Source: Bacteroidales bacterium
GTDB lineage: Bacteria > Bacteroidota > Bacteroidia > Bacteroidales > Tenuifilaceae
DNA: 64,000 bases
NCBI GenBank assembly: GCA_025361485.1
Contig: JANYLA010000162.1
Location: forward strand, 3,969-67,968
Reading direction: 5' to 3'
A program made the position numbers and the translations under genes. Positions within the stretch are counted from its first letter, which is position 1. Every line of letters starts with the position of its first letter. The notes below the pieces were generated by a model. The model worked only from the letters and a program-made list of their open reading frames with translations. It did no database searches and was not told where the DNA came from. This document shows, piece after piece, positions 1 through 64,000 of the stretch.

Positions 1-1
1 T

Positions 2-3000
2 GCTGGTGGTAGTGGCAAAGGTGATGGTGTAAAAATTATGTCGCTCCAAATTTTTGGTGGACTATTTGAGAACTCATATATCTATGCTGCCGATAATGGT
101 TCTGTAATATCTCAAAATAGCTGGGGCTATACTAATCCATACGCATACGACCAGTCAGTAAAAGAGGCCATCGACTATTTTGTTGCCGAAGCAGGAAATT
201 ATCCTGGAAGTCCAATGAAGGGCGGTATTGTAATTTTCGCAGCAGGAAATAGCAACTATGATAGCGAGTGGTATCCCGGATACTTTTCGAATGTTTTGGC
301 AGTTGCTTCAATTGGTCCAGAATGGAAAAAAGCTAGCTACTCAAATTTTGGTAGCTGGGTAGAATTATCGGCAACTGGTGGCGATCAGGATACCTACGGA
401 ACAAAAAGCGGAGTGCTAAGCACTGCTCCTAAAGATCAATATGCCTATTTACAGGGAACATCAATGGCTTGTCCACATGTTTCGGGGATAGCAGCATTGG
501 CGTTAGCCAATAGAACCAAACAGCTTACAAACGCTGAACTCTGGAATAAACTTGTAACAGGTGTTGTTGACATTGAGCAGTACAACCCCGATTATTTAGG
601 CAAATTAGGTTCAGGCGCAATTGATGCTTCATTGGCCATTGCAAACGATCAGGGTGTTGCTCCTGTTACAATATCAAACTTAGCAGTGACGGGTATTGCA
701 CAGGAATTTGCTACATTATCTTGGACGGTTCCTTCTGATTTAGATGATATAAAACCAACTAATTTCCAACTATACTACTTTACTGAGCCAATAACCGCTT
801 CGAATCTAAATTTAGCGACCAAAGTAGTTCTCAAAAACGATAAAAATGCTGGTCAGAGCTACACCTATGAGGTTAACGGATTACTTGGTCTAACTACCTA
901 TTATTTTGCAATAACTTCAACCGACCGTTGGGGCAACATCTCTGTTCTATCAAATGTAGTTTCAGAAACTACCAACCAAGGTCCATCCATTGCTGTTGAT
1001 GAAAACAGTCAATCCATCAATCTGGAAATTGATGCAGCAAATACAACAACAGCATCGCATGAAATCACCATTCTTAACAATGCAACTGGTCTTTTACGCT
1101 GGAACCACTTCATGCGCCATAGCAATACCTCTTTGGCATACAATGCAATTGGGCTTAAATACCCAAAAGTAAGGAAGCAAATTGGCATTAACGATGTACA
1201 TGTTAGGCTTCAAAACGCATCAGTAAATAACAATAAGCTAAGAAGTAAAACTTCAACTTCTTCGTTTACCGAAATCGAGAAATCATACATAAGCTATGTA
1301 ACCAATATTGTTGGCGATACCGATACGAGTTTAACCAATTCATCTGCAACTAAATTTTATGTTAGCGAAGCTAACGGTTTCAACTTAACTCAGGTTCAAA
1401 CCTATATTAAACATGATCCTTCCAAAGGACCTGTAATTGTTGAAATATACAAAGGTTTAGCGTTATCTAAAAGCAATTTAATCTATGCTCAAGAGTATAG
1501 TAACAATTCAACCGAAGAAGCAACTGGTTACATAACCTTAAATGAACAGCTCTACTTTGAACATGGTGAAACATTCTGGGTAGTAGTTCATGTTCCCTCA
1601 GGAAACTTATACCCGCTGGGTATTGGCCCTGAGGCTGATGCAGCATACTCAAAAAACTGTTTCATTTCATTTAACTTAGGTCAAAACTGGGTATCGCTAG
1701 AAGAAGCCCTCAACGATAAAAGGTTTGTTTGGGCAGTTACTGCAGTTAGCCAGAATGAGCACTTGGGTAGTTATCTGACTTTAGAACCGGGCTCAGGAGA
1801 TGTTGAAGGTAATTCTCAAACAACAGCTCTGTTAAGTGCAAATGCAACAACCCTTATTAATGGTTCATATAGCGCCAACCTTGTTCTAGCATCAAATGAT
1901 GTAAACAAAAAGGAACTTAGAGTGCCTGTAAATCTAACCGTTTCGGGTCATCAGCCAAATATTAAACTTGTTGATATTGCTGAGTTTGGAAATATTTTCC
2001 TAGGTTCATCAAAAACTTTAGAGCTGGTAATCGAGAACCAAGGTCTTGGTAATTTTAACGATGTTGATTATAGCGTAGGCGGTTCAGAGTTTATTATTGA
2101 CGGATGGAATCCATCTCAAATAAAAGCTCGCAACGAGGTGGTTCTGAAGGTGAAATTTACACCAACTCAAATCGGGAATATCAACGATGTGCTTACCATT
2201 ACCAATGGTGCGCTTACATATCAAATTTCGCTATTCGGAGTTGGTGCTGAAACATCAAAAATTGAAATTACTCCTTTAACCCAAACTGTCGATAATATTA
2301 CGATTGGTGATGAAATATCTGCAACTATTACAGTTAGCAATACTGGTGCTTACCCATTAAAGTACTTCATTCCAGAGTTCGATACAAAGGGTGTTAGCAA
2401 TAACTGGCCAACAAAATACCATAAATATGGGTATAAGCAAAGGTCGAACAGGGTAACTGAGGCTAACCCAATTGCTTTTGATTTCAACGATATAAAAACA
2501 ACAGGTATTGAAATTACAAGCCAGATAAATACAAATTTCAAGTATGCTACCATAAACTTAGGTTTTGACTTCCCTTACTATGGTCAAAATATGCAAACTC
2601 TTTACGTTGCAAAGGGTGGTTTCACAACATTTGACAATTCTGTAAATCCAGTAAATACACCAAGGCTAAACGATTCGTGGGGGCCTAAAGGTTATATCTC
2701 TCCATTGGGTGGTTACTTCTCTTTTGTTTCTCAGGGTCAAGTTTTCTATCAAATTGAAGCAGACAGAGTAATTGTACAGTACGATAAGGTTTGCGATGGT
2801 TACAATTTGGATGACTATTTCACTGTACAACAGGTTCTGTTTGCCAACGGCGATATACGCTTCTACTACGATCATGTAGGAACAACCGATTATCTGAATA
2901 TCCTAATTGATAATTTAGATCAAAATGATGGGATACTAGTTCAAGATTATAGCCAACTAATAGAAATGTATGATGGGCTAGCATTAGGTTTTGATTATCC

Positions 3001-6000
3001 TGGACCAAGTATAATTAAGAGTATTACGAATGGTTCTGGTATTCTTGCTCCAGGTAATTCGACAACTGTTAATGTAACCATGGAAACATCTTCTTTATCT
3101 GAAGGAACCGTAAATCGATACATTAACTTCATTAATAACGATCCTTCAAATAGTCAGGTAAATGCATTAGTTAAATTGAACATCAACGATGGTGGTATTG
3201 TAAAGCCAGAGGTTTCAACAGATACAATTGCCTTTGGAGATGTATTTCAGGGAGCAGTAAAATCGAGCATGTTTAGTGTTAAAAACTCGGGCACTGCAAA
3301 TGTTGACATTTCAAATATGGCTTTTGTTAATGGAAGTTTTAACATAACCGGAGAGTTAACCACATCAATAAAGCCTGGCCTATTCAGTAACTATAAGATA
3401 GAAGTGCCTACAAATACTTTAGCAACGTTGGAGGATTGGCTATCAATTAACTACGCTGATGGCTCACACGATACTATCTATGTAACTGCTAAAATAGTAG
3501 ATGCACCGGGTATTAATATTAACCTCGACTTAATGCAGCAAACACTTGCCTATGGTGATTCGCTAAGTGTTCCTTTTTCTATAGAAAACACAGGATTAGG
3601 AAAACTCGAAATAACTACAAAAGGCAAAGAGTGGTTGTCATTCGAAGCACCAACCTCAACACCCGAAGATGTTACTTATACCTATGAAAAGTACAACCAG
3701 GGTGAAGTATATCAGTGGATCGATATTCGTAAAACAGGAATACAACTACCTTTCTATGATTTCAACAATTACCAAGAGACTTTCTGGAGAAAACTTACTC
3801 TTCCCTTTGCCATTGAATTCTATGGGGAGAAGTATACCTCCTTTAAGATTGGTGATAATGGTATAATCTCGTTCGAGGAAAATCCAGAAGCTTCATTTTT
3901 CACAGACTACATTCCTACTCAAACTCATCCAGGTCCATGTATTATGCCTTATTGGACATTTAGCGGTTTCTCTGATTATATGTTCGCAAAAGAGGATATT
4001 GGAATATTCTACAAGTTCTACAACGATAAGATAATAGTAACATGGAGCTACTTTGTAAATAATTTCGGTGGAATGGGTGATCCTGTTTCTGCTCAAGTTA
4101 TATTCTATAAAAATGGAACCATGAAATTCCAGTACAAAGCCGAAGAGGGTGGTGCAGATGCTACATCGCATTTCTCTACCATAGGATTACAGAAGGATAG
4201 CAAAAATGGAATCATGATTTCTGAATATCAGGATCTTGATTACGGTAAGGGCCTTGCCTACGTTCTAGTTCCAGCTAAGAAACTAATAATTGAGCCAAAC
4301 AGTACCTTAACAGGTCAACTAAACCTTGATGCTCGCAACGTATTTGGTGGTATATACAACCAAGCGTTAAAGATACAAACTAATGTTCCGGGTAAAGAGA
4401 ATTTAGAGAAACCTGTAGAGCTAACCGTTACTGGCGATGCGATATTTACCGCTGAGACAATGGTTGATTTTGGAACAAAGATGGTTGCGTTGGAATGGGG
4501 AATGCCAAAAGCAAACTTTAAAGAATTTACCATTAAAAACGATGGTGCTGCACCATACGATATTACTTGGGCTCAGATGGCCAATGGTACTATGGGGCTA
4601 AGCTTACAAATTTACGCATTGGTTGATGGTTGGTTTGGGCCAGAATGGCGTTGGGCTGATATTTCGGAAATCTATTCGCCTTGGGCTATGTCTACTCCTA
4701 CTTTTACTGTAAAACCTGGCGATGAACTTAATGTAAGAGCTACTTTTGCTCCAGGAGCAGCAGGCGATTTCACCGACGACCTGGTTTTAACAACTAGCAT
4801 TGGTGAAAAGCACATAACGCTTAAAGGTTCTGCGATTGAACCTCCTGTTATTAACGTGGTCAAAACACCTATTATCGTTTCGATGAATACTTTTAGCGAA
4901 ACAGCCGATAAAAATATCAGCTTTGGTAATGTTGAGGGTAAATCTGACTTAGATTATGCTATTAGTATAGAGTACGGAAGAGTTGAGGCTACAAGCACAA
5001 ACAGCATCAAAAATGTATCAACTGCAAGTAAACTATCGCTTAAATCAACTATAGCATCTACAAAAAATAGCGCTCAGTCTAAAACATCTTACAATAGGGT
5101 TATTACCTACACCGATAAGAAAATTCCCAATACTTTTATTGGTAACGGTGGTTCATCATCACTCACCATTGCTACAAAGTATAATGCTGGCTCACAAGTG
5201 TTCAACCTATCTCACATAGAAACATTTATGAGAACTGAAGGGCTAATTAGCGGTACTATTGAGGTAAATATTTTAGCTGGTGGATCATCAATCGGAAATG
5301 CATCAAAGATAGCGCAAGGTAAACTCGAATTTACTGGTTCAGGTAGTGATGAGTCAGGTGCATGGTATCAGGTAAAGATGGATAAAGCGGCTAAGATTTA
5401 TCCAAATGAAGACTTCTACGTTTCAGTGACTTTCCCATTTGGTATTGCTTACCCGATTGGATCAATCACTAATTCCGAGATAGTTGCTGGTCGATACCTG
5501 TATTACAACGAAGGGAGTTGGGGAGATATACAGCTAATTAGCGGATTTGAAACCATTGGCTGGTTAATGTTTGCAGCAGAGGAAACTGCCGATAATTCAT
5601 CGTGGTTAACAATCACATCGGCTCAAGAGGGAACATTAGCAATGGGTGATGCTAGTGATGTAAACCTTCACTTCGAAAGTGCTTATGCACAGCGTGGTGA
5701 TCAAATTGCTAACATAGTATTTACCTCAAACGATCCTAATTCGCCAGTTGTGAAAGTACCAGTTAAACTACACGTTAATGAAGGTCCTCATTTCGAAGGC
5801 TTAACAGATAATATAGTTGTGGCAGAGAATGAGACTTTATCATTAACATATAAAGTAGTGGATTTAGAAGGAAATACATTTACTATAGCGCCAGAAACCA
5901 GCTATAGCAAATTGAGCTACAACTTTACCAATGGTAAACTGACTGTTACTTTAACACCAACCTATGGTGATGCTGGTCTTTACACTTATACATTCAAAGC

Positions 6001-6607
6001 AACCGATGAGTTCAATGCCATCAGCGAGCTAAAACTTAATGTTGAAGTAACACCAACCAACCGTGCGCCAATATTTATCGGAACAAGTAAAGAAATAGTT
6101 TACCATACTACTGGTAATTTAGTTGAATATGCTCTAAATAATTTCTTTAATGATCCGGATAACGATGCAATCACTTTCAGTGTAGTTAGCGGTAATAGCA
6201 ATGTATTAGAAGTTTTTGCTTCGACAAATCAGTTTATTGTTAAACCTAAAAATTTAGGCAACACCACTTTATCATTTACAGTTAAAGATAGCCATGGGGC
6301 TGTTTTGAATGATGTAATTAACGTTTTGGTAGATGGAACTAGTAGTATTACAAACGAAGAAAACGATGGAATTAAAGCATTCCCTAATCCAACCAACGGA
6401 AACTTCTATGTAACACTACCTCAGGGTACTGACAATAACACATCCATAAAAATTACGAATGTTATTGGTTCGGTTCTATACGAGGCCAAAACGGTTAATA
6501 CCTCAAACCCCAATAAACTTGATATTTCTGGTTATCCAAATGGAATATATTTTGTGAAAGTAACGGGAAGTGGATTGGATTCAACGATTAAGGTGGTAAA
6601 AAACTAA
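2..6607 (+). CDS. Giant secreted subtilisin-family (peptidase S8) protein, 5'-partial at the window edge, with FN3, repeated beta-sandwich adhesin-like modules, cadherin-like repeats and a type IX secretion (T9SS) C-terminal sorting domain
   Basis: The frame is open from base 2, so the ATG at 38 is internal. S8 motifs are present: SQNSWGY, FAAGNSN (oxyanion Asn) and catalytic Ser GTSMACPHVSGIAALA. FN3-like LSWTVPS...YYFAITSTDRWGN and cadherin-like NRAPIF...DPDNDAITFSV follow. The last ~80 aa (FPNPTNGNFYV...GIYFVKV) fit the T9SS CTD pattern. Confidence 0.85.
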   Translation, partial: AGGSGKGDGVKIMSLQIFGGLFENSYIYAADNGSVISQNSWGYTNPYAYDQSVKEAIDYFVAEAGNYPGSPMKGGIVIFAAGNSNYDSEWYPGYFSNVLAVASIGPEWKKASYSNFGSWVELSATGGDQDTYGTKSGVLSTAPKDQYAYLQGTSMACPHVSGIAALALANRTKQLTNAELWNKLVTGVVDIEQYNPDYLGKLGSGAIDASLAIANDQGVAPVTISNLAVTGIAQEFATLSWTVPSDLDDIKPTNFQLYYFTEPITASNLNLATKVVLKNDKNAGQSYTYEVNGLLGLTTYYFAITSTDRWGNISVLSNVVSETTNQGPSIAVDENSQSINLEIDAANTTTASHEITILNNATGLLRWNHFMRHSNTSLAYNAIGLKYPKVRKQIGINDVHVRLQNASVNNNKLRSKTSTSSFTEIEKSYISYVTNIVGDTDTSLTNSSATKFYVSEANGFNLTQVQTYIKHDPSKGPVIVEIYKGLALSKSNLIYAQEYSNNSTEEATGYITLNEQLYFEHGETFWVVVHVPSGNLYPLGIGPEADAAYSKNCFISFNLGQNWVSLEEALNDKRFVWAVTAVSQNEHLGSYLTLEPGSGDVEGNSQTTALLSANATTLINGSYSANLVLASNDVNKKELRVPVNLTVSGHQPNIKLVDIAEFGNIFLGSSKTLELVIENQGLGNFNDVDYSVGGSEFIIDGWNPSQIKARNEVVLKVKFTPTQIGNINDVLTITNGALTYQISLFGVGAETSKIEITPLTQTVDNITIGDEISATITVSNTGAYPLKYFIPEFDTKGVSNNWPTKYHKYGYKQRSNRVTEANPIAFDFNDIKTTGIEITSQINTNFKYATINLGFDFPYYGQNMQTLYVAKGGFTTFDNSVNPVNTPRLNDSWGPKGYISPLGGYFSFVSQGQVFYQIEADRVIVQYDKVCDGYNLDDYFTVQQVLFANGDIRFYYDHVGTTDYLNILIDNLDQNDGILVQDYSQLIEMYDGLALGFDYPGPSIIKSITNGSGILAPGNSTTVNVTMETSSLSEGTVNRYINFINNDPSNSQVNALVKLNINDGGIVKPEVSTDTIAFGDVFQGAVKSSMFSVKNSGTANVDISNMAFVNGSFNITGELTTSIKPGLFSNYKIEVPTNTLATLEDWLSINYADGSHDTIYVTAKIVDAPGININLDLMQQTLAYGDSLSVPFSIENTGLGKLEITTKGKEWLSFEAPTSTPEDVTYTYEKYNQGEVYQWIDIRKTGIQLPFYDFNNYQETFWRKLTLPFAIEFYGEKYTSFKIGDNGIISFEENPEASFFTDYIPTQTHPGPCIMPYWTFSGFSDYMFAKEDIGIFYKFYNDKIIVTWSYFVNNFGGMGDPVSAQVIFYKNGTMKFQYKAEEGGADATSHFSTIGLQKDSKNGIMISEYQDLDYGKGLAYVLVPAKKLIIEPNSTLTGQLNLDARNVFGGIYNQALKIQTNVPGKENLEKPVELTVTGDAIFTAETMVDFGTKMVALEWGMPKANFKEFTIKNDGAAPYDITWAQMANGTMGLSLQIYALVDGWFGPEWRWADISEIYSPWAMSTPTFTVKPGDELNVRATFAPGAAGDFTDDLVLTTSIGEKHITLKGSAIEPPVINVVKTPIIVSMNTFSETADKNISFGNVEGKSDLDYAISIEYGRVEATSTNSIKNVSTASKLSLKSTIASTKNSAQSKTSYNRVITYTDKKIPNTFIGNGGSSSLTIATKYNAGSQVFNLSHIETFMRTEGLISGTIEVNILAGGSSIGNASKIAQGKLEFTGSGSDESGAWYQVKMDKAAKIYPNEDFYVSVTFPFGIAYPIGSITNSEIVAGRYLYYNEGSWGDIQLISGFETIGWLMFAAEETADNSSWLTITSAQEGTLAMGDASDVNLHFESAYAQRGDQIANIVFTSNDPNSPVVKVPVKLHVNEGPHFEGLTDNIVVAENETLSLTYKVVDLEGNTFTIAPETSYSKLSYNFTNGKLTVTLTPTYGDAGLYTYTFKATDEFNAISELKLNVEVTPTNRAPIFIGTSKEIVYHTTGNLVEYALNNFFNDPDNDAITFSVVSGNSNVLEVFASTNQFIVKPKNLGNTTLSFTVKDSHGAVLNDVINVLVDGTSSITNEENDGIKAFPNPTNGNFYVTLPQGTDNNTSIKITNVIGSVLYEAKTVNTSNPNKLDISGYPNGIYFVKVTGSGLDSTIKVVKN

Positions 6608-6621
6608 ACTTAATCAAACAG

Positions 6622-6660
6622 AGGAAGACTCCGATAATACCGATTGGAGTCTTCCTTAAT
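6622..6660 (+). terminator. Hairpin downstream of the S8 protease gene
   Basis: 11-bp inverted repeat aggaagactcc / ggagtcttcct (6622-6632 and 6646-6656) with a 13-nt loop, followed by a T/A-rich tail. The U-tract is weak. Confidence 0.5.
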
Positions 6661-6674
6661 TTAACTATTGAATT

Positions 6675-7061
6675 ATGGAACTCAAAGCAAAAGCAAGATA
6701 TTTATTAATTGAAGTTAATCAACCTAAACTTTTTGGAATCAATTCAGGCATTGAATTGACTCAGTTAGAACCAAGATATAGCAATGAATACTCAGGATTC
6801 ATAATAATTGACAGAAATAATAATACTCAAATCTGGAGTCCCCACTTTTTTAAATCACTAGGATTCCTTCCGAATGAAATATCGCCTTCGTATGAGAGTC
6901 TTGAAAAAATAATCCATCCATCGGATTTCGAGATAATCAAAAATATTACTCAAGAGATGGGGAATCTAATAAGCAAGGCTTTTATGATTAAAATAAGATA
7001 CAAAACAAAATTCAATACTTACAGAGTGTTGAAATCAAGAGTGAAATTAATAGGCCAATAG
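6675..7061 (+). CDS. Small PAS-like domain protein (hypothetical)
   Basis: 128-aa ORF. IWSPHFFKSLGFLPNEISPSYESLEKIIHPSDFEIIKNITQEM resembles a PAS_3-type core. No output domain is present. Confidence 0.4.
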   Translation: MELKAKARYLLIEVNQPKLFGINSGIELTQLEPRYSNEYSGFIIIDRNNNTQIWSPHFFKSLGFLPNEISPSYESLEKIIHPSDFEIIKNITQEMGNLISKAFMIKIRYKTKFNTYRVLKSRVKLIGQ

Positions 7062-7124
7062 ATAGGTTCGATTAATTGGTTTGGTTCTCCATCAAAACCA
7101 TAGTTTAGTTAGGTTTTTAGGTTA

Positions 7125-7156
7125 GTTCCGGAATGAGGATTCCGGAACTTTTTTTT
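7125..7156 (+). terminator. Rho-independent terminator
   Basis: Perfect 10-bp stem gttccggaat / attccggaac with loop gagg, followed by an 8-T run. Confidence 0.8.
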
Positions 7157-7161
7157 ATAAA

Positions 7162-9486
7162 TTAACTCTTATTCTTTTTATTCTTGGTTTGCCCATAATG
7201 ATATCCATACCCATAATTATTGCCATAGTAACCATATCCAAAATATTTTGTACTCAAATCATTTGCGGCAATGGCAACTTTTTTAAACTCCTTTTGCGAT
7301 ATAGATGATAATATCTTCTCAATACTATTAATTCTACTGTGATTATACCTTACAATAAAAAGCAACAAATCAGAATTTTGAGCAAGTATATAGCTATCGG
7401 CAACAATACCAATCGGTGGAGAATCGATTACAATAATCTCGTACCTCTCTTTTAATTTACTCAAAAGCTCTAGCATTTTGGGCGAGTCGATTAGTTCAGT
7501 TGCATTGGGTGGAACTAAGCCTGAAGAAATGAACGATAGATTCTCAACTTCAGATCCCTGAATCAACTTCTCAAAATCGGTATTATTACTTAGATATGCA
7601 CTTAAACCGCTTATCGAATCATTCTTAAAGAAGAACTCTTTCTCAGGTTTACGTAAATCACAGTTTACCAAAACCGTTTTATGTCCAGCCAATGCAAAGC
7701 TTGCAGCAATATTTCTCGACACATAGCTTTTCCCTTCTCCTGAGAACGTTGAGGTAACAAGGATAACTTTTGACTCACCACCACCTATTAAAAATTTTAT
7801 ATTTGTTCTCAACAACCGATATGAATCTGAGAAAACTGAAATTTGCTCCTGATTAACAACGAATGGTCCGTCTGAATCTGAATGAATTAGTTCACCAACT
7901 ACTGGGTATCCTAACTTATCAAGTTGACTAGAATCTTCAAATTTATCAATTAGCTGCGAACGCAGGTATATAATTAAAAAAGGCAAAGCAACGCTAAAGA
8001 AAATAGCCATCAACAGGTTCAGTCGCTTATTCGGAGATACAATTACAGCCCGAACAACCGATGCTTCATCTAAAACCTCATTCTCTGGAAAGTTAGAGGC
8101 TGACGCTATTTGTAACTCAGACCTCTTGGTTAAAAGGAAAGTGTAAATTTCATCATTTAGCTTAAACTTACGTTGAAACGAAAGCAGCTGCTTCTCTTTC
8201 TCGGGTATCTTAGAAACTTCCAGCTGGTATTTTGAAATACGATTATCTAGGTTTTTAATAGCAATTTTAGTAGAATATATTAATCCATTAATCGTTTCGA
8301 GAACAGTTTTTTTACGCTCTTCAATTTTGTAGTCAATAGCCCCAAGCATAGGATTTTCCTTCTTTGAATTTACTGTAATCTCAGTTTTTTCAGAATAAAA
8401 TTGAATTAGGTCTAAAACCAATTTATTTAACACCTCATCGGCAATTCCCATCGATGAAGGAACCACCAACTTGTTTAACTCAAGATTTTGTGTTATTGAA
8501 CTCCTTAAATAATCGTAATAGTTCAGAAATACTGTAGATTGTGCTTTATCACGCTCAAGTCCATCAAGCAACTCATAAGCCTTTTGTGTTTGAAAGTCAA
8601 GATTGGTAGCACCCTTAATTCTGCGAAACTTCTCCAATTGCTCTTCAGAATAATGCAATGAATCAGTAACATTTTCAAGCTGATTTTCAATAAATCGAAT
8701 AGTATTTAATGCAATCCTGTTTTTACGTTTTACGCCACGGTTAAGAAATGATTGTGAGAGAGCATCAAGAAAATCAGCAGCTCTTTTAGGAGATTGATCT
8801 TTAAACCGAAGGGTGATTGTTGAAGAAAATTTTTCTTCAATAAGTTCAACTCTATTGAAACTAGATATTAAGTTCTCTTTAGAATTAAGTGAAAGCTGAT
8901 AGTTTTTACCAATTGTTTTATTTGAATTGGGAATTATTCTAAAGCGGAAAGAAGGTGATTCAAAGTAACTTCCAAATGTAATAGTGTCTGATACTTTCTT
9001 CTCTGCATCAACATCAAGATAATCAATCACTACTCGTGTTTCGTCCAACGACAAAACTGACAGTATAATATTTTTATTCTGAAAATGGGTAGAGTCAATT
9101 GAAATGCGAAAAGGAGGTGGATATACCAATTTGGTTTTAAAACCATCTTTATACCACCAATTCGCTTCTAGCGGAAGCTTTTGAAGCGCCTCAGAGGTTA
9201 GAGAATAACTCCCTAATACCTGCATCTCCTTTTTAACCTTGTAGGAATTTGGGGCGAAAGCTTGACTAATCATCATCTGAGGATCCATAAATGTTGAACC
9301 CTCATCATTAATCAATATTTTTGTTTCAACCTGATAAATTGGTATCGAAAAAAAAGTCCATAGAAATGCAGCCGTTACAAAGAATGCTATTGATGCTGTA
9401 AACCAATACCAATTTCTGTAAAGTATTCCTAATACCTTCTTAAAGTCTATTGTATTCTCCTCCCTTTCAACCTCTCGGTGATTCAT
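7162..9486 (-). CDS. Polysaccharide co-polymerase / tyrosine autokinase (Wzc/GumC-like chain-length determinant with BY-kinase domain)
   Basis: 774 aa with an N-terminal TM, a long coiled periplasmic region and a second TM. Walker A is FSGEGKSYVS and Walker A'-like is IIVIDSPP. The C-terminal Tyr cluster is YFGYGYYGNNYGYGYHYG. Confidence 0.85.
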   Translation of the reverse strand: MNHREVEREENTIDFKKVLGILYRNWYWFTASIAFFVTAAFLWTFFSIPIYQVETKILINDEGSTFMDPQMMISQAFAPNSYKVKKEMQVLGSYSLTSEALQKLPLEANWWYKDGFKTKLVYPPPFRISIDSTHFQNKNIILSVLSLDETRVVIDYLDVDAEKKVSDTITFGSYFESPSFRFRIIPNSNKTIGKNYQLSLNSKENLISSFNRVELIEEKFSSTITLRFKDQSPKRAADFLDALSQSFLNRGVKRKNRIALNTIRFIENQLENVTDSLHYSEEQLEKFRRIKGATNLDFQTQKAYELLDGLERDKAQSTVFLNYYDYLRSSITQNLELNKLVVPSSMGIADEVLNKLVLDLIQFYSEKTEITVNSKKENPMLGAIDYKIEERKKTVLETINGLIYSTKIAIKNLDNRISKYQLEVSKIPEKEKQLLSFQRKFKLNDEIYTFLLTKRSELQIASASNFPENEVLDEASVVRAVIVSPNKRLNLLMAIFFSVALPFLIIYLRSQLIDKFEDSSQLDKLGYPVVGELIHSDSDGPFVVNQEQISVFSDSYRLLRTNIKFLIGGGESKVILVTSTFSGEGKSYVSRNIAASFALAGHKTVLVNCDLRKPEKEFFFKNDSISGLSAYLSNNTDFEKLIQGSEVENLSFISSGLVPPNATELIDSPKMLELLSKLKERYEIIVIDSPPIGIVADSYILAQNSDLLLFIVRYNHSRINSIEKILSSISQKEFKKVAIAANDLSTKYFGYGYYGNNYGYGYHYGQTKNKKNKS

Positions 9487-9492
9487 ATTTTT

Positions 9493-10260
9493 TTACTTCA
9501 AAAAGATATTCAAAGCAAGTAGGGCCAATGAAAGAGTTGAAATTAGGAGATAGGGAGCAGAGCCAATATTAGTTTTAGCTTTTACTGGTTGGATGTAAAC
9601 AATATCATTTGGCATTAAATAAAAGAATTCAGACTCTAATATTTTCTGATTGGTCATATCAAGTACCTGAACCTGAGATCCTGTATCAGTTTGTCTTACA
9701 AGAGTTACCTTTCTAAGGTTACTAAAATCTTTAGCTCCTCCGGCAAGTCCTAATGCTTGAAAAAGATTAACCTGCTCCTTTTCAATAGTAAAAGAGCCTG
9801 GGCTATTTACTTCACCAAGGACGGATACTTGAAAACTAACAAGTTTTACAACAACCGTACACTCTTTAAAATACTCATTCAGCGCTTTCTGAATCAAATT
9901 TTTAGATTCCTCAATCGACAATCCCTCAACAAGCAGTTTATCGATAAATGATACGTGTATGAAACCGCTTTCATCAATCGTATAGCTATTGAGGAACATA
10001 TACGTTTGATTCATCAGGTTTGGTAAATCGCTCTGGAAAAACTTTGAAGTTTTTTCATCAACGCTATAAACTTTAATGTAAAGGTTATCGCCCTTATGCA
10101 ACTTGTACGAAGCTTTTCCTGAGTTAGTAAAAGTTCCTGTTTGCTCAGATAAACCTTGAAGCATCAGAATATTTTTCCGAGAAGCACATCCTGTTAATAG
10201 TAGCGCTGGCAACATTAGTACTATTGCCATTTTCAGAAAATAAGTGGTTAAGTTTTTCAT
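9493..10260 (-). CDS. Polysaccharide export outer-membrane lipoprotein (Wza-like, Poly_export + SLBB)
   Basis: Lipoprotein signal LLLTGCAS. YKLHKGDNLYIKVY is the Poly_export motif and VSVLGEVNSPGSFTI is SLBB-like. It sits immediately upstream of the Wzc-like gene. Confidence 0.8.
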   Translation of the reverse strand: MKNLTTYFLKMAIVLMLPALLLTGCASRKNILMLQGLSEQTGTFTNSGKASYKLHKGDNLYIKVYSVDEKTSKFFQSDLPNLMNQTYMFLNSYTIDESGFIHVSFIDKLLVEGLSIEESKNLIQKALNEYFKECTVVVKLVSFQVSVLGEVNSPGSFTIEKEQVNLFQALGLAGGAKDFSNLRKVTLVRQTDTGSQVQVLDMTNQKILESEFFYLMPNDIVYIQPVKAKTNIGSAPYLLISTLSLALLALNIFLK

Positions 10261-10275
10261 TGTATTGTTGTTTTT

Positions 10276-12027
10276 CTATGGTTTTATGCGTAAGCCGTTT
10301 TTATAGGTTGCAATAAATGCTCCCTTAATACCAATCTTTGCTGCCACCTCTTTTGCAACAGTAAAATTAGTAAATGCAGAAATATAATACTTGTACCAAC
10401 CATCCTCAAATTGCATAGTAAGAGGATAATCTACTTTAATAATATCACGGATAATCTGTAACGGTAAAGGTTTTCTTGATGCTGCAACCTGAACTACATA
10501 AATTGAGTTCTCATTCTGTTTAACTTTCAAATCCTCCATCGCATCTTTTCTTGGCCATTGAATTCGTTTCTGATTTTGATATGGCATTAAGAAAGCATCT
10601 TTAGTACCGCACGAATCTCGAGTAATTTTTGCTTCATTGAAGTAAATGAAATCACCAATTGAATATCGATACCATCCATCTTCTTGTGAAACGTTAACAG
10701 GGTTATAACCCTTGTAAATTGTTGCTATTAATTCGTTGGACAATGGTTGTCGTGAAGCAGCAATTTGAACCCGATAAACAATTGAATAGGCAGAGGTATC
10801 GAATGAGGCGTCTATTTGATTTTTAATACTTAAAATGGCGATTCTTCCTTTAGATTTGCTGTACCCCGAAACGAATCCACGGGTAATACACGGCTTCGCT
10901 AAAAACTTATTGGCAGAATCAACAGAACTAAAATGACCTATTAAGTATTTATACCAACCATCCTCATTTTTTTCCTCAATCATAAGATTGGTACAGTACA
11001 ATTCGTTTTTAAGTTTTTCAATAACAAGCTGTTTTTTACTCGCTGCAATTTGAATTGAAAAATAGTCAACACCAAGTGTATTAATTCTCGATTGAGAAAT
11101 CAAACTTTTAATTTCAAAATGGTTCGCTTCTCCTTTAATCGAATAATTATGATTCTTCCCATTATTATTCCACCCACCAGTTGTTCTATTATTTTTACCA
11201 CCAACTATATTATCGCTCTGAGATTTTGATTTATCAATACCTATATCATCTTTATCCGAAGTAGTATTTGTTGAATTAGTTGCCAATAAACCCTGTGTAG
11301 AAATATCCTGTCCTGCGACATTCAATCCAACATCTTTTTTCTTTTCATTAAATCGATCTTTATATGAATCGGCAAGCGATTTAGCAGCAAATAGTTTTCG
11401 TTCAGTAGGTTTGTACACCCATTGGTCATAGGTCATTGGAGCATTTGCATCATTCCATACTTTCCGAAACCGCTCTATCATGTCAATATTGACTACAATA
11501 TCAGGTATATCATTAGGTTGTCCAAGTTTGTTTTGGCCTTCTCTAACACAACCCAATAAAACTTGCAATCCAAATTTTTGTAAAATAATCACTTGATGAG
11601 ATTTTTCAACTGCAACCAATGCGCTTTTTACCGTTTTAAAATTGGGCTTTGAAAGATTAATAGTATCAGTTAACTCCTTGTATGCTCTCGACGCTTCGGT
11701 AAAATATTTTGAAGAATTCTCCTTCGATATGCTATCCGATTGCTCCCAAATCTTACTTAATTTCTGTTCAGCTGCTAACTGAATCTTAAAAAGTGAGATT
11801 AACTTCTCCATTTTTTCCTGATCAGTAAATGTGTTTTGAGTAACATCGGTATATATTCCAACACCAACCTTATAGGATTGCTCTATTGAATTAATAGTAT
11901 CCTTGTATTTACTTGGTATACAATTAGTTAAATCATCCAAATGCAATTCACTAATCTGTGAAAAGACAGATTGCGAACATAAAAAAACGCATATTGATAT
12001 AATGTACTTAATTCTCTTTATCACCAC
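10276..12027 (-). CDS. Secreted protein with three C-terminal SPOR (peptidoglycan-binding) repeats
   Basis: Signal peptide present. Three repeats of the pattern (Y/F)xxQ(I/V)AAS(K/R)...EDGWY(K/R)Y.IG.F. The start codon at 12027 is GTG and no in-frame ATG lies nearby. Confidence 0.7.
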   Translation of the reverse strand: MVIKRIKYIISICVFLCSQSVFSQISELHLDDLTNCIPSKYKDTINSIEQSYKVGVGIYTDVTQNTFTDQEKMEKLISLFKIQLAAEQKLSKIWEQSDSISKENSSKYFTEASRAYKELTDTINLSKPNFKTVKSALVAVEKSHQVIILQKFGLQVLLGCVREGQNKLGQPNDIPDIVVNIDMIERFRKVWNDANAPMTYDQWVYKPTERKLFAAKSLADSYKDRFNEKKKDVGLNVAGQDISTQGLLATNSTNTTSDKDDIGIDKSKSQSDNIVGGKNNRTTGGWNNNGKNHNYSIKGEANHFEIKSLISQSRINTLGVDYFSIQIAASKKQLVIEKLKNELYCTNLMIEEKNEDGWYKYLIGHFSSVDSANKFLAKPCITRGFVSGYSKSKGRIAILSIKNQIDASFDTSAYSIVYRVQIAASRQPLSNELIATIYKGYNPVNVSQEDGWYRYSIGDFIYFNEAKITRDSCGTKDAFLMPYQNQKRIQWPRKDAMEDLKVKQNENSIYVVQVAASRKPLPLQIIRDIIKVDYPLTMQFEDGWYKYYISAFTNFTVAKEVAAKIGIKGAFIATYKNGLRIKP

Positions 12028-12215
12028 AAAATATTTTTTCGCATATTAGTAATAATCTACAAATATACAGCTACTTTAATAATTGATATAAATCATCAAT
12101 GCATATTTATTGTTTTAATGCATTATTTTGTAGCATGTTATTAATAATAATATTGTAAATTAATTATTATGCTAACAGTTAGTATGAATAACAAAGATTT
12201 GGACTCAAAGTAAAA

Positions 12216-12629
12216 TTATTCAAAATCTATAAATCCTGGAATACTATCAACCTTCATAGGTCTACCATTATTTAAGCCTACCCCAATTACTTTTGCATGA
12301 ACAACATGTTTATATTCAGGTAATTTATAAATATCCTGCTCGAACACCAATCGTAAATTTCCTTCTTTACAGGTATTCACTTTCACAACAAAGGTATCAT
12401 CGCTCGACAGGGAGTATTTGTAGTCAATCTCAATTCTTGATACAACCAAGTCAATGCCCTCAGTATGCAGTTTTGCAAAATCTATCTTTTTATTCAGCAG
12501 GTATTGATGTCTTGTATGCTCAAGGTAGTTTAGATACACTGCATTATTAACAATTCCCTGTAAATCGCACTCATAATCTCGAACAGTAAATTCAAGTTCG
12601 TACTCGTACTTTTTTTCTTCTTTTATCAT
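12216..12629 (-). CDS. Acyl-CoA thioesterase, 4HBT/YbgC-like hotdog fold
   Basis: TVRDYECDLQGIVNNAVYLNYLEHTRHQYL is the YbgC-type active-site region. I prefer the ATG at 12629 (MIKEEKKYEY) over the longer ORF-track start at 12680. Confidence 0.7.
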   Translation of the reverse strand: MIKEEKKYEYELEFTVRDYECDLQGIVNNAVYLNYLEHTRHQYLLNKKIDFAKLHTEGIDLVVSRIEIDYKYSLSSDDTFVVKVNTCKEGNLRLVFEQDIYKLPEYKHVVHAKVIGVGLNNGRPMKVDSIPGFIDFE

Positions 12630-12756
12630 CTTACTATCAATTGAATTATTGATTATCTCGAGTTTAATAATAATTAACAATCTACATTAAAAACTATTAG
12701 AGTATTTAATTGTTAATAGTTTGCAATAAACCGAAAAATCAATAAAAATCAAATAA

Positions 12757-13842
12757 ATGGAACAGAAAAAGCTATTCAGCAGCTATCTTTTAGGAAAGGC
12801 TGAGTTAAAGAATCGAATTGTAATGGCTCCAATGACCCGTTCAAGGGCAATTGGAAATATTCCAAATGATTTAATTGCAACCTATTACGGGCAACGTGCC
12901 GGTGCAGGACTAATAATTACCGAAGGAACCTCTCCCTCTCCCAATGGTTTAGGATATTCAAGAATACCTGGCCTTTTTAGTGCCGAACAGGTTAATGGAT
13001 GGAAAAAGGTAACGTCATCAGTGCACGCAAAAGGTGGAAAGATATTCGTTCAGCTAATGCATACCGGAAGAATTAGTCATCAATTAAACCTTCCAAATGG
13101 CGCAATAGTATTGGCCCCCTCAGCAGTGAAGCCTGCAGGACAAATGTGGACCGATAGTAACGGTATGCAAGACTTTCCAACGCCAAAAGAAATGTCATCG
13201 GTTGAACTATCTCTAACAAAAGAAGAATATGTAACTGCATCTAAGAATGCAATTGCGGCAGGTTTTGATGGAGTTGAATTGCATGGAGCAAATGGCTATT
13301 TGCTTGAGCAATTCTTATCACCAATAAGCAATATTAGAACTGACAGCTATGGAGGAAGTATTGAAAATCGTTGCCGGTTTGTGATTGAAGTTGCCGAGGC
13401 AGTTAGCCATGCTATTGGTAAGGATAAAGTTGGCATCCGGCTTTCGCCTTACGGAGTTGCAAGCGATATGCCCCACTATCCTGAAATCGATGAAACGTAC
13501 ACATATCTTGCAAAAAAAATCAACGAATTAGGCTTAGTTTATATTCACCTTGTTGACCATAGTGCAATGGGTGCACCTCAGGTTCCATCTAGTATTAAAA
13601 AGACCTTTAGAGATATCTTTAAAGGAACTTTAATTCTTTCAGGTGGGTATGATTTTGATAGAGCGACAAGGGACATCGACAATAAATCAGCAGATTTGAT
13701 TGCTTTTGGTCGTCCGTTCATTAACAATCCTGATTTAGTTCAAAGATTTATGAAAAGCAAACCATTATCCACTAATCTTGATATGAATACATTCTATACA
13801 CCGGATGAAAAAGGTTATGTAGATTATGCTTTTTTAGAATAA
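12757..13842 (+). CDS. Old Yellow Enzyme family NADH:flavin oxidoreductase (alkene / N-ethylmaleimide reductase-like)
   Basis: NRIVMAPMTR, GLIITEGT and HGANGYLLEQFLSP are OYE signatures. Length is 361 aa. Confidence 0.85.
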   Translation: MEQKKLFSSYLLGKAELKNRIVMAPMTRSRAIGNIPNDLIATYYGQRAGAGLIITEGTSPSPNGLGYSRIPGLFSAEQVNGWKKVTSSVHAKGGKIFVQLMHTGRISHQLNLPNGAIVLAPSAVKPAGQMWTDSNGMQDFPTPKEMSSVELSLTKEEYVTASKNAIAAGFDGVELHGANGYLLEQFLSPISNIRTDSYGGSIENRCRFVIEVAEAVSHAIGKDKVGIRLSPYGVASDMPHYPEIDETYTYLAKKINELGLVYIHLVDHSAMGAPQVPSSIKKTFRDIFKGTLILSGGYDFDRATRDIDNKSADLIAFGRPFINNPDLVQRFMKSKPLSTNLDMNTFYTPDEKGYVDYAFLE

Positions 13843-13908
13843 TTTTCTAAGAGATGATATTACTTATTAAATTAATTCATATACTTGCAATCGAAATTAA
13901 ACCAATTT

Positions 13909-14034
13909 ATGAATAATCGTTTGGCCACTTGCACTATAAAACATGACATTATGCTTAAGAAAAGCATGATGAATAAAGCCATGTATATGTGTAAGAAGCA
14001 CCACATGCTGTGCAGGCCAGGATTAAAGGATTGA
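13909..14034 (+). CDS. Candidate 41-aa Lys/Met-rich leader peptide of the lysC-lysA operon
   Basis: Not in the ORF track because it is under 60 aa. It translates to MNNRLATCTIKHDIMLKKSMMNKAMYMCKKHHMLCRPGLKD, with 7 Lys and 7 Met in 41 residues. A terminator follows and lysC starts about 90 nt downstream. Confidence 0.4.
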   Translation: MNNRLATCTIKHDIMLKKSMMNKAMYMCKKHHMLCRPGLKD

Positions 14035-14070
14035 TGTGAAAAAACTATAACATTAATATAATAAGACTAG

Positions 14071-14098
14071 GGCCTGCAGAATTCTGCAGGCCTTTTTT
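14071..14098 (+). terminator. Rho-independent terminator / attenuator in the lysC leader
   Basis: ggcctgcag (14071-79), loop aatt, ctgcaggcc (14084-92), then TTTTTT. It ends 25 nt before the lysC ATG. The 8-mer tgcaggcc is also present at 14011-14018 and could form an alternative antiterminator pairing with 14071-78. Confidence 0.7.
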
Positions 14099-14122
14099 GT
14101 TTAACTCTTAACCCAATAAAAA

Positions 14123-15454
14123 ATGAAAGTATTGAAGTTTGGTGGTACATCAGTTGGAACCGCCCAACGAATCAGAAATCTTGCGGAAATTATTCCGGCA
14201 AATGAACCCATTATTGTTGTTCTTTCAGCAATGTCGGGCACAACCAATTCATTAATTACAATTGCCGATGAGGCAAAAAAAGGTAATTCCGAGAGGGCAA
14301 TGGATTTGGCAAAGGAACTTGAGGCTAAGTATTACAATACTAGCAATGAGCTTTTCTTTACCAACTTATATAAAAAACGTGGTGAAGAGTTTATCAATGA
14401 TATGTTTAGCAAAATTTTCAGGGATATTAGAAGAGGTTTTAACGGTAATGTGTACAACGAAACATTGGCCGCAGGAGAACTGTTGTCTACAGGTTTGTTT
14501 CATCAATATCTAACAGAGCAGAAGAGAAGTGCCGCATATATTTCAGCTTTAGAGTATATGAAAACCAACGATGACCAAGAACCTGATTACAATTTTATCA
14601 GCGATAACATAGATCGAATTCTTGATGATTACATTGGAACAAAAATATTTGTAACCCAAGGATTTATCTGCCGAAATAATCAGGGCGAAGTTGATAATTT
14701 AGGTCGTGGCGGAAGCGATTATTCAGCAGCAATTATAGGCAATGTAGTAGATGCTAAAGAGGTTCAGATTTGGACCGACATTGATGGAATTCATAATAAC
14801 GATCCTCGATTTGTGAACGAAACATCACCAATCCGTGAGTTATCGTTCGATGAGGCGGCAGAGCTTGCGTATTTTGGTGCTAAAATACTTCATCCGTCTA
14901 CTATTTACCCTTGTAGCAGAAAAGGTATTCCTGTAATTCTTAAAAACACACTTCAACCCAGTGATCCCGGAACAATAATCAGCCACCATTATAATCCTTC
15001 GGGAGTAAAGGCGATTGCGGCGAAGGATGGAATCACAGCCATCAAGATTCGCTCATCCAGAATGCTGATGGCTCATGGATTCTTGAAGAGAATTTTTCAG
15101 ATTTTCGATGAGTACACTACTGCCGTTGACATGATTACCACATCGGAGGTTGCTGTATCGCTAACTATTGACAACAGGAAAAATCTCGATAAAATTTTAG
15201 ATGAACTTAGCGTATTCTCCTCCGTTGAGGTTGATGAAGATCAAACAATTATCTGTATTGTCGGTGATTTTGTTGCCGACAAAAATGGTTACGCTGGGAG
15301 GATCTTCAATACGCTAAAAAACATTCCTGTAAGAATGATATCATACGGAGGTAGTAACCATAACATTTCAATCCTTGTTAGCAGTAACCATAAGATTGAT
15401 ACCCTAAGAGCATTACATCAAGTTGTGAATGAAAACAATCTAATCGAAGCGTAA
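14123..15454 (+). CDS. lysC: Aspartate kinase (monofunctional)
   Basis: MKVLKFGGTSVG N-terminus, kinase core and two C-terminal ACT-like regions. 443 aa. Confidence 0.9.
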   Translation: MKVLKFGGTSVGTAQRIRNLAEIIPANEPIIVVLSAMSGTTNSLITIADEAKKGNSERAMDLAKELEAKYYNTSNELFFTNLYKKRGEEFINDMFSKIFRDIRRGFNGNVYNETLAAGELLSTGLFHQYLTEQKRSAAYISALEYMKTNDDQEPDYNFISDNIDRILDDYIGTKIFVTQGFICRNNQGEVDNLGRGGSDYSAAIIGNVVDAKEVQIWTDIDGIHNNDPRFVNETSPIRELSFDEAAELAYFGAKILHPSTIYPCSRKGIPVILKNTLQPSDPGTIISHHYNPSGVKAIAAKDGITAIKIRSSRMLMAHGFLKRIFQIFDEYTTAVDMITTSEVAVSLTIDNRKNLDKILDELSVFSSVEVDEDQTIICIVGDFVADKNGYAGRIFNTLKNIPVRMISYGGSNHNISILVSSNHKIDTLRALHQVVNENNLIEA

Positions 15455-15457
15455 GCC

Positions 15458-16621
15458 ATGATAACAATAGAATCGCTCGGCAAGCTGGAATCAACTCCAA
15501 CGCCGTTTTATTTTTACGATACTAATCTACTCGACCAAACCCTGCAAAGGGTAAAAGAATCATCAGGGAGATATGGTTTTGAGGTACACTATGCAATTAA
15601 GGCTAACGCAAATCGTAAAATTCTTACACGAATCGCATCATTTGGTCTTGGTGCCGATTGTGTTAGCGGCAATGAGGTTGAACTGGCCATTAAATGTGGC
15701 TTCGATCCTAAAAAAATCGTTTTTGCTGGAGTTGGAAAAACCGATTCAGAGATTGAACTTGCACTTGATAGCAGTATCTTCTGCTTCCATAGTGAATCGG
15801 TACAGGAATTAATTGTCATCAATCAATTAGCAGCACAGCGCTCAATCATTGCAAAGGTTGCATTGAGGTTAAATCCTGATGTTAAGGCAGGAACTCATGC
15901 TCATATTACCACTGGGATGATTGAAAATAAGTTTGGCCTTTCGGTTGATGAGGTGATTGAAGCAAAAAGAATTCTACCTAGCTTGAAAAATATCAATATA
16001 ATTGGGCTTCACTTTCATATCGGCTCTCAAATAACCAACATGGAGGTTTTCAAGACGTTATCGTCAAAAGCAAATCAGCTGAAAAATGAGCTATTCCCTA
16101 AGAATAGTTTCAATTACATCAACATGGGTGGTGGTTTAGGAATCGACTATACAAGACCAAACAGTAACCCTATCCCGGATTTTGAGGGATATTTCTCGAC
16201 CTTTAACCAGAATCTCGTTTTAGAATCAAATCAAAAGATTCATTTTGAGCTAGGTCGTTCAATTGTTGCTCAATGTGGGAGTTTGATTACCAAAGTAACC
16301 TATGTCAAAGGAAGTTCAAAGCATCAATTTGCTGTGGTTGATGCTGGGATGAATGATTTAATCAGACCTGCGCTTTACGACGCAAGCCACTCAATTGTTA
16401 ACCTCTCATCAAATGGTAATATTTTAACATATGATGTAGTTGGTCCAGTTTGTGAGTCAGCCGATTGCTTTGCAAAGGAAATTCCTCTCCCACAGGTACA
16501 GCGTGGAGATATTCTAGCAATCCTTTCATGTGGTGCGTACGGAGAAGTAATGAGTTCAAGATACAACATGAGGGAGATTCCTTACGCTGTTTATTCCCAA
16601 GAAAAACTTGAACCTGCGTAA
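15458..16621 (+). CDS. lysA: Diaminopimelate decarboxylase
   Basis: YAIKAN PLP-lysine motif, GGGLGIDY and CESAD. It begins 4 nt after lysC. Confidence 0.9.
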   Translation: MITIESLGKLESTPTPFYFYDTNLLDQTLQRVKESSGRYGFEVHYAIKANANRKILTRIASFGLGADCVSGNEVELAIKCGFDPKKIVFAGVGKTDSEIELALDSSIFCFHSESVQELIVINQLAAQRSIIAKVALRLNPDVKAGTHAHITTGMIENKFGLSVDEVIEAKRILPSLKNINIIGLHFHIGSQITNMEVFKTLSSKANQLKNELFPKNSFNYINMGGGLGIDYTRPNSNPIPDFEGYFSTFNQNLVLESNQKIHFELGRSIVAQCGSLITKVTYVKGSSKHQFAVVDAGMNDLIRPALYDASHSIVNLSSNGNILTYDVVGPVCESADCFAKEIPLPQVQRGDILAILSCGAYGEVMSSRYNMREIPYAVYSQEKLEPA

Positions 16622-16646
16622 TCAATAAAAGTTTAAATAAATAAAA

Positions 16647-17009
16647 ATGAAAATAAAAGTTAGTCAAACCGACAATACAAGTATAGCCGAAATAATCTCA
16701 GAGGATGTTATAATAAAAGAGGTACAAGATGCTTTGGATCTTATGGCAAATTGCAGCTATCAGGGTTCAACTAAGATAATTATTCACGAGAAGAATATCA
16801 TTTCCGATTTCTTCGACCTAAAAACGAGAATAGCAGGAGAAATTCTTCAAAAATTCTCCAATTACGATGTCTGTCTTGCTATAGTTGGCAACTTCTCAAA
16901 TCTTTCGAGCAAAAGTCTTAAAGAATTCATTTATGAAAGTAACAGAATGGGTCGAATAAACTTTGTTAGCACTCTAGATGAGGCTAAGGCAAGATTAGCA
17001 ATGCATTAA
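16647..17009 (+). CDS. DUF4180 domain protein
   Basis: 120 aa. DFFDLKTRIAGEILQKFSNYDVCLAIVGNFS...EFIYESNRMGRINFV matches my memory of the DUF4180 family pattern. Confidence 0.6.
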   Translation: MKIKVSQTDNTSIAEIISEDVIIKEVQDALDLMANCSYQGSTKIIIHEKNIISDFFDLKTRIAGEILQKFSNYDVCLAIVGNFSNLSSKSLKEFIYESNRMGRINFVSTLDEAKARLAMH

Positions 17010-17103
17010 AATTAAATGAGTATTTGTTGTAAGCATTAGTTATAAATGAAGAAACCACGCTAGGCGCGATAATTCAAATATGAATTAAAACATCTAGTGT
17101 GGT

Positions 17104-17188
<85 letters not shown>

Positions 17189-17953
17189 TTACAGTTTTTT
17201 CTCAGTAAGATACTTCCAAAACCTCTTAGGCATAAAGTTTTGCTGACATTTTAAGTTGGTTCTCTCTTTAATTGCAATTCCCTTAAAGTAACTCTTCCAC
17301 ATCTCCTGCCACTTGTCTTCGTCAGGATGCGTTACTTCACTATTGAGTTGACCTGAGATAATATTGAAAGCAGGATTATCAATGGTTATCTGCTCCATTT
17401 TTTTTGTATCGAAGAAAAAACCATAATTCCTTCGGGTGTCATAGATCAACCAGGGCTGATCTGCGAATCGTTCGCCGAAATGACCTGTGATTAAAGGTAG
17501 AATATCGTATTTAGGATAAATTGGTGCAAACCAAGTACCATCTGCTGCTTGTTCAAATCGGATGAACATCACAAAATGCTGCGCCTCCCGAAGAATCTTC
17601 TTTTCAAGTTGACTTACTTTCAGAACGAATTCATTAGCAAAGTTTGTAGAAATACAAACTTTTTGAGAGAATAGCTCTCGGCAATAGTTTAAGATAACCA
17701 TCTCCACATCTTCATCGAGCGATAAAAAGGCATGAAAAATCTGCTCACAGGTAATATCACCACCATAACGCTTAATGCCATCCCAAACCCTTGACCCCTT
17801 ATGCTCATCGGTCTTTATCTTTACTATTTCACCAAACAGAAGCCCTTGCTTTTCGGGGCGAATAATGGCCTCCGGCCAATTTTTCGACTCGTATGCATGA
17901 AAGATAACCGTAAGCAAACCCGGGAAAGTGCCGTCGTAAGAGTAATTTGACAT
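17189..17953 (-). CDS. Probable DNA metabolism protein, TIGR03915/DUF4130-like (usual partner of the TIGR03916 radical SAM protein)
   Basis: 254 aa. N-terminus YDGTFPGLLTVIFHAYE and the overall pattern match my recollection of this family. The expected radical SAM partner is present at 53752-55002. Confidence 0.55.
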   Translation of the reverse strand: MSNYSYDGTFPGLLTVIFHAYESKNWPEAIIRPEKQGLLFGEIVKIKTDEHKGSRVWDGIKRYGGDITCEQIFHAFLSLDEDVEMVILNYCRELFSQKVCISTNFANEFVLKVSQLEKKILREAQHFVMFIRFEQAADGTWFAPIYPKYDILPLITGHFGERFADQPWLIYDTRRNYGFFFDTKKMEQITIDNPAFNIISGQLNSEVTHPDEDKWQEMWKSYFKGIAIKERTNLKCQQNFMPKRFWKYLTEKKL

Positions 17954-18050
17954 TTATTCAATTTGACAATGAGACAATATGCCAACCAAACTTGCAAATT
18001 CAGCGGAGCTAATTGGTCAATTTTCTTAATTTTATGTATAGGTTACTAGT

Positions 18051-18148
18051 CTTTCTTTCTCATTTCTCATTTCTCATTTCTCATTTCTCACTTCTCACTT
18101 CTCACTTCTCACTTCTCACTTCTCACTTCTCACTTCTCACTTGCCACT
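18051..18148. repeat. Heptanucleotide tandem array (TCTCATT)x4 + (TCTCACT)x8 + degenerate ends, read as AGTGAGA/GAGAAGT on the minus strand
   Basis: Direct reading at 18058-18141 with degenerate flanks. The nth stop codon (18130-18132) lies inside the array. The array is about 105 nt upstream of the DUF4130-like gene start. Confidence 0.95.
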
Positions 18149-18783
18149 TTTTTCTTCCCATACTCTTTACAAAACTCCCTCACCCCACACTCAGGACATT
18201 TAGGTTTACGTGCTATACAAACATATCTTCCATGCAGTATTAGCCAATGATGGGCAATTGGTATAAGTTCTTGTGGAATAAACTCAATAAGTTGAAGTTC
18301 TGTAGCCAATGGAGTTTTAGCATTATGACTAAGTCCTAATCTTTTAGCTACCCTGAAAACATGAGTATCAACGGCCATTGCAGGTTTATTGAATGCTACA
18401 GAGGCAACAACGTTAGCAGTTTTTCTTCCAACTCCGGGTAACTTTTGAAGTTGGTTTATATCAGAGGGTATAATACCACCAAAATCAGCAACTAGCATTT
18501 TCGCCATCCCCGAAAGATGGTTCGCCTTGTTATTAGGATATGAAATTGATTTAATCAGCTGAAGAATCTCTTCAACTGGTGCCTTTGCAAGATGATTAAC
18601 TGTAGGATATTTCTCAAAAAAATGGGGTGTAACAATATTAACTCGCTTATCGGTACACTGTGCAGAAAGTACAGTTGCCACAATTAACTCGTAAGGTGAA
18701 GTATGGTCAAGCTCTGTCTCTGCAACAGGCATATTCACCTTGAAATATTCAATTATCAGTTTAAAACGTTCTTTTCGGGTCAT
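18130..18783 (-). CDS. nth: Endonuclease III (DNA-(apurinic or apyrimidinic site) lyase)
   Basis: HhH-GPD motif LPGVGRKTANVV and Fe-S cluster CIARKPKCPECGVREFC (C-x6-C-x2-C-x5-C). I prefer the start at MTRKERF (18783) over the ORF-track start at 18843. Confidence 0.9.
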   Translation of the reverse strand: MTRKERFKLIIEYFKVNMPVAETELDHTSPYELIVATVLSAQCTDKRVNIVTPHFFEKYPTVNHLAKAPVEEILQLIKSISYPNNKANHLSGMAKMLVADFGGIIPSDINQLQKLPGVGRKTANVVASVAFNKPAMAVDTHVFRVAKRLGLSHNAKTPLATELQLIEFIPQELIPIAHHWLILHGRYVCIARKPKCPECGVREFCKEYGKKKVASEK

Positions 18784-18846
18784 TGTTTTCAATTTATCGT
18801 TATAAAGATAGAGAAATATTGTGTTGCAGTGATGCTGTTTCATTTA

Positions 18847-18893
18847 TTCCATCTTTCCAATACTCCATCATTCCATTTCTCTCCCATTCCCAT
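18847..18893. repeat. Degenerate octamer-periodic tract (TTCCATNN)x4 plus CCCAT tail
   Basis: ttccatct ttccaata ctccatca ttccattt, then ctctcccattcccata, in the nth / ABC-F divergent intergenic region. Confidence 0.6.
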
Positions 18894-18902
18894 AAATTAA
18901 AC

Positions 18903-18910
18903 TACTTTTG
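18903..18910 (+). promoter_or_regulatory. Bacteroidota-type -7 promoter element (TAnnTTTG)
   Basis: tacttttg matches TAnnTTTG, 16 nt upstream of the ABC-F ATG at 18926. The same TACTTTTGCAA string occurs in front of the tRNA-Leu genes. Confidence 0.35.
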
Positions 18911-18925
18911 CAAAAATTTTTATTG

Positions 18926-20800
18926 ATGATACCCTATCTACAAGTTGAGAATTTAACCAAATCGTTTGGCGATTTAGAACTATTTAAAGATATAAAGTTA
19001 ACTATTGGACAAGACCAGCGGGTAGGTATCATTGCACGCAATGGTGCAGGGAAATCTACGCTACTAAAGATAATTGCAGGAAAGGATACAGCTGACTCAG
19101 GTAATATCATTTTCAAAAGCGATTTACACATTGGTTACCTTGAACAAGAACCTGAACTAATTGAAAATGCTACAGTTATTGAAAATGTTTTTGCTTCGAA
19201 TGATAAAGTTGCATCGGCGATTCGTTCATACGAAAAAGCCCTAGCCAATGATGATAAAGATCTACTTCATCATTCAATTGAGGAGATGGATAGACTTTCA
19301 GCTTGGGATCATGAGGTGAAAGCTCGACAAATCCTATCAAAACTTCGATTGGATGATTTTAATAAACCTGTCTCGCAGCTATCTGGAGGACAGCGAAAAC
19401 GCGTAGCGCTAGCATCCACTTTAATCAATAACCCTGATTTTCTCATCCTCGATGAGCCTACAAACCACCTCGATTTGGATATGGTTGAGTGGCTCGAAGA
19501 GTATCTGCTAAAAAATAAAATTACCATACTAATGGTAACCCACGATAGGTTTTTTCTTGATAGGGTTTGTACAGATATCATTGAGTTTGACCAAAAGGAA
19601 TTATACTGGTATAAAGGAAACTATGCCTATTTCCTTGAAAAGCGACAGGAACGGATTTCATATCAAAATGCTGAGGTTGAAAAAGCATCAAATCTACTTC
19701 GAAAAGAATCGGAATGGATGGGTAGAATGCCACAAGCAAGAGGTACAAAGGCTAAATATCGTATTGATGCATTCTACCAAATTCAAGAAAAAGCAAGCCA
19801 ACGCCGTAACGATTCAGAGGTTGAAATCAACGTTAAATCGTCGAGATTAGGTAAGAAAGTACTTGAGATTAAATCAATATCTAAAAGTTTTGGTGATAAA
19901 GTGATTCTTAAGGATTTCTCATATATGTTCAATCGTACTGAGAAACTTGGTATCATCGGACAGAACGGTACAGGAAAATCAACTTTTTTAAATATCATTA
20001 CAGGAAACCTCCTCCCCGATTCAGGGGCTGTTGATCCTGGTGAAACACTTGTTGTTGGTTACTATAGGCAAGAAGGAATGAAAATCCGGGAAGACCAAAA
20101 GGTCATTGATGTTGCAAAGGAGATTGCCGAAGTAGTAACTCTTGGTGATGGTAAGGTTCTTACCGCATCGCAATTCCTAAATCTATTCTTATTTGCCCCC
20201 GAAACGCAATACTCATTTGTTAGTAAACTTAGCGGCGGTGAAAAAAGAAGACTCTTCCTTCTAACAATATTAATGCGAAACCCTAATTTCTTAATCCTCG
20301 ATGAGCCAACAAATGATTTAGATATCCTTACACTCAATGTTCTAGAAGATTATCTTCGAAATTTCGCAGGGGTTGTTATTGTGGTATCGCACGACCGCCA
20401 TTTTATGGATAAGGTTGTAGATGGCCTCTTAGTATTTGAAGGAGATGGAGAGATAAGCGGATTTCCAGGAAACTACTCCGATTATCGTGAATGGGCAAAG
20501 GAGAATGAGGTGAATCAAATAAAAGCGGTCAAGAAAAGTATTGATAAAACGGAAAAATCTAAGCCCGAACGGGAGAAGGTTAAAAAATTATCATTTAAAG
20601 AGAAACAAGAATTAGAGGCAATTACAATAGAAATAGCCGAATTAGAAGTTGAAAAGATTCAGCTTGAAACCGAGATTAGCAGCGGAACCCTCCCACACAA
20701 TACGATTACTCAGAAATCGGCCAGATATGGTGAAGTTATAAAAGCCATAGAGCATAAGAGTGAAAGGTGGTTTGAGCTAACCGAGATAGCCGAGGGTTAA
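18926..20800 (+). CDS. ABC-F family ATPase (Uup-like, two ABC domains plus C-terminal coiled coil)
   Basis: Two Walker A sites (ARNGAGKST, GQNGTGKST) and two signatures (LSGGQRKR, LSGGEKRR). No TM domain. The C-terminus is Lys/Glu-rich and coiled. The ORF-track start at 18908 is TTG, and I prefer the ATG at 18926. Confidence 0.85.
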   Translation: MIPYLQVENLTKSFGDLELFKDIKLTIGQDQRVGIIARNGAGKSTLLKIIAGKDTADSGNIIFKSDLHIGYLEQEPELIENATVIENVFASNDKVASAIRSYEKALANDDKDLLHHSIEEMDRLSAWDHEVKARQILSKLRLDDFNKPVSQLSGGQRKRVALASTLINNPDFLILDEPTNHLDLDMVEWLEEYLLKNKITILMVTHDRFFLDRVCTDIIEFDQKELYWYKGNYAYFLEKRQERISYQNAEVEKASNLLRKESEWMGRMPQARGTKAKYRIDAFYQIQEKASQRRNDSEVEINVKSSRLGKKVLEIKSISKSFGDKVILKDFSYMFNRTEKLGIIGQNGTGKSTFLNIITGNLLPDSGAVDPGETLVVGYYRQEGMKIREDQKVIDVAKEIAEVVTLGDGKVLTASQFLNLFLFAPETQYSFVSKLSGGEKRRLFLLTILMRNPNFLILDEPTNDLDILTLNVLEDYLRNFAGVVIVVSHDRHFMDKVVDGLLVFEGDGEISGFPGNYSDYREWAKENEVNQIKAVKKSIDKTEKSKPEREKVKKLSFKEKQELEAITIEIAELEVEKIQLETEISSGTLPHNTITQKSARYGEVIKAIEHKSERWFELTEIAEG

Positions 20801-20817
20801 GTAAAAGATGACAGGTT

Positions 20818-22143
20818 TTAGATGAAAGAGGAATGCCAAATGTTTTTTGTTTTCGGAGAAACCTTAAATCTATCGTCAATCCTTTTTCCTACAACCCAAA
20901 TAATTTCATCATTCGATGTCAAAACATAAATTTGGTCTTTCTCAACCAACGAAATTTTTTGGTCAATCAAGAAATCGCTTATCTTTTTGAATTTATCCAT
21001 TCCAAATGGCATAAACCTATCACCAGGCTGCCAAGGTCTAAGGTTAAGTGGAAAAGCTAGTTTGTCGTAGTCTAAAACTGCAATGTTTTTATCTCGCGGA
21101 ATTTCATCTAATTCAGACTCTTCTGATATCCTAAACCTAAGTTTAATGGGAAAATCAATTGATTTGCATTCCTTCTCGATCAGAGCAATTGATAAATCAA
21201 TTTCTTTCTTTTGAGTCAGAATAAAAAAATCCCTATCGCGAAGAAGCTGATGCGAAGAGGAATAAAATACCTTACCCGACTGACCATGAATTGATGCCAC
21301 AACCTGCTCAAGCGTTTCATACGAAAATCCAAAAGGGCTGAGTTCTTCAAACAAAAAGAGTTTGCTATACTTTTCATTCGACAAACCTCTAATATCAAAA
21401 AGAACCCGATCATTTTCCTGTTTAACAAGTTTTCCTTTCAGATTAATAAGATAATCTTCCACAAGATTCCATGCTTCATTGATATGCTTTGCCGTTTCGA
21501 AAATAGATTTCTTGGCAGATGGATTTAACTGCTCTAGTTCAGGAATTACTTTATGCCGGATTCTATTTCGTGCATACTTTACCGAAGCATTGCTAGAATC
21601 GTTTCGAAATGAAACATCATTTTGAACAGCATAGCGGGTAATCTCATCTCTGCTAGCAAAAAGTAAAGGTCGAATAATTTTACCATTAACGACTTTAATC
21701 CCCGACAAACCCTTTAAACCAGTTCCCCTAGTGAGATTAAGAATTAGCGTTTCAGCAACATCATCACGATTATGGGCAATGACTATTTTGGAGTAGCCAA
21801 ATTCATCGCAAAGCTTATTAAACCAATTATATCGAAGATTTCGTGCAGCAACTTGAATGGACAACTTATGCTCCTTTGCATAGCTTTCTGTTTCAAACTT
21901 TATTCGATGAAGCTTAATACTATTTATCTCGCATTCATGCTCAACAAGCATTTCATCACCATCGGACTCTTCGCCCCGTAATGAAAAATTGCAATGTGCC
22001 GCCGAAACAGTAAAACCTGCTTTACGAAACAAACTAAGCATTACCATAGAGTCTATTCCACCACTAACTCCAAGTAATATCTTATCGCTGGCTGAAACAA
22101 TATTATTATCTCGAATAAAATCGACAAACTTACTTTGCATCAA
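20818..22143 (-). CDS. tilS: tRNA(Ile)-lysidine synthetase
   Basis: PP-loop LGVSGGIDSMVM. Length 441 aa with a TilS C-terminal domain. Confidence 0.85.
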   Translation of the reverse strand: MMQSKFVDFIRDNNIVSASDKILLGVSGGIDSMVMLSLFRKAGFTVSAAHCNFSLRGEESDGDEMLVEHECEINSIKLHRIKFETESYAKEHKLSIQVAARNLRYNWFNKLCDEFGYSKIVIAHNRDDVAETLILNLTRGTGLKGLSGIKVVNGKIIRPLLFASRDEITRYAVQNDVSFRNDSSNASVKYARNRIRHKVIPELEQLNPSAKKSIFETAKHINEAWNLVEDYLINLKGKLVKQENDRVLFDIRGLSNEKYSKLFLFEELSPFGFSYETLEQVVASIHGQSGKVFYSSSHQLLRDRDFFILTQKKEIDLSIALIEKECKSIDFPIKLRFRISEESELDEIPRDKNIAVLDYDKLAFPLNLRPWQPGDRFMPFGMDKFKKISDFLIDQKISLVEKDQIYVLTSNDEIIWVVGKRIDDRFKVSPKTKNIWHSSFI

Positions 22144-23464
22144 TTATTTCAGCTTTTAGGGTGGTAAGAATAGCTCTAGCTTTGAGCAAACACTCCTGAT
22201 ACTCTTTCTCAGGATCGGAGTTAATCGTAATAGCGCTGCCTACGCTAAACGAGAGGTATTTTTTATCTTTATTATAAAGGAGGGTTCTGATTACTACATT
22301 CAAATCAAAATTATGATCAGGTGTTATATAACCAATGGAACCTGAATACAACCCTCTTTTTGTTCTTTCGAATTGCTCAATTAGCTGCATTGCTCTAATT
22401 TTAGGAGCTCCTGTCATTGAGCCCATTGGGAATGTAGCGTTAAGAACATCAACAAAATCATGTTCCTTTTTAAGTTTACAGGATATTGTTGAAATCATTT
22501 GAAATAGTTGTCGAAATGGGTATACACCACAGAGCTCATCCACGTTAACAGTTCCAACTTCAGCAATTTTCGATAAATCGTTGCGAACCAAATCAACAAT
22601 CATTATATTTTCTGCACGTTCTTTCGGATCGTTTTTTAAATGCTGTTTAAGGCTCTCATCCTCTTCAGGATCGATGCTACGAGTTATTGTTCCTTTAATT
22701 GGTTGGCTAACTATTGTATGACCTTTCTTCTTTAGAAAGCGCTCTGGGCTTGCAGAGATGATATAATTGTTCCCTTTTTTCAAAAAAGTAGCATAAGGGG
22801 TCGGAGAATATTTATTAAGGGCTATAAAAGTATCGGCAGGGTGTAATTCTGCATTATCATTATAAAACTCTTGGCAAAAATTCATCTCATAGATATCACC
22901 ACGCTGTATGTGATCCTTAATCTCGTTTACTGAATTGATATACTCCTCTTTCGAAAATCTCCCCATAAAATGATTTACAGTACTTCTGAAATCACCTTCA
23001 TCCCTTGGTCTATCAAAAAGTACTACAAGTTTATTCAACTCTTCAATGCCTGTTGTTTCTGGAAAGTATTTAACATTAAGCTTATCCTCTTTAAATAGCA
23101 TTACTATTTTAGGTTGAAAAAAGAACAGATCGCTAAACCCTAATCCATCAACATTTTCTGAGGTAAGCTTTTCAATTTCATTCTTAATATCATAACCAAT
23201 ATACCCGAAAATCCAATCGTTAACATCTGAATACTTCTGTCTTAAGGTATTTAATTTTTGAGTTGTTGGTTTACAGATGGTAAGGGCAGATAATCCGGCA
23301 AGAAAATCATAGCTGCTACGCACAGAGTTTTTATCCTCTTTAGATAAATAGCTGTTGCTTCGGAGGATAATTCCACAATCTATCGATTCAATATATCGAG
23401 TTAAATTATCGGCAAAATCCTCTGGATATGTTAGGTCATATTTTAGGATTTCTCTCATATGCAC
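22130..23464 (-). CDS. pabB: Aminodeoxychorismate synthase component I (chorismate-binding enzyme family)
   Basis: Chorismate-binding core: SPERFL, PMGSMTGAPK, RGLYSGSIGY. Overlaps the tilS start by 14 nt. Assignment as PabB rather than TrpE rests on size and context only. Confidence 0.7.
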   Translation of the reverse strand: MHMREILKYDLTYPEDFADNLTRYIESIDCGIILRSNSYLSKEDKNSVRSSYDFLAGLSALTICKPTTQKLNTLRQKYSDVNDWIFGYIGYDIKNEIEKLTSENVDGLGFSDLFFFQPKIVMLFKEDKLNVKYFPETTGIEELNKLVVLFDRPRDEGDFRSTVNHFMGRFSKEEYINSVNEIKDHIQRGDIYEMNFCQEFYNDNAELHPADTFIALNKYSPTPYATFLKKGNNYIISASPERFLKKKGHTIVSQPIKGTITRSIDPEEDESLKQHLKNDPKERAENIMIVDLVRNDLSKIAEVGTVNVDELCGVYPFRQLFQMISTISCKLKKEHDFVDVLNATFPMGSMTGAPKIRAMQLIEQFERTKRGLYSGSIGYITPDHNFDLNVVIRTLLYNKDKKYLSFSVGSAITINSDPEKEYQECLLKARAILTTLKAEIIDAK

Positions 23465-23503
23465 AAATATAATACTTTGAGAGAATAATCAATACTATTA
23501 AAA

Positions 23504-23534
23504 CAAAAAAGCCGCAGCTAAAAAAGCTGCGGCT
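23504..23534 (-). terminator. Rho-independent terminator downstream of the peroxiredoxin gene
   Basis: gccgcagc / gctgcggc 8-bp stem (23511-18 and 23526-33). On the minus strand it is followed by a U-tract (complement of the A-run at 23505-10). Confidence 0.75.
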
Positions 23535-23596
23535 TTAATCTATAAATTATAAAGTGACTAAAGTACTTCGAGTGCCTAGAGTACTTTTTATATAAA

Positions 23597-24232
23597 CTAT
23601 TTCCTTTCCGAAAGAAATTTTGAAACACCCTCTTGAGTTGGTTTCATAGCCTTATCACCCTTTTTCCAATTTGCGGGACAAACTTCGCCATTCTGTTCAA
23701 AGAACTGCAAAGCATCAACAATTCGTAATGCCTCATCAACACTTCGGCCCAAAGGCATGTCATTTACCAATTGATGACGAACTACACCTTTTTTATCAAT
23801 AATAAATAAGCCTCTATAAGATTGAGGAGTACCAGCAAATGAAACCTCTCCATTTTCTGCGTATTGATAATCACCAGCTAGCACATCATAATTCTCAGAA
23901 ATGGTTTTCGCTAAATCAGCTACAACTGGATAAGTAACACCTTTTATACCACCTTCATTTAATGGTGTTTGCAACCACTTCCAGTGAGAGAATTCGGAGT
24001 CAACAGAGCATGCCACAACAGCTGTATCGCGTTTTGCGAACTCACCGAGTTGCTCCTGAAATGCAAGAAGTTCAGTTGGGCAAACGAATGTAAAATCTGC
24101 AGGGTAAAAGAAAAAGAGAACATATTTTTTATTTAGGTATTGATCGAGGGAGAAGTTGTCAATAATCTCATTCCCGTTTACGACTGCTCTTGCCTTAAAA
24201 CTTGGTGCGTTTTTTCCTACTAATACTGCCAT
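23597..24232 (-). CDS. Typical 2-Cys peroxiredoxin (AhpC/Prx1 family)
   Basis: Peroxidatic Cys motif FTFVCPTE and resolving Cys in GEVCPANW. Confidence 0.9.
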   Translation of the reverse strand: MAVLVGKNAPSFKARAVVNGNEIIDNFSLDQYLNKKYVLFFFYPADFTFVCPTELLAFQEQLGEFAKRDTAVVACSVDSEFSHWKWLQTPLNEGGIKGVTYPVVADLAKTISENYDVLAGDYQYAENGEVSFAGTPQSYRGLFIIDKKGVVRHQLVNDMPLGRSVDEALRIVDALQFFEQNGEVCPANWKKGDKAMKPTQEGVSKFLSERK

Positions 24233-24307
24233 ATCATTTATTTTTTATTGTTTTTATTAAAAACAGAAATAACTCATAATTTGTTCAAGAAAGACAAAAG
24301 ATAAAGG

Positions 24308-26269
24308 TTATTCGAAAGGAAGTATTTGAGGCTCATTCGGTCTAAAATGCTCAAATCTAGTTCTTTGTTGCCCTGTTATCAACCAATAGGCTACATCTGC
24401 ATTTGAAGGTAGCCTTGGGTAATAACCTAATCGAATACTGATTGCATTTAATACTAAGTTTTCATTTCGAATCCTAACACCAATACCAAAACCCGAGAAT
24501 GATTGGTTGCCAATAACATAATCTTTTGCTGAGCCAATCATTCCAAAATCCCCAAATCCAAAAAAAGCGAAACGAAATCCATATAAATACAAAGGGCTGA
24601 AGGCAACCGTTTCGAGGTTAATAACAAGCCTTGTTGTCCCACTCATATCTCTACTCGACAATCCCCTAATCCCATTATTACTGTCAAGAAAAATTGATTC
24701 TCCTTCTTCGCCAGCACCATAAAAACGACTTATCCCTCTTGTATAATCGATTTTAACGAATTGCCTTAGCCGAACATTTCCTAATCGAAACAGGTTAGAA
24801 AAATAGGTTGTTCTTAAATTGGATGTTACCTGTTGAATTTGATTTTGAGTTGTTAAAAAACCACCCAGTCGAGCCGACGAAAAAATATATCCCCAAGGGG
24901 TTAGTTCAGCTGCTGAAAACTCATTTCCAATATAGTATCTGTTTTCAAATTCTCCTCTCTCTAATCCATTAGTAAACTGAATCCTAAAGCCAGTAGGAAT
25001 ATCCTCAGTAGAACCTAAAGAGTAAATTAAATTTGCTCTGAACAAATCCTGCTTAGTTAAGCTTAAGCCAATTAGATAGTATTCCTTATTATGAAAAAAA
25101 TAGTTCTGATTTGCTCCCACATTTGGGCGAACACTAAAGTATTTACTAATAAATCTAAAGCCTAAAACAAGGTTATGAGGCGATTTCAAAAAATCTTTCC
25201 TACTTACCCTAAACGATCTTCCTATCCAATAATCGTAGTTATTATAGCGTATTCTTTGAGTTTTATCAATGGTAAGAAAACTATACGGTTCGAAGCTTTT
25301 AAGAATACTTGCACCACCACCATATTTTGCTTTTGAAGCATAAAAATCTCTTTTAAAATTAAAGGCATATGTTTCGTATCCTTGTCCCCTACGTTCCCAA
25401 ACATTTCCATCAATGAATGAACCACCAATATTAAAAACACTTAATTCATATTTTCGACCAATATTTGTTTGTTTTCGGGAATCATAGTATAAATCACTGC
25501 TTAAATAAACTCCTAGGCCACCTAAATTTTTATCGTAAAGTTGAAGTTGACTAGAGTATTTATTTCCATAACGATAATCAATACCAATTGACCAAGCATC
25601 CTTGGTTATTACATTTACATCTACATAATTTGAATCGTTAGCACATGCTGCAACAACAATGTTAGCATCTTCAATAAAATCATGACTACGTAAAAGTTGT
25701 TCTGACTCTGCAAAGTCGACTGGGTTTAGAAAATCACCGACCTTGAAGAGTAATGTATTTCGAATTAAAAAATTTGCAGTTTTAATATGTAGTCTATTTC
25801 CTGAATTCTCGAGCCAAGAGGTTGGTGTGAGAGTAGAATCATAAACCGACTGTCCGAACGCATTTAGGCTTAAAAATTTGATGCTGTAGATTTTTTTTTC
25901 TTTATACTCTATGAACTTATCCATAGCGCTTGCTTTTGAAAATACTCTAGCCGCAATATCGATATTCTGCTTTCGAAAAAATAGTCCGTACAACTTTCTG
26001 GTTACATAATTCTTATTCGAACTTTTTTGAAGCCTAGTATAAATATCTTCCTTTTTATTCCGATTGTTTTGAAGAGTATCGAGGTTAATTTTCGTAACAA
26101 TGGTATCCTGTTCTAAATTAACTTTTGTATATTCTAATCTAACAAGATACCTTATAATATTTGTTGAATCAGGATTTGCTTGAAGATAATGACAATGAAA
26201 AAAAACCATCTTCAAAAGTAAGAAGATGGCTAGCCATTTATTTGAGATTATTTTTCTTTTACAATTCAT
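24308..26269 (-). CDS. Omp85/BamA-superfamily outer-membrane beta-barrel protein
   Basis: Signal peptide, aromatic-rich amphipathic strand pattern and an NGIRGLSSRDMSGTTRLVINLE (RG-type L6 loop-like) motif. 653 aa. Confidence 0.55.
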   Translation of the reverse strand: MNCKRKIISNKWLAIFLLLKMVFFHCHYLQANPDSTNIIRYLVRLEYTKVNLEQDTIVTKINLDTLQNNRNKKEDIYTRLQKSSNKNYVTRKLYGLFFRKQNIDIAARVFSKASAMDKFIEYKEKKIYSIKFLSLNAFGQSVYDSTLTPTSWLENSGNRLHIKTANFLIRNTLLFKVGDFLNPVDFAESEQLLRSHDFIEDANIVVAACANDSNYVDVNVITKDAWSIGIDYRYGNKYSSQLQLYDKNLGGLGVYLSSDLYYDSRKQTNIGRKYELSVFNIGGSFIDGNVWERRGQGYETYAFNFKRDFYASKAKYGGGASILKSFEPYSFLTIDKTQRIRYNNYDYWIGRSFRVSRKDFLKSPHNLVLGFRFISKYFSVRPNVGANQNYFFHNKEYYLIGLSLTKQDLFRANLIYSLGSTEDIPTGFRIQFTNGLERGEFENRYYIGNEFSAAELTPWGYIFSSARLGGFLTTQNQIQQVTSNLRTTYFSNLFRLGNVRLRQFVKIDYTRGISRFYGAGEEGESIFLDSNNGIRGLSSRDMSGTTRLVINLETVAFSPLYLYGFRFAFFGFGDFGMIGSAKDYVIGNQSFSGFGIGVRIRNENLVLNAISIRLGYYPRLPSNADVAYWLITGQQRTRFEHFRPNEPQILPFE

Positions 26270-26301
26270 CTTAACATTTAACCTAGGCTGTAAATAAAGG
26301 G

Positions 26302-26880
26302 TTAAATGGTTTCTTTAGCAAATTTTTTTGAGTTAATCTCAACTTTAAGAATAAAAAAGAAGTTTTCCTCATCGAGGGGAAGAAATTGGTAATCTAATGT
26401 TTCGCCCGTTTTTCTAGCAATGTCAATTAGGCCTAAACCAGCACCTCCCTTATTTGAAAGGCTACCCTCTTTGATTTGCCGTTTGTACATCTCTTTTAGT
26501 TCCTGAGCATTTGCACTATTAACAGAAATCAACGCTCTTTCAAGATGATCCTTATGATTTCTTGCTACTTTATTTGAGGTTATAACATAGTATGTATCAT
26601 TCTTTTTACCGACAATAAATAAACCGTTTCCGATATTACGTTCCTTGATTTCATCGGAATGTTTATTCATATTCTGTAATGTTTCTACCATTACATGATA
26701 AACCTTGCGTTGTACCGATCTTTCTTCGCTATTCTTCTCCATATCAGATTCGGCCATTGATGTAAACATCTTGGTTATTTCATGACTAAATTCACCTAAA
26801 TAAACCAATGAAAATCCATTCTCGATCATTTCATCATAAATGTTCGAAATCGACTTAATAAAGTTAAAAGTAAGGTTCAT
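26302..26880 (-). CDS. GHKL-type ATP-binding protein resembling SiaB-family protein kinases
   Basis: 192 aa. N-box-like VETLQNMNKHS and G-box-like NKGGAGLGLIDIARKTG. No HisKA or sensor domain. Confidence 0.45.
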   Translation of the reverse strand: MNLTFNFIKSISNIYDEMIENGFSLVYLGEFSHEITKMFTSMAESDMEKNSEERSVQRKVYHVMVETLQNMNKHSDEIKERNIGNGLFIVGKKNDTYYVITSNKVARNHKDHLERALISVNSANAQELKEMYKRQIKEGSLSNKGGAGLGLIDIARKTGETLDYQFLPLDEENFFFILKVEINSKKFAKETI

Positions 26881-27230
26881 GCAGATAGAAGTTAAGTTTA
26901 CCGTTATTGACTTTTTAGCATCCGGTTAAAGATAAATAATGATTAAAGAGTTTCCAAAAATTTTACTAAAAATAAAGAATCACTTAAATCCTCGACAGAA
27001 AAACAGTAAATTGTTGTACAACTTCATGAACCTTTGTATCTTATAACCTTTATTGCAAAACAAATAACTGCCGCATTGCTTACGCTGAAGCTTCAGCGAA
27101 GGCGCAAAGACTCAAACCTGCAGGCAGGCAGGTGCACAAAGTGATACTAAATTATTTTTGATATATTACTGACATAATATATATTATGCAATTAGTCTCT
27201 CAACCCTTAATTCGCAGTTATAAGGATTAT

Positions 27231-27926
27231 CTATTCAAGCACATCGTCTGAGTTAAACTTAAAACCTAAACGTTTACCCGTTTGAAGTTTTGAGTTCTCA
27301 ATCTTTGTATTCATTTGATTTACAGATGCTATTTTAACTACGTCGTATGGAGGGACAAGTAAATCAAATTCCAACGTATAAAGGATTGATGACTGAATAA
27401 TACTTATCAATGCCTCTTTATCAATGGTTGCTGAACCAAAATTATTGTAAAGAAAACCCATTTGACGTTTTCCTTCTACAAAATAGTGATAGTCTTTATT
27501 AATAAAAATCCTTCCGATTAGGTAACCTAAATCGTCCAAACGATTATACTTAAACGAATCACGCAGAAAGTTATAAACATTGATAATACCGCAGTACGAT
27601 GCATTTTTACCATCCTTCACATAGGATAACTTCCAAATATTGTGATCGCGATCAAACTGGAATACGTTAGAATGCATGCTGAATATTAGAATATCGCCTG
27701 CAACCCTTATCTCTGCTTCAAACTTACCTCTATCATGATATTCGAGTTTCACCCGTTTGTCAACCCCCTTAAAAGCAGCATTATAGTCTGAAGCCATTTC
27801 ATGAAGAACCTCTTTAATCAGGTTGAATGTTGCAAAGGTATTATCATACACCAGCTGCTTCATTCCCGATTTCTCTGAAAGATTATTCAGAATCAACTGC
27901 CTAGTTTCTTGTGGTTTTTGTTCCAT
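27231..27926 (-). CDS. Hypothetical protein downstream of proS
   Basis: 231-aa ORF with ordinary composition. No motif recognised. Confidence 0.5.
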   Translation of the reverse strand: MEQKPQETRQLILNNLSEKSGMKQLVYDNTFATFNLIKEVLHEMASDYNAAFKGVDKRVKLEYHDRGKFEAEIRVAGDILIFSMHSNVFQFDRDHNIWKLSYVKDGKNASYCGIINVYNFLRDSFKYNRLDDLGYLIGRIFINKDYHYFVEGKRQMGFLYNNFGSATIDKEALISIIQSSILYTLEFDLLVPPYDVVKIASVNQMNTKIENSKLQTGKRLGFKFNSDDVLE

Positions 27927-27990
27927 TGCTTCGAGAATTGATAAAAAAATATTTCAATTGAATAATTTAAAAATTATTTTGATAACTAAA

Positions 27991-29466
27991 CTAATAAGAA
28001 CGAGCAAAAATTACTCTTCTATTCGAGGGTTTACCGGTTAAAATACACTTTCCATCCTCACTTATTGCATCAAGGGGTATGCATCGAATTGTTGCCTTGG
28101 TTTCCTCTTTAATAACCTCTTCGGTTTCTTTTGTACCATCCCAATGGGCAAGAATAAAACCTCCTTTGCTATCAAGCACCTGCTTAAACTCCTCATAGGT
28201 TTCAACTTTAGTGGTATTATCGGTTCTAAAGTTAACTGCTTTATTGAAAAGATTATCCTGAATATCATTTAAAAGATTCTCGACAAATTCGGCAACTTCA
28301 GTCTGGTTCACAAACTGCTTAGTTAAGGTATCACGTCGAGCAATTTCAACGGTACCTTTTTCCAAATCTTTAGGCCCAATTGCGATTCGAACTGGATATC
28401 CTTTCATTTCATACTCAGCAAATTTGAATCCTGGCTTTAAATTATCTCTATCGTCATACTGAGTGGTAATTCCTTTAGCCTCTAATGATTTTTTTAGCTC
28501 GTGAACCTTTTCGCTAATTTTACTCAGCTCTTCGTCGGTCTTATAAATAGGTACAAAAACAACCTGCGTTGGAGCAAGCTTCGGAGGTAATACTAAACCA
28601 TTATCGTCCGAATGAGCCATGATTAAAGCCCCTACCAATCGGGTTGACACCCCCCACGAGGTAGCCCAAACATAATCAAGAGCACCCTCTTTACTTGTAA
28701 ACTTTACATCAAAAGCTTTAGCGAAATTTTGACCAAGAAAATGTGATGTACCAGCCTGTAAAGCCTTTCCATCTTGCATTAACGCTTCAATGCAATACGT
28801 TTCAACAGCACCAGCAAATCGTTCCGATTCTGATTTTGTACCGATTATAACTGGCATCGACATCCACTCCTGCGCAAATTTTGCATAAACGTTGACCATT
28901 TGTTCTGTTTCCGCAATAGCCTCTTGTTTAGTTGCATGTGCTGTGTGTCCCTCCTGCCATAAGAATTCGGCGGTACGCAGAAACAATCTTGTACGCATCT
29001 CCCAGCGAACAACGTTAGCCCATTGGTTTATAAGAATAGGTAAATCGCGATATGATTGAATCCAAGTACGGTATGTATTCCAAATAATTGTCTCGGAAGT
29101 TGGCCTAACAATCAATTCCTCCTCAAGTTTTGCATCAGGATCAACAATAACCCCTTTACCATTCGGATCATTTTTTAATCGGTAATGAGTAACTATGGCA
29201 CACTCTTTGGCGAAGCCTTCAACGTGGGAAGCCTCTTTACTAAAGAATGATTTTGGTATAAACAGCGGAAAATAGGCGTTTTGATGCCCTGTTTCCTTAA
29301 ACATTTTGTCGAGTTGTGCTTGAATTTTTTCCCAAATTGCAAATCCATAAGGTTTGATAACCATGCATCCTCTTACGGCTGAATGATCAGCCAACCCAGC
29401 CTTTAGAACGATGTCGTTATACCACTGAGAATAATTCTCACTTCTACTTGTAATTTCCTTAGCCAT
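27991..29466 (-). CDS. proS: Proline--tRNA ligase (archaeal/eukaryote-like type)
   Basis: 491 aa. Class II core (FRDE-like [15 protein letters not shown]), no bacterial INS editing insertion, C-terminal ProRS-C domain ending in Y. Confidence 0.9.
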
Positions 29467-29564
29467 CTGTACTTACTTGGTATGATTTTTGTTTTAAATC
29501 AGTTAATTGTTCAACAACAAAAATAACTAAATAAAACAATCTATCATAAAACTGGAGGTACGTT

Positions 29565-30824
29565 ATGAAAACCAAACTTCAAATAACCAGCATTGCTCTA
29601 ATAGGTTTATTATTTGCCTCATGCTCATCGAGCATGTATATGAGCAAATCATCTGCGTCTTCGACGGATGATATCTATTATACTCCTAGTAAAACATCAT
29701 CTACGACAGCTGATTCAGACAAACTCTCAACTTTAAAGGACCAGAATCAAGAGCCTGAAAAAATGAATATTGATCAATTAGAGAAAAAGTATTCTCAAAT
29801 AATATCTTCCTCTGATTCAGCAAGTATTGACACACTCATATACAAAGATGAAAGCACAAACCCTTTCGAAAGTAGAATAAGGGCTCGAAACTATAGTTTT
29901 GGAATGTCGGATTATTCTATCTATTTCTCAGATGATTTTAGATGGTATTTAAACGCATACGATCCTTCCTTTTACTATCTTGCAATAGTGGGTGATCAGG
30001 TTTGGGCGGCGCCAAGGTATGGCTTATCAATGTATTATAATTCATGGATAGGGTTAGGATTTGGCTTGAATTCATGGTATTCAAATTATTATTCTCCATA
30101 TTATGGTTACAATAATTGGTACGGTTGGAATCCATATTACTGGAATAGTAATTATTACACCAATGTAAACTTCAACAACAATAATTACTATTATGGCAGA
30201 CGATCGGATTTAGCTTCCTCAAGTATAACTCCTAATTTCCGTACAAGAAATACTTACGAAAATCAATTCATTTCATCACGCAGAACAACTGGAATCACAA
30301 CTGGGTTTAGAAGTACAAGAAACGTTGACATAAGAACCAGAAACACAAATCAAAGTGATGTCACACGTCTTGATGGTCAAGAGGTTACTGTCAGGAGTAA
30401 CCGCAATGGTGATATAAACACTACACGTTTAAGAGGTGAAGCAACAACTCGTAATATTAATTCCACCGAACCAACCCGACGAAACAACAATACCTATCAA
30501 ACCCCAAGATCTACTACTACTGATAGATATATAAGAACTGGTACGAGAAATCAAAATAACGAAGTCACAACAAGAGGTAATAATACTCGAAACACAACAA
30601 CTACAAGAGAAACTAGGAATACTTCACCTACTTACAATAGACCAAACCGAGTAGAAACTTCTAACGATAGACAAAGGACAACATCGACCAACAATTCTAA
30701 TCGTGAATCAACAGTATCTCGAGGATCAAACAGCAATACTTCTTCGGGAACCAATGCAAACTCAGGTTCTAACTCAAATTCTCAAAATAGCAGTTCGTCA
30801 AGCAGCAGGGAAAGAAGAAGATAA
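29565..30824 (+). CDS. Lipoprotein with extreme low-complexity regions (N/Y/W-rich core, T/R/N/S-rich basic tail)
   Basis: Lipobox LLFASCSS. YYSPYYGYNNWYGWNPYYWNSNYY segment. The last ~200 aa are almost only T, R, N and S and end in SSSSSSRERRR. Confidence 0.65.
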   Translation: MKTKLQITSIALIGLLFASCSSSMYMSKSSASSTDDIYYTPSKTSSTTADSDKLSTLKDQNQEPEKMNIDQLEKKYSQIISSSDSASIDTLIYKDESTNPFESRIRARNYSFGMSDYSIYFSDDFRWYLNAYDPSFYYLAIVGDQVWAAPRYGLSMYYNSWIGLGFGLNSWYSNYYSPYYGYNNWYGWNPYYWNSNYYTNVNFNNNNYYYGRRSDLASSSITPNFRTRNTYENQFISSRRTTGITTGFRSTRNVDIRTRNTNQSDVTRLDGQEVTVRSNRNGDINTTRLRGEATTRNINSTEPTRRNNNTYQTPRSTTTDRYIRTGTRNQNNEVTTRGNNTRNTTTTRETRNTSPTYNRPNRVETSNDRQRTTSTNNSNRESTVSRGSNSNTSSGTNANSGSNSNSQNSSSSSSRERRR

Positions 30825-30897
30825 CTTATTGTAGTCAACTGAATAATTATTATGAAAATAATTTTAAAGCCTTCATTGCAACAACTATCATAATTCT

Positions 30898-32427
30898 ATG
30901 AAAACAAAAATATTAATATCGATAATATTCTCCTTGTTTGTTTTATCAACAAATGCTCAGAATTCTTCTGACGCATTAAATTATTCTCAAACTTTTAATG
31001 AAGGAACTGCTCGTTTTACAAGTATGGGCGGGGCTTTTGGAGCGCTTGGAGGGGATTTTAGTTCGATTAGCCTTAACCCTGCGGGACTTGGCGTTTACCG
31101 TTCGTCTGAATTTACACTAACCCCTTCGTTTAAAAGTCGTACTATTAATTCTGTTTATAATGGTGAAACTGGTGTTGATGCAAGAGGTTTATTAAATTTA
31201 GAAAATATTGGTTTTGTTTACTCATACAAACCAGCTGGTGATAGACAAACTGGTTTAGTTAATATGAATATTGCTTTTGGTTATAACAAAACGAAAGACT
31301 TCAACTCTTATGCTGTCGCAAAGGGATATAATTCTGATAATTCTATAATGGACATCTTTGCTGACCAAGCGTATGGATTCAGCCCAAGCGAACTTGATTT
31401 TCATGTTCCGAAAGATAATTTCAATCCATATTATGATGAGCCATATGCACCATGGGGTGCTATCATGGCATGGAGAACTTATTTAATTGATCCTGCTGTT
31501 GGAGGTGGTTATATCAGAGCACTAAATAACGGGGATAAAGTACTACAAAGGAATTCGATATCAACCGCAGGATCATCTGGCGATTACCTGTTTTCGATGG
31601 GCTTTAACATATCAAATAAAATATACCTCGGCACAACCTTAACCATGCAAGGATTAAACTACTCATATTCTGCAGCATACGGTGAAAGCGCTTCAGGGAA
31701 TGACACATTGGAAACTGGCGACAGGTTCAACTCACTTGTATATAATCAGAATTTTGAAACCGTTGGCAAAGGTTATAACTTGAAAATAGGAGGTATTTAT
31801 AAACCTTTTGACGGTTTACGTATCGGCTTAGCATTACATACACCAACCTACTATAAACTCCAAGATACATATTCATACTCCTTAAGTTCTGATGTGCACT
31901 ATGGAACGATATCAGAAACTTCACCCAACGGAAGATACGATTATCAACTAGAAACTCCTTTTAAAGCTATTGCAAGTATTGCATATACTTTTAAAGGTTT
32001 TGGATTAATTAGCATAGATGTTGAACATGTAAACTACACTTCAATGCGCTTAAGAAACGAAGTGGATGGAAGTGCATTTACCGATGCAAATGATGCCATT
32101 GATTCAACCTATATTAATGTCAACAACATAAAGATTGGCGGAGAGGTTAAAATTAATGACTTTTTTCTGAGAGGTGGTTATGCCTTTTATCCAAGCCCTT
32201 ACAAAAAAGGTTCAGTGAATGAAAATGCTAATCGTTCGATAATTTCTGGAGGTATAGGTTATCGTTCAGGCAATTTCTTTATAGATGCTGCATACCTTTA
32301 TTCAATGCAAAATGAAAAGTATTATTTCTACAATGTACAGTATGATAACTATTCAATTGCTACAAAGCCAACCTCTACAAAAATGACTGAGGGGAAATTC
32401 CTTGTTACCGTAGGATTGAAATTTTAA
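30898..32427 (+). CDS. FadL/OmpP1/TodX-like outer-membrane beta-barrel protein
   Basis: Signal peptide. N-terminal GTARFTSMGGAFGALGGDFSSISLNPAGLG resembles the FadL-family hatch region. The C-terminus ends in F. Confidence 0.5.
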   Translation: MKTKILISIIFSLFVLSTNAQNSSDALNYSQTFNEGTARFTSMGGAFGALGGDFSSISLNPAGLGVYRSSEFTLTPSFKSRTINSVYNGETGVDARGLLNLENIGFVYSYKPAGDRQTGLVNMNIAFGYNKTKDFNSYAVAKGYNSDNSIMDIFADQAYGFSPSELDFHVPKDNFNPYYDEPYAPWGAIMAWRTYLIDPAVGGGYIRALNNGDKVLQRNSISTAGSSGDYLFSMGFNISNKIYLGTTLTMQGLNYSYSAAYGESASGNDTLETGDRFNSLVYNQNFETVGKGYNLKIGGIYKPFDGLRIGLALHTPTYYKLQDTYSYSLSSDVHYGTISETSPNGRYDYQLETPFKAIASIAYTFKGFGLISIDVEHVNYTSMRLRNEVDGSAFTDANDAIDSTYINVNNIKIGGEVKINDFFLRGGYAFYPSPYKKGSVNENANRSIISGGIGYRSGNFFIDAAYLYSMQNEKYYFYNVQYDNYSIATKPTSTKMTEGKFLVTVGLKF

Positions 32428-32448
32428 AGATTCGGTTTGAAATAAAAG

Positions 32449-32478
32449 GCCTGCCAAAACAATTAGGCAGGCTTTTTT
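32449..32478. terminator. Bidirectional hairpin terminator between convergent genes
   Basis: gcctgcc / ggcaggc stem with A-run upstream and T-run downstream. The wbqC-like stop codon lies in the loop. Confidence 0.65.
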
Positions 32479-33116
32479 ATTATTGAGCTTTCGATAATCC
32501 CCAAAGCATCTAATCCTTCGTTAAACAAGAGATCGATTATACTAAGGTTTGGGTGGAAATTGAACTTATCGTTAAATACTTGGTAGTATTTGGTTGGCAA
32601 AAAAGAATTATCTGACACTTGATGTTGAGATTTTGGATGAATAGTTGTTCTAAAATCATCTACGGTATCAGGATAAGTCTTTATATACTCATTGCTATTA
32701 GTTAGCAACTTGTTCACACTCATAAAGTTTAAGAACTCATCGATTAATTTGCTGTTGAAATCTACTAACAAATACTCTCTCCTGCTGTAATAAGGGCTTA
32801 AAATATCTGCAACAAAATCAAAGTACGTTGAGTTTCGATACGCCGATTCAATGGCTTTCCAATGATTCTTTTGCCAATTTGTAGAGTTATCAATTTCAAC
32901 ATCTTTTGTCAAAGTATTGTTACCATTCACTTTCACAACAGGTATCGATAATGTAAGCAATCCATTACAACTAAGTATCTCGCATCGGTTACGATAGCTT
33001 TGCTTTGGAAAAGTTTCATAAACTTCAAGCACCACATCACTATAGCTAAAAAACTTCGCCATATATTGAATGGGCGGCAAGTAAGACGTTGAAAGGATTA
33101 CAGTTTCGTTACTCAT
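32463..33116 (-). CDS. WbqC family protein
   Basis: YLPPIQYMAKF...FPKQSYRNRCEI matches the WbqC pattern. I prefer the start at MSNETVIL (33116). Confidence 0.7.
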   Translation of the reverse strand: MSNETVILSTSYLPPIQYMAKFFSYSDVVLEVYETFPKQSYRNRCEILSCNGLLTLSIPVVKVNGNNTLTKDVEIDNSTNWQKNHWKAIESAYRNSTYFDFVADILSPYYSRREYLLVDFNSKLIDEFLNFMSVNKLLTNSNEYIKTYPDTVDDFRTTIHPKSQHQVSDNSFLPTKYYQVFNDKFNFHPNLSIIDLLFNEGLDALGIIESSIIKKPA

Positions 33117-33184
33117 TAATTGGTGTTTGAAAGAAACCCTCAAAGGTATGACCTTTGAGGGTTTTTAAATAATTGCTATGAATA

Positions 33185-34537
33185 TTAATGAATGGTTCTA
33201 AACATTCTGCCCCAACGGATATTTCCTGGGAAACCTTTCTCTTTATCGAGCGAAAGCCATACAAAAACAGCTTTTCCAACAACGTGATCCTCTGGAACAA
33301 ATCCCCAAAAACGTCCATCGGCAGAATTATGGCGATTATCACCCATCATAAAGTAGTAATCCATCTTAAAAGTATAGCTAGTTGCTGGTTTTCCATTTAT
33401 GTAGATTACCCCATCTTTTACCGATAAATCATTGTTCTCGTAAACATCAATGATTCGTTGGTAAATTGGAAGATTATCAATACTCAGCGAAACGGTTACC
33501 CCTTTTTCAGGAACAACCAATGGGCCAAAATTATCCTCAGTCCATGGAAATTTGGGACTATGAGGAAAAATGGAATTAACCATCATTGCTGAGTTGGTAT
33601 TCTCCATTTTAACAACGCTAACCACATTACTGTACCCCCTAATCTTTTCAGCAGCCTCGTCGGTTAAAGGAAGACGGCTATAAATACTTGAAGCAGAGTT
33701 GAAATTCTGATCTGCTTTTGAAACTTTTAAATCATCAAAATGCATCGAATTAATTGGAGTTCCATTTGTTTGTACGATATAGCTGTACTGAACCTTACCG
33801 ATGATTTCCTGCTTTTGGCTATTGATAAAAAGTTGATCATGTTTTACAAATAAAGTATCACCTGGAATTGCAACGCACCTTTTTATATAGTTTTCCTGTT
33901 TATCCACGGGTCTACTAATGATATTGAAATTTTTCCATAGATAATCGCGCCCATAATCGCGAACCATGCTATGGTAACTAACATCCTGATATTGCAAAAT
34001 AACCGTATCGCCTTCAGGGAAATTAAAAACAACAACGTCGTTTCTTTTAATCTTCTCTAAACCAACAAGTCTTTTATATGGCCATTTAATCCATTCAACA
34101 AACGATTTTGTTTCCTTACAAAAGGGTAAAGTATGATGTACAAATGGAAAAGACAAAGGAGTATTCGGCAGTTTAGGACCATAGCTAACCTTGCTAACAA
34201 ATAGGTAATCGCCAATTAAAAGGGACTTTTCCATTGAAGAGGTAGGAATAGTATACGCCTCTATAAAAAACATCCTTATTAAAGTCGCTGCAACTACAGC
34301 AAATATAATCGCATCAACCCATTCTACTATTGCACTTTTCTTTTTCCCATCACGTTTCTTCCAGAAGGTCCAATTCACTTTACGGCTAACATATAAATCG
34401 TAAATTATTGCAATACCGGGAAGTAACCATAGGTTCCTCAACCAGATTATCCAAAGAAGATAAATTAAGGCTGCAAAGCCAAACTTAAAATACTTATTTG
34501 CTAAAAAATTCTTAATCCTTATTATCATAACCTTCAA
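33185..34537 (-). CDS. lepB: Signal peptidase I
   Basis: Catalytic Ser SSMEKSLLIGDYLFVSK, Lys box, and GDNRHNSADGRFWGFVP. Confidence 0.9.
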   Translation of the reverse strand: MKVMIIRIKNFLANKYFKFGFAALIYLLWIIWLRNLWLLPGIAIIYDLYVSRKVNWTFWKKRDGKKKSAIVEWVDAIIFAVVAATLIRMFFIEAYTIPTSSMEKSLLIGDYLFVSKVSYGPKLPNTPLSFPFVHHTLPFCKETKSFVEWIKWPYKRLVGLEKIKRNDVVVFNFPEGDTVILQYQDVSYHSMVRDYGRDYLWKNFNIISRPVDKQENYIKRCVAIPGDTLFVKHDQLFINSQKQEIIGKVQYSYIVQTNGTPINSMHFDDLKVSKADQNFNSASSIYSRLPLTDEAAEKIRGYSNVVSVVKMENTNSAMMVNSIFPHSPKFPWTEDNFGPLVVPEKGVTVSLSIDNLPIYQRIIDVYENNDLSVKDGVIYINGKPATSYTFKMDYYFMMGDNRHNSADGRFWGFVPEDHVVGKAVFVWLSLDKEKGFPGNIRWGRMFRTIH

Positions 34538-34576
34538 TTTTATTAAACCTTCGCAATTATAGTTCTAAATGTTGTA

Positions 34577-35296
34577 TTATTCAATTTTTAAAAGATCGTC
34601 CATTGTAAAAAAACCTTTTTTGCCAATAAGAAATTCTCCGGCTAAAACTGCTCCCAGAGCAAATCCTCTCCTACTTTTAGCCCGATGAACAAATATAATT
34701 TCATCCTGTTCTGAGTCAAATATAACAGAGTGAGTTCCTGGAATATTAGCCACTCTAACCGCTTCAATCGGTATTTTGTTTTCAACCCTTTCTGGTAGCA
34801 ATGTCCAACCCGTTATTTCATCAATCGATTCAGTTATTATTTGGGCCATGGTAATTGCAGTACCACTTGGAGCATCTAATTTTTGGGTATGGTGGATCTC
34901 CTTAATTGCAGCCGAATATCCTTTTACTGAATTGAAATAATTAGCCAGAATTTTATTTAACCGAAAATAAAGGTTTACCCCAATGCTATAATTTGAGGCA
35001 TAGAAGAGCGATGTTTTTCCATTATTAGCAATCGCTTTTATTTCCTCCAGTTTATCAAGCCACCCAGTCGTACCAACAACAACAGGAACTCCAGCTTCTA
35101 AACAAACCATAATGTTTTGGAAAACAGTATGGGGCGTACTAAATTCGATGGCAACATCAGCTTTTCTAATATTATCAAAAGTTAAATCGTTTTGGTTATC
35201 CCTATCAATAGTTAAAACGATTTGATGATTTCGTTCTAAGGCCGCTGCTTCAATTTCGTGACCCATTTTACCATATCCTATCAATGCAATCTTCAT
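34577..35296 (-). CDS. dapB: 4-hydroxy-tetrahydrodipicolinate reductase
   Basis: MKIALIGYGKMG NAD(P)-binding N-terminus and EIHHTQKLDAPSGTA. I prefer the start at 35296 over the ORF-track start at 35347. Confidence 0.9.
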   Translation of the reverse strand: MKIALIGYGKMGHEIEAAALERNHQIVLTIDRDNQNDLTFDNIRKADVAIEFSTPHTVFQNIMVCLEAGVPVVVGTTGWLDKLEEIKAIANNGKTSLFYASNYSIGVNLYFRLNKILANYFNSVKGYSAAIKEIHHTQKLDAPSGTAITMAQIITESIDEITGWTLLPERVENKIPIEAVRVANIPGTHSVIFDSEQDEIIFVHRAKSRRGFALGAVLAGEFLIGKKGFFTMDDLLKIE

Positions 35297-35391
35297 ACAC
35301 CTTTTTAGTTTACAATTTGGCTTGAAAGTTACAAAAGCCAAGAACAAATTTTATTCTTTTATAAAACTATAATTTAAAAATGTAGTTAAAT

Positions 35392-35422
35392 AAAAAAAGG
35401 GAAGATAATCTTCCCTTTTTTT
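35392..35422 (-). terminator. Rho-independent terminator after rplT (bidirectional shape)
   Basis: gggaaga / tcttccc stem with loop taa, flanked by an A-run and a T-run. Confidence 0.8.
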
Positions 35423-35439
35423 ATTGTGAATTGTTCAAA

Positions 35440-35784
35440 CTATTTAACTGAATCAACAATTTTTTTAAATGTATCAGGCTCGTTCATGGCTAAGTCGGCA
35501 AGAACCTTACGGTTAATTACAATACCTTTTTTGTTAACTTTTCCGATAAACTCTGAATAAGACATTCCGAAAGGTCTAACTGCAGCATTAATACGCTGAA
35601 TCCAAACTGCACGGAATTCTGCTTTTTTCTTCTTCCGGTCACGATAAGCGTAACCTAAACCTTTTTCTACGGTGTTTTTTGCAACCGTATAAACACTTCT
35701 ACGACCTAGGAAATTACCTTTGGCCATATCGAGAATCTTCTTCCTTCTTGCTCTCGATGCAACTGCGTTTACTGAACGTGGCAT
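35440..35784 (-). CDS. rplT: 50S ribosomal protein L20
   Basis: [18 protein letters not shown]... is a canonical L20 sequence. Confidence 0.95.
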
Positions 35785-35886
35785 TTTTTACAGATTTTGA
35801 ATGGTTAGCGTTCCATTTAAGGACTCTTCGGGCTAATTCATTCTGGTTAATAAATTAAAAAACTAAATCAAAAAAAGAACGCTGAA

Positions 35887-36084
35887 TTACTTAAGACCCA
35901 ACATAAGCTTAACTCGACCTAGGTCGACTTTAGCAACTAAACCCGCATGGGTTAAGTTTCTTTTCTGCTTGGTTTCCTTTTTTGTAAGGATGTGACTCTT
36001 GTAAGCATGTTTCCTTTTGATTTTCCCAGTACCGGTCAAAGAAAATCTCTTCTTTGCTCCGGAATTTGTCTTCATTTTAGGCAT
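35887..36084 (-). CDS. rpmI: 50S ribosomal protein L35
   Basis: [14 protein letters not shown]... is a canonical L35 sequence. Confidence 0.95.
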
Positions 36085-36108
36085 TCTTACTATCTATTTT
36101 ATTTAAAA

Positions 36109-36681
36109 CTATTTCTTTTTTGCGGCTTTAGGAGTAATAAATATTGTCATCCTTTTGCCTTCTAATTTTGGAAGTTGTTCAACTTTACCAATCTCTTCTA
36201 AATCCTGTGCAAATCTCAAAAGAAGTATTTCGCCTTGCTCCTTGAAAAGAATTGAACGACCTTTAAAGAACACATACGCTTTAACTTTCGAACCTTCTGT
36301 TAAAAAATTCTGAGCGTGTTTCAACTTAAAATTATAATCGTGCTCATCAGTGTTAGGGCCAAAACGAATTTCTTTAACAACAACCTTTTGAGTATTTGCC
36401 CTGATCTCCTTTTGCTTCTTCTTCTGTTGATAAAGAAATTTTTGGAAATCAATTATCCTGCAAATAGGTGGATCTGCCTTATCGGAAATAAGAACTAAAT
36501 CAAGTTCATGGCTTTCAGCTATCCTTCTAGCTTCTTCAATAGAGACGACCCCTTGGCCCTCAATATTATCGCCTACAATACGGACAAGTTTATATCTGAT
36601 TTGTTCATTTATCAGAAATTTGTTGTCCTTATCTTGCCTTTTTATTAAAACAGGTGCAGCTATTGTTTTATCCTCCGATAT
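36109..36681 (-). CDS. infC: Translation initiation factor IF-3 with a non-AUG start
   Basis: The ORF track shows only the C-terminal 71 aa from an internal ATG. The frame is open back to a TAA at 36685-87. Upstream it encodes ...[80 protein letters not shown], a typical IF-3 N-domain and linker. No in-frame ATG exists, so the candidate start is ATA at 36681 (or ATA at 36663). Confidence 0.85.
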
Positions 36682-36702
36682 TAGTTAGTAATTGTTTTTA
36701 AA

Positions 36703-38637
36703 CTATTCAAGTTGTTTCTTAATTTCATCATTAATTAAGTTGACGAATTCTTCGAGTTTCATTTGACCTTTATCGCCATCTCCTTGCACTCTTACAGCAA
36801 CTAGGTCGGATTCAGCCTCTTTTTCTCCAACAATAAGTAGATATGGAATTCTCTTTAACTCGTTGTCCCTTATCTTTTTACCTATTTTCTCGTTTCGGTC
36901 GTCAATCAGCGTGCGAATATCGGAATTATTTAGGAAATTCAAAACTTTTTTTGCGTAATCGTTATATTTTTCGCTGATTGGTAAAATAACGGCCTGATCG
37001 GGGGTTAACCAAAGTGGGAATTTCCCTCCTGTATGCTCTATTAATACTGCAACAAATCGTTCCATAGAACCGAATGGTGCACGGTGAATCATAATTGGAC
37101 GATAACGCTTATCATCCGCTCCAATGTACTCAAGCTGGAATCGTTCAGGTAAGTTGTAATCTACTTGAATAGTTCCAAGCTGCCATTTACGACCAATGGC
37201 ATCTTTAACCATAAAATCGAGTTTTGGACCATAGAAAGCCGCTTCGCCAACTACGCTTACTGTCTTTAACCCTTTCTCATTTGATGCTTCAATAATTGCA
37301 CTTTCAGCTTTGTCCCAATTTTCATCGGAGCCAATATATTTTTCTTTATCGTCAGGATCTCTTAACGAAATTTGAGCGGTGTAATCAGTAAAGTTTAGTG
37401 TTTTGAAGATATATAAGACGATATCGATAACTTTCATAAATTCCTCTTTCAGCTGATCAGGACGAACGAATAGATGCGCATCATCCTGTGTAAATCCACG
37501 AACCCTGGTTAACCCATGAAGTTCACCGCTCTGCTCGTAACGGTAAACAGTACCAAACTCGGCGAAACGAACAGGTAAATCTTTATATGAGCGGGGTTTT
37601 GATTTGTATATCTCACAATGGTGAGGGCAATTCATTGGCTTAAGCATAAACTCCTCACCTTCCTGAGGTGTTGTAATTGGTCGGAAACTATCCTTTCCGT
37701 ACTTTGCCCAGTGACCAGAAGTAATATAAAGTTCTTTTTGACCAATATGTGGGGTTATTACCTGTTCATACCCATATTTCTTTTGAACTTTTTTAAGAAA
37801 CTGCTCCAATTTATCGCGAAGCGCAGTTCCGCGTGGTAACCATAATGGTAAGCCAGCACCAACATTTTGCGAAAATGTAAAAAGTTCTAATTCTTTACCA
37901 ATTTTACGATGATCGCGCTTTTTGGCCTCTTCGAGCAAAACTAAGTACTCGTCGAGCAATTTCTTCTGAGGGAATGAAACTCCATAGATACGGGTTAACA
38001 TCTTATTTTTCTCGTTACCTCTCCAATATGCACCTGCAATGCTCAACAGCTTTACTGATTTAATAAAACTCGTATCGGGTAAGTGAGGACCACGGCACAA
38101 ATCGGTGAATGAACCTTGAGTATAAAGTGTTATTGTGCCATCCTGGAGATCGGTGATAAGTTCAACCTTATATATATCGCCCTTTTCATTATAAGTTTTA
38201 AGCGCTTCGGCTTTTGTAACCTCACTACGAACAATATCTTGCTTTTCACGAACAAATTCCATCATCTTCTCCTCAATCTTCACAAGATCCGCCTCGGTGA
38301 TGGTCGTCGCTCCAAAATCTATATCGTAGTAGAAGCCATTCTCAATGCTTGGGCCAATACCAAGTTTCGCCCCTGGATAAAGAACCTCAATGGCTTCAGC
38401 CATTAAGTGGGCTGATGAATGCCAGAATGCATGCTTCCCCTGATCATCATCCCATTTATGCAATTTGAGTGTAGAATTAGCTGTTATTGGGCGCGTTAAA
38501 TCCCATATCTCTCCGTTAACGGTTACAGAAAGAACCTCCTTAGCAAGCCTTTCCGATATATTTTTTGCAATTTCAAGTCCTGTTACACCCTTTGGGTATT
38601 CTCGGACATTGCCATCGGGAAATTTAATTTTAACCAT
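36703..38637 (-). CDS. thrS: Threonine--tRNA ligase
   Basis: 644 aa with TGS, editing, class II core and anticodon-binding domains. HCEIY and FYGPKLDF motifs are present. Confidence 0.95.
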
Positions 38638-38808
38638 ATCTGTAAAAAAATTTCTGCAAAATTAAGTATTTCTTTGTGAGTACAATGGTAATAATGCAAA
38701 GAGGTAAAAAAATACTCAAAGTTTTTAACGTTATGGCAAAAGAATTGTTTATCGAAATTAAGCCTTATCAAATTTTAAGCATCTTATCTAAAATAAAAAA
38801 CAATAGCG

Positions 38809-40989
38809 ATGAATCGAGTCATTAAATCAACATTTATTAGTTTACTGATATTTATACTTTCAGCCTCTTCAGTATCGGCTCAAAAATCAAAAATCAGTTT
38901 AGATGATCTTTTTAGAAATTATACCTTTTCTGAAAAAAGGATTAATGGTATAACATCGATGAATGATGGCGAAAGCTATACTGTTCTTGAAGAGGATGGT
39001 AAAATTGTGAAATACGACTATTCATCTGGAAAACAGCTTAGTATACTATTCGATCCATCAACTCTAAATAACGAAAGCCTTAAGCGTTTTGAAGAGTACA
39101 GGTTAAGTGATGATGAATCAAAGATGATGATTACTACTAATATTTCGAGAATATATCGTCACTCCTATAAAGCAACGTTTTACGTTTACGATATTAAATC
39201 AAAAACCCTTGAATGTGTGGTTGAAGGCGATCAGATTATGCTTGCAACCTTCTCGCCCGATGCCAAGTGCGTATCGTTCGTTAGGGATAACAATATATTT
39301 ATAAAAGATTTAACAACAAAAGAGGTAAAGCAAGTAACCACCGATGGGCTTTACAATTCGATAATTAACGGAGCCCCTGACTGGGTTTACGAGGAAGAAT
39401 TTTCACTTTTAACAGGTATGCAATGGTCGCCCGATAGCAAAAAATTAGCTTTTCTAAGATTTGATGAAAGTGAGGTTATGCAGTTCAACATGACTAAGTT
39501 TCAGAATAATCTTTACCCCGAAAACTACACTTTCAAATACCCCAAAGCAGGCGAAAAGAATTCAATTGTAACTGTTCATGTTTATGATGTTGAATCATCA
39601 AAAACCATGAAAATGAACGTTGGATCGCTAACCGATCAGTATATTCCACGCATTCAATGGCCAAATAATTCCAATCAATTAAGCATAATCCGGCTAAATC
39701 GTCTTCAGAATAAGATGGATATTCTTTTAGCTGATGTCAACTCGGGTGAATCAAAGCCACTTTATACTGAGGAAAACAAGTATTATTTACCTGAACCAAC
39801 AGATAATCTGATTAGTTTCACCGAGGATGGGAAGAGTTTTATAATAACAAGCGAAAAAAGCGGCTACAATCAGATTTACCTATACGGAATGGATGGCAAA
39901 CTTATTAAACAACTTACCGATGGTGTTAACGAGGTGATTGAGGTTTATGGGTATGACATTAAGAACAAAAAAGTATTCTTTAAAGCGTTCGATCAAACCC
40001 CTATGAGAAGCGCTATTTATTCTGTTAATGCTGAGAACCTTGAGCTGAATAAACTTTCGCCAAACACTGGGAACAATGACGCTGAATTTAGTAAAACCTT
40101 CAAATACTTCATTCTTTCATTCACAAATACTGCAACACCAAATCTCTTTACACTTAACAATGAAAAAGGTAAGCTGATTAGAATCTTAGAGGATAATAGC
40201 CAACTTAAAAGTAAAGTGTCGGGCTATGATATTCCTACAAAAGATTTTTTCTCATTTAGAACATCTGAGGGCTCAATGCTAAATGGATATATGATTAAAC
40301 CATTGAACTTTAACCCAGCAAAGAAATACCCTGTTTTGATGACTCAATATAGTGGACCGGGCTCAATATCTGTAAAAGATGCTTGGGAGATTGGTTGGGA
40401 TCAATACCTAGCGTCCATTGGGTATATGGTTGTCTGTGTTGATGGCAGAGGTACTGGTGGCAGAGGCGAAGCATTCCGGAAAATGACCTATGGTCAGCTG
40501 GGCTATTACGAATCAATTGATCAAATTGAAACCGCAAAGCATCTTCAATCTTTAAATTATATTGATCCTGCAAGAATTGGAATTTGGGGTTGGAGCTATG
40601 GAGGTTACATGTCATCACTCTGCCTTTTTAAGGGTGCCGATGTTTTCAGGATGGCAATTGCAGTTGCCCCTGTTACAAACTGGAGATATTACGATTCGGT
40701 TTACACCGAGCGATTCATGGGATTGCCTCAGGATAATCCTCTTGGTTACGACAATAACTCGCCTATCAATCATGTTGAAAAATTAAAAGGAAAATTGCTA
40801 ATAGTTCATGGAACAGGCGATGATAATGTACATTTGCAGAACTCAATCGAAATGATTGAAAAGCTAGTTCAGGCTAATAAGCAATTCGATATGATGTACT
40901 ACCCCGACAAAAATCATGGAATTTACGGTGGCAATACAACCTTTCATCTTTTCACTAAGTTGACAAACTATGTAAAGGAGAATTTGTAA
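38809..40989 (+). CDS. Dipeptidyl-peptidase IV (peptidase S9B)
   Basis: Signal peptide, beta-propeller N-terminal region, nucleophile GWSYGGY, and GTGDDNVH / NHGI catalytic Asp and His contexts. Confidence 0.9.
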   Translation: MNRVIKSTFISLLIFILSASSVSAQKSKISLDDLFRNYTFSEKRINGITSMNDGESYTVLEEDGKIVKYDYSSGKQLSILFDPSTLNNESLKRFEEYRLSDDESKMMITTNISRIYRHSYKATFYVYDIKSKTLECVVEGDQIMLATFSPDAKCVSFVRDNNIFIKDLTTKEVKQVTTDGLYNSIINGAPDWVYEEEFSLLTGMQWSPDSKKLAFLRFDESEVMQFNMTKFQNNLYPENYTFKYPKAGEKNSIVTVHVYDVESSKTMKMNVGSLTDQYIPRIQWPNNSNQLSIIRLNRLQNKMDILLADVNSGESKPLYTEENKYYLPEPTDNLISFTEDGKSFIITSEKSGYNQIYLYGMDGKLIKQLTDGVNEVIEVYGYDIKNKKVFFKAFDQTPMRSAIYSVNAENLELNKLSPNTGNNDAEFSKTFKYFILSFTNTATPNLFTLNNEKGKLIRILEDNSQLKSKVSGYDIPTKDFFSFRTSEGSMLNGYMIKPLNFNPAKKYPVLMTQYSGPGSISVKDAWEIGWDQYLASIGYMVVCVDGRGTGGRGEAFRKMTYGQLGYYESIDQIETAKHLQSLNYIDPARIGIWGWSYGGYMSSLCLFKGADVFRMAIAVAPVTNWRYYDSVYTERFMGLPQDNPLGYDNNSPINHVEKLKGKLLIVHGTGDDNVHLQNSIEMIEKLVQANKQFDMMYYPDKNHGIYGGNTTFHLFTKLTNYVKENL

Positions 40990-40996
40990 AAAAGAG

Positions 40997-41083
40997 CAGA
41001 AGTCAGACATTAGACGCTAGACAATGAACGTTAGAAACTGGATTTTGGCTGTCTGAAATCTGAAGTCTAGAATCTGAAATTCT
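40997..41083. repeat. Inverted pair of heptamer-periodic tracts: (YAGAMNN)x6, 10-nt spacer, (NNNTCTR)x4-5
   Basis: cagaagt cagacat tagacgc tagacaa tgaacgt tagaaac, then ctgtctg aaatctg aagtcta gaatctg. It starts 8 nt after the DPP-IV stop. About 21 of 24 nt match the reverse complement of 51593-51627. Confidence 0.85.
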
Positions 41084-41095
41084 TTTAGCATAGTG

Positions 41096-41125
41096 TTTGA
41101 TAAAATCAGATTTTTATTACTTTTG
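41096..41125 (+). promoter_or_regulatory. Bacteroidota-type promoter of the tRNA-Leu pair (-33 TTTG, -7 TAnnTTTG)
   Basis: TTTG at 41096-99, an 18-nt spacer, then tacttttg at 41118-25. The first tRNA begins at 41143. Confidence 0.5.
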
Positions 41126-41142
41126 CAATCGCAATTCCAAGC

Positions 41143-41226
41143 GCCCAAATGGCGGAATTGGTAGACGCGCTAGTTTCAGGGACTAGTATCAGCAATGATG
41201 TGCAGGTTCGAGTCCTGTTTTGGGCA
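41143..41226 (+). tRNA. tRNA-Leu (anticodon CAG)
   Basis: Manual fold: acceptor GCCCAAA/TTTGGGC, anticodon stem CTAGT/ACTAG with loop TTCAGGG, long variable arm, T-arm GCAGG-TTCGAGT-CCTGT. No encoded CCA. Confidence 0.9.
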
Positions 41227-41260
41227 CTAGTTCTGAAGTTCTAACTGTTTTGAAATAATT

Positions 41261-41347
41261 GCCCAGGTGGTGAAATTGGTAGACACGCCAGCTTGAGGGG
41301 CTGGTGATCGCAAGGTTGTGCAAGTTCGAGTCTTGTCCTGGGCACCA
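41261..41347 (+). tRNA. tRNA-Leu (anticodon GAG)
   Basis: Manual fold: acceptor GCCCAGG/CCTGGGC, anticodon stem CCAGC/GCTGG with loop TTGAGGG, long variable arm, T-loop TTCGAGT. CCA is encoded. Confidence 0.9.
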
Positions 41348-41356
41348 ATAAATTAC

Positions 41357-41398
41357 AAAACCCTATACAATCAAAATTGTATAGGGTTTTTGATTTTT
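41357..41398 (+). terminator. Rho-independent terminator after the tRNA pair
   Basis: 13-bp stem aaaaccctataca / tgtatagggtttt followed by tgattttt. Confidence 0.8.
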
Positions 41399-41428
41399 AA
41401 ATTATTAACCGAGTAATCCAGAAAGCAA

Positions 41429-41740
41429 CTATTTAAAATTATTTATTGGATTGTAACGCTTTATCAATCTCTGTTCGAGTTTCATTGCAAAAAGTTCAGA
41501 TTTAGTGTAAAGAACCTTAACTTTTGTTGCACCCTCTGATTTCCCACTTTTTATTGCATCAGATATCTCCTTGACTAAATCGCCATCGCCTGCCCAGCCA
41601 ACATATTTAACTTGGTAAAAAAAATTCGAAAAAACAAAAACCCCTCTTTTGGTCTCTAATCCTTTATACTTATAAAGATCAAGCCAATCTGTTGAATCTA
41701 TCACATTAGGATAACATGTATCGGTATTATAAGATATCAT
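41429..41740 (-). CDS. Small GIY-YIG-like protein (hypothetical)
   Basis: 103 aa. RGVFVFSNFFYQVKYVGWAGD...AMKLEQRLIKRYNPINN loosely follows the GIY..YVG...E..LI...P.N pattern. The match is weak and was made by eye only. Confidence 0.35.
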   Translation of the reverse strand: MISYNTDTCYPNVIDSTDWLDLYKYKGLETKRGVFVFSNFFYQVKYVGWAGDGDLVKEISDAIKSGKSEGATKVKVLYTKSELFAMKLEQRLIKRYNPINNFK

Positions 41741-41800
41741 TCCAATTATATATTAGAAATAATTATCGTAAAATGATTAAGCAAACTAAAATATAGATTA

Positions 41801-42007
41801 CTACCTCTCAACAATACTTTTAACTTGACATACCCTGCGAATAGGTGAATTTAAAGAAGTTTCGTATTTCTTTTTATCAACTTTTTCAGGATAACTAGTA
41901 AAATAGTCTTTAGAATCTAAAGCATGATTTTTAAATATGTGCTTTAGCAGTTTTTCCTGCTCAACTTTGGAAAACTGATTAAACCAAGTTTCAAATACGT
42001 CTATCAT
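41801..42007 (-). CDS. Hypothetical small protein
   Basis: 68-aa ORF, co-directional and closely spaced with its neighbours. No recognisable motif. Confidence 0.35.
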   Translation of the reverse strand: MIDVFETWFNQFSKVEQEKLLKHIFKNHALDSKDYFTSYPEKVDKKKYETSLNSPIRRVCQVKSIVER

Positions 42008-42034
42008 ATTAGTAATTTTTAAATTAATTCTATT

Positions 42035-42253
42035 TCAATTGCTCCATTTTTGTTCTAGTTCTTTAACTCGTTTTTCTAATTCGTATTCTTTTCCCATCCA
42101 TTGATAGGCTATATCAGAATAGGTATCTTCATCCCAAATCCCTCTCTCAGGATATTTTTTTTGCATACAGGCTTGCAATCTATCAATCAATTCATAATAC
42201 CTACTATTAACAGTGGTCGAATTTAATTGGTGGCTTTCTGTATTATAGTTCAT
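42035..42253 (-). CDS. Hypothetical small protein
   Basis: 72-aa ORF, first of three co-directional small ORFs. No recognisable motif. Confidence 0.35.
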   Translation of the reverse strand: MNYNTESHQLNSTTVNSRYYELIDRLQACMQKKYPERGIWDEDTYSDIAYQWMGKEYELEKRVKELEQKWSN

Positions 42254-42536
42254 TTTAATCTGGATTTAAGTTGTTATTACACTAAATCATACTTAATATT
42301 TCAATCATCTAACTAACTTTCAACACCATAACAATATGCTCCTTCTCTAATCTTAAGTTATATAAGAATAGGGTCGAATTTGTTACCCGGAAAAATCAAA
42401 TCCGTTCAGTTTTCAATCCAGTATTTTTTATTCTATTCTGTAAAAAAATGCAACCCTTTTGTAACCATTATAGAAAAACGCTGTTTAACCCTATAATAAA
42501 CTAATAATCATCATTGATACTTACCATTAATTTCAA

Positions 42537-42544
42537 TATATTTG
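42537..42544 (+). promoter_or_regulatory. Candidate -7 promoter element (TAnnTTTG) of the sigma factor gene
   Basis: tatatttg lies 26 nt upstream of the ATG at 42570. Confidence 0.35.
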
Positions 42545-42569
42545 TTTATACAGTATTATTTTTGATTTT

Positions 42570-43166
42570 ATGATAGAATTCTCTGACAAAGAGATAATTG
42601 AATGTTTAAGAAGCCGCCAGAGTTATGTGGTACGGTATCTCTCTGACAGGTATTTACCAATGATACGGCTTATGGTTACTCAAATGGGCGGGACATCAGA
42701 AGATGCAAAAGATATCTTTCAGGATGGACTTATTATTATGCTTGAAAAAATTGACTCTAATCAGTTTAAATTAAGCTGTAAATTCAAAACTTTTCTATAT
42801 AGTGTATGCGAGAACCTCTGGAAATCAATTCTTGAGAAACGAAAAGCAGCAAACAATTATTTTAATCGGAGGCTAGATCAAAGTTCAGAAAATGATTTCT
42901 CGGAGGAATATGATAATCAGCTATACGAAAGCATGCTAAATGAAGTATTCGAAACGCTTGATCCTACCTGCAAGGAAATTCTAAAACTTTACTGGCAAGA
43001 ATATTCACCAATGGAAATAGCCGAAAAACTAGGATATACTTATGGTTATGTTAGAAAGAAGAAGTGCGAATGTCAGGCAGAACTTCTAAAAAGGATTTCG
43101 AATCATCCTAGTTTCAAGCAGATAAAAAGAACGGAGAAGGCAATAATGCAAATAGTTTGCGAATAA
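42570..43166 (+). CDS. RNA polymerase sigma-70 family factor, ECF-like (regions 2 and 4 only)
   Basis: 198 aa. Region 2-like DAKDIFQDGLIIMLEKI...FKTFLYSVCENLW and region 4 HTH EYSPMEIAEKLGYTYGYVRKKKCECQAELLK. Confidence 0.75.
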   Translation: MIEFSDKEIIECLRSRQSYVVRYLSDRYLPMIRLMVTQMGGTSEDAKDIFQDGLIIMLEKIDSNQFKLSCKFKTFLYSVCENLWKSILEKRKAANNYFNRRLDQSSENDFSEEYDNQLYESMLNEVFETLDPTCKEILKLYWQEYSPMEIAEKLGYTYGYVRKKKCECQAELLKRISNHPSFKQIKRTEKAIMQIVCE

Positions 43167-43209
43167 AATTGAAGCAAAGCGTAATTGAAAAAGAAAAGAT
43201 AAAGCACTA

Positions 43210-44223
43210 ATGAGAAATTATATCGGATATATAATTGATTATTCTGACGGAGCCCTTACTGAACGAAAACGTAAGTGGTTCGAATTAGAATTAGTGCAAA
43301 ATGAAGTTCTACGCAATGAGTTTAATCTCTTCGAACAAATCAATTCAACAATGAGAGGTAAATCTGATTTAAACGAGATACGAAGAGAGCCCGAACTTAA
43401 AGAGGTTGATATTCTCACAAAACAAATGGTATCTGATTTTCAAAGAAACCCAGAAAAATTTGAACCCGCTAAAACATTTGTCGAAAGCTCATTGATTCAA
43501 AACCAAATTGATTTAGAACTTCAAAAAGATCTTAATCTTACATCTGATGAGATTAAAAAACACAACTTAAATGATATTACTAAGGGTTGGGTTGATGAAT
43601 GGAATTCAGCTGATCAGAAGGAAAGTACTGAAACCGTTAATAGAAGATCGTTTATTAACTCATCATTAAGCGATAATATTCAACATGATACCACTCCTAC
43701 GATTAGAAATAAAAAAAACTTAGCGATTCGCATTATAGGATTTTCTGCGGCTGCATTAATTGCAGCTCTATTTGTTATCAAAACCTTAGCCCCATCTAAT
43801 AATCCTGAAGATATTTATAGCGATTTTTACAAACCATTGAATGCTTATACATCAATAACCCGAAACAGCGCAAATACTGTTGATCCATTCTCTAATGCGG
43901 TTGAAAAGTATAAGCAAGGTCAATTTCAGGTTGCAGGAGCTATGTTTTCTGATCTAATTTATGAAGATCCTAGCAATATTTCTTATCGGTTTTTTAGTGG
44001 TTTATCTCAGATGGAACTCGATAACTATGAGCAATCTATTCAATTATTCAGCGAGGTTATTTCTAAAAACGGAGAATTCCAAAAAGAAGCCAAGTGGTAT
44101 CTTAGCCTCTCATATATTAAAACCAACAATCTTCAAAAAGCATCCGTACTCTTAAATGAACTATCTCAAGAAAAAGGTTATTACCAATCCTTGGCTCAGG
44201 ATCTTCTTGAGCGAATGAAATAG
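43210..44223 (+). CDS. Anti-sigma-like single-pass membrane protein with extracytoplasmic TPR domain
   Basis: N-terminus YSDGALTERKRKWFELELVQNEVLRNEF resembles anti-sigma N-domains (no zinc Cys). One TM helix LAIRIIGFSAAALIAALFVI. C-terminal TPR-like repeats (YKQGQFQVAGAMF..., YEQSIQLFSEV..., AKWYLSLSYIK...). Confidence 0.6.
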   Translation: MRNYIGYIIDYSDGALTERKRKWFELELVQNEVLRNEFNLFEQINSTMRGKSDLNEIRREPELKEVDILTKQMVSDFQRNPEKFEPAKTFVESSLIQNQIDLELQKDLNLTSDEIKKHNLNDITKGWVDEWNSADQKESTETVNRRSFINSSLSDNIQHDTTPTIRNKKNLAIRIIGFSAAALIAALFVIKTLAPSNNPEDIYSDFYKPLNAYTSITRNSANTVDPFSNAVEKYKQGQFQVAGAMFSDLIYEDPSNISYRFFSGLSQMELDNYEQSIQLFSEVISKNGEFQKEAKWYLSLSYIKTNNLQKASVLLNELSQEKGYYQSLAQDLLERMK

Positions 44224-46940
44224 AAAGTTATCACGCCAACAAATAATAAAACGCCTAAATAGATTATGTTATTTCGATTACTTTTTATCGGTGAGCTATC
44301 GCCTATTAATTCATATGCTGCCCAGTAGGTAGGTTTTGTATAGGTTGGAGGTGTGGTTCTAAGATAATCTAACTTTGCTAAACGTAACGCTTCGTCCTTT
44401 GCCTTTCCCTTTGACAAGTAATAATAAAAATTGGTAATAATTGTTGCGCTTGCATCATCGTTTACATCCCAGAATGTACTAACCACAGAGGAAACGCCTG
44501 CTAAAATAAAACCTCTGGTTAAACTCATTACACCTTCGCCATGATAAAGGTTACCTGCACCTGTACTACATGCGCTTAACACAACCATAGGCGACTCAAT
44601 GACGCTGGAACCTATTTCATAGTTAAATAATCTTCCATCATCAACCGTATCCAGCAGGTTATCGAAAATAAAATAAGAATATTTGGAGTTACTCGAATCA
44701 GCTTTAGAATGCATTGCAAGATGGTATATTGCAGGTTGCTTCGTTAGCTGTTTAAATTTGTTTTCCGTTGCATCTGCACCCTTATAAATATTACCCTTAA
44801 ACCATTTAAAAATTGAACTTATTTCTCGTCCAGCTCCACGAAGAGTATTGTAGCCTTCTGCTGCACCTTCAGCACCTTTAGTATAGCCAGGGGAAAAAGC
44901 CAATACTTTATTACTAAAATTACCATAATTTCTATTGGATAACAGCGATGAAGTATAACCATACGATATTGTATAGTCATAAATCAAATATTTTAATCCG
45001 TCAAAACCTTCTTGATTTATGTTGGCTCGTTCCTTTACAAATGCTTCAAAAGGCAAATAAGCCAACTCCTCATCGGGAACAATTACAATCCTCTGTCCAC
45101 GGATTTCCTTCTCTATAGGTTTTATAAGTTTCTCATACATGTAGTAAAGCGCATCGACATATCTTTGGTTAGTTGCTGTTGAGTTATTTATAGTGCCCAA
45201 CTTAATTATCCCAATTTGACTAGAATATGCTGAATCAAGGTAAGTTGAGCAATAGTTTAATTGATTCTTTGTAATAGTAAATATGTAAATCTCTCTTTTC
45301 CCTTGCGAGTATTGATTCGACATAAAGTATTCGATGAGAGTTGCATCCTTTTTAAGATTGCTTTGAATTTCCTTTAAACTTGCGGGTTCAGTTTTCTGAA
45401 GAATTGCATCAAATTGCGGATATAGATTTTTAAACCTTTCCTTTACCTCTTCTTCTTTACGATTTAAGTCAAAAAGGGTAGCTTTCCAAAAATCAATTCT
45501 CACAGAATCTGGGGCTTTCTTTTGTATCTCATCCTGAATCAGCTTTGAATATGAAGCAATATTAATAGCTAATTTATTACGCTGGTCTTTTACCGAATCA
45601 TTGATTCTATTCCCTTTCATCAGCTCATTCTCCTTAATCTCGTTCCTAAGAACAGCTGATTTGCTTTTGCAGCATATTTCGTACATTTTATGAGAGAATT
45701 CTTGCTTGTTCGTTAGCTCGAAAAGTTCTTGCGCAATCTTAACCGCAAAGAAATATGTTTCCTTCTCATTTTCTACAAGATAAATTCTACTTTCGGTAGA
45801 TAAATAGCCACTCCTAATTCTTTCTATTAATTGAATTGCCAATTCACCTGTTTCGAGACCTTTAACCAAAATTCGTTGCCTTCTATTCGAATCGGACTGT
45901 TGATTAGAAAATAATTCCAGTGCTTTAGCCTTTTGTTTCAGGTTATCAAGCAAACGAATATCAAAAATCACGGAGTTAAGCGATGGATTAGTGAAAATAT
46001 CAGTATCGTTAAAATCCGAAACAACTGCAATTAATGAATTCTGATAATACCTTAGCGCGGTTTCATAGTCGGTCTGCAAAAAGAAATGATCTCCTAAATG
46101 CTTATAGGCTAAAGAAACTAGAGTGTGTTTTTTTCCATAATTTTTCAAGCAAATCGATAACGCCTTTTGATGTACATCAAGGGCTTCTGCATTTTTTCCA
46201 ATTGACCGCAAGAAAAGACCATAATCAAATAGTAACCCACTGGTTCGATAGTAATCCTTGCCAAACTCACTATTAAAACTTTCAATACTTTTCAAAAAGT
46301 ATTGATTTGCTTTATTATTGACACTTAACTTAGAATATGTTTTTGCTAGGTTAAGATAAGTATGTGCAATCTCAGGAAAAGAGTTTTTCTGTTTAATGTT
46401 TTCACTTTTCTCAAGATATTGTAAGGCTAAATTATATTCCTCCTTTTCAAAGTAGGTCAAACCTAGGTTAAGGTAAGCACCTGATAATCTGAAAAGAATG
46501 GAATTGTTAGAATTTTTATTATTGAGGTAGATTTTAATACCCTGATCTAAGTACTCTATAGCGTTATCTGATTCTTTAAGAATACCGTAGATTCTTGCTT
46601 TATTTATATATATATCAGCCAATTCTGGCGAGACTTGGTTGCCTGTTCCAATAACTGATTCAGCCAAATTCAGATATTTCAGTGCCTCATCATATCTTCC
46701 AAGTCGATTATTAATCACACCAAAATTATTGTATAATGCAACAAGGTAATCCTTGGATAATAATTCCTTCTGCTCAATAATACTTGTTAAGCATTTCTCT
46801 GCATTTATAAAGTCACCTTTTGAGTAATAAATTGCAAAGTTATTAAACTGATCAGAAGGATTAACTTTTTGAGCTTTTATAAAACACGCCAACGAAAGTA
46901 AAACTGATAATAATACTAAAAACCTATAAATTGGAATCAT
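44196..46940 (-). CDS. Secreted, C-terminally membrane-anchored TPR + CHAT (caspase-like protease) domain protein
   Basis: Signal peptide, multiple TPRs, and a CHAT dyad context YHLAMHS (His) and VVLSACSTGAG (Cys). C-terminal TM IIYLGVLLFVGVITFYFI. Its 3' end overlaps the convergent anti-sigma-like gene by 28 nt. Confidence 0.8.
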   Translation of the reverse strand: MIPIYRFLVLLSVLLSLACFIKAQKVNPSDQFNNFAIYYSKGDFINAEKCLTSIIEQKELLSKDYLVALYNNFGVINNRLGRYDEALKYLNLAESVIGTGNQVSPELADIYINKARIYGILKESDNAIEYLDQGIKIYLNNKNSNNSILFRLSGAYLNLGLTYFEKEEYNLALQYLEKSENIKQKNSFPEIAHTYLNLAKTYSKLSVNNKANQYFLKSIESFNSEFGKDYYRTSGLLFDYGLFLRSIGKNAEALDVHQKALSICLKNYGKKHTLVSLAYKHLGDHFFLQTDYETALRYYQNSLIAVVSDFNDTDIFTNPSLNSVIFDIRLLDNLKQKAKALELFSNQQSDSNRRQRILVKGLETGELAIQLIERIRSGYLSTESRIYLVENEKETYFFAVKIAQELFELTNKQEFSHKMYEICCKSKSAVLRNEIKENELMKGNRINDSVKDQRNKLAINIASYSKLIQDEIQKKAPDSVRIDFWKATLFDLNRKEEEVKERFKNLYPQFDAILQKTEPASLKEIQSNLKKDATLIEYFMSNQYSQGKREIYIFTITKNQLNYCSTYLDSAYSSQIGIIKLGTINNSTATNQRYVDALYYMYEKLIKPIEKEIRGQRIVIVPDEELAYLPFEAFVKERANINQEGFDGLKYLIYDYTISYGYTSSLLSNRNYGNFSNKVLAFSPGYTKGAEGAAEGYNTLRGAGREISSIFKWFKGNIYKGADATENKFKQLTKQPAIYHLAMHSKADSSNSKYSYFIFDNLLDTVDDGRLFNYEIGSSVIESPMVVLSACSTGAGNLYHGEGVMSLTRGFILAGVSSVVSTFWDVNDDASATIITNFYYYLSKGKAKDEALRLAKLDYLRTTPPTYTKPTYWAAYELIGDSSPIKSNRNNIIYLGVLLFVGVITFYFIRSRRS

Positions 46941-46972
46941 CTAAATGAAAAGTTTAAGTGATGCAATTTAAA

Positions 46973-47004
46973 TAAAAAAGGACATCCCAATACGAATGTC
47001 CTTT
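46973..47004 (-). terminator. Rho-independent terminator between the GG-peptide gene and the CHAT gene
   Basis: aaaggacat / atgtccttt 9-bp stem with a 10-nt loop. On the minus strand it is followed by a U-tract (complement of the A-run at 46974-79). Confidence 0.75.
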
Positions 47005-47022
47005 GAATTAGAGTTGTATTAC

Positions 47023-47190
47023 TTATTTTGGCTTGGGAATAATTATTATATCTACACCTCCATTATCTTCACCATCCCCTCCTTTAACATTTTTCATATC
47101 ATTCAAACTTAGCACATTATACATGCTTTGATTGAGAGTTAATAAATTGTTCAATTTATTAGGTTTTGCAGTTTTCATCGTGTTTTTCAT
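47023..47190 (-). CDS. Unannotated 55-aa precursor peptide with a double-glycine (GG) leader
   Basis: Hand translation of the minus strand gives MKNTMKTAKPNKLNNLLTLNQSMYNVLSLNDMKNVKGG|DGEDNGGVDIIIIPKPK. LSLNDMKNVKGG fits the LSxxELxxIxGG double-glycine leader consensus. It has its own terminator. It is missing from the ORF track because it is under 60 aa. Confidence 0.6.
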   Translation of the reverse strand: MKNTMKTAKPNKLNNLLTLNQSMYNVLSLNDMKNVKGGDGEDNGGVDIIIIPKPK

Positions 47191-47388
47191 GGCTGTAACA
47201 GTTTAGTTAATTTATGCCGTTACATTAGAATGAACAAATAAATGTTACTTTTTTGATTTATAAAATTTTTAATTCATTGATATACAGATTATTTCTATAA
47301 TATTTACGAGATTAAGAAATGCAATAGTAACAATTCCAATGAGTTTCTAATAAAACTGCAAAATAAATAACCATTATTATTAAATATT

Positions 47389-47637
47389 ATGACAAAATAC
47401 TACGTAAGAGTAAAACCTCAGCTAACCGGAGAAAATGCCGTTCATAAGGAAACCTGTCCTTTTCTAGATGATATTAAGTTAAAAAAATACCTGGGCGAGT
47501 TCTCCACTTGTCAAGATGCAATCAATGAAGCGAGTAGATTTTTCCATCACTCCAAAGGATGTCCTTTTTGTACTTCGGAACATCTTAGCTTACAGCAAAA
47601 TCAATTACGGACTTGGTACCGCTTTTCGTTGACATAA
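47389..47637 (+). CDS. Small Cys-containing hypothetical protein
   Basis: 82 aa with a C-x(n)-C ... CPFC arrangement (KETCPF, STCQD, GCPFC) suggesting metal binding. No family recognised. Confidence 0.4.
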   Translation: MTKYYVRVKPQLTGENAVHKETCPFLDDIKLKKYLGEFSTCQDAINEASRFFHHSKGCPFCTSEHLSLQQNQLRTWYRFSLT

Positions 47638-47800
47638 GGCTTTCTTAAACATTTGTATTGCCTTAAATTAAAATAAACTTTATTAATCATTTATTGTTGA
47701 ACGGTTTACAAAGATCATACGAATTTTATTAAGAACGTTGAATATATTCTAACCTCGCATTTCGTAACTTAGGCAATTACTAAATCAAATAATTGTTTGT

Positions 47801-48535
47801 ATGAAGCTTCGATTACTAACTGTTTTACCAATTGTATTACTTTGTTTTAGACTAAGTGCTCAGTCATCCGACACAATAAAAACATCAAAAGGGAATCTAA
47901 TTATTCACTTTTTAGGTCATGGCACGCTGATGTTCGAGTTCAATGGGAAGATAATACACATCGATCCTTCCTCGAATGTAGCAGATTATGCAAAACTTCC
48001 TAAAGCGGATTTGATACTTATAACCCATCATCATGGAGATCATCTCGATTCTACTGCTTTAGCAAGTATTTATACAAAATCTTCATCACTCTACTGGACC
48101 ACTGAATGTGAAAAAACTAGCAAGTTTAAAGCGCTAGCAAGCGTTTTGCAGAATGGCGACAAGGTGATATGGAAGGGTATTCTAATAGAGGCTGTTCCTG
48201 CCTACAACATTGTTAATAAACGTCAAAATGGAAGTCCGTATCACCCTATGGGTGAAGGCAATGGGTATATCTTAACCTTTAGCAACAAAAGGGTTTATAT
48301 TGCAGGTGATACCGAGAATATTCCTGAAATGCTTAGATTTCGACCCATCGATATTGCATTCTTACCCATGAACTTGCCATATACAATGACCCCCGAAATG
48401 GTGAAAGATGCCGCATTGATGATAAATCCAAAAATTCTTTACCCTTACCATTATGGGAAAACTGATACATCAATTATTGTAGAATTACTGAAGGATACTC
48501 CGTCGATTGAAGTTAGGTTAAGGAAGATGGAATAA
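47801..48535 (+). CDS. Secreted MBL-fold metallo-hydrolase
   Basis: Signal peptide and HHHGDH metal-binding motif. Confidence 0.75.
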   Translation: MKLRLLTVLPIVLLCFRLSAQSSDTIKTSKGNLIIHFLGHGTLMFEFNGKIIHIDPSSNVADYAKLPKADLILITHHHGDHLDSTALASIYTKSSSLYWTTECEKTSKFKALASVLQNGDKVIWKGILIEAVPAYNIVNKRQNGSPYHPMGEGNGYILTFSNKRVYIAGDTENIPEMLRFRPIDIAFLPMNLPYTMTPEMVKDAALMINPKILYPYHYGKTDTSIIVELLKDTPSIEVRLRKME

Positions 48536-48568
48536 GCGAAGTTAAAAGTATAACCAAACCCTAATAGT

Positions 48569-49576
48569 ATGAAAGCACTAAAAATGATTCTTTACATCGT
48601 GATTGGCATTGTCACATCACTCTTAGTATTTGCATTTTTTCTTCCAGACAAGAAGGTCTTAAGCAACTCTATTATTATCAACTCTTATCCCCGACCTATT
48701 TACGGAATGGTTAATAGCCTTAAAAGTTGGGAGAAATGGTCGCCATTCAGCGAGATGGATCCTGCGATGGTATCTGAGTATAGTGGACCTGAATTTGGTG
48801 TTGGTTCACACCAAGCATGGAAAAGTGAAAAAAATGGGAATGGCAGCATGACTATCCTTGAGAGTATTTTTGAGAAAAAAGTAGTTTTAAACCTTGATTT
48901 AGATTACGGCGGAAAGGACTCAACCCTATTTATTCTTGAGAGAGTTCCAGAAGGAACAAAAGTTACTTGGGAAACTCGAATTACTAAAGCAGGTTACCCA
49001 ATGGGTCGACTGATGTGGGTTGCAATGGGGGGTATGATGAATAAAACCTTTTATCAAGGTCTAGAGAAACTTAAAAAAGTGGTTGAAAACCTACCTCCTG
49101 TTTGCAAATCGGGTGATGTAATGGAATCAAATGAACCTGAAAAAATTTACCTTACAATTACTGATACCCTTACAACTGAAAACATTGCTCAATTCTTTGG
49201 CGCTGCATATGGGAAAATCGGCGCTTTAATGAAAACCAATCAAGGTGTTAAAATGGTTGGTGCTCCGGCAGCTTTTTACAATGGCGATCCATCTAACCCT
49301 GTTTGGATTGTAACTGCCGCTATACCCGTTAACATGGAACCAAAAAAACTCACACAAGGGATTTCGGTTCTTAAAACACCTGCTCTGAAAATGGTTTCGG
49401 TGGTTCATTATGGTGATTATAGCACATCAAGCGATTCTTACTACAAACTTGAAGACTATATGAAGTCAAAAAAGTATGAGGTAATTGGCAATCCACTTGA
49501 AGAGTATATTACAGACCCAATGAATGTTAAAGATCCAATGATGATTGAGACCAAGATTAGTTTTCCCGTTAAATAG
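48569..49576 (+). CDS. Membrane-anchored SRPBCC-like + GyrI-like (effector-binding) two-domain protein
   Basis: N-terminal TM. The first half resembles polyketide-cyclase/SRPBCC proteins. The second half (YLTITDT...VVHYGDYSTSSDSYYKLEDYM...IETKISFPV) resembles GyrI-like/AraC-E-bind domains. Confidence 0.5.
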   Translation: MKALKMILYIVIGIVTSLLVFAFFLPDKKVLSNSIIINSYPRPIYGMVNSLKSWEKWSPFSEMDPAMVSEYSGPEFGVGSHQAWKSEKNGNGSMTILESIFEKKVVLNLDLDYGGKDSTLFILERVPEGTKVTWETRITKAGYPMGRLMWVAMGGMMNKTFYQGLEKLKKVVENLPPVCKSGDVMESNEPEKIYLTITDTLTTENIAQFFGAAYGKIGALMKTNQGVKMVGAPAAFYNGDPSNPVWIVTAAIPVNMEPKKLTQGISVLKTPALKMVSVVHYGDYSTSSDSYYKLEDYMKSKKYEVIGNPLEEYITDPMNVKDPMMIETKISFPVK

Positions 49577-49602
49577 TAAAACATAAGACTGACCTCTTAA
49601 GA

Positions 49603-49640
49603 AAAACCTGATTATCATAAGACAATCAGGTTTTCTTATT
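49603..49640 (+). terminator. Rho-independent terminator
   Basis: 11-bp stem aaaacctgatt / aatcaggtttt, followed by a T-rich tail. Confidence 0.75.
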
Positions 49641-49658
49641 CCTTAACTTGTATTTTAA

Positions 49659-51581
49659 CTACTTTTTCTTTTTAATTCCTATGGTTTTTGCAATATAATT
49701 GGGTGGAACAGTTGACGGAGGCACCTTAAAATCAAACCATTCAGATACATGCTCATCGAGTCCAACTCCATGCATAAAGTTATAAATTGATTTTTCGAGC
49801 CCCTTCCCTACTCTCTGATAATCGTATGTTGATTCTTCGATATATTCAACCTCGTTATTCGCATACGAGTTAGGCTTTAACGATACGCGCTTAACTCCAA
49901 ATAATTCTGGTTTTATACCCGAAGGGCTATGACAAGTCATGGCGTATCGATGCCAAAAGCCAGATTGAACCAATGCGTTTTCAAACAGTTGTCGAACAAT
50001 TTCAAGGGAATCGATTGTTTCCTGTAAAGTTTGAGTAGGAAATCCATACATAAGATACGTATGAACCATTATCCCTGCATCATGCATATTTTTGCAGCTG
50101 ATGGCAGCCTGCTCAACGGTAACGCCTTTGTTCATAAGTGCAAGCAACCTATTCGATGCAACCTCTAATCCACCGGTTAGAGCGATACAACCAGATTTTG
50201 CCATCAGGTGGCAAAGTTCTCTTGTAAAACTTTTCTCAAAGCGAATGTTGGTCCACCAAGTAACAGTAAGCCCTCGTTTGATTATCTCTTCAGATAACTT
50301 TCTCAGTAATGCTGGCGGTGCAGCCTCATCAACAAAATGAAAACCTGAACTTCGTGTTTGATTAATAACACTCACCATATTATCCACAATTGCTGAGGCA
50401 TCAAATGATTGATAATTTGAGATATAAGGTAATGATGTATCACAGAAAGCACACTTGGCCCAATAACAACCCCTAGCTAACTGCATTTTATTCCAAAATC
50501 CATTGCTCCATAAACTGTGCGTTGGATTAGGAAGCTCCATCAAGGAAAGATATTTCTCTACTTCAATTCCGTCGTAATCGGGTGCAGGAATCGCTTTCAA
50601 CTTTAAATCTTCGTCAACTCCATCAAAATACTTAATATCTCCATTCGGGTTAATCATTGTTTTAACCAATGGAGTTCGTTTATCATTCTCGTATTGAACT
50701 AATCGAAACAGTGGCAGCTCGCCATCATCAAAAATGATATAATCGGTGTATTTAAAGATTGATGTATCGCTAAGCACACGAAGCTCAGTGTTGATATAAC
50801 CCCCTCCAAGAACAATTTTCGTCTCTGGAAAATTTTCTTTTAAATATTTGCCACACCGAAGGGCGGCGTATAAATTGCCCGGAAAAGGCACAGTAAATCC
50901 AATAATCTTTGGCTTGTAAAGCTCAACCTTTTTATGAAGTAACGAAAGCATTAATCTATCGACAATATTTGGCTCTTTGCTCAGCTCTTCTTCAAGCGGA
51001 TTAAATGTTGGCAATGATAATGAGATTCGCTCAGCATATTTTGTAACTCCAAAATGAGAACAAATATTTTCACGAATAAAGTCAGCAATATCAAGGATAA
51101 AAAGAGTTGCCAAATGCCGAGCCATATCGGTTTTACCGATGCTACCAAACCACCAATCTAAATCCTCAATCTGGTTAAATCGTTTCCCTTCAGGTAGAAG
51201 TTCTCTCGTGCATATGCGCTGAGCAAGAGTATTATCATTGCCTCTTAAAAATTGCTTTACTGGTTCTATAAGATTGATACAATCTGTACTTTTTGACAAA
51301 ATTGATTTAGCAGTTTCCGTTTTGCTATTACTTATGATACTTTCAGATTGCAAAACCTCAGAAAGAAAATCCTTGCTCAAAACTGCATCAATTAGCTCAA
51401 TGCTTAAATCAAACTGCGTGGCTTCAATCTTATGAGCTCTTAAAAAGGCTAGTAGCTGCATTGTTGCAGGGTATGGCGCATTAATCTGCGTTAATGGGGG
51501 TGTGATTAGAAGTACCTCGGTATTCAATTTTTTGAATTTGATTTTAACAAAGGTATTGATTTTATTGTGGAGAAAATTCAA
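49659..51581 (-). CDS. B12-binding-domain radical SAM protein (class B-like), function unknown
   Basis: N-terminal VLLITPP... Rossmann-like B12-binding region. Cys cluster RGCYWAKCAFCD, followed by a radical SAM barrel. No in-frame ATG precedes the conserved N-terminus. The ORF-track start at 51581 is TTG, with an alternative TTG at 51527. Confidence 0.75.
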   Translation of the reverse strand: MNFLHNKINTFVKIKFKKLNTEVLLITPPLTQINAPYPATMQLLAFLRAHKIEATQFDLSIELIDAVLSKDFLSEVLQSESIISNSKTETAKSILSKSTDCINLIEPVKQFLRGNDNTLAQRICTRELLPEGKRFNQIEDLDWWFGSIGKTDMARHLATLFILDIADFIRENICSHFGVTKYAERISLSLPTFNPLEEELSKEPNIVDRLMLSLLHKKVELYKPKIIGFTVPFPGNLYAALRCGKYLKENFPETKIVLGGGYINTELRVLSDTSIFKYTDYIIFDDGELPLFRLVQYENDKRTPLVKTMINPNGDIKYFDGVDEDLKLKAIPAPDYDGIEVEKYLSLMELPNPTHSLWSNGFWNKMQLARGCYWAKCAFCDTSLPYISNYQSFDASAIVDNMVSVINQTRSSGFHFVDEAAPPALLRKLSEEIIKRGLTVTWWTNIRFEKSFTRELCHLMAKSGCIALTGGLEVASNRLLALMNKGVTVEQAAISCKNMHDAGIMVHTYLMYGFPTQTLQETIDSLEIVRQLFENALVQSGFWHRYAMTCHSPSGIKPELFGVKRVSLKPNSYANNEVEYIEESTYDYQRVGKGLEKSIYNFMHGVGLDEHVSEWFDFKVPPSTVPPNYIAKTIGIKKKK

Positions 51582-51592
51582 ATGGAATACTA

Positions 51593-51627
51593 ATTCTGAC
51601 GTCTAATGTCTAGCATCTGATGTCTGA
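51593..51627. repeat. Heptamer-periodic tract (NNTCTRA)x5, read as TYAGANN (AGAC-type) on the minus strand
   Basis: attctga cgtctaa tgtctag catctga tgtctga. Its reverse complement matches 41003-41026 at about 21 of 24 positions. Confidence 0.8.
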
Positions 51628-51639
51628 ATTTGGAAAAAG

Positions 51640-51775
51640 AGGTTGTCCGGTTATGCTGTCGGGGACTGGGACTGTGTGGTGGATTCGATGCATGTTGACA
51701 GTAAATCATTTTCCGGACAACCTGGGCTGCTGTTTACAGCAGAATATAGTAAAGATTCGGTTTGGGGAGAATCTT
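51640..51775 (-). promoter_or_regulatory. Three-hairpin structured element ending in a terminator-like stem plus U-tract, upstream of the radical SAM gene
   Basis: On the minus strand: aagattc/gaatctt (51752-58 with 51769-75), ctgctg/cagcag (51727-32 with 51737-42), then an 11-bp closing stem aggttgtccgg/ccggacaacct (51640-50 with 51713-23) with an inner ctgtc/gacag helix, followed by CUUUUUCC. Confidence 0.4.
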
Positions 51776-51956
51776 ATGTTTAATATAGTAGAGAAAAGTC
51801 TGCCACGAATATTGAGAAAACACTTAAATGAATTTATATCCCTGATTTACATGCATTAAAAAAATAAAAATATCTTATTGTCTTTTGAAAACACATGATT
51901 TTCAAGGAATATTTTCCACAGTTTGGGGAAAGTACAATACCAACTTTACACAATAG

Positions 51957-52679
51957 CTATTCTTGATGATTTGCAAGAAAATCAATTACTCTAATAATTT
52001 CTCTACTTAAAGCGAAAGAAGCTGATTCTAGGTTCTTAAGAAACTCCTCCTCTGTAGGGGTCGAATTATCTACTAAATCGGTAATTGATTTAATGGCAAA
52101 AAAAGGAATCTTATATAAATCGGCAACCCAAGCGATTGAGGCAGCCTCCATCTCTTTAACTACACCACCATATGATTTTATCATATCTAAATCTTTTTGG
52201 ATATAGTCGAGCGAGCTACCGGTTGAAACAACACCCGTTTTCAAGCCAAGAGAATTAGCAATCTCACGAGTATCGAAACAGTAATAAGAACCAACACCAT
52301 AGGCATCAAAACCTGGAAGGGGAATTCGTCTGTCGTGGTAACAAATCATTGGATAGCTAAGGTAAACATCACCAATATTACCTCCTGCGCTCATAAACCC
52401 ACCCGCAGTGCCGGGATTGATAATCAAGTCGGGATGAAGTTGACCAATTGCCGATGCGGTATTAAGAATAGCGGCTTGTGGTCCGATATGATCAACATTA
52501 TGCTTATAGCACTTGCCACTCGTTACCAAATCGACATTTAAGGATTTGTATTTGCCTTCATAAAACGCCATAGGAAGAGGGCTCAATAATTTTCCTTTAT
52601 GAATTAAATTGAGTTCATGAATGATTGACCTAGCTTCATCCTCCATGGCCATTATTAATACAATTCGTTTGAACTTCAT
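51957..52679 (-). CDS. mtnN: 5'-methylthioadenosine / S-adenosylhomocysteine nucleosidase
   Basis: PNP_UDP_1 fold. GTAGG and VKEMEAASIAWVA match the Pfs/MtnN catalytic region. Confidence 0.8.
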   Translation of the reverse strand: MKFKRIVLIMAMEDEARSIIHELNLIHKGKLLSPLPMAFYEGKYKSLNVDLVTSGKCYKHNVDHIGPQAAILNTASAIGQLHPDLIINPGTAGGFMSAGGNIGDVYLSYPMICYHDRRIPLPGFDAYGVGSYYCFDTREIANSLGLKTGVVSTGSSLDYIQKDLDMIKSYGGVVKEMEAASIAWVADLYKIPFFAIKSITDLVDNSTPTEEEFLKNLESASFALSREIIRVIDFLANHQE

Positions 52680-52721
52680 ATATATAGGTTTGGTGCTTAA
52701 AATATTAGTTGGTCAATTAAT

Positions 52722-52734
52722 TTACCTGAGGTAA
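52722..52734. promoter_or_regulatory. Perfect palindrome TTACC-TGA-GGTAA in the mtnN / lexA-like divergent intergenic region (candidate operator)
   Basis: Direct reading. It is about 45 nt upstream of the mtnN start. A CAAAAATA (minus-strand TAnnTTTG) motif lies at 52762-69. Confidence 0.25.
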
Positions 52735-52805
52735 TCTCTTTTTGCATTAACAATTAATTATCAAAAATAATAATAAAATCATTTGCATAGAACAATCATA
52801 TAATT

Positions 52806-52813
52806 TACATTTG
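52806..52813 (+). promoter_or_regulatory. Candidate -7 promoter element (TAnnTTTG) of the LexA-like gene
   Basis: tacatttg lies 45 nt upstream of the ATG at 52858. Confidence 0.35.
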
Positions 52814-52857
52814 CTTATATTTTAATCATTTATTTGATTACATAATAACACACTACT

Positions 52858-53664
52858 ATGTACTTCCACTCAAACCTTAAATTTTTAAGAAAGCGCAAGG
52901 GTTTAACACAAGAAGAATTTTCTGAAGCGCTTAAAATAAAAAGACCAACATTAAACAACTACGAGAACAAAGTCTCTCAACCAACGCTAAGCATTCAATT
53001 GGCAGTTTCCGATTACTTCGGAATTTCCGTTGATGTTTTACTCAAGGTTGATCTCAACACCTTTACCGAGTTTCAATTTGAAGAGCTAGAGAAGGGTTCC
53101 GATATCTATACTAAGGGAACAAACCTTAGAATTTTAACTTCGACTGTTGGAAGTGATAATGAAGAAAACATCGAACTTGTAACTGCGAAGGTAAAGGCTG
53201 GTTACATGTCAGGTTATGCCGATCCTGAGTATGTCAGCTCGCTTCCGGTTTATCGCTTGCCATTCCTGAAAAACGATCGTAAGTATCGTACTTTCCAAAT
53301 TAGCGGCGATTCGATGCTACCAATCCCTGATGGTGCTTGGGTAACGGGTGAATTCATTCAAGATTGGACATCAATAAAAACAGGCGAAGCTTGCATTGTT
53401 CTTACTCGAGAAGATGGTTTGGTTTTTAAGATTATTGAAAATCAACTTATCGAAACAGGGCATTTTGTGCTTTCATCTCTTAATCCACTTTTTCATCCCT
53501 TTGAAGTTAAAGGGCAAGATATTTTTGAGGTTTGGAAGTTTGTTCACTACACCACCGATCATCTGCCCGAAGGCAATGTTAGCATTGAACAGCTGATGAT
53601 GTCGGTTCAGAAACTTATCAAAGATGTTGATGAATTAAAACTAGAACTTAGAAAGAAAGAATAG
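52858..53664 (+). CDS. CI/XRE-type HTH + S24 peptidase repressor (non-canonical LexA-like of Bacteroidota)
   Basis: N-terminal HTH LKFLRKRKGLTQEEFSEALKIKRPTLNNYENK. S24 catalytic Ser in ISGDSMLP and Lys in GLVFKII. Confidence 0.8.
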   Translation: MYFHSNLKFLRKRKGLTQEEFSEALKIKRPTLNNYENKVSQPTLSIQLAVSDYFGISVDVLLKVDLNTFTEFQFEELEKGSDIYTKGTNLRILTSTVGSDNEENIELVTAKVKAGYMSGYADPEYVSSLPVYRLPFLKNDRKYRTFQISGDSMLPIPDGAWVTGEFIQDWTSIKTGEACIVLTREDGLVFKIIENQLIETGHFVLSSLNPLFHPFEVKGQDIFEVWKFVHYTTDHLPEGNVSIEQLMMSVQKLIKDVDELKLELRKKE

Positions 53665-53751
53665 AGAAGTCAAGGAAGTTAGAGAAGTTAAAGAAGTCAT
53701 AGAATGGTTGAATTTACTGTCAACTTTCAACTAAGAACTGTCAACTAATCC
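53663..53751. repeat. Purine-rich 9-mer periodic tract (RRRGAAGTY)x4-5 followed by a 7-mer periodic tract (TNNNAAC)x4, filling the whole intergenic region
   Basis: agagaagtc aaggaagtt agagaagtt aaagaagtc atagaatgg, then tgtcaac tttcaac taagaac tgtcaac taatcc, then ATG. GAGAAGT is also the unit of the array at 18058-18148 on the other strand. Confidence 0.8.
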
Positions 53752-55002
53752 ATGGAGACGCTAGATAAACTCAAAATCCTTTCGGCTGCTGCCAAGTACG
53801 ATGTTTCTTGTTCCTCAAGCGGAAGCAATCGGAAGAATACTGCTGGAGGATTGGGCAATACCTCGTTTGCAGGTATCTGCCATAGTTTTGCCGACGATGG
53901 GCGATGTATTTCACTCCTCAAAATTCTATTTACAAACCATTGCATTTACGATTGCGCATACTGTTCAAACCGAAGGAGCAACGATATTCAGCGTACAATT
54001 TTTACTGTCGACGAAGTTGTTGACCTAACCATAAATTTTTACAGAAGAAACTATATCGAAGGGTTATTTCTTAGCTCAGGAGTGGTTAAAAGCCCCGATT
54101 ACACGATGGAGCGTCTTGCACGAGTTGCACGAGATTTAAGAATTGTGCACCATTTCAATGGTTATATCCATGTTAAGAGTATTCCAGGTTCAAGTCCTGA
54201 TCTTATCAAAGCAGCAGGACTTTATGCCGATAGGCTTAGCGTTAATATTGAAATTCCATCGGAGCAAAACCTGAAGCTGCTTGCTCCAGATAAAAACTAC
54301 AGGAGCATTCTCGATCCAATGAGTTATATACGCAACGAGATTGATGTAAATAAAGAAGAACGTCGAAAGTATAGTAAAGCACCAATCTTTACCCCTGCCG
54401 GGCAAAGCACTCAGCTAATTATTGGAGCAACACCTGATACTGATAGCCAGATAATGCATCTATCATCATCCCTTTACTCAGAGAATAAGCTAAAAAGGGT
54501 TTACTACTCTGCATATAATCCTACGAATGAATATGATAAACGCTTACCAGCATTAACAACGCCTCCACTTCGCAGGGAACATCGGCTTTACCAAGCCGAT
54601 TGGCTGCTGCGATTCTATCAATTTAATGTTGATGAAATTGTGAATGATAATAACCCAAATCTTGATCTTGAACTTGATCCTAAGTTAGGGTATGCGCTAA
54701 GAAATCCTCATCTTTTCCCCGTTGATATCAATCGTGCCGATTTGCATATGATTCTTCGTGTACCAGGCATTGGACCAAAATCGGCTAACCTAATTCTATC
54801 GGCACGTAGATTCAGTAAGCTGAACTCGTTTCATCTGCAAAAGATTGGGGTGGTTATGAAGCGAGCACGATATTTTATTACCTGTCATGAACTTTCCAGC
54901 CCATCGATACAGGAAATAACACCATTGAGACTAAGAACGCAGCTAATGCAATCGGAACGCAGCAAGCAACCGACGGATGCGATGCAGCTATCTCTTTTTT
55001 GA
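53752..55002 (+). CDS. Putative DNA modification/repair radical SAM protein (TIGR03916-like)
   Basis: KYDVSCSSSG N-terminus, radical SAM cluster NHCIYDCAYC (CX3CX2C) and C-terminal helix-hairpin-helix VPGIGPKSANLIL. Confidence 0.7.
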   Translation: METLDKLKILSAAAKYDVSCSSSGSNRKNTAGGLGNTSFAGICHSFADDGRCISLLKILFTNHCIYDCAYCSNRRSNDIQRTIFTVDEVVDLTINFYRRNYIEGLFLSSGVVKSPDYTMERLARVARDLRIVHHFNGYIHVKSIPGSSPDLIKAAGLYADRLSVNIEIPSEQNLKLLAPDKNYRSILDPMSYIRNEIDVNKEERRKYSKAPIFTPAGQSTQLIIGATPDTDSQIMHLSSSLYSENKLKRVYYSAYNPTNEYDKRLPALTTPPLRREHRLYQADWLLRFYQFNVDEIVNDNNPNLDLELDPKLGYALRNPHLFPVDINRADLHMILRVPGIGPKSANLILSARRFSKLNSFHLQKIGVVMKRARYFITCHELSSPSIQEITPLRLRTQLMQSERSKQPTDAMQLSLF

Positions 55003-55008
55003 GATTAC

Positions 55009-55401
55009 TTATTTCTTATTCTTTGGAAATTCTATTAATTCAATCACCGCCCCGTTATGCTCAATCATCGCCACTCGCACATCGTTTCCTGGCGAATTCG
55101 GTGCAGTTATAATATTGAAGTTAAAACGACTTAGTTCAAAATCAATATCATCGACTTCGAATGCTATATGCGGAACGGCTTGAATTAATTCATTTACAGG
55201 GCTACCCTCCTCATATCTCATCCACTCAATCCCAAATGGGCTTTTATCGAACCCTCCAACATAAAGTTTATAGGATTCTAAATAGGTTTCACCAATAATT
55301 GGTTTGTTGGTTGGAATCCCAAGATGATGATACCTCCATCCCCATTTCTCAATGGCTAGTGGTTGCTCATGATCGTGCCGTTTATAATCACAGTTTTCCA
55401 T
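55009..55401 (-). CDS. VOC (glyoxalase/bleomycin resistance/dioxygenase) family protein
   Basis: 130 aa. HHLGIPT and PHIAFEVDD ... IELIEF resemble paired beta-alpha-beta-beta-beta VOC modules. Confidence 0.55.
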   Translation of the reverse strand: MENCDYKRHDHEQPLAIEKWGWRYHHLGIPTNKPIIGETYLESYKLYVGGFDKSPFGIEWMRYEEGSPVNELIQAVPHIAFEVDDIDFELSRFNFNIITAPNSPGNDVRVAMIEHNGAVIELIEFPKNKK

Positions 55402-55415
55402 AATGATTCCAGAAG

Positions 55416-55988
55416 TTATTCAATTTCAATATCGTACTTATCCAATAATCCAATAACATCTGATTTTGAAAATTTTGCTTTCTTGATACGATTATTTTCA
55501 GGATCAAAAGAATAGTTTATTGACGAACGAAAATCAACCTTTTCTAAATTGGTGTTGATGAAAATTACTCTTTGCAAATCGCAATTATCGAAAATTGCAC
55601 CTGATAAATCTGTTTCAGAAAAATCAACATCCTGAAGGTTGCAACTCTTAAATCTAGTTTTCTTGAGTTTCAACTTGAAAAAAGTTGAAAGTTTTAGATT
55701 ACAATTCTCAAAGTTGACAGAAAGCACAAAATCATTACAATCCTTAAAATGCAACCCCAAGAGTTTACAGTCAATAAACTTGATATCGTTAAGAATTGTG
55801 CTATTCAGTTTAGACAAGCTGAAATCACAACCTCGGAACTCACACTCGTTGAAGGTGTAATTAGATAAATTGGTTTCGTAAAAATTACAGTTGATGAATA
55901 CACAGCAATCATACTCTCCTTTAGGGAGTAATGTTTTAGTGAAATCTATCTTCTCAAAAGTTTTATTTTCAGTATACTTTGAATCCAT
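55416..55988 (-). CDS. Pentapeptide repeat protein
   Basis: Tandem A(D/N)LXX-type pentapeptides throughout (NLSNYTFNECEFRGCDFSLSKLNST..., DLSGAIFDNCDLQRVIFINTNLEKVDF). Confidence 0.85.
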   Translation of the reverse strand: MDSKYTENKTFEKIDFTKTLLPKGEYDCCVFINCNFYETNLSNYTFNECEFRGCDFSLSKLNSTILNDIKFIDCKLLGLHFKDCNDFVLSVNFENCNLKLSTFFKLKLKKTRFKSCNLQDVDFSETDLSGAIFDNCDLQRVIFINTNLEKVDFRSSINYSFDPENNRIKKAKFSKSDVIGLLDKYDIEIE

Positions 55989-55997
55989 TGGACAAAC

Positions 55998-56732
55998 TTA
56001 ATTATCGTGCGTTTTTGATGATGTAGAAACCAATCGATTAATTTCTGTCAACTCCTTTTCAGTTAAAAGTCTCCACTTACCGACAGGTAAATCAAGGGTG
56101 ATATTCATTATCCGGATTCTCCTTAACTTAGCCACCTCAAAACCTAGGTATTCGCACATCCTGCGAATTTGCCTATTTAAGCCTTGTATCAGAATAATTT
56201 TAAATGTGTTCTTACTTATTTGCTCAACATGGCACTTACGAGTTATTGTTCCAAGAACAGGAACACCTTTACTCATCCTGCTTATAAACTCTCCATTTAT
56301 CGGTTTATTTACTGTGACAATGTATTCCTTCTCGTGATTATTACCCGCACGAAGAATCTTATTTACAATATCGCCATCGCTTGTTAAGAAAATTAACCCT
56401 TCGCTCATTTTATCTAATCGTCCTATAGGAAAAATTCGTTTTGGGTAGCCAATAAAATCGATAATATTATTTCTTTCAGATTTTACATCGGTAGTACAAA
56501 CAATTCCAACGGGCTTATTAAAAGCAATGTATACAGGTCTTTTTTTGGGTACAGAAATCAGCTCACCATCAACTCGAACATCATCGTCAGAGGTCACTTT
56601 TGTTCCCATATCGGGAATCCTACCGTTAATGGTCACCCGACCATCAAGAATCAGCTTATCCGCCTCTCTACGCGAGCAGAACCCAACTTCGCTTAAATAC
56701 TTATTGATTCTTGTTTCTTGTGATTCTTTCAT
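55998..56732 (-). CDS. rluF: RluF/RluB-type 23S rRNA pseudouridine synthase (S4 domain + RsuA-family catalytic domain)
   Basis: S4 region RINKYLSEVGFCSRREADKLI and catalytic Asp motif GRLDKMSEGL. I prefer the start at MKESQETR (56732). Confidence 0.7.
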   Translation of the reverse strand: MKESQETRINKYLSEVGFCSRREADKLILDGRVTINGRIPDMGTKVTSDDDVRVDGELISVPKKRPVYIAFNKPVGIVCTTDVKSERNNIIDFIGYPKRIFPIGRLDKMSEGLIFLTSDGDIVNKILRAGNNHEKEYIVTVNKPINGEFISRMSKGVPVLGTITRKCHVEQISKNTFKIILIQGLNRQIRRMCEYLGFEVAKLRRIRIMNITLDLPVGKWRLLTEKELTEINRLVSTSSKTHDN

Positions 56733-56795
56733 CGAATTATTTGTAATTCTAAATGCAAAACTAAACAAATAACAATCGGTTAGTATGAAATGCTT

Positions 56796-59207
56796 CTATT
56801 CTGGTAACCTCCCAATATGTAACTCCTTTTGCAACTTCGAAAGATATGAGAATACAGGCAAATTTCGCATCTCTTCAATATTTTTTTGCTTATTCACATT
56901 TACAATAACAATGTCGCCCTTACCCTTTCCATACTCCCCTTTAAAATCGTAAAAGCCGGCCATAATGGTAAGTTTGCCTGAAATTATTAAATCTTTATAT
57001 TTTTTGTATGCAATATTTACTTGATAATCGAGATTCTTTTCAATAACATGAGAATGAAGTTTATCAAAATCTTTAACTGCCGTATATTCTCTAATAATGG
57101 GTTGTAAAAAGTCAAGTTCATGCTTTATTCCATAAGTCTCTTCATCAAATCCTTCGAGGTAAACTTTAATAGCACCGCAATCAGAGTGCCCTAAAAAGAA
57201 TAGCAACGGTGTTTTCAGATGGTAAATACCATAATCAACCGAACCCTCGGTTGATAAAATCTGGTTTCCAATATTCTGTATTGAAAAAACCTTATTAGAA
57301 GTATCGGGCATTAGAGCATTCAACGGAACTCTAGAATCAGAACATGTAACTAAAGTAATATAGGGTTTTTGCGCATAGCCAAAACTCTCGAAATATTCAC
57401 GTGGATGGGTTTCTTTAAAATAGTTATTACCTAAAATAATATGAGAAATAATTTTTTCGATTTGTAATCTTTTGAGTTTTTTAGGTGTTTGTAAAATATC
57501 TGGTTCTCGTTCACCAATAGCGTTTACAACAATATCGTGAAGAGTATCGCGACGGCTTACATGACCTAAAAGATGTTCAATTTTTTCGTGCCTTAAAATA
57601 TCCCGAACCTCTGAATGTGCCTCGGCTACCATTAGCTTAATACTCTTGGCTTCGAGATTTTGATACAATCGCTTTATCAATCGAGCTCCGCTCGAATCGA
57701 TTGTAGCCGATGAACTTAAATCGAAAATTACAGTTTTTAGTGAGTCACCAGATTCTAAAACCTTTGCCCAAACTGTATTATATACCGTTGCAACATTGAA
57801 ATAAACTAAGGTTGATTCAACTCTAAATAAAAGAATACCTGGGATTAATTCATTATCAGGATGACGTCTAATATCGGTATACCTATTGGTACCAGGAATT
57901 CGTCCAAGAAATGCAACATGAGGGCTTGAAACGTTTCTAATCAAAAGAATTAATGAAAATAGAGCTGCAATTAACACGCCCTGTAATATTCCAAAAACTA
58001 TAACACTAATCAAAGCTACCATTGCAATCACAAAATCGAAACGGTTAACCTTGAATAATCGTTTCATCTCCTTGATATCAACCAATCCTTTAATGGCAAT
58101 AAGAACAATTGCAGCTAAAATAACGGTAGGTAAATTTTTGAGTAATCCTGTTAGAAATAAAAGACAAATAGCAATGCTTACTGATGCTACCACAAGGGAT
58201 AATGGTGTTTTTGCTCCTGCCGATTCATTCACTGCCGACTGAGATAAACCGCCACTAACCGGATATCCATTGCCTAAAGATGCGGCTAAGTTAGCAACTC
58301 CTAAAGCAAGTAATTCTTGGCGTGCATCGATATCATATCCATTCTTTTGTGCAAGAGTTTTTGCAGCTGATACGCTCTCGATATAGGCCAAAAGGAAGCA
58401 AGCAAAAGCCAATGGAATAATACTGCCGAAATCATTTAAATTCAGGTTTGGTAGATGCAATTTTGGAAGTCCACTAGGAATAATACCAACAGTCTTAAAA
58501 CCCATTGCACCAAGTGGCGTAAAAGTAATAACAAGAACAGAGATTGCCACAACAACGATAGCAACCGGTTTACCGGGCAATAGTTTATCTCCAAAAAATA
58601 ATAAGGCAATAGCAATAATACCAAAGACTAAAACGTAAATATTTGTATTTGGCAATTGGCCAATTAGTTTAACCAAACGGCTGAAGAAAGTCTCCCCGCC
58701 TCCAGCTACTCCAAAAAGTTTGGGTAGTTGCGTAAGTCCAATAGTTATAGCTGCACCAGCTTTGAAACCCACCAAAACAGTCTCGCTAATAAAATTAATT
58801 ATACTGCTCAATCGAAGAATATAAGCAAGAATACTCATCCCAGCAAAAATGAAAGCTGACAATGATGCTAAATCAATCCAGCGTTGAATATCACCTTTCG
58901 AAAGGCTCGCTAGCGTAACTCCAATAAGCATCGATATTGCAGAGGTTGGACCAACTGCAAGTTGTTTCCCGGTTCCTAGCATGGCATAAAACAAACCCCC
59001 AATAAGGTAACCATAAACACCGTACTGTGGTGGTAGCCCAGCTAGCGTTGCATAAGCCAAAGAAACGGGAATAGCATAAGCAGCCAATGTTAGACCCGAT
59101 ACAGCATCACGTCCAAATAGGTTGAGTGTATATTCCGAAAGCCATTTAATGGCTGGGATATACTTATGTAATTTCTCAGCAAAATATTTTTGAATGCTCA
59201 TAGACAA
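56796..59207 (-). CDS. SulP-family anion transporter fused to STAS and a beta-carbonic anhydrase domain
   Basis: About 430 aa of multi-pass SulP core, then a STAS region, then a C-terminal beta-CA with CSDSR and GHSDCGA zinc-ligand motifs. Confidence 0.8.
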   Translation of the reverse strand: MSMSIQKYFAEKLHKYIPAIKWLSEYTLNLFGRDAVSGLTLAAYAIPVSLAYATLAGLPPQYGVYGYLIGGLFYAMLGTGKQLAVGPTSAISMLIGVTLASLSKGDIQRWIDLASLSAFIFAGMSILAYILRLSSIINFISETVLVGFKAGAAITIGLTQLPKLFGVAGGGETFFSRLVKLIGQLPNTNIYVLVFGIIAIALLFFGDKLLPGKPVAIVVVAISVLVITFTPLGAMGFKTVGIIPSGLPKLHLPNLNLNDFGSIIPLAFACFLLAYIESVSAAKTLAQKNGYDIDARQELLALGVANLAASLGNGYPVSGGLSQSAVNESAGAKTPLSLVVASVSIAICLLFLTGLLKNLPTVILAAIVLIAIKGLVDIKEMKRLFKVNRFDFVIAMVALISVIVFGILQGVLIAALFSLILLIRNVSSPHVAFLGRIPGTNRYTDIRRHPDNELIPGILLFRVESTLVYFNVATVYNTVWAKVLESGDSLKTVIFDLSSSATIDSSGARLIKRLYQNLEAKSIKLMVAEAHSEVRDILRHEKIEHLLGHVSRRDTLHDIVVNAIGEREPDILQTPKKLKRLQIEKIISHIILGNNYFKETHPREYFESFGYAQKPYITLVTCSDSRVPLNALMPDTSNKVFSIQNIGNQILSTEGSVDYGIYHLKTPLLFFLGHSDCGAIKVYLEGFDEETYGIKHELDFLQPIIREYTAVKDFDKLHSHVIEKNLDYQVNIAYKKYKDLIISGKLTIMAGFYDFKGEYGKGKGDIVIVNVNKQKNIEEMRNLPVFSYLSKLQKELHIGRLPE

Positions 59208-59392
59208 TCGTATTGAATTATGAAATTACCAACATGGCTAAAATAATTTAATTCAACGGATTATACAAGATGAGAATCTCTTAAATAATAATTATAAACT
59301 CTCTTGTTACAATTTAACCCTATTTTATCAAAAACCCTGCTGTAAATCATAAAACAAATTGATTCAAAAATCGGGTGTTTCGTAATTTTTAA

Positions 59393-59400
59393 TAATTTTG
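59393..59400 (+). promoter_or_regulatory. Candidate -7 promoter element (TAnnTTTG) of ppdK
   Basis: taattttg lies 69 nt upstream of the ppdK ATG. Confidence 0.3.
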
Positions 59401-59468
59401 TAGGCTCGAAAAAGTTTTCTTTTTCAATGTATTATCAATCAATAGTTAAATTATAAAATCATTCTAAA

Positions 59469-62192
59469 ATGTCTAACGTAAAACGTGTTTACACCTTCGG
59501 GGGCAAGACTGCTGAAGGCAAGGCGGATATGAAAAATCTGCTTGGTGGTAAGGGAGCCAATTTGGCCGAAATGTGTCTTCTAGGACTACCTGTTCCTGCA
59601 GGGTTTACCATTACAACCGAAACCTGTAACGATTACTACACAAATAATTGTCAACTACCAGCCGACCTGCTTGAGCAGGTTTGGAGCGCAATGAAAGTGA
59701 CTGAAAATATCATGGGTATGAAATATGGTGACCCTGAAAATGCTCTTTTACTTAGCTGCCGTTCAGGTGCTCGTAGTTCAATGCCAGGCATGATGGATAC
59801 TGTATTAAATATCGGTTTAAGCACAGCAACCATTCCTGGTCTTCTAAAAAAGACAAACAATCCACGTTTTGTGTACGACTCATATCGTCGTTTAATTATG
59901 ATGTATGCCGATGTTGTTATGGAGAAGGCCGAAGGCCTTGAAACCGATGGTAAGGGCATCCGCAAGCAGCTTGATGATATGCTTGATGAGTTTAAGCATA
60001 GTAAAGGATATAAGTCAGATACTGATTTATCAGCAGATGACCTAAAGCACATTGCCGAAGAGTTCAAAAAACGCGTTAAATCTGCACTTGGAAAAGAGTT
60101 TCCAGATGATGCAAAAGAGCAGCTAATCGGTGGTATTATGGCTGTATTCAAGAGTTGGAATGGTAAAAAAGCTGTTTCGTACCGTCGTATCGAGGGTATT
60201 CCTGATTCATGGGGTACAGCAGTTAACGTACAGTCGATGGTATTTGGTAATATGGGCGATTCATCTGCAACCGGCGTTGCATTCACCCGTAACCCTGCAA
60301 CTGGCGATAATATCTTCTACGGTGAGTGGTTAGTAAACGCTCAAGGTGAAGACGTAGTTGCTGGTATCCGCACTCCAAACCCACTTAACGACGACACAAA
60401 GAACGAGCAGAACAAGCACTTGCACAGCATGCAAGAGTCGATGCCCGGAACATATAAAGAGCTTGACGACATCCGCACTACCCTTGAGAAAGCGTTCAAG
60501 GATATGCTTGACATCGAGTTTACCATTCAAGAAGGCGTTTTATACATGCTACAATGCCGTGCTGGTAAACGTACTGGTACTGCTGCATTGAACATGGCTA
60601 TGGATATGCTACACGAGAAGCTAATTGATGAGAAAACAGCAGTTATGCGTGTTGACCCAGTTCAATTAGACGAATTACTACACCCAATCTGCGATCCAGC
60701 AGCTGAGAAAAAAGTAACCCCAATTGTAAAGGGTTTACCAGCTGGTCCTGGTGCAGCGGTAGGCAAAGTGGTATTTACCGCTGAGGATGCTGTTGCTTGG
60801 TTCCGTAAAGGTGAAAAGGTTATTCTTCTTCGTGAAGAGACCAACCCAGAGGATGTTGAAGGTATGCGTGCTGCTGAAGGTATTTTAACCGCTCGTGGTG
60901 GAATGACCTCACACGCTGCGCTTGTTGCACGTGGTTGGGGTAAATGCTGTATCGTAGGAGCTGGTGGAATGCATGTTGATGTAACTAACAAAATTGCAAA
61001 AATCCCTGGTACTTCTATTGTAATTAAGGAAGGTGATGTCTTGACCCTAAACGGTACTAAAGGTCACGTTTATACTGGTGCAATTACTTTAATGGATGCT
61101 ACCGAAAATCCACGCTTCCAAGAGTTCATGACCATTGTAGACAAGTATCGCAAGATGGGTGTTCGCACAAACGCTGAGACTCCTGCTGATGCTAAGGTTG
61201 CCCGCGAATACGGTGCTGAAGGTATTGGCCTTTTCCGTACAGAACATATGTTCTACGGTATAGGTTCAGAGCAACCGCTATTCTTACTTCGTAAGATGAT
61301 TCTAAGCGAAGGTGAAAAAGAACGTCGTAGCGCATTGAATGAACTATTCGCTTTCGTTAAAAAGGATATCAAGGAAACCATGCTTGCAATGGACACACTC
61401 CCGGTTACCTTCCGTTTGCTTGACCCACCATTACACGAGTTTGTTCCACAAAGCGCTGATAAACAAGCCGAACTTGCAAAAGCATTAGGCATTTCGGCTG
61501 CTGCAGTTGCAAAACGTGGCGAGGCTCTTCATGAGTCTAACCCTATGATGGGACATCGTGGAGTTCGTCTAGGTGTTACCTACCCAGAGGTTTCAGAGAT
61601 GCAGATTCGTGCTATCTTCGAATCGGCTGTTGAGCTGATTAAAGAAGGTCACCAACCACATCCTGAGATTATGGTTCCTGTTACCTGCGATATTTCTGAA
61701 CTTGATTTCACCAAGAAAATTACCGACCGTGTTTACGCTGAGGTTTGCGCTAAATTTGGTGTAAAAGAGATTAAGTACAAGTATGGTACTATGATTGAGA
61801 TTCCACGTGCTTGCTTACTAGCTGACCGCATGGCCAAAACAGCTGAGTTCTTCTCATTTGGTACTAACGATTTAACCCAAATGACATTCGGATTTAGCCG
61901 CGATGATACCGGTGGATTCATGAACGATTATCTTGACAACAAGATTCTTGCAGCCGATCCATTCCAAACTATCGATCAGGATGGTGTTGGACAGCTAATT
62001 GAAATGGCAGTTACCAAAGGTCGTGCTACTCGCAGCGATTTAAAAGTTGGTATTTGCGGTGAACAGGGTGGTGATCCTGCATCGGTTGAGTTCTGCTTCA
62101 AAGCAGGATTAACCTATGTAAGCTGCTCTCCATTCCGAGTTCCAATTGCACGTTTGGCCGCTGCTCAATCAAGCATAAAGTTTGGTAAATAG
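59469..62192 (+). CDS. ppdK: Pyruvate, phosphate dikinase
   Basis: 907 aa. ATP-grasp N-terminus, phosphohistidine motif GGMTSHAALVARG and a PEP-utilising C-terminal TIM barrel (FFSFGTNDLTQ). Confidence 0.95.
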   Translation: MSNVKRVYTFGGKTAEGKADMKNLLGGKGANLAEMCLLGLPVPAGFTITTETCNDYYTNNCQLPADLLEQVWSAMKVTENIMGMKYGDPENALLLSCRSGARSSMPGMMDTVLNIGLSTATIPGLLKKTNNPRFVYDSYRRLIMMYADVVMEKAEGLETDGKGIRKQLDDMLDEFKHSKGYKSDTDLSADDLKHIAEEFKKRVKSALGKEFPDDAKEQLIGGIMAVFKSWNGKKAVSYRRIEGIPDSWGTAVNVQSMVFGNMGDSSATGVAFTRNPATGDNIFYGEWLVNAQGEDVVAGIRTPNPLNDDTKNEQNKHLHSMQESMPGTYKELDDIRTTLEKAFKDMLDIEFTIQEGVLYMLQCRAGKRTGTAALNMAMDMLHEKLIDEKTAVMRVDPVQLDELLHPICDPAAEKKVTPIVKGLPAGPGAAVGKVVFTAEDAVAWFRKGEKVILLREETNPEDVEGMRAAEGILTARGGMTSHAALVARGWGKCCIVGAGGMHVDVTNKIAKIPGTSIVIKEGDVLTLNGTKGHVYTGAITLMDATENPRFQEFMTIVDKYRKMGVRTNAETPADAKVAREYGAEGIGLFRTEHMFYGIGSEQPLFLLRKMILSEGEKERRSALNELFAFVKKDIKETMLAMDTLPVTFRLLDPPLHEFVPQSADKQAELAKALGISAAAVAKRGEALHESNPMMGHRGVRLGVTYPEVSEMQIRAIFESAVELIKEGHQPHPEIMVPVTCDISELDFTKKITDRVYAEVCAKFGVKEIKYKYGTMIEIPRACLLADRMAKTAEFFSFGTNDLTQMTFGFSRDDTGGFMNDYLDNKILAADPFQTIDQDGVGQLIEMAVTKGRATRSDLKVGICGEQGGDPASVEFCFKAGLTYVSCSPFRVPIARLAAAQSSIKFGK

Positions 62193-62213
62193 TAATTCAA
62201 ATAGTTAAATTGA

Positions 62214-62242
62214 AACCGCCTCCTAAAGAGGCGGTTTTTTTA
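62214..62242 (+). terminator. Rho-independent terminator after ppdK
   Basis: aaaccgcctc / gaggcggttt 10-bp stem followed by a T-run. Confidence 0.85.
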
Positions 62243-62271
62243 TATTGTGTTTATTCTAGTAATCAAAAGCG

Positions 62272-62883
62272 TTATAAATACTTATTTTGAAAGGCAATTT
62301 TAATAAGCGAAGCCGTGTTTTTAGCATCTAGTTTTACAATGAGATTCTTACGATGGCTATCCACTGTAAGTGGGCTTATAAAAAGTTTATCAGCAATTTC
62401 AGGATTAGTAAAACCATCTGAAATAAACTTAAGCACCTCTAATTCTCTTCGGGTAAGAATTGAATGGTTGCTATTTTTTTTATTTAATATATTCTGAGTC
62501 TCTTCGCATAAGTACTTTTTACCCGATAATACAACTGTTACAGCTTCAATTATCTCTCCCTCAGATGCATTTTTTAGAACATAGCCCATTGCTCCATTCT
62601 CCATCATTTGCATTACAAGGCTCTGCTCTTTATATGAACTGATAGCCAGAATTTTCATAAATGGCTTCATATTTAAAATAGTCTTGCATAGATCAAGTCC
62701 ATTCCCATCGGGTAAATTATAATCCAACAAAATCAGATCAGGGGTAATCACGTTTAAAGTAAGAAGGCAATCTTTAACAGTATTCGCTACCAAGCAGTTT
62801 GCTGTAATGCCTTTATCGCACAATAGTTTTTGCAATCCTTCGACAACTACAGGATGATCTTCGACGATTAGAATGTTCGGCAT
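62272..62883 (-). CDS. NarL/LuxR-family response regulator (REC + LuxR HTH)
   Basis: ILIVEDHPVV, phospho-acceptor context LILLDYNLPDG, and LuxR HTH LTRRELEVLKFISDGFTNPEIADKLFISPLTVDSHRKNL. I prefer the start at MPNILIV (62883). Confidence 0.85.
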   Translation of the reverse strand: MPNILIVEDHPVVVEGLQKLLCDKGITANCLVANTVKDCLLTLNVITPDLILLDYNLPDGNGLDLCKTILNMKPFMKILAISSYKEQSLVMQMMENGAMGYVLKNASEGEIIEAVTVVLSGKKYLCEETQNILNKKNSNHSILTRRELEVLKFISDGFTNPEIADKLFISPLTVDSHRKNLIVKLDAKNTASLIKIAFQNKYL

Positions 62884-62943
62884 TTGAAATAGTAAGAAAA
62901 CAAATGTAACAGATAAAGACCGATAATACAATGCTATCTATTT

Positions 62944-63411
62944 TTACAATAGAATAAACTCAATAATAAATTCACTGCCTTTGCCAAATTCAGAGGAAAT
63001 ATCTATTCTTCCATTCAATGTCTCAATCCTCGATTTAACGCTATTCAACCCAATTCCTTTGCCCTGACCAATCGCACTAACATCAAACCCTTTGCCGTTA
63101 TCCTCAACAATTAAACAAAGCCTATGTGGTTCCTGTACCATCTGAACAATCAATTTATCGGCTTGAGAATGTTTAACCGCATTATTAACTAACTCCTGAA
63201 TTATCCTGTAAATCCCTATTTCAAATTTTTGTTCCAATCGTTCGAACTGACCAACAAACTGAAACCGAACAGTCATGGAATTCGATGCATTCATATTGTC
63301 ACAAAAATCGCTTAATGCACCTTTTAAACCCATTTTCACAAGCGTTTCAGGCATCATATTGTGAGCCACTCTTCTCAATTCATTTATCGATGAATCGCTT
63401 AAGTATCCAAG
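62944..63411 (-). pseudogene. 5'-truncated HisKA_3-type sensor histidine kinase (only the end of the dimerisation region plus HATPase_c remain)
   Basis: N-box QELVNNAVKHS and G-boxes EDNGKGF and GKGIGLNS are present. The frame is closed by a TGA at 63412-14. No H-box (..HD..) or sensor region is encoded upstream in any frame. The ORF-track start at 63378 is TTG. Confidence 0.6.
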
Positions 63412-63454
63412 TCAATTACAAGTTATTAGAAACTATGAAAATGCGATTACCAAA

Positions 63455-63976
63455 TTGGGAGGGAAAAAAATTTATGTTGACAATCAAAATTTAACTTACT
63501 CATTAAAAAAGAACTCAAAGGAATATATTATCTGTGTAGAAATGACCAATGGGAATATCATACACACCCTTTACGTTCTGGAAGTTGGACAAATGACACA
63601 AGAGATTACTGCCAACGAGATGCTCGATGCACTGAATAAGGACGGTTATATTGCGTTGAATATCCTTTTCGAAACGGGTAAATCAACCATTCAAAAAGAA
63701 TCGATTCCGATTGTAGATCAATTCTTCGAATTGATGAAAAGTAACTCAGCGCTAAAGGTAAGTGTTGAAGGTCATACCGATAATGTAGGCGATGCTGCTA
63801 GCAATAAAAAACTCTCCAACGACCGGGCAAAATCGGTTATGAATGCATTAATTGCTAAAGGAATTGCTGGTACAAGATTATCTTTTACTGGCTGGGGACA
63901 GGAGAAACCAGTTGCCGATAACAGAACCGAAGATGGTAGGGTTCAAAACAGACGAGTTGAAATAGTTAAAAGATAG
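63455..63976 (+). CDS. OmpA-family C-terminal (peptidoglycan-binding) domain protein, apparently lacking signal peptide and N-terminus
   Basis: ILFETGKSTI...VEGHTDNVGDAASNKKLSNDRAKSV...NRRVEIV is a canonical OmpA_C domain. The frame is open back to 63365 with no ATG and no signal peptide. The ORF-track start is TTG. Confidence 0.6.
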   Translation: MGGKKIYVDNQNLTYSLKKNSKEYIICVEMTNGNIIHTLYVLEVGQMTQEITANEMLDALNKDGYIALNILFETGKSTIQKESIPIVDQFFELMKSNSALKVSVEGHTDNVGDAASNKKLSNDRAKSVMNALIAKGIAGTRLSFTGWGQEKPVADNRTEDGRVQNRRVEIVKR

Positions 63977-64000
63977 ACCCAACAAACACCAACAAAACGA

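Follow-up and report, generated by a model that had tools for sequence, protein, structure and literature searches.

What does a small peptide with a double-glycine-type leader do next to the gene of a caspase-like TPR-CHAT protease, with no exporter gene beside it? The question is raised by the window, that is, the whole 64 kb stretch of Bacteroidales DNA analyzed here, in which a sequence-only reading had pointed out the peptide gene. The function that we infer for it, with about even confidence, is that of a sigma-controlled peptide which would be exported and cleaved in trans and would act on a periplasmic TPR-CHAT/anti-sigma pair as a component of an envelope-signaling module. The features on which the analysis draws are collected in Table 1.

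Table 1. Features of the peptide locus, in coordinates of the window
Feature	Position	Strand	Description and basis
Peptide gene	47023..47190	-	55 aa + stop; translation, family searches, position-specific conservation, dN/dS
Peptide leader	47077..47190	-	residues 1-38, ends KGG
Peptide core	47026..47076	-	residues 39-55, DGEDNGGVDIIIIPKPK
Peptide stop codon	47023..47025	-	
Promoter motif copy 1, peptide gene	47215..47250	-	AAGTAACATTTATTTGTTCATTCTAATGTAACGGCA; ends ~25 nt before ATG
Promoter motif copy 2, small His/Cys3 gene	47325..47360	+	29 nt upstream of gene
Promoter motif copy 3, sigma-divergent unit	42353..42388	-	faces away from sigma gene
Intrinsic-terminator-like hairpin + T-run	46967..47004	-	between peptide and TPR-CHAT genes
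TPR-CHAT protease	44196..46940	-	914 aa; Pfam CHAT 9.6e-48 + TPRs
ECF sigma factor	42570..43166	+	198 aa; TIGR02937 2.5e-19
Putative anti-sigma factor, TPR337	43210..44223	+	337 aa; TPR matches, TM prediction, alignment
Small cytoplasmic His/Cys3 protein, small82	47389..47637	+	82 aa; divergent from peptide gene; tblastn matches in all loci
B12-binding radical SAM	49659..51581	-	640 aa; 2.5 kb from peptide gene
Second radical SAM	53752..55002		

Translation of the open reading frame gives exactly the residues and stop codon that the sequence-only reading had quoted. The gene is not unannotated, as was claimed there, since an identical protein, though nameless, is present in an NCBI-derived collection (P0001). 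No Pfam or NCBIfam model covers it, and this, together with its short length and the AT-rich genome, would speak for a chance open reading frame in an intergenic region, an explanation whose probability is close to nil. Besides four close homologs and 27 representatives at 50% identity, the family includes at least 474 clusters at 90% identity, and hundreds of homologs keep both length and motif. The pairwise dN/dS of the gene is 0.07-0.6, well under 1 and with abundant synonymous change, the pooled pN/pS is lower in the core (0.21) than in the leader (0.37), and the gene is bracketed by a conserved promoter and terminator. The homolog counts and dN/dS already refute the idea of a chance frame. 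Given these dN/dS values and a leader and core common to at least 474 clusters, the frame is, on sequence grounds, a real, translated small gene that founds an undescribed family of ~55-aa Bacteroidales peptides from Tenuifilaceae-like lineages. A six-frame hmmsearch found no paralogs within the 64 kb window, the sole family match being the peptide itself (E=8e-27). Scans of genomes and metagenomes with degenerate patterns, which may have been too specific, gave at least one and at least three loci, respectively, among the matches listed. A 573-aa protein (P0021) was rejected as a family member, being a false positive from a low-complexity repeat.

The pattern common to the clusters is a 38-aa leader ending in GG and followed by a core of the form D/E-G-E-x-N-G-G-x-x-IIII-P. 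Among the 108 motif-bearing members the leader is 38 aa long in 99. Gly occupies position -1 in all 108 (..VKGG|DGE in the window peptide); Gly at -2, V/I at -4 and L at -12 are each found in 107 members, and M at -7 is found in 104. The double-glycine leader architecture proposed from the window alone is therefore kept across these members and agrees with the central positions (-4/-7/-12) of the double-glycine rule, and the peripheral preferences of the rule for a hydrophobic residue at -15 and an acidic one at -8 are not followed, these positions being mostly Asn (Tyr in the window peptide) and mostly Ala (Asp in the window peptide), respectively. The core comprises ~15-20 aa, of which ~14 are conserved, with an acidic head and an Ile-rich composition. 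Only 2/108 cores contain Cys, in agreement with the earlier remark that a Cys-free core is unlike that of a bacteriocin. In a subgroup of the family the DGE motif is set off from the GG by two inserted residues (SA or ST). In the complete genome of Tenuifilaceae bacterium CYCD (AP027304.1), which carries the module at about 529-552 kb, the counterpart of the core reads DGEDNGGADIIIPIPIP....

The peptide had also been said to resemble the GG-type precursors of Bacteroidetes, with an HMM search named as the check. The only curated model matching it is TIGR04149 (GG_sam_targ_CFB, the rSAM-modified GG-leader RiPP precursors of Bacteroidetes), which gives 14.8 bits (E=0.02) for the window peptide against a cutoff of 25 bits, so that a weak resemblance of the leader stands and membership does not. 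Six of 27 family members match this model at E<=1, the best at 4.4e-4, and the match falls in the leader region; the core is unrelated, and no SPASM/rSAM maturase is conserved with the peptide. With class II bacteriocins, bacteroidetocins, ComC and BlpC the peptide shares the GG at -2/-1, the hydrophobic residues at -4/-7/-12, the lack of a Sec signal and the arrangement of a small gene followed by a terminator. The pheromone genes ComC and BlpC lie within the regulon of the adjacent regulator, as the peptide gene of the module appears to do. In contrast to these double-glycine peptides, whose leaders have 15-24 aa, the peptide has a leader of 38 aa, no consistently linked exporter, immunity gene or kinase receptor, and a short, acidic, Ile-rich core without Cys that is highly conserved instead of varying between strains. 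Nothing in it corresponds to what defines class II bacteriocins and bacteroidetocins, namely a cationic chain of ~40+ aa, Cys pairs and exporter, immunity or TM neighbors (PMC6671954).

Cleavage of GG leaders has been demonstrated experimentally in Bacteroidales, where the characterized GG peptides have a C39/ABC exporter adjacent (PMC6671954). Here no Peptidase_C39 or ABC_membrane domain was found among the scanned ORFs of the window (all those of at least 490 aa except a 2189-aa ORF at 38..6607), and no C39/ABC exporter is listed among the genes of the related loci, 14-23 kb each, as the sequence-only reading had anticipated for this locus. Since, unlike in the characterized cases, no C39 exporter is linked to the gene, export and GG cleavage of the peptide are stated here as conditional steps. 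The same reading was incorrect in finding no radical SAM enzyme in the locus, for two are encoded there (Table 1). The B12-binding one was considered as a maturase and rejected: its best NCBIfam match, the RiPP C-methyltransferase model TIGR03975, gives 88.6 bits against a cutoff of 282. It was also set aside as a part of the system, with a counterpart only in L006/L017, the nearest relative, and none in L007-L021. Its identity to L006 (84%) exceeds that of the peptide (70%) and of the CHAT protein (61%). SPASM proteins occur in L010 and L014 and are not conserved across loci, nor is the adjacency of any radical SAM/SPASM maturase to the peptide. The MBL hydrolase and SRPBCC genes between the radical SAM and peptide genes were likewise rejected; no locus beyond those of the closest relatives has them, and in L018 they lie elsewhere. 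In sum, the earlier interpretation holds for the leader, the core, the missing exporter and the suspected role of the CHAT protease, and fails for the unannotated status and the absence of radical SAM enzymes.

A comparison of the loci with enough flank (the window, L006/17/18, L007, L008, L009, L010/11/13, L014/15, L019, L020 and L021) identified a conserved module of five genes in all of them, encoding the peptide (one or two copies), the TPR-CHAT protease, a single-pass TPR protein, an ECF sigma factor and a small His/Cys3 protein; the outer flanks vary between loci. At least 11 further peptide and CHAT matches have a longest contig of equal length, which points to co-location on one contig. 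The peptide gene lies directly upstream of the TPR-CHAT gene, as had been noted, and the invariant synteny gives strong support to the suspected involvement of the CHAT protease. Because the peptide is always found beside the protease and the sigma/anti-sigma pair, with a special promoter common to three units of the module, it probably serves in an envelope signaling switch and not as a free-standing bacteriocin. PADLOC gave no meaningful match for any protein of the module, and an annotation as anti-phage defense was rejected.

The ECF sigma factor is present in each locus with 61-82% identity and has no match in a PDB sequence search. Its gene is preceded by a TAnnTTTG box of the Bacteroidetes housekeeping type, not by the promoter motif of the module. 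Always directly 3' of it is the gene of TPR337. A single TM helix (~residues 170-196) is predicted in this protein, separating an N-terminal domain in the cytoplasm from a TPR domain in the periplasm (~residues 197-337), and a juxtamembrane segment, LLPS..PEKLF..YY.P, is conserved. Profile search and alignment revealed neither an HxxxCxxC motif nor a recognizable zinc anti-sigma domain in TPR337, and for this reason its role as a putative anti-sigma factor is drawn from gene context. The small His/Cys3 protein, small82, has conserved residues H19, C23, C58 and C61 and no Pfam, NCBIfam or PADLOC match.

The units of the module share an ECF-type promoter motif, GGTAACAATT-N11-CCGATATAAC, which can also be written GGTAACAATT-N11-CC[GT]AT[AT][AT]AAC. 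Typical ECF promoters have an AAC -35 element, a T-tract and a CGA-type -10 element (PMC5758882), all of which are present in the motif. A PWM scan returned exactly three matches in the 64 kb window and none in shuffles. In the related loci (14-23 kb each scanned) there are three matches apiece, and four in L021, always before the peptide gene, the small82 gene and the sigma-divergent unit; the motif was found 5' of the peptide genes in every locus examined. As the PWM was built from peptide promoters only, the copy before small82 lies outside the training set, and it still reaches 19.3 bits; homologous sites are present in L006-L021. The sequence-only reading had missed both the ECF sigma/anti-sigma/TPR-CHAT module and the ECF-type promoter common to the three units.

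The promoters of the peptide and small82 genes form a back-to-back pair, and this co-regulation with a cytoplasmic protein is one reason to consider that the peptide might stay uncleaved in the cytoplasm and bind the sigma factor, the cytoplasmic domain of the anti-sigma factor or the His/Cys3 protein as an anti-anti-sigma factor or feedback inhibitor. It would then be a small protein of two parts, with a helix at the N terminus, a Gly/acidic hinge and a tail of Ile4-Pro. The missing exporter at every locus and the unusual length (38 aa in 99/108) and good conservation of the "leader" would be readily accommodated, but the Gly residues at -1/-2 and the hydrophobic residues at -4/-7/-12 fit the double-glycine leader rule closely, the TIGR04149 matches in the leader region recur even if below threshold, and the SA/ST insertion between GG and DGE is what is expected at a cleavage junction. 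We consider a purely cytoplasmic peptide quite improbable.

At the other end of the gene, the terminator claimed at 46973-47004 is borne out by a hairpin of 11 pairs followed by a T-run (hairpin 47004..46977(-)), the sole such site in 46500..47900 as compared with 0.4 expected from shuffles; the TPR-CHAT gene starts 36 nt past the hairpin. A hairpin and T-run are kept in position, with differing sequence, in L001, L003a/b, L008, L009, L010, L014, L019, L020 and L021. The terminator is probably leaky, so that peptide mRNA would exceed CHAT mRNA. A highly expressed small gene limited by a terminator is a typical trait of precursor peptides, and with a GG-type leader and an ECF-type promoter, by which the gene would be a target of the regulon, the peptide could be merely a secreted output (an effector or natural product, such as a bacteriocin-like peptide, a RiPP or an interspecies signal), whose production the module switches on in response to another envelope cue with no action of the peptide back on it. 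This is unlikely in view of the lack of a conserved modification enzyme, immunity gene or exporter (the B12-binding radical SAM belongs to the nearest relative only) and of a core that is short, acidic and hydrophobic, and Cys-free. Furthermore, the core is nearly invariant across the family when the leaders have diverged to 35-45% identity, the opposite of the usual diversification of bacteriocins and pheromones.

The TPR-CHAT protease starts with a signal peptide (..FIKA|QK) and, by hydropathy, ends in a TM helix followed by the tail RSRRS, and its bulk is therefore predicted to be periplasmic. The A|Q site and the basic tail are kept in the consensus of 55 homologs, in which H740, H744 and C791 are invariant, H744 and C791 forming the predicted catalytic dyad. 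Sequence searches of the PDB matched the CHAT protein and TPR337 to generic TPR entries only, and DdvA was not detected by sequence. The AF2 model of the protease (pLDDT 82.7) has as best Foldseek matches the craspase TPR-CHAT (Csx29), DdvA and separase, which on the basis of this model is the fold of the protein.

In craspase, the TPR-CHAT protein Csx29 cuts Csx30, a binding partner of the sigma factor RpoE, and CHAT substrates are usually encoded next to their protease (PMC9729208). It is thus conceivable that the TPR-CHAT protease is a maturation enzyme that cuts the peptide at or near the GG or after a conserved core Asn/Asp, possibly with transpeptidation, to release an active product. 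The order of peptide, leaky terminator and protease indeed resembles precursor-enzyme operons, the catalytic dyad is invariant and no C39 protease is linked. However, with a CHAT protease predicted to be periplasmic and a peptide without a Sec signal, a separate exporter would still be required, and this exporter, if a PCAT, would already take off the leader. Since the known specificities of clan-CD/CHAT proteases (Arg, Asp, Leu/Met) also do not include Gly-Gly, we regard maturation by the CHAT protease as improbable.

We return to the peptide as part of a periplasmic switch, for which the following course can be proposed. The sigma/anti-sigma operon would be transcribed from a housekeeping promoter, and the free sigma factor, presumably the one that reads the motif, would act on the three ECF-type promoters, driving the peptide gene (with read-through into TPR-CHAT), the small82 gene and a third, variable unit. 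Having no Sec signal, the peptide would be exported by means of its 38-aa double-glycine-type leader and cleaved after the GG by an unlinked C39-type ABC exporter. For the released core (D/E-G-E-x-N-G-G-x-x-IIII-P...) the TPR domains of the CHAT protease, of the anti-sigma factor or of both may be the periplasmic targets, the core being an activating ligand, pseudo-substrate or substrate; it would tune the CHAT-dependent site-1 cleavage of the anti-sigma factor and so close a feedback loop on sigma activity. In its most specific form, which is possible and held only tentatively, the scheme has the cell itself make and export the peptide as the ligand (or securin-like pseudo-substrate) gating the periplasmic TPR-CHAT protease, the cleaved anti-sigma factor setting free the ECF sigma factor to act on the peptide gene. 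Two observations count against such readings: the leader is much longer and better conserved than a PCAT requires, and the core is strongly conserved family-wide, unlike that of typical strain-specific pheromones.

A precedent for part of this scheme is DdvA-DdvS of Myxococcus xanthus, in which the anti-sigma factor DdvA has a periplasmic TPR-CHAT and responds to a signal that is not known (PMC11506125). In both systems an ECF sigma factor is accompanied by a partner that spans the membrane once, and a TPR-CHAT of the separase/craspase type, with a His-Cys dyad, lies in the periplasm. The DdvA structures 8rw5 and 8rot match the AF2 model of the window protein with E=1.1e-11, and in the proposed logic of both the CHAT is the site-1 protease in regulated anti-sigma proteolysis. 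They differ in that DdvA is a fusion of TPR-CHAT to a zinc-binding anti-sigma domain, whereas the CHAT of the module is a separate gene in all loci, its product having a signal peptide and a C-terminal anchor of its own and no sequence-level similarity to DdvA. The anti-sigma candidate lacks a CHCC zinc domain and carries a separate, small TPR domain in the periplasm. The module in addition has obligatory GG-leader peptide and His/Cys3 neighbors under sigma-type promoters, and the regulon visible at its locus is the module itself, not CRISPR/CBASS. DdvA-like proteins have been reported only from Myxococcota and one Comamonas species (PMC11506125). The best structural matches to the TPR-CHAT protease come from type III-E Craspase (7zoq_A, 2.7e-12; 7y85_D, TMt 0.59), which also has its TPR-CHAT encoded beside a sigma factor and a sigma-binding substrate; Craspase is cytoplasmic, RNA-activated through gRAMP and has neither a peptide nor a membrane topology.

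The DegS/AlgW pathways are alike in concept, a short envelope peptide motif turning on the protease that starts anti-sigma degradation. In these, OMP C-termini or MucE activate DegS/AlgW, leading to cleavage of RseA/MucA. DegS and AlgW are PDZ-serine proteases whose signals are Sec-exported proteins, in contrast to the caspase-like protease and GG-leader peptide of the module.

TPR-CHAT proteases have recently emerged as sigma-factor switches, and of the two kinds the trigger is RNA for Craspase and not known for DdvA, the only characterized periplasmic case. The module, by inference a split, peptide-equipped relative of DdvA-DdvS, would extend this architecture to a widespread Bacteroidales lineage, always with a tiny GG-leader peptide under an ECF-type promoter. 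It offers a candidate synthesizable ligand or substrate of 14-17 residues in a compact five-gene system for periplasmic caspase-like regulation; if the proposal is true, the module would work as a peptide-gated caspase/sigma feedback switch, and the DdvA-type TPR-CHAT anti-sigma class would gain, in the gating peptide, the first of its input molecules to be identified. Both the peptide (at least 474 clusters) and the small His/Cys3 protein are new families without a curated model, and the case is a caution for genome mining that a GG-leader peptide is not necessarily a bacteriocin or RiPP.

A further observation concerns the third unit under the shared promoter. A HisKA/HATPase kinase was considered as a receptor of the peptide and set aside as not part of the core module, being encoded beside the sigma gene in L007-L020 and missing in the window, L006 and L021. 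In the window the third copy of the motif points toward two small ORFs, 42035..42253(-) and 41801..42007(-), which have no Pfam or NCBIfam match, and at distant loci the equivalent site precedes the HisKA/HATPase kinase gene.

Translation of the minus strand bears out the small ORF proposed by the sequence-only reading; the product is MKNTMKTAKPNKLNNLLTLNQSMYNVLSLNDMKNVKGGDGEDNGGVDIIIIPKPK. The ORF had been called unannotated, but an identical protein is already present, without a name, in an NCBI-derived protein collection. A word-index search returned three close homologues besides this entry, and when 1.84 billion representatives were searched with a profile, 27 matched at E<=1e-3, 26 of these being peptides 53-82 aa long. 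The profile/word search collected at least 474 clusters at 90% identity, mostly from Bacteroidales MAGs and throughout either unnamed or labelled 'hypothetical protein'. Purifying selection acts on the ORF at the protein level, and its C-terminal part is more constrained: in Nei-Gojobori comparisons of nine close gene copies, dN/dS is 0.07-0.61 with dS of up to 2, and the pooled pN/pS of the leader (0.37) exceeds that of the core (0.21).

The gene belongs to a conserved five-gene module. We compared the window proteins by tblastn with loci of diverse family members (40-87% peptide identity), and all loci with enough flank (L006/17/18, L007, L008, L009, L010/11/13, L014/15, L019, L020 and L021, the last from Tenuifilaceae bacterium CYCD, whose genome is complete, AP027304.1) carry the same genes in unchanged order. 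Besides the peptide these are TPR-CHAT (39-62% identity to the window protein), a TPR protein, TPR337, encoded convergently with TPR-CHAT (33-47%), an ECF sigma factor encoded upstream of TPR337 (61-82%), and a small ORF divergent from the peptide gene (32-60%). The outer flanks vary (CN-hydrolase/GGT, sulfatases with a glycyl-radical enzyme, a rhamnose operon, a MacB permease, an integrase), and a HisKA/HATPase kinase gene is divergent from the sigma gene in many loci and absent from the window, L006 and L021. No account linking GG-leader peptides to CHAT proteases or to ECF modules turned up in full-text literature searches; each component is of a known kind, and the combination is new. In L019 the TPR-CHAT gene is called as four ORFs, reflecting either assembly-error frameshifts or a pseudogene; the genes for the peptide and for the anti-sigma and sigma factors appear undamaged there. 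A phage-type integrase gene adjoins the module in L021. Two tandem tRNA-Leu genes mark the module edge in the window, followed by minus-strand small ORFs with no family match; the 68-aa one among them has a counterpart in L006 at 41% identity.

Coordinates of the module, its surroundings and selected features of related loci
Locus	Feature	Position	Strand
Window	2189-aa ORF	38..6607	+
Window	tRNA-Leu(CAG)	41143..41227	+
Window	tRNA-Leu(GAG)	41261..41347	+
Window	Small ORF	41429..41740	-
Window	Small ORF	41801..42007	-
Window	Small ORF	42035..42253	-
Window	Promoter motif, sigma-adjacent intergenic region, pointing away from sigma toward small ORFs	42353..42388	-
Window	ECF sigma factor	42570..43166	+
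Window	TPR337, 337 aa	43210..44223	+
Window	TPR-CHAT, 914 aa	44196..46940	-
Window	Hairpin and T-run	47004..46977	-
Window	Peptide	47023..47190	-
Window	Peptide core	47026..47076	-
Window	Promoter motif, before peptide	47215..47250	-
Window	Promoter motif, 29 nt before small ORF	47325..47360	+
Window	Small His/Cys3 ORF, 82 aa	47389..47637	+
Window	MBL hydrolase	47801..48535	+
Window	SRPBCC/GyrI protein	48569..49576	+
Window	B12-rSAM, 640 aa	49659..51581	-
Window	LexA-like repressor	52858..53664	+
Window	rSAM with helix-hairpin-helix motifs	53752..55002	+
L003	Tandem peptide genes	909..1073 and 1299..1466	
L005	Tandem peptide genes	644..811 and 1087..1254	
L006	Tandem peptide genes	10001..10162 and 11252..11419	
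L019	TPR-CHAT as four ORFs	10579..13066	
L021	Phage-type integrase	7768..9042	-
L021	Third promoter motif	14497..14532	+
L021	Fourth promoter motif	15911..15946	-

TPR-CHAT begins with a signal peptide whose A|Q site is conserved and ends in a TM helix and a basic tail, and the bulk of the protein is therefore predicted to be periplasmic. Residues H740, H744 and C791 are invariant among 55 homologues. The best full-length PDB matches of its AF2 model (pLDDT 82.7, pTM 0.74) are craspase TPR-CHAT (7zoq_A, E=2.7e-12; 7y85_D, TMt 0.59), the anti-sigma factor DdvA (8rw5/8rot, E=1.1e-11) and human separase (9hn0 and others, E=3.0e-11). The N-terminal ~165 aa of TPR337 are cytoplasmic and include a conserved IT..WVKEW motif; a single TM helix leads to a conserved juxtamembrane segment in the periplasm and then to the C-terminal TPR domain. 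TPR337 carries no zinc anti-sigma motif, and it is a putative anti-sigma factor by virtue of the constant placement of its gene behind the sigma gene. The small ORF, always behind the common promoter motif described below, conserves His19, Cys23, Cys58 and Cys61, likely a zinc site; it has no match in Pfam, NCBIfam or PADLOC and represents a separate, uncharacterised family.

A common motif, GGTAACA(T/A)TT-N11-CC(G/T)AT(A/T)(A/T)AAC, recurs upstream of the peptide genes and ends ~25-35 nt before the ATG. With both strands of the 64 kb window scanned, a PWM trained on peptide promoters only gave three sites in total and 0 in 20 shuffles. A refined PWM found exactly three sites per related locus scanned (14-20 kb), at positions equivalent to those of the window, and four in L021; several of these sites were absent from the training set, and the third precedes the kinase gene where present. 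The fourth motif of L021 faces the third across ~1.4 kb, with one called gene (86 aa) in between. An AAC -35 element, a subsequent T-tract and a CGA/CTA-type -10 element, all present in the motif, are characteristic of ECF promoters (PMC5758882). No Bacteroidetes housekeeping signature is present in the module motif. A TAnnTTTG box, which we take to be the Bacteroidetes housekeeping -7 element, lies upstream of the sigma gene in all loci. The simplest reading is that the sigma/anti-sigma operon would be constitutive, and that the ECF sigma factor would drive the peptide gene (with CHAT), the small ORF and a variable third unit.

The strong terminator described 3' of the peptide gene was located as a hairpin of 11 pairs and a T-run, the single terminator-like site in 46500..47900 (shuffles expect 0.4); its position is conserved across loci and its sequence is not. 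The peptide gene does lie directly upstream of the TPR-CHAT gene, whose start codon follows the hairpin by 36 nt in the window, so that CHAT expression probably depends on read-through past the hairpin, as in precursor-enzyme operons.

Position counts were taken from 108 sequences, those among 137 small family members that fit a simple motif pattern; the remaining 29 have the same architecture with small variations. The leader is 38 aa long in 99/108, with Gly at -1 (108/108) and -2 (107/108), R/K at -3 (105/108), V/I at -4 (107/108), Met at -7 (104/108), Leu at -12 (107/108), Ile at -13 (85/108) and Glu at -14 (91/108). The core consensus, D/E(+1)-G-E-x-N/D-G-G/S-x-x-[IV]-I-I-I-P-[KP]-P, is followed by a short variable tail that is often Pro-, Lys- or Thr-rich; Cys occurs in just 2/108 cores, and one subgroup has SA or ST inserted between GG and the DGE motif. 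No hydrophobic segment was found in the peptide, which therefore has no Sec signal. Pfam gave no match to it, and the sole NCBIfam match, over the leader, was to TIGR04149 (GG_sam_targ_CFB, a model of rSAM-modified GG-leader RiPP precursors); 6 of 27 diverse members match this model at E<=1 (best E-value 4.4e-4). These sub-cutoff matches support the suggested resemblance to Bacteroidetes GG-precursor leaders, but not membership of TIGR04149, the score being 14.8 bits vs a cutoff of 25. No curated HMM covering the peptide family or the His/Cys3 protein was found.

As the sequence-only reading had stated, no exporter is linked: Peptidase_C39/ABC is absent from every locus gene list and from the window ORFs scanned, among them all those of 490 aa or more other than the 2189-aa ORF at the window start. 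Its statement that the locus has no radical SAM enzyme is incorrect, a B12-binding rSAM gene lying 2.5 kb upstream of the peptide on the same strand. The best NCBIfam match of this enzyme is the RiPP C-methyltransferase subfamily TIGR03975, well short of its cutoff (88.6 vs 282 bits). We rejected it as a module part and regard it as a bystander, as it is 84% identical in L006 (CHAT 61%) and absent elsewhere; the MBL, SRPBCC and rSAM genes are confined to the closest relatives. Further along, the gene of a LexA-like HTH_3/Peptidase_S24 repressor precedes another rSAM gene, an arrangement that resembles a DNA-repair pair linked to the SOS response.

In DdvA, an anti-sigma factor that spans the membrane, the periplasmic TPR-CHAT has been proposed to cleave itself and so provide the site-1 step; the triggering signal is not known (PMC11506125). 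Our module resembles a split version of DdvA with an obligatory small peptide in addition. Craspase TPR-CHAT cleaves Csx30, itself bound to the sigma factor RpoE, and the same study notes that genes for CHAT substrates commonly neighbour that of the protease (PMC9729208); for bacteroidetocins, GG cleavage has been shown in Bacteroidales (PMC6671954). We therefore favour a scheme in which the peptide would be made under sigma control, an unlinked C39 exporter would then secrete it and remove the leader behind GG, and the conserved core would act on the periplasmic TPR domains of CHAT, of the anti-sigma factor or of both and so modulate cleavage of the anti-sigma factor. The core could activate (positive feedback), inhibit in a securin-like manner (negative feedback) or itself be cleaved. 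Among the weakest links of this scheme are the complete lack of a linked exporter and the unusually long conserved leader, and it is possible that the peptide stays cytoplasmic and uncleaved. The core is near-invariant while leaders have diverged, which argues for a fixed intracellular or envelope partner and against a strain-specific pheromone or antibiotic target.

In its conserved D-G-E-x-N-G-G spacing (acidic/amide residues at 1, 3 and 5, Gly at 6) the core is similar to the first half of a Ca2+-binding loop of the EF-hand or dockerin type; taken together with the GG before it, the sequence becomes GGxGxD, as in a single RTX repeat. Either may be coincidence. Some relatives (L003, L005, L006) have two tandem peptide copies, consistently one of the ..IIIIPK(PK) type and one of the ..IIIPFP(P)K type. 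In L006 the promoter of the first copy is degenerate and Tyr replaces the conserved Asp at +1, so this copy may be decaying. The window retains a single copy, of the IIIIPKPK type, together with the terminator of the upstream copy.
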